Shown here one piece after another: positions 1-20,000 of a stretch of 20,000 nucleotides of DNA. The position numbers and the translations under genes are program-made. Numbering within the stretch: the first letter of the stretch is position 1; each line of letters begins with the position of its first letter. The DNA is taken from the IMG/VR virus record IMGVR_UViG_3300032295_002297; one strand, given 5' to 3'. The stretch is from an uncultured virus (IMG/VR IMGVR_UViG_3300032295_002297). Its lineage: Duplodnaviria > Heunggongvirae > Uroviricota > Caudoviricetes. Below the pieces are notes generated by a model, which was not told where the DNA came from, searched no databases, and saw only the letters and a program-made list of their open reading frames with translations.

Positions 1-96
1 TATGTAAAAAATACTGATAGAATTTCCAATAATTTTGAAATTTTGACAAGTAGAATGTTAGAATATGATTTATATAATCTAAATAATTTTTTATGA
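1..96 (+). CDS. 3' end of an upstream gene (partial, hypothetical)
   Basis: Frame 1 is open from base 1 (YVKNTDRISNNFEILTSRMLEYDLYNLNNFL). It ends in TGA at 94-96, overlapping the next ATG (93-95) in an ATGA junction. Confidence 0.65.
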   Translation, partial: YVKNTDRISNNFEILTSRMLEYDLYNLNNFL

Positions 97-884
97 AAAA
101 TATAAATAATTTAATAGTATGTGGGGATTCATTCACAGAAGGACATGAGATGGGAGAAACTGCATCTTGGGCACATTGGACAGCTGATAGTTTAAATTTA
201 AAATTAATAAATTTAGCATCGGGCGGAATGAGTAACGAATGGATTTCATTACAAACCATATCATTTTTACAAAAAAATCCCCATCTATGGAATAATTCAG
301 TTGTGATAATAGCATGGACTGAAATGATGAGGCAAATGATTCATTTTGATGATATGGGTGGTAAAATTGGAAAATGGATTTGGAGTGCACAACCAAATGA
401 TTTTATATCAGATGATTGTGGTGAAGATACGCCCGGTTATTGGATATATAATAATAAAAATGCATTATATCCATTTTTTTCTGATTTAAATTGGGCATTG
501 ATGAAAACATATCAATCAATGTTAATGGTTAAAACATTTTGTGATGCTAAAGGTATTCCATATATGTTTTTTGATGCTGTAAATGATAATAAACTTTATT
601 TTGAAAATGAAAAGGTTTATATTAGAGATTATAAATTTGAAAAAGAAGAATTTAATTTAGATAGTTCATTGGATTTTGTAAAAAACATAGTTGATATTGA
701 TATGGTAAATTTACTATTTGATGAAAGATATGTAGATGTTGATGGGACACCTATTTTACAATTTATACACAAATGGGGAGATGAAAGATATTGTGAGGGT
801 AATTCAGGCCATACTAATGTAATAGGTGCAAAAGAAGTTTCAAAATATATAGTTAAACATTATGAGAGAATATACAATAAATGA
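93..884 (+). CDS. SGNH/GDSL-fold hydrolase or acyltransferase-like protein, paralogue 1
   Basis: N-terminal CGDSFT (block I Ser), NLASGGMSN (block II Gly) and C-terminal SGHTN (catalytic His). Confidence 0.8.
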   Translation: MKNINNLIVCGDSFTEGHEMGETASWAHWTADSLNLKLINLASGGMSNEWISLQTISFLQKNPHLWNNSVVIIAWTEMMRQMIHFDDMGGKIGKWIWSAQPNDFISDDCGEDTPGYWIYNNKNALYPFFSDLNWALMKTYQSMLMVKTFCDAKGIPYMFFDAVNDNKLYFENEKVYIRDYKFEKEEFNLDSSLDFVKNIVDIDMVNLLFDERYVDVDGTPILQFIHKWGDERYCEGNSGHTNVIGAKEVSKYIVKHYERIYNK

Positions 885-1494
885 TAGTTGGGATTGGGTT
901 ACTCATTTTGAAAATGAAATAGCATCGTATTGCTGTTCAAAACATGCTATTGCATGTGATTCAAACTCAAATGCAATCCGTTTGGTTTTACATTATTTGG
1001 ATATACAAAAAGAACAAATTACTATACCTGCTAAAACCTATGTATCAGTTCCAAATCAAATTATATTAAGTAATAATATACCTGTATTTGAAGATTATGA
1101 TTGGGATGGTATGTATAAATTAGGAAATGTCCCAATTGTAGATGCGGCAACCGCATTTTATGAAGATATGTATGACGGTGAAAACTATATGATATTATCA
1201 TTTCATTTTAAAAAGATTTTAAACATTGGGACTGGTGGTATGATACTAACCAATGATGATGAATTCAATGAATGGGCAAGACCTATGATATACGATGGTA
1301 GAGATAAAACCAAATTATATTCAGATGATGATTTCCAATGTGTGGGTTGGCATATGTATATGAGTCCAGAGCAAGCTAAAAGAGGATTGGAAATATTTCA
1401 TTCTGATAAAATAAAATCATTCAATCCACATTGTGGTGGTAGTTGGATGTATAAAGATTTAAGAGAGCAAAAAATATATAAAGATTACATTTAG
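862..1494 (+). CDS. Short DegT/DnrJ/EryC1/StrS-family PLP-dependent aminotransferase
   Basis: FENEIASY..SKHAIACDSNSNAIRL, ITIPAKTYVSV, VDAA (PLP Asp) and LSFHFKKILNIGTGGMILTND (PLP Lys motif). Only 210 aa. Confidence 0.85.
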   Translation: MREYTINDSWDWVTHFENEIASYCCSKHAIACDSNSNAIRLVLHYLDIQKEQITIPAKTYVSVPNQIILSNNIPVFEDYDWDGMYKLGNVPIVDAATAFYEDMYDGENYMILSFHFKKILNIGTGGMILTNDDEFNEWARPMIYDGRDKTKLYSDDDFQCVGWHMYMSPEQAKRGLEIFHSDKIKSFNPHCGGSWMYKDLREQKIYKDYI

Positions 1495-1497
1495 GTT

Positions 1498-3423
1498 TTG
1501 ATTAATAAGTTACAAATATCGTTCGTTCAACCAAATTTCAGACAAGGGCCTGGTGGAATAGCTGCATATTTACCATATAGTTGTGGTTTATTGTGGGCAC
1601 ATGCTCAAACTAATGATTTGGTTAGAGATGGTATTAGACTTCATAGAATAATCTATAATAGAGAACCAATAAATGAATTGGCCACCGAATTATCTAAAAT
1701 GGATATAGTTGCATTTTCAACTTATGTATGGAATCGTAATTATAACTTTACATTGGCTAAAAAGATAAAAGAAATCAATCCAAACGTATTGGTAATATTT
1801 GGAGGACCAGAACCACCAATTACGGATTCCGAAATCTTTACTAAATGGATGCCATTTGCGGATTTGATTGTTAAAAGTGAAGGTGAGTTTATATTCACAA
1901 ACGTTTTAGAAAGTAGAGTAATAGGTAGATGGTATGATTTAATACCCGGCTTACTTATTAACGTAAATGGTGAGGTTTTAAATACCGGAAACGCCCTTCG
2001 TATTGAAACATTGGATGATGTTCCATCTCCATATCTAACGGGTGTATTTGACGATATAATGCCATTGGAAAACGAATGGAATGGAACATTGGAAACCAAT
2101 AGAGGGTGTCCATATAAGTGCACCTTTTGTGATTGGGGTTCTTTAACTTATAGTAAGGTAAAACAATTTGGTTTGACTAGAGTATTCCACGAATTAGAAT
2201 GGATGGCTGATAATAAGATAGGTTATTTGGATGTGGCTGATGCAAACTTTGGTATATTCGTTGAAAGGGATAATATGATCGTGGATAAACTAATAGAAGT
2301 TCAGAAAAGAACGGGTTATCCATATAGAACGGGATGGAGTTGGGCTAAAAATCAAAAATCTGAAGTAGTTGCAATAGCTAAAAAGTTAATTAATAGTGGT
2401 CACTTCAATAATGGATTAACTATTAGTTTACAATCATTAGATGAGAACACTTTAAAAACAATTAAACGAAGTAATTTAGGTATTAATAAAATATCAGATA
2501 TATTTGAGGAGTGTAGAATGATGGGAGTTCCTCTAAACACCGAATTAATCATTGGATTGCCTGGCGAAACATTGGAAAGTTGGACAGATACGATGTTTGG
2601 TGTGTTAGAAGTGGGACAGCATGATAGTATCGAAGCATGGCAGGCTCAAATATTGGAAAATGCGGAAATGAATCTATCACAAAGAGAATCTCACACAATT
2701 AGAGGACAATATGTGTATGATTATTTCCCCAATGCTTCGGATGATGAAGCACCTGAACATAGTGAGATAGTTGTATCAACATCTACTATGGATATTGATG
2801 AAATGATAGAGGCTTATAAGTTATCTTGGTTTTTAATAACTTGGCATACGGGTGGATTTTCTCAAATAGCTGCCAGATTCATTAGAAAGTATAAAGGTGA
2901 TACATATAAGGAATTTTATACTAAATTTAGAGAGTTTTTGAAATCGGATTCATTTTGGAAAGAGGAAGAGAATACTCTTAGTGAGATTATGATGAATTGG
3001 TTTGATAAAGGTGAGAGAATTGATACTATAGTAGGGCCGGTTCGTATAAACGCATCTACAAATCAATATAGAACCCTATTTAGAGTTCATTCCGATGAGA
3101 AGTATGAACATATGTATGATTTATTGGCTAGATTTATTGATACATACGAATTACCATCAGATATTACACATGATTTACTAATGTTAAACAAATGTGTGGT
3201 AGCTGAGCAAAGAAATTTAATAGATTATTCATTTAATATGAATTATAATTTATTGGAATATATTATAGATATGGATTCCCAATTAAACGAGGAAGAAACT
3301 ACTATAAAAATAACATATCCGCATGACCCAATTAGAAGTAAGGATTTGGCATGGTTTATGGAGAGCTTATTCTTTGCAAGAAGAAGAAGTTTTGGTAAAA
3401 ACTTTTTAGAAACGATAAAATAG
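1498..3423 (+). CDS. Cobalamin (B12)-binding domain radical SAM protein
   Basis: N-terminal B12-binding-type segment DIVAFSTYVWN...KKIKEINPNVLVIFGGPEP; ETNRGCPYKCTFCDWG (CxxxCxxC); DANFG; SLQSL...IKRSN; ELIIGLPGET. TTG start 3 nt after the previous stop. Confidence 0.9.
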   Translation: MINKLQISFVQPNFRQGPGGIAAYLPYSCGLLWAHAQTNDLVRDGIRLHRIIYNREPINELATELSKMDIVAFSTYVWNRNYNFTLAKKIKEINPNVLVIFGGPEPPITDSEIFTKWMPFADLIVKSEGEFIFTNVLESRVIGRWYDLIPGLLINVNGEVLNTGNALRIETLDDVPSPYLTGVFDDIMPLENEWNGTLETNRGCPYKCTFCDWGSLTYSKVKQFGLTRVFHELEWMADNKIGYLDVADANFGIFVERDNMIVDKLIEVQKRTGYPYRTGWSWAKNQKSEVVAIAKKLINSGHFNNGLTISLQSLDENTLKTIKRSNLGINKISDIFEECRMMGVPLNTELIIGLPGETLESWTDTMFGVLEVGQHDSIEAWQAQILENAEMNLSQRESHTIRGQYVYDYFPNASDDEAPEHSEIVVSTSTMDIDEMIEAYKLSWFLITWHTGGFSQIAARFIRKYKGDTYKEFYTKFREFLKSDSFWKEEENTLSEIMMNWFDKGERIDTIVGPVRINASTNQYRTLFRVHSDEKYEHMYDLLARFIDTYELPSDITHDLLMLNKCVVAEQRNLIDYSFNMNYNLLEYIIDMDSQLNEEETTIKITYPHDPIRSKDLAWFMESLFFARRRSFGKNFLETIK

Positions 3424-3427
3424 GATT

Positions 3428-4339
3428 ATGAAACATATATTATGCACGGGTTGTTCATTTACAAAGAATGTTAGGTTTAATCCCGATGCACCATTCAATC
3501 AAGGACCAGAGGATAGATATTCTTGGCCATATTACTTACAAAAAGAGTTGGGTGATGATGTATTGGTGTATAATTTGGGTGGAGCTACAAACGATAACGT
3601 TTCGATGTGTAGAATTATCTTTTATTGGATAAAAAAACTGATTAAGGAAGGAGTTGATGTAAAAGATATACATACAATCATCCAATGGTCAGACCCAACT
3701 AGACAATCTATATACATTACTAATAATAATCCTATAGAAATTATTGAAAAAGCTCATACACTTATGTATTGGGAAAATTGGAGAGAGGAAAATGCGTTAT
3801 TCTTTTTAACGGGTGGATATGCACCGCCGGATGATGCTTTGGCTGGGTTGGGTATTGATAACGCAGTAAAGTATTGGGAGTTGGAAGTAAATTGGGATAA
3901 CATTCTTAATCAAACAATCAGTTGGTTAGAGGCCTGGTCTCATTTGGTATTATTTTGTGACAAAAACGGAATTCAACATAATTATATGAGTATGAGGAAT
4001 CCATATTCATACGAAGCCAGAGAAGTTTTATTTGGAGCACCTGAAAACAATTCGGATATACCAACAAAAACAATATGGTTTGATAAGCATGAGATTCTTA
4101 AACCATATATTAACGAATTACCAATTGATAGTAAACTACATTGGCATTATAAAAATTACAATGGTTTATTAGAATGGACAATTGATAATTGTGAAGATAT
4201 TTTACCATTTCAGGAATCAAACGGATTATCATATAGTGAATATCTAAAAATACAACCAAATGGTTGGGGGCACCCATCACCTCAAATGATGGAAAAGTTT
4301 ATTAAAACGGAATTACTAAAGAATTTAAATATTAACTAA
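3428..4339 (+). CDS. SGNH-fold protein, paralogue 2 (GCS variant of GDS)
   Basis: CTGCSFT, SWPYYLQKEL, NLGGATNDN, IIQWSDPTR and C-terminal WGHPS. Confidence 0.75.
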   Translation: MKHILCTGCSFTKNVRFNPDAPFNQGPEDRYSWPYYLQKELGDDVLVYNLGGATNDNVSMCRIIFYWIKKLIKEGVDVKDIHTIIQWSDPTRQSIYITNNNPIEIIEKAHTLMYWENWREENALFFLTGGYAPPDDALAGLGIDNAVKYWELEVNWDNILNQTISWLEAWSHLVLFCDKNGIQHNYMSMRNPYSYEAREVLFGAPENNSDIPTKTIWFDKHEILKPYINELPIDSKLHWHYKNYNGLLEWTIDNCEDILPFQESNGLSYSEYLKIQPNGWGHPSPQMMEKFIKTELLKNLNIN

Positions 4340-4343
4340 AGTT

Positions 4344-5201
4344 ATGAAAATACATTGTTTTGGAGATAGTTGGACAGATGGTATAGGGGTTGAGTGGGCG
4401 CCTGGTATGGGTGCTATACCTTCGGCTGATAAGTATGATAAAGATTGGGATAGTGAAAAAAACAAATATTCTTGGCCAGGGCAACTTCAATCTTTGGTTG
4501 GAAATAATTTTATTGTAAAAAATAAAGGAATTTGTGGTTACTCTAATGATGAAATTTATAAAGAAATTATACAATCTATATGGAATGGAGAAATCCAATC
4601 AGGTGATTTAGTTATAACATCATTATCATCAATTATAAGACAACCATTGCATTTTTTATATACACAGCATGGTGTTGATGGATTCACCAGCTATTCAAAT
4701 GCAGTTTTTATGCATTATAAGAAGGGCTTTATGAATGATAAATTAAATTGGATTGAGAGTATAGAAAATGAAAAAATAAAAGATATAACACACGATGTAT
4801 ATATGGATTATATTGTAAATCGATTTGATTATGATTTACTATATGAAATGAATATGAATTATATTTGTAATTTACAAATTTATTTTGAAAAATTGGGAGT
4901 ATCTTATTTATTCACTAATGCATTTGAACAAAATTTATCAAAAACTATTTCCTTTCATAATCAAATAAAATTGGAACATTGGATAATGCCAGATTATAGT
5001 TTTCAGGAGTATTTGCTGGATGAATCAAAAAAAATAGATACTAAAAAACTTGGTTATTCTGTTTGGGAAGATGATATAATTAATGTAGAAAAAAATCAAG
5101 ATGGTCCGCATCCAAATAGAATAGGATATAAAATTATAGCTGAATTGGTATATTCGGAAATAGTAAAAAGAAAAATATTAAAAGATGCAAGTATTATATA
5201 G
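4344..5201 (+). CDS. SGNH-fold protein, paralogue 3
   Basis: CFGDSWTDG, SWPGQL, NKGICGYSN and canonical DxxH in DGPHPNRIGYKIIAE. Confidence 0.85.
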   Translation: MKIHCFGDSWTDGIGVEWAPGMGAIPSADKYDKDWDSEKNKYSWPGQLQSLVGNNFIVKNKGICGYSNDEIYKEIIQSIWNGEIQSGDLVITSLSSIIRQPLHFLYTQHGVDGFTSYSNAVFMHYKKGFMNDKLNWIESIENEKIKDITHDVYMDYIVNRFDYDLLYEMNMNYICNLQIYFEKLGVSYLFTNAFEQNLSKTISFHNQIKLEHWIMPDYSFQEYLLDESKKIDTKKLGYSVWEDDIINVEKNQDGPHPNRIGYKIIAELVYSEIVKRKILKDASII

Positions 5202-5910
5202 TCACGGTGATTCTGTAGTGTGGGGAGCTGAATTAGAAAATAAAAAAATAGAAAGATTTTCACATCATATTTCTAAGAAATTGGGTTTGATGGATTGTAA
5301 CAACGCATCTGCAGGAGTATCGAATGATTACATTTACAGACATACCATACGAGATGTTTCCCATTGGTTAAAAAATGGAGTTGTATGGAGTGAAGATGTG
5401 GGATGGGTATCTGCATCTAATCTTATAGTAGTGATAGGTTGGACTGCTCCTACTCGATTTGAATGGTGGGATGGTAATAAATACCAACAAGAAAGATTGT
5501 GGGTTGGATATGATAAATGGGGTGAGCCTGATAAAGATAGGACAACTGAAGATCAATTTGTTTTAAACCAAACTTCGGATATACCATCATATATCAGAAC
5601 ATTTAATCATATTATTTCCTTATCTGCGTTTTTAGAAAAACACAATATATCATATTATTTCTTCAATAGTTTTTACGAATACAAACTCCCAAAAGAACCA
5701 ACTGATTTAATCGATAATTATGGTAAACCGCATTTTCAGTTAGATTTACATTCATTATGGTCACAATTACCAGATGAATTTACATTTGGTAATATGTATG
5801 ATTATATAAAATTTATGGGTGAAGGATTTTTACCACGTAATCACCCAACAAAAGAAGCCCATAAAGAATGGAGTGAATTTTTAATAAAAGAAATAGATGA
5901 AAGAAATTAA
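5185..5910 (+). CDS. SGNH-fold protein, paralogue 4
   Basis: HGDSVVWGAEL, NNASAGVSN, VIGWTAPTR and RNHPTKEAHKEW. Confidence 0.8.
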   Translation: MQVLYSHGDSVVWGAELENKKIERFSHHISKKLGLMDCNNASAGVSNDYIYRHTIRDVSHWLKNGVVWSEDVGWVSASNLIVVIGWTAPTRFEWWDGNKYQQERLWVGYDKWGEPDKDRTTEDQFVLNQTSDIPSYIRTFNHIISLSAFLEKHNISYYFFNSFYEYKLPKEPTDLIDNYGKPHFQLDLHSLWSQLPDEFTFGNMYDYIKFMGEGFLPRNHPTKEAHKEWSEFLIKEIDERN

Positions 5911-6856
5911 AAAAAATACTAGGCTTACATTGTTATCTGATATTTTTTGTTATAAAGCAAAAGATTTTTATCTTTTAACAATTCCAAAAATAGCATCTTC
6001 GTGGGCTTATCAGTTATTTTTACATAACAAAGGGTTGAGAGATGTTCCGATTGAAGAAATTTATAAAAATGAAAAAAATACTGTTGATATTAATCAATTA
6101 AATTTTACAATACCACAATATGATGAAGAATTATCATTTGATGTATGTTCATTTACAAAAGATTGGAATCTATTATTGGAAAATAAATCTAACATTGATT
6201 TTATTTTTTTAATGAGAGACCCAATAAGTAAATTTACTACGGGAGTAATGCAAGATGTAATTTTTAATAATTTTAGTATGAGTTCACCTCATATTATAGA
6301 AATATTGGAAAAGTATCCAAATAAAGAAGAACTTAATCAATTTTATCAATTTAATAAATCTAAAATTACGGATGAAAATGAAGAATGGTGGAATATTTTA
6401 GATTTAAATTGGGATATTGCTATATACAATGTAATGTTTTTTATTGTAGAAAATATAATAGACAATTGGATAACAAATATAGAAAATATAATAGAATATA
6501 GAAAAGGACATAAAAATATGAACTTATTTTTTTATTATAAATTACTTTTTAATTCAAACATTGATAAAACTAAAATAAAAATTTTGGATATTGATAAAGA
6601 AAATACATACGATTATTTAATAAATAAATACAATTTAACTCTAACCAATTTGGAATCAAAATATAAATTCAATGAAACTGCATCTATATTTAAAAAGATT
6701 ATTAAAAAATCAATGTTAAAACATGAAGAACTTATGAGTTCAATTTTTTATGTAGATCTATTATTATATTGTGATATACATAATTATTTATATTTGGAAC
6801 AAATAACTCCTGAAAAAGTTTGGTTTGATAGTTTATTAAAATATAGAAATGAATAA
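5897..6856 (+). CDS. Divergent sulfotransferase-like protein
   Basis: LLTIPKIASS resembles the 5'-PSB loop (xIPKxAST). IFLMRDPISKFTTG resembles the 3'-PB motif (RDPxxRxxS), with substitutions. Confidence 0.5.
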   Translation: MKEIKKNTRLTLLSDIFCYKAKDFYLLTIPKIASSWAYQLFLHNKGLRDVPIEEIYKNEKNTVDINQLNFTIPQYDEELSFDVCSFTKDWNLLLENKSNIDFIFLMRDPISKFTTGVMQDVIFNNFSMSSPHIIEILEKYPNKEELNQFYQFNKSKITDENEEWWNILDLNWDIAIYNVMFFIVENIIDNWITNIENIIEYRKGHKNMNLFFYYKLLFNSNIDKTKIKILDIDKENTYDYLINKYNLTLTNLESKYKFNETASIFKKIIKKSMLKHEELMSSIFYVDLLLYCDIHNYLYLEQITPEKVWFDSLLKYRNE

Positions 6857-8534
6857 AGATAAATATATAATAGGAATATCAGCATTTTACCACGATTCAT
6901 CAGCATGTCTATTTAAAAATGGTAAATTAATGTTTGCTTGTGAAGAAGAACGATTTAGTGGAATAAAGCATGATAGTTCATTTCCAAAACATACTATAGA
7001 GTATATTTTAACCAAATATAAACTTAGTAAAGAAGATATACATGCGGTTTGCTATTATGAAGAACCTAAATTGAAATTTAAAAGAGTTTGGGACAATTTT
7101 AAAACAAACTTTTTTAAAGCACCAATTCATGTAACCAAATCTTTGGTTGAAATAACATCAAATAAAGTAAAAATACATAAATTACTTAAAACAATATCCG
7201 ATAATGTGTTTTATTCAGAACACCATAAATCACATTTATACTATTCTGTGGCTACATCTGATTTTTTAGAGTCGGATGTAATTTCAATTGATGGTGTTGG
7301 TGAGATTGATACCATATCGTATGGATTGCATAAAGAAAAGGTAATAAAATATAAAAGTTTAGCACAATATCCCCATTCTTTAGGATTATTCTATTCAGCT
7401 ATGACATCTTACTTAGGATTCAAACCAAATGAGGGAGAATATAAAGTAATGGGGTTGGCATCGTATGGTTCTAAAAGTAAATACACCAAATTAGTAGGAT
7501 CTTTAGTTAGATTTGGGGCTGGTAGGTTAAATTGCGATATGGATAAGTTTTGTTGGGATAGAGATGATAAATTAATGTTTAATCATAAGTTAATTGAACA
7601 TTTGGGTATCCTACCTAGAGATTCGCATGAACCAATTACCGCAGAACACGAAGATTTGGCATACGCAGTTCAGCAAGTGTATGAGGATGTTTTCTTTGCT
7701 ATCCTAAATCATATAAGTTCTCAAAGTAAAAACACAAATTTGTGTTTAAGTGGTGGATGTGCATATAATGGAACGGCAAATGGTAAGATAACTAAAAACA
7801 CAAATTACAAAAAACTATGGATACCATCCGCACCATCTGATGCTGGTTCTTCGATTGGAGCATGTATTAATTATCTTATCCAAACTGATGATACTTTTAA
7901 AGGAAAGGTTACTAGAAATCCATTTTTAGGACCTGAATATGGATATGGTAAGGTTGTGGAAACGATAAACCCATCTAAAATTGTAAGATATAATAGTGAA
8001 GAGGACTTATTAAGTAAAGTGGCAGAGGAACTACATAATGAGAAGGTAGTTGGGTGGTTTTATGGAAGTATGGAGTTTGGTGCTAGGGCTTTGGGCAATC
8101 GTTCAATCCTTGCATCACCTCTAAAAGCGGAAATGAAAGATAAAATCAATAAAGTGATTAAAAAGAGGGAAGGATTTAGACCATTTGCACCTATGGTATT
8201 GCAAGATGTGCAAGATAAATACTTCGAAACCAATGGAGATGTTCCATATATGAATCAAGTGGTTAATGTTAGAACGGAATATCAGAAAACATTAGGAGCT
8301 GTAACTCATGTGGATGGAACGGCAAGAATTCAAACCATATTTACTACATCAAATAATAGAATATACAGATTACTACGAAAATATGAAAAGTTAAGTGGGT
8401 ATCCAATACTTTTGAATACATCATTTAATGTAAAGGATAAAACTATGGTTTTAACGCCAGAGGATGCTCTGGAAACCTTCTACGATACGGAAATGGATGT
8501 GTTGGTTTTGGGTAATTATATTGTTTACAAATAA
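6849..8534 (+). CDS. O-carbamoyltransferase (NodU/CmcH/TobZ family)
   Basis: GISAFYHDSSACL, EEERFSGIKH, EHHKSH, DGVGE, EYKVMGLASYG, LSGGCAYN, PSAPSDAGSSIGA, EFGARALGNRSILA, IKKREGFRPFAP, HVDGTARIQT and LLNTSFN. Confidence 0.95.
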   Translation: MNKDKYIIGISAFYHDSSACLFKNGKLMFACEEERFSGIKHDSSFPKHTIEYILTKYKLSKEDIHAVCYYEEPKLKFKRVWDNFKTNFFKAPIHVTKSLVEITSNKVKIHKLLKTISDNVFYSEHHKSHLYYSVATSDFLESDVISIDGVGEIDTISYGLHKEKVIKYKSLAQYPHSLGLFYSAMTSYLGFKPNEGEYKVMGLASYGSKSKYTKLVGSLVRFGAGRLNCDMDKFCWDRDDKLMFNHKLIEHLGILPRDSHEPITAEHEDLAYAVQQVYEDVFFAILNHISSQSKNTNLCLSGGCAYNGTANGKITKNTNYKKLWIPSAPSDAGSSIGACINYLIQTDDTFKGKVTRNPFLGPEYGYGKVVETINPSKIVRYNSEEDLLSKVAEELHNEKVVGWFYGSMEFGARALGNRSILASPLKAEMKDKINKVIKKREGFRPFAPMVLQDVQDKYFETNGDVPYMNQVVNVRTEYQKTLGAVTHVDGTARIQTIFTTSNNRIYRLLRKYEKLSGYPILLNTSFNVKDKTMVLTPEDALETFYDTEMDVLVLGNYIVYK

Positions 8535-8538
8535 TTTG

Positions 8539-8547
8539 ATATTTATA
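8539..8547 (+). promoter_or_regulatory. ATATTTATA motif, copy 1 (candidate late promoter)
   Basis: Intergenic, 17 nt before the ATG at 8565; recurs before the next four genes. Confidence 0.55.
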
Positions 8548-8564
8548 TATACAAATAGAATAAT

Positions 8565-8930
8565 ATGGCTCAAATAAATTGGACAATCAGACAATTAGAA
8601 AGACACATTGTAAATGGTATCGTTACAAGAGTGTATTGGAAGTGTGAAGTTATAGATGGTATTTTTACAGCAGCTGCACAAGATGTTGTGACTATTTGTG
8701 ATGATTTAAGCACAGTTGATACTAATGCTGCTGAGTTTACACAATTTGAAAACCTAACTGAATCACAATTAGTTGATTGGGTTAAGGGTAAACTTGGAAA
8801 TGAGGAGGTAACAAACATAGTTAATGGATTAACCTATAATATAGATATTCAAAAGGATTACGCTACTAACTTTGTATATGGATTACCTTGGGAAGAGACT
8901 GTGACTGAAGAAGAAACAACCGAATCTTAA
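8565..8930 (+). CDS. Small acidic phage protein, possibly tail-fibre associated
   Basis: 121 aa with INWTIRQLER..NGIVTRVYW...FTQFENLTESQLVDWVKGKLG...GLPW, a pattern I associate with small phage proteins near fibre genes. It has its own upstream motif. Confidence 0.6.
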   Translation: MAQINWTIRQLERHIVNGIVTRVYWKCEVIDGIFTAAAQDVVTICDDLSTVDTNAAEFTQFENLTESQLVDWVKGKLGNEEVTNIVNGLTYNIDIQKDYATNFVYGLPWEETVTEEETTES

Positions 8931-9009
8931 GAATAGGATACACTAAATAATACTAATAGATTCCCAATACGATATTTTGAAAAAAAATTGTGTTTTGGGG
9001 ATTTCCCTT

Positions 9010-9018
9010 ATATTTATA
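9010..9018 (+). promoter_or_regulatory. ATATTTATA motif, copy 2
   Basis: Intergenic, 59 nt before the sheath ATG. Confidence 0.55.
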
Positions 9019-9077
9019 TGTGTATTTTGTTTGGAAGTACACGGAATTAAAATATAATAACAAATATATAAATAACA

Positions 9078-11396
9078 ATGGCAGAAAGAATCGTATCACC
9101 TGGTGTTTTTACAAGAGAAAATGACCTATCCTTCTTAGCGCAAGGAGTTGGTGAAATTGGAGCAGCATTTATTGGACCTTTTAAGCAAGGACCGGCATTT
9201 ATTCCAACAATCGTAAGAACTCAATCAGAATTCGAAGATATCTTCGGAACACCCGATGGAACATATTACACAGAATATGCAGTTCAAAACTATTTAAGAG
9301 AAGCGGGAACGGCCACCATCGTAAGAGTTGGTGGTATTGGTGGTTATAGACAACCACAACCTTTCGCTTTGAGAATTACTGGTTCGGCAACTAACACAGG
9401 AATTGATGGTAGAATATTTGCAGTATTATTCGCTACGGGTTCTAACAATCAAACTACAGGATTCACAGGATCTATTTCAGCAAGCCAACTATCTGATAGT
9501 TCATCTTTTGAAATAAACAACGCGGGTATAATGGGAAGCTCTTATACATTAAATTTATTACCAACATCAACAAATGATGTTAGTGATGTATTTGGTGAAT
9601 CTCCATTTGGAACTAAAGCACCATATACTTACGCATATTTTGAAAACTACGCAGCAACATTAAGTGGGGCGGATTATGGTATTCAAAGAGTTACTATCCC
9701 AACACAAGATTTCAGATACGATATTACACACGCTTCAACACCTTGGGTTCAATCTCAAACAGGAAGTGCACAAGACCCGGCAAGCGATTTATTCCGTTTC
9801 CACACAATTGGTGATGGAACAATCTATAACACAAAATACAAAATCGGTATTTCTGGTGTTAAAGCAGCTGGTGAAGATGGTTCAACTGATTATTCTGTAT
9901 TCACTGTAACTGTAAGAGCATTTAGTGATAGTGATAGAAGAAAGGTAGTTTTAGAAACATTTAACAATGTAAACTTAGACCCTGCTTCTCCAAACTTTAT
10001 AGCTAGAGTAATTGGTGATAGAAATGTAACTATTGATTCTGATGGTAAAATTACTGAAAATGGTGATTATTCAAATAAATCAAAATATATTAGAGTTGAA
10101 GTAAAAGAGCAAGGCACGTATCCAATATCAGCAATGCCATTTGGACACTCAGCATATTATTCTCCAATTGATGATGGACAAAATGGTGCATTATTACCAG
10201 GTGTTCAATATTCAACCGGTTCTAAAGATAACACAACATCTTCAACTATTAAATTTAGTGGTTTAGATTTAGAATCTACATCATACAAAATTGATAACGC
10301 TCAATTCTTAAAACCAATACCTACTGGAGTAACCGGAAGAACTTCAAACGCATTTTCATTTAACAATTCACCATTCAGCTATGTTCCAACAGGTTCAGCA
10401 GCGGTGGATATGGCTAAGAGACAAATGATTTTATATTTCCAAGAAGGTTTTGATGGATTAAATCCAATTATTAAGCCAGCATTAGGAACAGGTATTTCAG
10501 CGGCTAACGCACAAGGACTTGATTGTTCAACTTCAATAGCAAGTGGTTCGGTGGGATACGCTAAAGCAATCGCAGCGGTATCTAACCCTGATGAATATGA
10601 TATTAACATGGTAGTAACTCCAGGTATCGTTAGAAGATTACACTCTAATGTAACTGATAGAGTTATTGATATGGTAGAAGCTAGACAAGATGCATTCTAC
10701 ATCGCTGATTTCAACGGAGCAGGTGATACAATCACACAAGCAACTGATGAAGCATCTTTAGTAGATTCAAACTATGTTGGAACTTACTATCCTTGGGTTA
10801 AGACTATCGATGGTAACACAAACAAATTAACTTCAGTTCCTCCATCAACTTTATTACCAGCAGTATTTGCAGCTAACGATAGATTGGCAGCAGAGTGGTT
10901 CGCACCAGCAGGTTTAAATAGAGGTGGTATTACGGGAGCAGTTTCAGTATTGAATAGATTAACACACTCTGAAAGAGATACTTTATACGAAGCAAAAGTA
11001 AACCCAATCGCTGTATTCCCTGGACAAGGTATTGTAGCATACGGACAAAAAACATTGCAAGATAGAGCATCGGCATTGGATAGAATCAACGTAAGAAGAT
11101 TACTTATCACTGTTAAGAAGTTCGTAGCATCTACATCTCGTTTCTTAGTATTCGAACAAAATACTTCAGAGACTAGAACTAGATTCTTAAACACTGTTAA
11201 CCCTTACTTTGAAGCAATTCAACAAAGACAAGGACTTTACGCATTCAATGTGGTAATGGATGAATCTAACAACACACCTGATGTTATCGATAGAAACATT
11301 ATGGCTGGACAGATTTTCTTACAACCAACAAAGACTGCAGAATTTATAGTTATTGATTTCAACATCTTACCAACTGGAGCAACATTCAGCGCATAA
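9078..11396 (+). CDS. Contractile tail sheath protein (T4 gp18-like)
   Basis: N-terminal SPGVFTRENDLS and GPFKQGP; C-terminal YYPWVK, VPPS, WFAPAGLNRG, LYEAKVNPI, GQKTLQ..SALDRINVRRLL, FEQN and PTKTAEFIVIDF. Confidence 0.97.
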   Translation: MAERIVSPGVFTRENDLSFLAQGVGEIGAAFIGPFKQGPAFIPTIVRTQSEFEDIFGTPDGTYYTEYAVQNYLREAGTATIVRVGGIGGYRQPQPFALRITGSATNTGIDGRIFAVLFATGSNNQTTGFTGSISASQLSDSSSFEINNAGIMGSSYTLNLLPTSTNDVSDVFGESPFGTKAPYTYAYFENYAATLSGADYGIQRVTIPTQDFRYDITHASTPWVQSQTGSAQDPASDLFRFHTIGDGTIYNTKYKIGISGVKAAGEDGSTDYSVFTVTVRAFSDSDRRKVVLETFNNVNLDPASPNFIARVIGDRNVTIDSDGKITENGDYSNKSKYIRVEVKEQGTYPISAMPFGHSAYYSPIDDGQNGALLPGVQYSTGSKDNTTSSTIKFSGLDLESTSYKIDNAQFLKPIPTGVTGRTSNAFSFNNSPFSYVPTGSAAVDMAKRQMILYFQEGFDGLNPIIKPALGTGISAANAQGLDCSTSIASGSVGYAKAIAAVSNPDEYDINMVVTPGIVRRLHSNVTDRVIDMVEARQDAFYIADFNGAGDTITQATDEASLVDSNYVGTYYPWVKTIDGNTNKLTSVPPSTLLPAVFAANDRLAAEWFAPAGLNRGGITGAVSVLNRLTHSERDTLYEAKVNPIAVFPGQGIVAYGQKTLQDRASALDRINVRRLLITVKKFVASTSRFLVFEQNTSETRTRFLNTVNPYFEAIQQRQGLYAFNVVMDESNNTPDVIDRNIMAGQIFLQPTKTAEFIVIDFNILPTGATFSA

Positions 11397-11419
11397 GATA
11401 CTGAAAAAATAATTAGAGT

Positions 11420-11428
11420 ATATTTATT
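11420..11428 (+). promoter_or_regulatory. ATATTTATT motif, copy 3 (variant)
   Basis: Intergenic, 26 nt before the tube ATG. Confidence 0.5.
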
Positions 11429-11454
11429 ATTAATAAAACAGATAAAGAAATAAA

Positions 11455-11943
11455 ATGGCAGAAGTATTAGAGTTTGATAAGATGTTCTATACGAACTTCG
11501 AACCGAAGATGAAGAATAGATACGTGATGGAAATCGATGGTATCCCTTCTTACTTAGTAAAAGCAGCAGCTCGACCTTCAATTCAATTTGAAACTATTGT
11601 GTTAGATCACATCAACATCAAAAGAAAATTACAAGGCAAGGGAGATTGGCAAGATATAAATATCACATTATACGATCCAATTGTTCCATCAGGAGCACAA
11701 TCGGTAATGGAATGGGTTCGTTTAGGACACGAATCTATTACTGGTAGAAGAGGCTACGCTGACTTCTATAAGAAAGATATTACTTTCTATATGTTAGGAC
11801 CTGTGGGTGATAAAATTGAACAATGGACTATTAAAGGTGCATTTATTCAATCCGCTAACTTTGGTGATTTATCGTTTGATTCTAATGAACCTGCAACAAT
11901 TGAATTAACTTTATCTTACGATTACGCAATCTTAGAATTCTAA
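11455..11943 (+). CDS. Tail tube protein (T4 gp19-like)
   Basis: 162 aa directly after the sheath, with EPKMKNRY, WQDINITLYDPI, YKKDITFYMLGPVGDKIEQWTIKGAF and IELTLSYDYA. Confidence 0.93.
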   Translation: MAEVLEFDKMFYTNFEPKMKNRYVMEIDGIPSYLVKAAARPSIQFETIVLDHINIKRKLQGKGDWQDINITLYDPIVPSGAQSVMEWVRLGHESITGRRGYADFYKKDITFYMLGPVGDKIEQWTIKGAFIQSANFGDLSFDSNEPATIELTLSYDYAILEF

Positions 11944-11973
11944 AAATATTCCTTACGGAAGCTACCGAAGGAC

Positions 11974-12003
11974 AACCCTCATCAGAAATGGTGGGGGTTT
12001 TTT
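11974..12003 (+). terminator. Intrinsic terminator after the tube gene
   Basis: 11-bp stem AACCCTCATCA / TGGTGGGGGTT (two G-U pairs) with a GAAA tetraloop, followed by a T run. Confidence 0.85.
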
Positions 12004-12026
12004 ATTTCTAATTTTTTTAAAAACAT

Positions 12027-12035
12027 ATATTTATA
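12027..12035 (+). promoter_or_regulatory. ATATTTATA motif, copy 4
   Basis: Just downstream of the terminator and 22 nt before the ATG at 12058. Confidence 0.6.
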
Positions 12036-12057
12036 TATAAACAAATACATACAAGTT

Positions 12058-12813
12058 ATGACAGAACAAACATACGATTTTCCAACCGAAGTGTTGGATT
12101 TACCATCAAAAGGATTGGTTTACCCAAAAGAACATCCATTGGCATCAGGTAGAATTACAATAAAGTATATGACTGCAAAAGAGGAAGATATCCTATCCAG
12201 CCAAAACCTTATCAAAAAAGGTATTGTATTGGATAAGTTGTTTGAATCTATCATTGTGGATAAAATCGATGCTAAAGATATTGTAATTGGTGACAAGAAC
12301 GCTATTATTTTAGCAACTCGTTTATTGGGATACGGGCCTGATTATTCAATGAAATTTTATTCAAGTGTAACGGGTGATAGTATTCAAACTGTAGTTGATT
12401 TATCTAAGGTTCAAACAAAAGAAGTTGATTTTTCTTTATTTAAAAACAAAAATGAGTTTGAATTCACTACTCCATTGGGAAAGAATAAATTAACTTTTAA
12501 GTTATTGACACATGGTGATGAATTGGCAGTAGAAAAGGATATCCAAGCTCTTGAAAAATTAAATAAAGATGGTTCTTTTGAAATTACTACAAGATTGAGA
12601 TATATGATTAAATCAGTAGATGGTAATTCTGATATATCTGCAATTAACAAGTATATTACTGGAATGTTGGCTAGAGATAGTAAAGCACTAAGGGATTATG
12701 TAAAGAATATATCTCCTGATATGGATATGACCTTTGAATATACCCATCAAACGGGAGAGGTGGAGGCTCTACCCATCACAATGGGAGTAAACTTTTTTTG
12801 GCCTACCGAGTAA
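12058..12813 (+). CDS. Baseplate hub/tail assembly chaperone (T4 gp26-like)
   Basis: LDLPSKGLVYP, IKYMTAKEEDIL, IVIGDKNAIILATR..GYG and MLARDSKALRDYV; ends NFFWPTE. Lies between the tube and tape measure genes. Confidence 0.8.
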   Translation: MTEQTYDFPTEVLDLPSKGLVYPKEHPLASGRITIKYMTAKEEDILSSQNLIKKGIVLDKLFESIIVDKIDAKDIVIGDKNAIILATRLLGYGPDYSMKFYSSVTGDSIQTVVDLSKVQTKEVDFSLFKNKNEFEFTTPLGKNKLTFKLLTHGDELAVEKDIQALEKLNKDGSFEITTRLRYMIKSVDGNSDISAINKYITGMLARDSKALRDYVKNISPDMDMTFEYTHQTGEVEALPITMGVNFFWPTE

Positions 12814-13015
12814 TCACACAATAAACATTCACACTCAGATATTTGAGATGTGCAACTATGGAAATGGGTTTAATGTTATGGATTTATACCATATGCCGGT
12901 TCATTTAAGGAATTTTTACTATAGAAAATTAGTAGAAGCTAAAGAAAAGGAAAATGAACAAATTAAAAAATCCAAATCATCACCAAATTCATCTAAAGTT
13001 AGGATTAAAAGATAA
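12791..13015 (+). CDS. Overlapping +1 frame absent from the ORF track; probable frameshift extension of the chaperone (gp51/gpT-like)
   Basis: The frame opens after TAA 12788-12790 and reads TFFGLPSNHTINIHTQIFEMCNYGNGFNVMDLYHMPVHLRNFYYRKLVEAKEKENEQIKKSKSSPNSSKVRIKR to TAA 13013-13015. Its first ATG is at 12848 (55 aa). Confidence 0.75.
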   Translation, partial: TFFGLPSNHTINIHTQIFEMCNYGNGFNVMDLYHMPVHLRNFYYRKLVEAKEKENEQIKKSKSSPNSSKVRIKR

Positions 13016-13031
13016 TCCTAACTTTTTTTTT
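12995..13031 (+). terminator. Intrinsic terminator overlapping the stop of the +1 frame
   Basis: Perfect 13-bp inverted repeat AAAGTTAGGATTA / TAATCCTAACTTT with a 5-nt loop, running into a T9 tract. Confidence 0.85.
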
Positions 13032-13036
13032 AACCT

Positions 13037-13045
13037 ATATTTATA
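13037..13045 (+). promoter_or_regulatory. ATATTTATA motif, copy 5
   Basis: Immediately after the terminator and 23 nt before the ATG at 13069. Confidence 0.6.
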
Positions 13046-13068
13046 CTATATTAATAGAAACATTTATT

Positions 13069-13305
13069 ATGAAAAAAACTAAAAAATTAGAACAAAAATC
13101 ATACATTAAGGAGTTTTTTGGTCTATTTGGGAAGAAAAAATCGGAAAGAAAGAAAGATATAAATGATTTAATTGATAATGATCCTATTCTTAAGAAATTG
13201 GATGCTGAAATCAATGATATAAACTCAAAAGCCGAAGATAGATTGGAAAAAATAGCAACATCAGATCAAATGGCTATATTGAGAAAATATGGGGTTATTA
13301 AATAA
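13069..13305 (+). CDS. Small hypothetical helical protein upstream of the tape measure gene
   Basis: 78-aa ORF with its own upstream motif, ending 10 nt before the next ATG. Confidence 0.7.
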   Translation: MKKTKKLEQKSYIKEFFGLFGKKKSERKKDINDLIDNDPILKKLDAEINDINSKAEDRLEKIATSDQMAILRKYGVIK

Positions 13306-13315
13306 AAAATAATTA

Positions 13316-15685
13316 ATGGCTGATACTAAAGGTGCAAATTTAAAAGAAGCTCTAGCGGCTGAAAAGGAAATTCTTAGATTAGAAACTGAGATAGATCAAC
13401 TTGCCGAGAAAAAAGGTAAAAGAGCAGAAAAACAATTAGCCACTGCTCAAAAAGATCTTGCCACAAAAAAAGCAGTTTTAGCTAATAGTAAAGCATACTC
13501 CGAATATCAAAAAAAGATAAATAAAGATACCGAAGCATTTGGTAAATCTTGGACAAAGCTAAGTAGTGCAGTTCAAAAAAACTTAGGCGGAACTAACAGA
13601 AATGCAACAGTATATTCATCTATAAGCACTAAAATAATAGCATTAGAAGCAAAACAAGCCGGATTGACTGGTGATGAATTGGATGCCAATATGGAAATGG
13701 TTTCCAGATTAAGAGAACAAGGTGATAGTTTATTACAACAGGCCAAAACAACAGCAACGGCTGAAGCTAAAGCTAGGGGTATGAATGATATCGCAATAAA
13801 AAGAAAGGAGTTAGAAGAAGAAATAACTAAAGCTAAAGAAGAGGGTAATGAGGAATTAAGAGAAGCTTTAGAATTAGAAAAGGAAGCGTTAGAACTTAAA
13901 GAAAAATTAGAGAAAAAAGAAAATAGATTATCATCTATAGCCGAATCTCAGAAAGATATAATGGATGCGTTGCCAGATGGTCTTAAAAATGGTATAGGAT
14001 TTGCGCAAAAATTAGGAACTACTATGCAAACCGCAGGAGCAGCGGCTGCAGGTTTTATGTTATTAGCAACTGTTGTAGTGGCAACATTATCTAGTTTTAC
14101 CAAATTGGATGAAGCTGCTGGTGAATTTGCAGAAAAAACAGGAAAAACCAATACCCAAATGCAGGGTATTCGATCCGATGCCAATGAAATAGTTGGAGAA
14201 TTTGGAGATTTGGGTATAGAAGCAAAGAATGTATTTGATACCGCAGCAGCGTTATCATCAGAATTTAGTGATATAGCATCTTTTTCAAAAGAAACAACAG
14301 CAGCTCTAACTGTATTAAGTGCAAACTTTGGAGTATCAGCTGAAGCAGCTGCAAAAGTTCAATCTCAATTTGAAGCAATAGGTGGATTATCATCCGAAAC
14401 TGCAGCAAATGTTCAATTACAGGTGGCAAATATGGCAAATCTTGCCGGAGTTGCACCTGCAAAAGTATTTGAAGATATAGCAGAAAACGCAGAAGCAACC
14501 TCAACATTTTTCAAAGGGGATTTAACTGCATTAACCCAAAACGCTATTCAGGCTAGAAGAATGGGAACTTCTCTTAAAGAGCAAGTTGCTTTAGCTGAAA
14601 AACTTTTGGATTTTGAAAGTGGTATTGAGGAAGAATTAGTAGCAGCAACATTTGTAGGTGGTCAATTCAACTTAGGTAGAGCTAGGGCATTGGCAATGGA
14701 AGGAAAACTTGCTGAAGCAAATGAAGAAACCCTAAAACAAATTCAAAGAAGTGGTGATTTCCGAAAGCAAGATTACTTTACACAACAACAATTAGCCAAA
14801 GCGGCTGGTATGAGTGTTGAAGAAATAAACAAACAATTAAATGCTCAAGATAAACTTAATAGTTTAACTGCCGAACAAAAGAAAGCAGCAGAAGATGCTA
14901 TCAGTAAAGGATTAGATATTACAAATATAAATGCAGACCAATTAGCACAAGAAACTGAAAAGTTTTCTAAACAACAAGAACAACAACAACAATTAGAACA
15001 ATTAAATAATGCTTTTACTGGGATAGCATCTACAGTTGGAACTGTTCTTACTCCATTATTATCGGCATTGATACCTATTATGAAATTAATATTATTTCCT
15101 GTTCAATTGATAGCCGAAGGTTTTAAATTTTTAGGTGAAAATTTAGCAATAGCTATTCCATTGGCTGGAGCATTGGCAATTGCATTTGCGCCAGCAATTA
15201 TAGCAGCTATTAGTACGGCAATTGGATTTATTATGAGTTCATTTGCAATGATACCATTTGGTATTGGTATTCCATTGGGTATTCTGGCAGTTGCTGGATT
15301 ATTTAGTATGATATCAAAAGCTAAAGCAGTTGGTGATATGTATTCACCTGCGGATGGTAGAACTCAAATATCAACCAAAGAAGGTGGATTATTTGAATTA
15401 TCACCAAATGATGACTTAGTAGCGGCACCTGGAGCAGCAGCTGCTTTGGAACAAGCGGGAAATATGGATGGCGGTGCAACTACATTAGTTGATAGTAAAT
15501 CATCTCCTAATTTAGCAGCACTATCGGCACCACTTAATGCAATGATTAATGAAATAAAAGCTCTAAGAGCGGACTTAAATAGTGGAAAAATAGCAGTTTA
15601 TATGGATACTGCAAAAGTTACGGCAAATATCTCAACAAATGTTGACCAAGGAACGAGAAATTCATATAATTTAGGTTCAGCTTAA
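13316..15685 (+). CDS. Tail tape measure protein
   Basis: 789 aa, Ala/Glu/Gln-rich and helical, with an N-terminal coiled coil and hydrophobic Gly/Ala segments near the C-terminus. Positioned after the tube and chaperone genes. Confidence 0.85.
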   Translation: MADTKGANLKEALAAEKEILRLETEIDQLAEKKGKRAEKQLATAQKDLATKKAVLANSKAYSEYQKKINKDTEAFGKSWTKLSSAVQKNLGGTNRNATVYSSISTKIIALEAKQAGLTGDELDANMEMVSRLREQGDSLLQQAKTTATAEAKARGMNDIAIKRKELEEEITKAKEEGNEELREALELEKEALELKEKLEKKENRLSSIAESQKDIMDALPDGLKNGIGFAQKLGTTMQTAGAAAAGFMLLATVVVATLSSFTKLDEAAGEFAEKTGKTNTQMQGIRSDANEIVGEFGDLGIEAKNVFDTAAALSSEFSDIASFSKETTAALTVLSANFGVSAEAAAKVQSQFEAIGGLSSETAANVQLQVANMANLAGVAPAKVFEDIAENAEATSTFFKGDLTALTQNAIQARRMGTSLKEQVALAEKLLDFESGIEEELVAATFVGGQFNLGRARALAMEGKLAEANEETLKQIQRSGDFRKQDYFTQQQLAKAAGMSVEEINKQLNAQDKLNSLTAEQKKAAEDAISKGLDITNINADQLAQETEKFSKQQEQQQQLEQLNNAFTGIASTVGTVLTPLLSALIPIMKLILFPVQLIAEGFKFLGENLAIAIPLAGALAIAFAPAIIAAISTAIGFIMSSFAMIPFGIGIPLGILAVAGLFSMISKAKAVGDMYSPADGRTQISTKEGGLFELSPNDDLVAAPGAAAALEQAGNMDGGATTLVDSKSSPNLAALSAPLNAMINEIKALRADLNSGKIAVYMDTAKVTANISTNVDQGTRNSYNLGSA

Positions 15686-15697
15686 ATAAATTAAAAG

Positions 15698-17569
15698 ATG
15701 CCATCAATAATAGAACTTTTTGAATCAAAAAAATTAAATAGTGGACAGACTGCAAAACAGCAGTATGATATCCAAAATTTAAAACCAATTCCTATTAAAA
15801 CTAATTCGGGTGCAATTGATTTATTTGCTACTCCTGTTAATATATTAAGAAGAAATTTGGGTTCTAGATTAAGAGAAACTAGACTTGAAGAAGAAGCATT
15901 GGGTATAAGACGTATTAGGGCATTCGCATCTCCTATATTATACGGAACGGCAATAGCTAAACTTAAATTGAAACAATCATCATCAGTGGTAACGATGAAG
16001 AACGCCTCAAGCACTTTAATTAGCACTGATGGGCAGTTGAGTGGTATAGTTAATAAATTGGTTGATAAAGCAAAGGAAGTTGGTAAAAGTATATTATCAA
16101 AATTAGGAATACAACTCCCAGAAGCTCAATTACCAACAAGAGTTGCTAGTAAAATTAATGCACAATTATTATTAAGAGGAGGACCTATTTCTCCTGATAA
16201 ACTAAAACAAATACAACAGGCTTCTCAAGGTAATGGTGCCGGTAGAATACTAGCATCAATTGGACAGGGAGCTACTGGAGAACAAATAAAAAACCAAGTA
16301 TTAGGAGCGGGTATTAATGCGGCTAAAAAGGCAGCAACTAAAGCACTATTTGGAGCAGTTGATAGAGTAGCTAAAACATTCAAATCGGCACAGGGTAGTG
16401 GAACGGTATCTATTAGACCTGCAGATGTATCTTATAAGAGTAAAAACAAATATAGTAAAATTCTTAAAATAAGAAATAGACAAGATGGTGCTATTGATGA
16501 TTTTGGTAATTATACATCTTTAAAAGGGTTACAAGATTATATTAGTAAACCTTTTAGTATTGGTGGTGGTCTTTTGGGAATGTTAGCGGGACTTACACAA
16601 CCTGAAGGATTATTTTTAATGAATAAATCCGTTAATGATGCAAGAAATTTTGCAAATCCAAATGCATCTGTATTTCCTCAATTTCCTGAATTTAGTTTAG
16701 CAACGATAACGCAAAATATACCAAATCAGAGAGATGTAAAAAAACCAACTTATTCTAAAAGTGATGCGGTTAAAGGATTTTTAATTGATAATGTTAATAA
16801 AACTAAATTTAACACTAAAAAAGATTTAGTAAATATATCAAAACCATGGTATAGTGAGACAGGAAATCCTGATAAATTTCCAGATGGAACAACTATCGAT
16901 GATTATGATTTTATTCCTTTACGATTCTATTCATTAAATAAAAAAACAGGAATATCATTTAAAGCAACTATAAGTGGACTAAATGAAAGTATATCACCAT
17001 CGTGGGATACTAATAGATTTTTAGGAAATCCATATAATTTTTATACATATAATTCGGTAGAAAGGAGTGTATCTTTTAGTTTTAAAGTTTATTCATTGAA
17101 TCAACAAGAGCATATATCTTGTTGGCAAAAATTAAACTTTTTAGCGGGATTAGCATATCCCCAAACATCAGTAGCTTTAATCTATACAGTTCCACCTTTT
17201 ATGAAATTTACATTAGGTGATATGTATAAAAACAAAGAATGTTTTATTGAATCATTATCATTTGAAGTAGATGATAATACACCTTGGGAAATCGGATTAA
17301 GTGCAATAAAAAAAGGGAATAGAGTTGGTGAAGTTAATGAAAAGGGAATTGCTTCAAATTATAAATTACCAACTATAGTAAATGTTAATATGACAATTAA
17401 ATTTATAGAAACCCAAGGAACTATAGCGGGCAAGCGATTGTATGGATATGGTAGTATTTTTGGTTTAGAAGAAGATAACTATGGAATTGGAGTAGATGGT
17501 GCAGCTAAAAAATTAGAACCAACTGCTAAACAAAAAAATAGTTATATTGAAGATTTTAAAAAATTATAA
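15698..17569 (+). CDS. Baseplate/tail-tube initiator-like protein with a C-terminal tube-fold domain (gp48/gp54-like)
   Basis: C-terminal FKATISGLNESISPSW..RFLGNPYNFYTYNSVERSVSFSFKV...PPFMKFTLGDMY..CFIESLSFEVDDNTPWEI...LPTIVNVNMTIKFI. Lies between the tape measure and LysM-like genes. Confidence 0.6.
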   Translation: MPSIIELFESKKLNSGQTAKQQYDIQNLKPIPIKTNSGAIDLFATPVNILRRNLGSRLRETRLEEEALGIRRIRAFASPILYGTAIAKLKLKQSSSVVTMKNASSTLISTDGQLSGIVNKLVDKAKEVGKSILSKLGIQLPEAQLPTRVASKINAQLLLRGGPISPDKLKQIQQASQGNGAGRILASIGQGATGEQIKNQVLGAGINAAKKAATKALFGAVDRVAKTFKSAQGSGTVSIRPADVSYKSKNKYSKILKIRNRQDGAIDDFGNYTSLKGLQDYISKPFSIGGGLLGMLAGLTQPEGLFLMNKSVNDARNFANPNASVFPQFPEFSLATITQNIPNQRDVKKPTYSKSDAVKGFLIDNVNKTKFNTKKDLVNISKPWYSETGNPDKFPDGTTIDDYDFIPLRFYSLNKKTGISFKATISGLNESISPSWDTNRFLGNPYNFYTYNSVERSVSFSFKVYSLNQQEHISCWQKLNFLAGLAYPQTSVALIYTVPPFMKFTLGDMYKNKECFIESLSFEVDDNTPWEIGLSAIKKGNRVGEVNEKGIASNYKLPTIVNVNMTIKFIETQGTIAGKRLYGYGSIFGLEEDNYGIGVDGAAKKLEPTAKQKNSYIEDFKKL

Positions 17570-17573
17570 ATAA

Positions 17574-17867
17574 ATGGATAGTAGATATAAATCATCTCAA
17601 ACTAAAAAAACTTTTGATGGTAAATTAGTATATAGACCAAAAATATACCCTAACATACCATTAAGAGATGATGACATATATGTAGCTACTGAAACCGGAG
17701 ATCGTTTAGATACACTTGCGTATGATTTCTATGGTGATTCTAAAATGTGGTGGATAATAGCATCTGCAAATAATATACATGATGCTGTTTTTGGATTTGA
17801 AGATGGGACTATATTAAGAATACCTCAAAATTATATTGAAATATTTAATTCATTTACTAAAGAATAA
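17574..17867 (+). CDS. LysM-like baseplate protein (P2 gpX / T4 gp53-like)
   Basis: 97 aa with GDRLDTLAYDFYGDSKMWWIIASANNI...GTILRIP. Confidence 0.85.
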   Translation: MDSRYKSSQTKKTFDGKLVYRPKIYPNIPLRDDDIYVATETGDRLDTLAYDFYGDSKMWWIIASANNIHDAVFGFEDGTILRIPQNYIEIFNSFTKE

Positions 17868-17872
17868 GTTAT

Positions 17873-20000
17873 ATGTGGCCAAAGTTAACTAATATACAGC
17901 CAAACATCGCTAATAAAATAAAAAGTTATAGCGATAGTATGGAGGCATCTAAATTAAACGCTTGGATTAGAGTTTTTTCAGGCGCTAAAGTTGGAAATAA
18001 TAATGGCCTAATTATGCAATCTAATGTAAATCGTAAATTATTTAGATCGGTTGGGGAAACAACATCCACAATATATGGTGATTTACAATCATCAGGTGTA
18101 TTGGGTGTTGATTGGGGAAATAGAACTGTAGAAACCGGAGTAGGTAGAATATTAAGACCATCGCCTGTAATTACCGGATTCAATGTAAAGGAGGGACAAG
18201 ATCAAATATCTAGAAAAGCAACTTTGGAGTTGAAAGCATTTTCATTGGAACAAATGGAAAAAATTCAATCTTTTTTTTTAGAACCTGGATATTCATTATA
18301 TGTTGAGTGGGGATGGAATACTAGTGCGGGAATTAAAGGATTCACATCAACCGCAGGTGGTACTGATACCATAGTAAAAACTATTGCTGATAAAAGTTTA
18401 AGTTGGACTAATTTATCTACTACTAGAACAAATAGTGATGGTGAGTTTGATTGTTTTTTAGGATTTATAGTTGGTGGTAATGTATCAGGTGATTCTGAAA
18501 ATTTTAATGTAACGGTAGAGCTTAGAGGGGCTCCATCTCTACCAACATATATGCAAACCAATCAGGGAACTACACGAATAGATGCGGATGGTAAAGTTGC
18601 AGAAGCTAGAAAAGTATTAAGCCCATTTGGAACAATTGAATCTGAAACTACTGCACCTGAATTAAGAAGATTTGGGAAAATGTTTAATGATTTACCTGCA
18701 TTTAGACAAACTATTGATATTGAATCTTTAAAATCAAAAGCTAAAATAAATCAATTTATTAATTTTGATGAAGTTGTTAGAAAACAGGTACAAAATGCAG
18801 TAGCACCTAACTGGTTTAACGATGAGGCCATTGAAATAGAATTAACAACCGCAGATGGTGCATCAAAAAAAGAAATAGAAATAGTTAAAGAAGATTTATT
18901 TTCAGCACATCGTTTTATAAGAATGGATTTAGCGGTTGATATTTTAAATAAAATTGGATCATTGGATAGGTATGAAATTGGAGGAAAGGAAATTACATTT
19001 CAAATTGATATAAGTAATACAATAATAGGAGCATTTCCTTTTATGTTTTCAACAAAGGCAGATAAACTGATTGTTCCTACTGCTGTGCCTGATTTTTTTC
19101 AATACTATTTACAAACCTCTAAAATAGAACAATCGGCGGGTGGAAGGTTGATAGTTGATGGAACATCTTTACCACCAAGATATACGGCAGATGGTATGGA
19201 GATATTTGCTCCATATGAAAGTTTAAATAAATTTGGATTAAAAGAAAAGGGTGGTTATTGGGGATATTTAAATCGTTTGTTTGTAAATTTTGAATTGTTT
19301 AAATCAAAAATTGAACAAAAAAATAAAAATATTAGAGAGATATTTTTAGATATTTTAAATGAAATGTCATCGGCCGTAAATTCTTTTTGGAACTTTCAAA
19401 TAGTAGAAGGTGAATTTAAAGAAAACGCAGCTGTAGCTGAAGGCATTATAAATACAGAATACAATACTCCAAAAAAAGATGGTGATATTATTTTAACTGT
19501 AATTGATGAAAATTTTATTGGACAAAATCCAAACGAATCTCAGGCAGTATCATTTACGCACGTTGGAGTAGGCAGTGTATTTTTAGATGCCAATATAGAT
19601 ATTTCTATCCCAGCGGATATGACAAATCAAATTGTAATGACCAGATCGGGAAATTCATCAAATCCAGATGCCCCAATTGTGGGTATTGGTAAAACGAGTT
19701 TCTTTGAAACTACAGGTGATTTATTTATAACAACCCCACCTACAAATACTGTAGCTTCGGGTTCAGGTGAAACCGCCGAACAACCACAAAGTGCAGTTGA
19801 AATAAAAAAGCAAGAAATAGAAGCATTACAAAAATCAGCAGCTGATAAACGTGCTCAACGTGAACAAATTCCTGCAAGGGGAACAAATGAGCAACAAAAC
19901 CAAAGAATTGCATTATATCAAGCAGCAGCCGCAGACGAAGCAGCTGCTAGACAAATACAAAGAGAAATACAGGCCGCTGTTCAAGAAGAAAATAAAGCAG
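17873..20000 (+). CDS. Large baseplate hub-like structural protein (partial, runs off the window)
   Basis: ATG at 17873 starts MWPKLTNIQPNIANKIK...RPSPVITGFNVKEGQDQISRKATLELKAFSLEQMEKIQSFFLEPGYSLYVEWGWN. The same frame reads ...QEENKA at the window end. It is missing from the track because it has no stop in the window. The hub call rests on position after the LysM gene and the beta-rich N-terminus. Confidence 0.7.
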   Translation, partial: MWPKLTNIQPNIANKIKSYSDSMEASKLNAWIRVFSGAKVGNNNGLIMQSNVNRKLFRSVGETTSTIYGDLQSSGVLGVDWGNRTVETGVGRILRPSPVITGFNVKEGQDQISRKATLELKAFSLEQMEKIQSFFLEPGYSLYVEWGWNTSAGIKGFTSTAGGTDTIVKTIADKSLSWTNLSTTRTNSDGEFDCFLGFIVGGNVSGDSENFNVTVELRGAPSLPTYMQTNQGTTRIDADGKVAEARKVLSPFGTIESETTAPELRRFGKMFNDLPAFRQTIDIESLKSKAKINQFINFDEVVRKQVQNAVAPNWFNDEAIEIELTTADGASKKEIEIVKEDLFSAHRFIRMDLAVDILNKIGSLDRYEIGGKEITFQIDISNTIIGAFPFMFSTKADKLIVPTAVPDFFQYYLQTSKIEQSAGGRLIVDGTSLPPRYTADGMEIFAPYESLNKFGLKEKGGYWGYLNRLFVNFELFKSKIEQKNKNIREIFLDILNEMSSAVNSFWNFQIVEGEFKENAAVAEGIINTEYNTPKKDGDIILTVIDENFIGQNPNESQAVSFTHVGVGSVFLDANIDISIPADMTNQIVMTRSGNSSNPDAPIVGIGKTSFFETTGDLFITTPPTNTVASGSGETAEQPQSAVEIKKQEIEALQKSAADKRAQREQIPARGTNEQQNQRIALYQAAAADEAAARQIQREIQAAVQEENKA

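Follow-up and report, generated by a model that had tools for sequence, protein, structure and literature searches.

The closest described counterparts of the locus considered here are viral pathways reported or proposed to glycosylate virion proteins and a phage enzyme that carbamoylates DNA. In Megavirinae giant viruses, gene clusters for fibril glycosylation are proposed to work independently of host glycosylation and, in the portions of the account drawn on here, combine virus-encoded sugar-nucleotide enzymes, an aminotransferase and glycosyltransferases (PMC10117803). In mycobacteriophages, the phage itself encodes glycosyltransferases that act on virion proteins in the cytoplasm (Freeman et al. 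2023, as summarised in an excerpt of PMC12619734). Excerpts of the MetaGPA paper (PMC8670742) describe a phage 5hmC carbamoyltransferase that acts on DNA and on 5hmdCTP, name W408, G421 and R423 as discriminating carbamoyltransferase residues, and state that carbamoyltransferases on unmodified contigs adjoin glycosyltransferases.

The window analysed here is a 20,000-nt stretch that forms the end (positions 52170-72169) of a 72,169-bp record of an uncultured virus, on which 59 of 59 ORFs lie on the + strand and for which CheckV gives a completeness of 16%, about the share of the genome covered here. The window holds the 3′ end of an island of 36.6 kb and 41 genes assigned to the making, transfer and decoration of sugars. 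Like the Megavirinae clusters, the island brings viral glycosyltransferases, sugar-nucleotide enzymes and an aminotransferase together, a clustering that is one mark of virus-encoded autonomous virion glycosylation, although here it belongs to a tailed huge phage rather than to a eukaryote-infecting virus. To the Megavirinae repertoire, as far as those portions describe it, the island adds B12 and twitch radical SAM enzymes, a sulfotransferase-fold protein, a carbamoyltransferase and seven SGNH-like proteins. The mycobacteriophage system reportedly involves few glycosyltransferase genes and modifies the C-termini of capsid and tail-tube proteins, whereas the present locus has a full sugar-tailoring pathway whose acceptor would be a collagen-like fibre. 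A further parallel is bacterial rather than viral: the BclA exosporium glycoprotein of Bacillus anthracis has Gly-X-Thr collagen-like repeats with O-linked deoxy-amino-sugar oligosaccharides that a dedicated operon makes, a resemblance that we take as a lead only.

Layout and content of the island

The first-pass annotation described eight genes (93-8534) as a dedicated tailoring cluster abutting the tail module. Their common orientation, their close packing (overlaps of 23, 17, 14 and 8 nt; gaps of 3, 4 and 4 nt) and their end 30 nt ahead of the first tail-side gene are borne out by the ORF list (Table 1). Their standing as a separate unit is not, because the preceding gene overlaps the first of them and the block extends 28 kb further upstream; the eight genes make up the final fifth of the 41-gene block and lack a promoter-like motif of their own. 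The junction with the tail genes, which the annotation had flagged as a possible assembly chimera, is not one, because it is bridged by contigs from three other studies and by five other IMG/VR assemblies. The promoter-like motif ATATTTAT between island and tail genes probably signals where the last transcription unit of the island stops. Ten of its 13 + strand copies fall within the 981 nt of intergenic DNA, and in a comparison of structural and island genes it stands upstream of three island sub-operons as well as of the fibre, sheath, tube and hub genes.

Table 1. Features at the 3′ end of the island and in the adjoining tail region (window coordinates)
Feature	Coordinates	Strand	Remarks
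g41, 3′ end	1..96 (contig 51051-52265)	+	404 aa; member of a four-paralogue family with no assigned function; 4-nt overlap with next start
g42, SGNH-like	93..884	+	263 aa; GDS at residues 11-13, GH(T)N near C-terminus
g43, short DegT/DnrJ/EryC1-like PLP protein	862..1494	+	210 aa; Pfam DegT 73 bits (cut-off 19.8), 3e-20
g44, cobalamin-type radical SAM enzyme	1498..3423	+	641 aa, TTG start; predicted C-methyltransferase
g45, SGNH-fold protein	3428..4339	+	303 aa; G-C-S replaces G-D-S; paralogous to g38 and g39, which lie upstream
g46, GDSL/SGNH-like	4344..5201	+	285 aa; GDS motif; Lipase_GDSL 22.1 bits (cut-off 23.6), PF13472 16.7 bits
g47, DUF6071/SGNH-like	5185..5910	+	241 aa; DUF6071 30.5 bits (cut-off 27)
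g48, sulfotransferase-fold protein	5897..6856	+	319 aa; GC 20.4%; accessory gene, in 1/16 related loci
g49, O-carbamoyltransferase	6849..8534	+	561 aa; both NodU/CmcH-type domains; PHROG 1601
Promoter-like motif	8539..8546	+	in the 30-nt gap, 26 nt ahead of next start
g50, DUF7936 protein	8565..8930	+	first gene past the island; adjoins sheath gene in close relatives
Tail sheath gene	9078..11396	+	context; followed by tube (11455-11943) and baseplate hub (12058-12813)

The glycosyltransferases, nucleotide-sugar enzymes and fibre genes for which the annotation recommended an upstream search are all present there in Pfam. The transferases comprise an Anp1-like glycosyltransferase, a Glyco_tranf_2_4 protein, two GT7N/7C proteins with a Laminin_G_3 domain and a Methyltransf_24 protein, the glycosyltransferase matches being modest (29-68 bits). 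Sugar enzymes are represented by three Epimerase/GDP_Man_Dehyd proteins, a dTDP_sugar_isom protein (RmlC-like epimerase) and the E1_dh and Transket_pyr halves of a split TPP enzyme, and they are accompanied by PhyH and 2OG-FeII_Oxy_3 oxygenases, an ADI-like protein and two twitch radical SAM enzymes (NCBIfam, 323 and 354 bits). Neither Pfam nor NCBIfam yielded a sugar nucleotidyltransferase for the island, and the twitch radical SAM protein g18 gave no match to the Campylobacter phage CP220/CPt10 module.

Predicted tailoring enzymes in the window

The enzyme content first assigned to the eight genes holds for the carbamoyltransferase, which is full-length, and for the radical SAM and DegT families, but the DegT protein is short, the SGNH assignment of g46 is sub-threshold and the sulfotransferase is recognised by fold only. 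Both domains of g49 score far above their Pfam cut-offs (Carbam_trans_N 195.5 bits against 24, 1e-57; Carbam_trans_C 222.3 bits against 27, 1e-66), and a score of 165.9 bits against a cut-off of 1000 for the NodU equivalog makes it a family member rather than NodU itself. It most resembles O-carbamoyltransferases of sugar or natural-product type, among which NovN and TobZ carbamoylate sugar hydroxyls. The alignments with NovN, GdmN and TobZ (PDB 9s2t, 7vyj, 3ven) are full-length, that with NovN taking in residues 13-559 at E 4e-82; these three enzymes belong to bacterial antibiotic clusters, whereas g49 lies in a phage structural region. In g44 the Radical_SAM domain (39.3 bits, cut-off 29.5) carries a CxxxCxxC motif, CPYKCTFC, at residue 204, and the N-terminal B12-binding domain reaches 30.1 bits against a cut-off of 32.1. 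Its match to the KedN5 subfamily (NF033712) spans model positions 16-394 of 624 and, at 233.4 bits, does not reach the cut-off of 700.

The PLP protein g43 retains S113-F-H-x-x-K118 and D94-A-A, which are invariant in five of five aligned relatives, align to perosamine synthetase, and presumably represent the DegT family's PLP Lys and its Asp motif. The full two-domain DegT architecture (~360-400 aa) is not present: the C-terminal domain is missing, with no counterpart to the residues of solved relatives past ~245, and the stretch that separates the two aligned blocks is ~40 aa shorter. This short length is kept among relatives (209-227 aa), and in one of them (P0203) a g43-type protein is naturally fused to a g41-family domain.

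The four SGNH-type proteins of the window all carry the G-D/C-S motif within their first 13 residues. By hhalign, g42 matches the g47 and g45 families at 96.1% and 96.5% and g47 matches the g45 family at 95.3%, whereas g46 reaches 14-23% with the other SGNH-like window proteins; the DUF6071 score of g42 (19.2 bits) is below the cut-off of 27. The g46 gene behaves as a variable allele, with 54-56% identity in relatives whose neighbouring genes are at ~90%. A structural model of g45 (pLDDT 79.8, pTM 0.85) points to an SGNH/GDSL hydrolase fold, with GDSL/SGNH matches at Z 11.3-8.0 and ranks 1-12 all named GDSL/SGNH esterases, lipases or O-acetyltransferases (Z 11.3-10.1, residues 1-303); none of its 224 homologues is named. 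For g48 the model (pLDDT 86.4) ranks sulfotransferases or their kin in places 1-23 (Z 7.8-4.3, residues 22-310), ahead of a first unrelated row at Z 4.2, and ESM Atlas agrees. Support for a predicted fold of the PAPS-dependent sulfotransferase type is moderate, because every Z is below 8. At the sequence level no family match was found (PF03567, none at E<=10; PDB sequence searches, none; Sulfotransfer_3 in 1/20 family members at E 0.14). K31, S34, S35, R107 and P109 are the same in all 20 sequences compared and may correspond to the PAPS motifs (5′-PSB Lys/Ser loop and 3′-PB Arg).

Fibre genes and possible targets of the pathway

Other contigs of uncultured huge phages carry this gene set as well. 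Among 16 IMG/VR loci gathered through the radical SAM gene g44, and hence all containing it, g42, g43, g45, g47 and g49 are each found in 7-8, ~65%-identity loci with shuffled order included. Adjacency to the tail module, which had been read as a pointer to virion proteins, is confined to the closest relatives (L008-L012); the sheath is absent from all four more distant contigs (G001-G004). The conserved neighbour is instead a fibre gene on the immediate 5′ side of the island; in the 72-kb contig that flank encodes a tail-fibre chaperone and fibres that bear Collagen and Peptidase_S74 domains. In four contigs from three lineages (G000, G001, G002, G005) the island begins immediately after an S74 fibre gene; G003 has an S74 match 5′ of the island, ~22 kb from L015, and G004 has no S74 match. 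The fibres contain collagen-like (Gly-Thr-Ser)n repeats of GTS/GSS type, which occupy 954 aa of a 3330-aa protein and 441 aa of a 1571-aa protein, and Pro does not rank in the top eight residues at either repeat position. The fibre of G002 is likewise (GTS/GSS)n; that of G001 has no Gly-X-Y runs, though the island comes right after it.

The original proposal is supported in part. The upstream glycosyltransferases, nucleotide-sugar enzymes and fibre genes speak for a decorated-glycan pathway, but the eight genes are not the unit and the tail-adjacency argument for virion proteins had to be revised. The explanation that we favor, at about even probability, is that a soluble, cytoplasmic pathway glycosylates the phage's own Ser/Thr-rich collagen-like fibres with a heavily decorated glycan inside the infected cell. 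Host NDP-hexoses would be reworked by the three SDR epimerase/dehydratase-like enzymes and the RmlC-like 3,5-epimerase, the split TPP E1-like pair may install a two-carbon branch, and the oxygenases and an amidinotransferase-like protein may rework the sugar further. A keto-sugar would be aminated by g43, probably with a g41-family partner; g44 would C-methylate; and the Anp1-like, GT2-like and two GT7+LamG glycosyltransferases would join sugars onto the (Gly-Thr-Ser)n fibres. Late tailoring would fall to the genes of the window, where the four SGNH proteins may put on or take off O-acyl groups, g48 may O-sulfate with PAPS as donor, and g49 may O-carbamoylate a sugar hydroxyl via carbamoyl-AMP. 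Against fibre glycosylation stand the repeat-free G001 fibre, the lack of an S74 match in G004, the modest glycosyltransferase scores and the lack of a sugar nucleotidyltransferase match in the island; soluble enzymes would suit DNA or small-molecule products equally well, and the enzyme set resembles antibiotic deoxysugar pathways too.

Cyanophage sugar-nucleotide and glycosyltransferase genes have been interpreted as remodelling the host surface, and relatives of the present locus bear Glyco_transf_25 'LPS biosynthesis' domains; that the infecting phage remodels LPS, capsule or S-layer glycan here, for instance as a superinfection block or to keep progeny off debris, is nevertheless unlikely. 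A membrane-spanning (19-residue hydrophobic) segment is lacking in 40 of the 41 proteins that the island encodes, the exception (g28) being marginal at 1.73, and no flippase, polymerase, polyprenyl-phosphate transferase or AT3/MBOAT partner for the SGNH proteins is matched in Pfam, NCBIfam or PHROG. The island is moreover placed among late structural genes and shares its upstream motif with them.

Soluble enzymes are equally compatible with hypermodification of phage DNA, in which glycosylated and carbamoylated hydroxymethyl-pyrimidines would shield the genome from host nucleases, and the small fraction of the genome examined leaves room for it. Virus glycosyltransferases that place glycans on DNA are cited in PMC12619734, and the phage 5hmC carbamoyltransferase is of the same two-domain family as g49 but has a thymidylate-synthase-like partner gene no more than 3 kb away (PMC8670742). 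The absence of any thymidylate-synthase-like gene from the 72-kb contig (PF00303, 0 matches) weakens this alternative, which we regard as quite improbable, and four of five related contigs have no such match either. In the fifth, G004, the Thymidylat_synt gene lies 7.3 kb off on the opposite strand and has PFNIASY and PPCH in the ordinary thymidylate-synthase form, as we read PFNIASY by the Asn rule. It is not obvious what part the LamG-bearing GT7 enzymes, the seven SGNH-like proteins and the conserved neighbouring fibre gene would play in modifying DNA, and the good assembly of the stretch from 18 DNA runs is weak evidence in the same direction.

A free aminoglycoside-like or oligosaccharide metabolite directed at competitors or host defences is very unlikely, for although the nearest solved or curated relatives come from antibiotic pathways (NovN, GdmN, TobZ and the KedN5-type radical SAM family) and the island has E1-like halves and an amidinotransferase-like protein, both typical of such pathways, it also has at least four Pfam-supported glycosyltransferases, two of them with lectin-like domains, a conserved linkage to the fibre gene, and no membrane protein and no exporter or self-resistance gene among Pfam, NCBIfam and PHROG matches.

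Glycosylation of the phage's own fibres, if true, would mean that a very large freshwater phage carries an elaborately decorated sugar chain on its fibres, something not so far demonstrated in any comparable phage.

Extent and setting of the island

The eight plus-strand genes at 93-8534 are the 3′ end of a much larger block. On the source virus contig (G000, 72,169 bp, of which the window is positions 52170-72169) 59 of 59 ORFs lie on one strand, the gene preceding position 93 shares 4 nt with g42, and the tight packing continues back to contig position 24113, for a total of 41 ORFs in 36.6 kb. The first-pass annotation, which had described an eight-gene tailoring cluster, was accurate as to genes and packing (overlaps of 23, 17, 14 and 8 nt, gaps of 3, 4 and 4 nt, and 30 nt before the next gene at 8565) but fell far short on extent. 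The glycosyltransferases, nucleotide-sugar enzymes and fibre genes that it suggested seeking upstream are all present there. SGNH-like proteins in the island number seven once paralogue families are counted, and three radical SAM enzymes and a methyltransferase are encoded in the same island as the weak MetK-like match. CheckV completeness of the contig is 16%, which would imply a genome of roughly 450 kb; the 52 kb upstream of the window yielded no tRNA.

Coordinates and assignments of features (window positions unless a contig or locus is named)
Feature	Location	Strand	Assignment and evidence
Fibre protein, 3330 aa	G000 7257-17249		954 residues of (Gly-Thr-Ser)n/(Gly-Ser-Ser)n collagen-like repeats
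Fibre protein, 1571 aa	G000 19350-24065		441 residues of the same repeats; C-terminal Peptidase_S74 chaperone domain
Glycosyltransferases	island		one Anp1-like, one GT2-like, two GT7 with LamG domains (Pfam/NCBIfam)
Methyltransf_24 protein	island		Pfam/NCBIfam
Two twitch-domain radical SAM enzymes	island		Pfam/NCBIfam
Arginine-deiminase/amidinotransferase-like protein	island		Pfam/NCBIfam
PhyH and 2OG-Fe(II) oxygenase	island		Pfam/NCBIfam
Three SDR sugar epimerase/dehydratase-like enzymes, one RmlC-like 3,5-epimerase	island		Pfam/NCBIfam
TPP-dependent E1-like enzyme, two halves	island		Pfam/NCBIfam
MetK-like (methionine adenosyltransferase) C-terminal match	G000 45842-46795 (locus L007 6843-7796)		weak, E 1e-6, far below cut-off
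g41-family paralogues, four copies	G000 33606-36447, 44703-45842 and 51051-52265 (3′ end at window 1-96)		
g42	93-884	+	SGNH link through hhalign (95-96.5%, g42 and g47) to the g45 fold, and DUF6071 matches
g43	862-1494	+	DegT family, 210 aa only
g44	1498-3423	+	Radical_SAM domain; B12-binding domain near threshold; CxxxCxxC motif
g45	3428-4339	+	no family hit; AlphaFold model (pLDDT 79.8) matches GDSL/SGNH esterases and O-acetyltransferases
g46	4344-5201	+	GDS motif; GDSL matches all sub-threshold
g47	5185-5910	+	as g42
g48	5897-6856	+	model pLDDT 86.4; sulfotransferases at ranks 1-23 (Z 7.8-4.3), first unrelated row Z 4.2
g49	6849-8534	+	complete two-domain O-carbamoyltransferase; closest solved relatives NovN, GdmN, TobZ
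ATATTTAT, intergenic copies	8539, 9010, 11420, 12027, 13037; G000 6275, 7229, 18634, 38969, 41931	+	

The island is followed by a DUF7936 gene and by genes for tail sheath, tail tube, baseplate hub, a tape-measure-like protein and baseplate wedge, and these tail and baseplate genes identify the stretch as phage DNA. The sheath finds its best GenBank match in Microcystis phage Mel-JY01 (47% identity), with an uncultured 484-kb phage at 42.5%; a megablast search of 1-8600 against GenBank phages returned no match. Strong terminator-like hairpins stand after the tube gene (11974-11999) and the hub gene (12995-13025), and the tape-measure-like protein (13316-15685) has several strongly hydrophobic segments at residues 237-264 and 570-672.

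The genes immediately 5′ of the island encode a tail-fibre assembly chaperone and very large fibre proteins; at neither repeat position of the latter does proline rank among the eight most frequent residues. A fibre gene with an S74 chaperone domain directly precedes the island in G000 and in the related IMG/VR contigs G001, G002 and G005; G003 has an S74 match 5′ of the island about 22 kb from locus L015, the intervening DNA lying outside the comparison, and G004 has no S74 match. The G002 fibre also carries (GTS/GSS)n repeats, the G001 fibre has no Gly-X-Y-type repeats of this kind, and Collagen-family matches occur on three of the five related contigs.

Enzymes at the 3′ end and the g41 family

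Family, motif, hhalign and model evidence, in varying combination, supports the first-pass identities of all eight genes (four SGNH-fold proteins, a DegT-type aminotransferase, a B12 radical SAM enzyme, a sulfotransferase-like protein and a carbamoyltransferase), the sulfotransferase call with moderate support. The g44 protein resembles the KedN5 C-methyltransferase family, with a score below that family's cut-off. The g45 model has matches across its full length (Z 11.3-8.0), and the protein is an SGNH variant that reads G-C-S at the motif. No family was found for g48 at the sequence level; 20 of 20 homologues share its residues K31, S34, S35 and R107, and the ESM Atlas agrees with a sulfotransferase identity. 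PDB searches by sequence or profile returned no credible match for the g47, g45, g46, g48 and g41 families.

Compared with perosamine synthetase, g43 retains the D-A-A and S-F-H-x-x-K motifs, with a shorter middle segment and without any of the C-terminal domain. Because this short form persists at 209-227 aa with invariant catalytic motifs in relatives of 66-81% identity, a truncated pseudogene is ruled out and g43 is a conserved minimal variant. Its partner may lie in a four-member paralogue family without assigned function (g20, g21, g33 and g41), which comprises 14,184 representative clusters at E<=0.001 and no described member. Among 25 members scanned from 150 listed, 23 have no credible Pfam family and one bears a sub-threshold Methyltransf_24 match; many relatives are tandem fusions. 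In another of the 25, P0203, a short DegT domain, 62% identical to the product of 862-1494 over 209 residues, is naturally joined to a g41-family domain, and g41-family and short DegT genes are adjacent in G002 and G003. This fusion and adjacency argue that the truncated aminotransferase probably works with a g41-family partner.

Probable transcription units and conservation

The 8-mer ATATTTAT has 13 plus-strand copies, 10 of which fall in the intergenic DNA, 981 nt in all. Those ten stand 24-68 nt ahead of fibre, sheath, tube and hub gene starts and of g25 and g29 in the island, one more copy lies 70 nt ahead of g34, and the motif precedes fibre and head genes in relatives as well. It probably serves as a phage promoter element common to structural genes and island sub-operons. 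Since no copy lies inside 93-8534 and the motif is shared with structural genes, the eight genes seem to form the end of a longer transcription unit under the same promoter-like signal, and we infer, on sequence grounds, that the island would be co-expressed with the structural genes. Sigma-70-like sites were at chance level (78 found, 85.7 expected), and TATAAATA showed no enrichment (2 of 11 copies intergenic).

An IMG/VR search with the radical SAM protein g44 gave 16 loci. Five (88-99% identity) share the gene order of the window, sheath neighbour included; in four of these g48 is missing and g46 is replaced by a 54-56% allele between flanks about 90% identical, which marks 4344-6856 as a variable spot. 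The GC content of g48, 20.4%, is the lowest of the region. In one close relative (locus L009) a further g42-like gene has been inserted ahead of g46. Three loci at about 65% identity hold the same genes in shuffled order. Counting matches that cover at least half of the query, with several loci ending early at contig ends, g42, g43, g45, g47 and g49 occur in 7-8 of the 16 loci, g46 in five and g48 in one.

The sheath was found nowhere on whole contigs G001-G004. Terminase, portal and capsid genes come after the island in G001, and kinase-like, QueC-like, subtilase and SNF2 genes in G002 and G003. In the relatives at about 65% identity (L014 12923-14281, L015 12770-13297) a P-loop kinase with weak APS-kinase/cytidylyltransferase matches and a QueC-like protein follow the island; these neighbours may bear on PAPS or nucleotide-sugar supply. 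A distant relative, locus L021, has two B12 radical SAM gene copies (7880-9775 and 12224-14095) 2.4 kb apart.

Among GenBank phages g44 has two weak matches only, at about 23% identity, and Ralstonia phage RsoM2USA gives the single match to g47 (25%) and to the twitch radical SAM protein g18 (38%), the latter with none in Campylobacter phages. In this cultured jumbo phage (203342-232694, locus L029) an SDR sugar-epimerase-like gene sits between the sheath and tube genes, with the twitch radical SAM gene related to g18 about 5 kb beyond; all are annotated as hypothetical. A g44 scan of bacterial and archaeal genome contigs found no relative. The junction with the tail module, which the first pass had considered might be an assembly chimera, is bridged by contigs of three other studies (7736-9140, 8097-9140 and 8082-8601) with 3-8 differences, and 18 DNA runs from at least 12 studies carry at least 62% of the stretch's words; the junction is not chimeric. 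No RNA run stood among the listed carriers of the stretch, and two runs presumed to be RNA yielded small pieces only.

Proposed function and its implications

The most likely function, which we favor about as strongly as we doubt it, is to glycosylate the Ser/Thr-rich fibres of the phage in the cytoplasm, where the window genes would supply late tailoring steps. The earlier proposal of a dedicated pathway for a heavily decorated glycan, most plausibly on virion proteins, was largely right, and too narrowly framed; its cluster is the 3′ end of a 41-gene island. The island could instead remodel a host-surface glycan, which we consider unlikely. Of its 41 proteins, 40 lack a 19-residue hydrophobic segment and the remaining one is marginally above threshold inside a TPP domain, and no match was seen to any flippase, polymerase or polyprenyl-phosphate transferase, nor to a membrane partner for acyl transfer; a lipid-linked host-surface glycan is therefore less likely.

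Hypermodification of phage DNA by the island is a rather poor prospect. The thymidylate-synthase-like gene sought upstream is missing from the 72,169-bp contig, at its completeness of about 16%, and among the five related contigs only G004 has a gene of that family, on the opposite strand at a distance of 7.3 kb from the carbamoyltransferase, with a PFNIASY motif that we take to be the ordinary thymidylate-synthase form. Passages of PMC8670742 pair the published 5hmC carbamoyltransferase with a thymidylate-synthase-like gene within 3 kb, and give carbamoyltransferases on unmodified contigs glycosyltransferase neighbours. Synthesis of a free metabolite by the island is very improbable.

A more specific form of fibre glycosylation is put forward tentatively: the mucin-like (Gly-Thr-Ser)n collagen fibres of huge freshwater phages may be coated with a glycan that is branched, aminated, C-methylated, acylated, sulfated and carbamoylated. 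A self-contained viral pathway, 41 genes in size and membrane-free, would build it wholly, using families without a described member, among them the 14,000-cluster family that also occurs fused to a truncated DegT and the G-C-S SGNH variant. Virus-encoded glycosylation is known from giant viruses, according to the abstract of PMC10117803, and from mycobacteriophages, as cited in a passage of PMC12619734; searches of a limited set of papers found no description of such an island, which is unusual in size, chemistry and enzyme novelty. It also brings unexplored sugar-tailoring enzymes together in little DNA, among them seven SGNH variants, a minimal DegT whose partner domain is new, a B12 radical SAM enzyme and a soluble sulfotransferase. 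If the fibres are glycosylated in this way, viral glycochemistry as yet unmeasured would underlie how hosts are recognised, how stable the phages are in the environment and how they escape grazers or host defences in lakes, and the 'autonomous viral glycosylation' of giant viruses and a few mycobacteriophages would be extended to huge phages, at far greater complexity.
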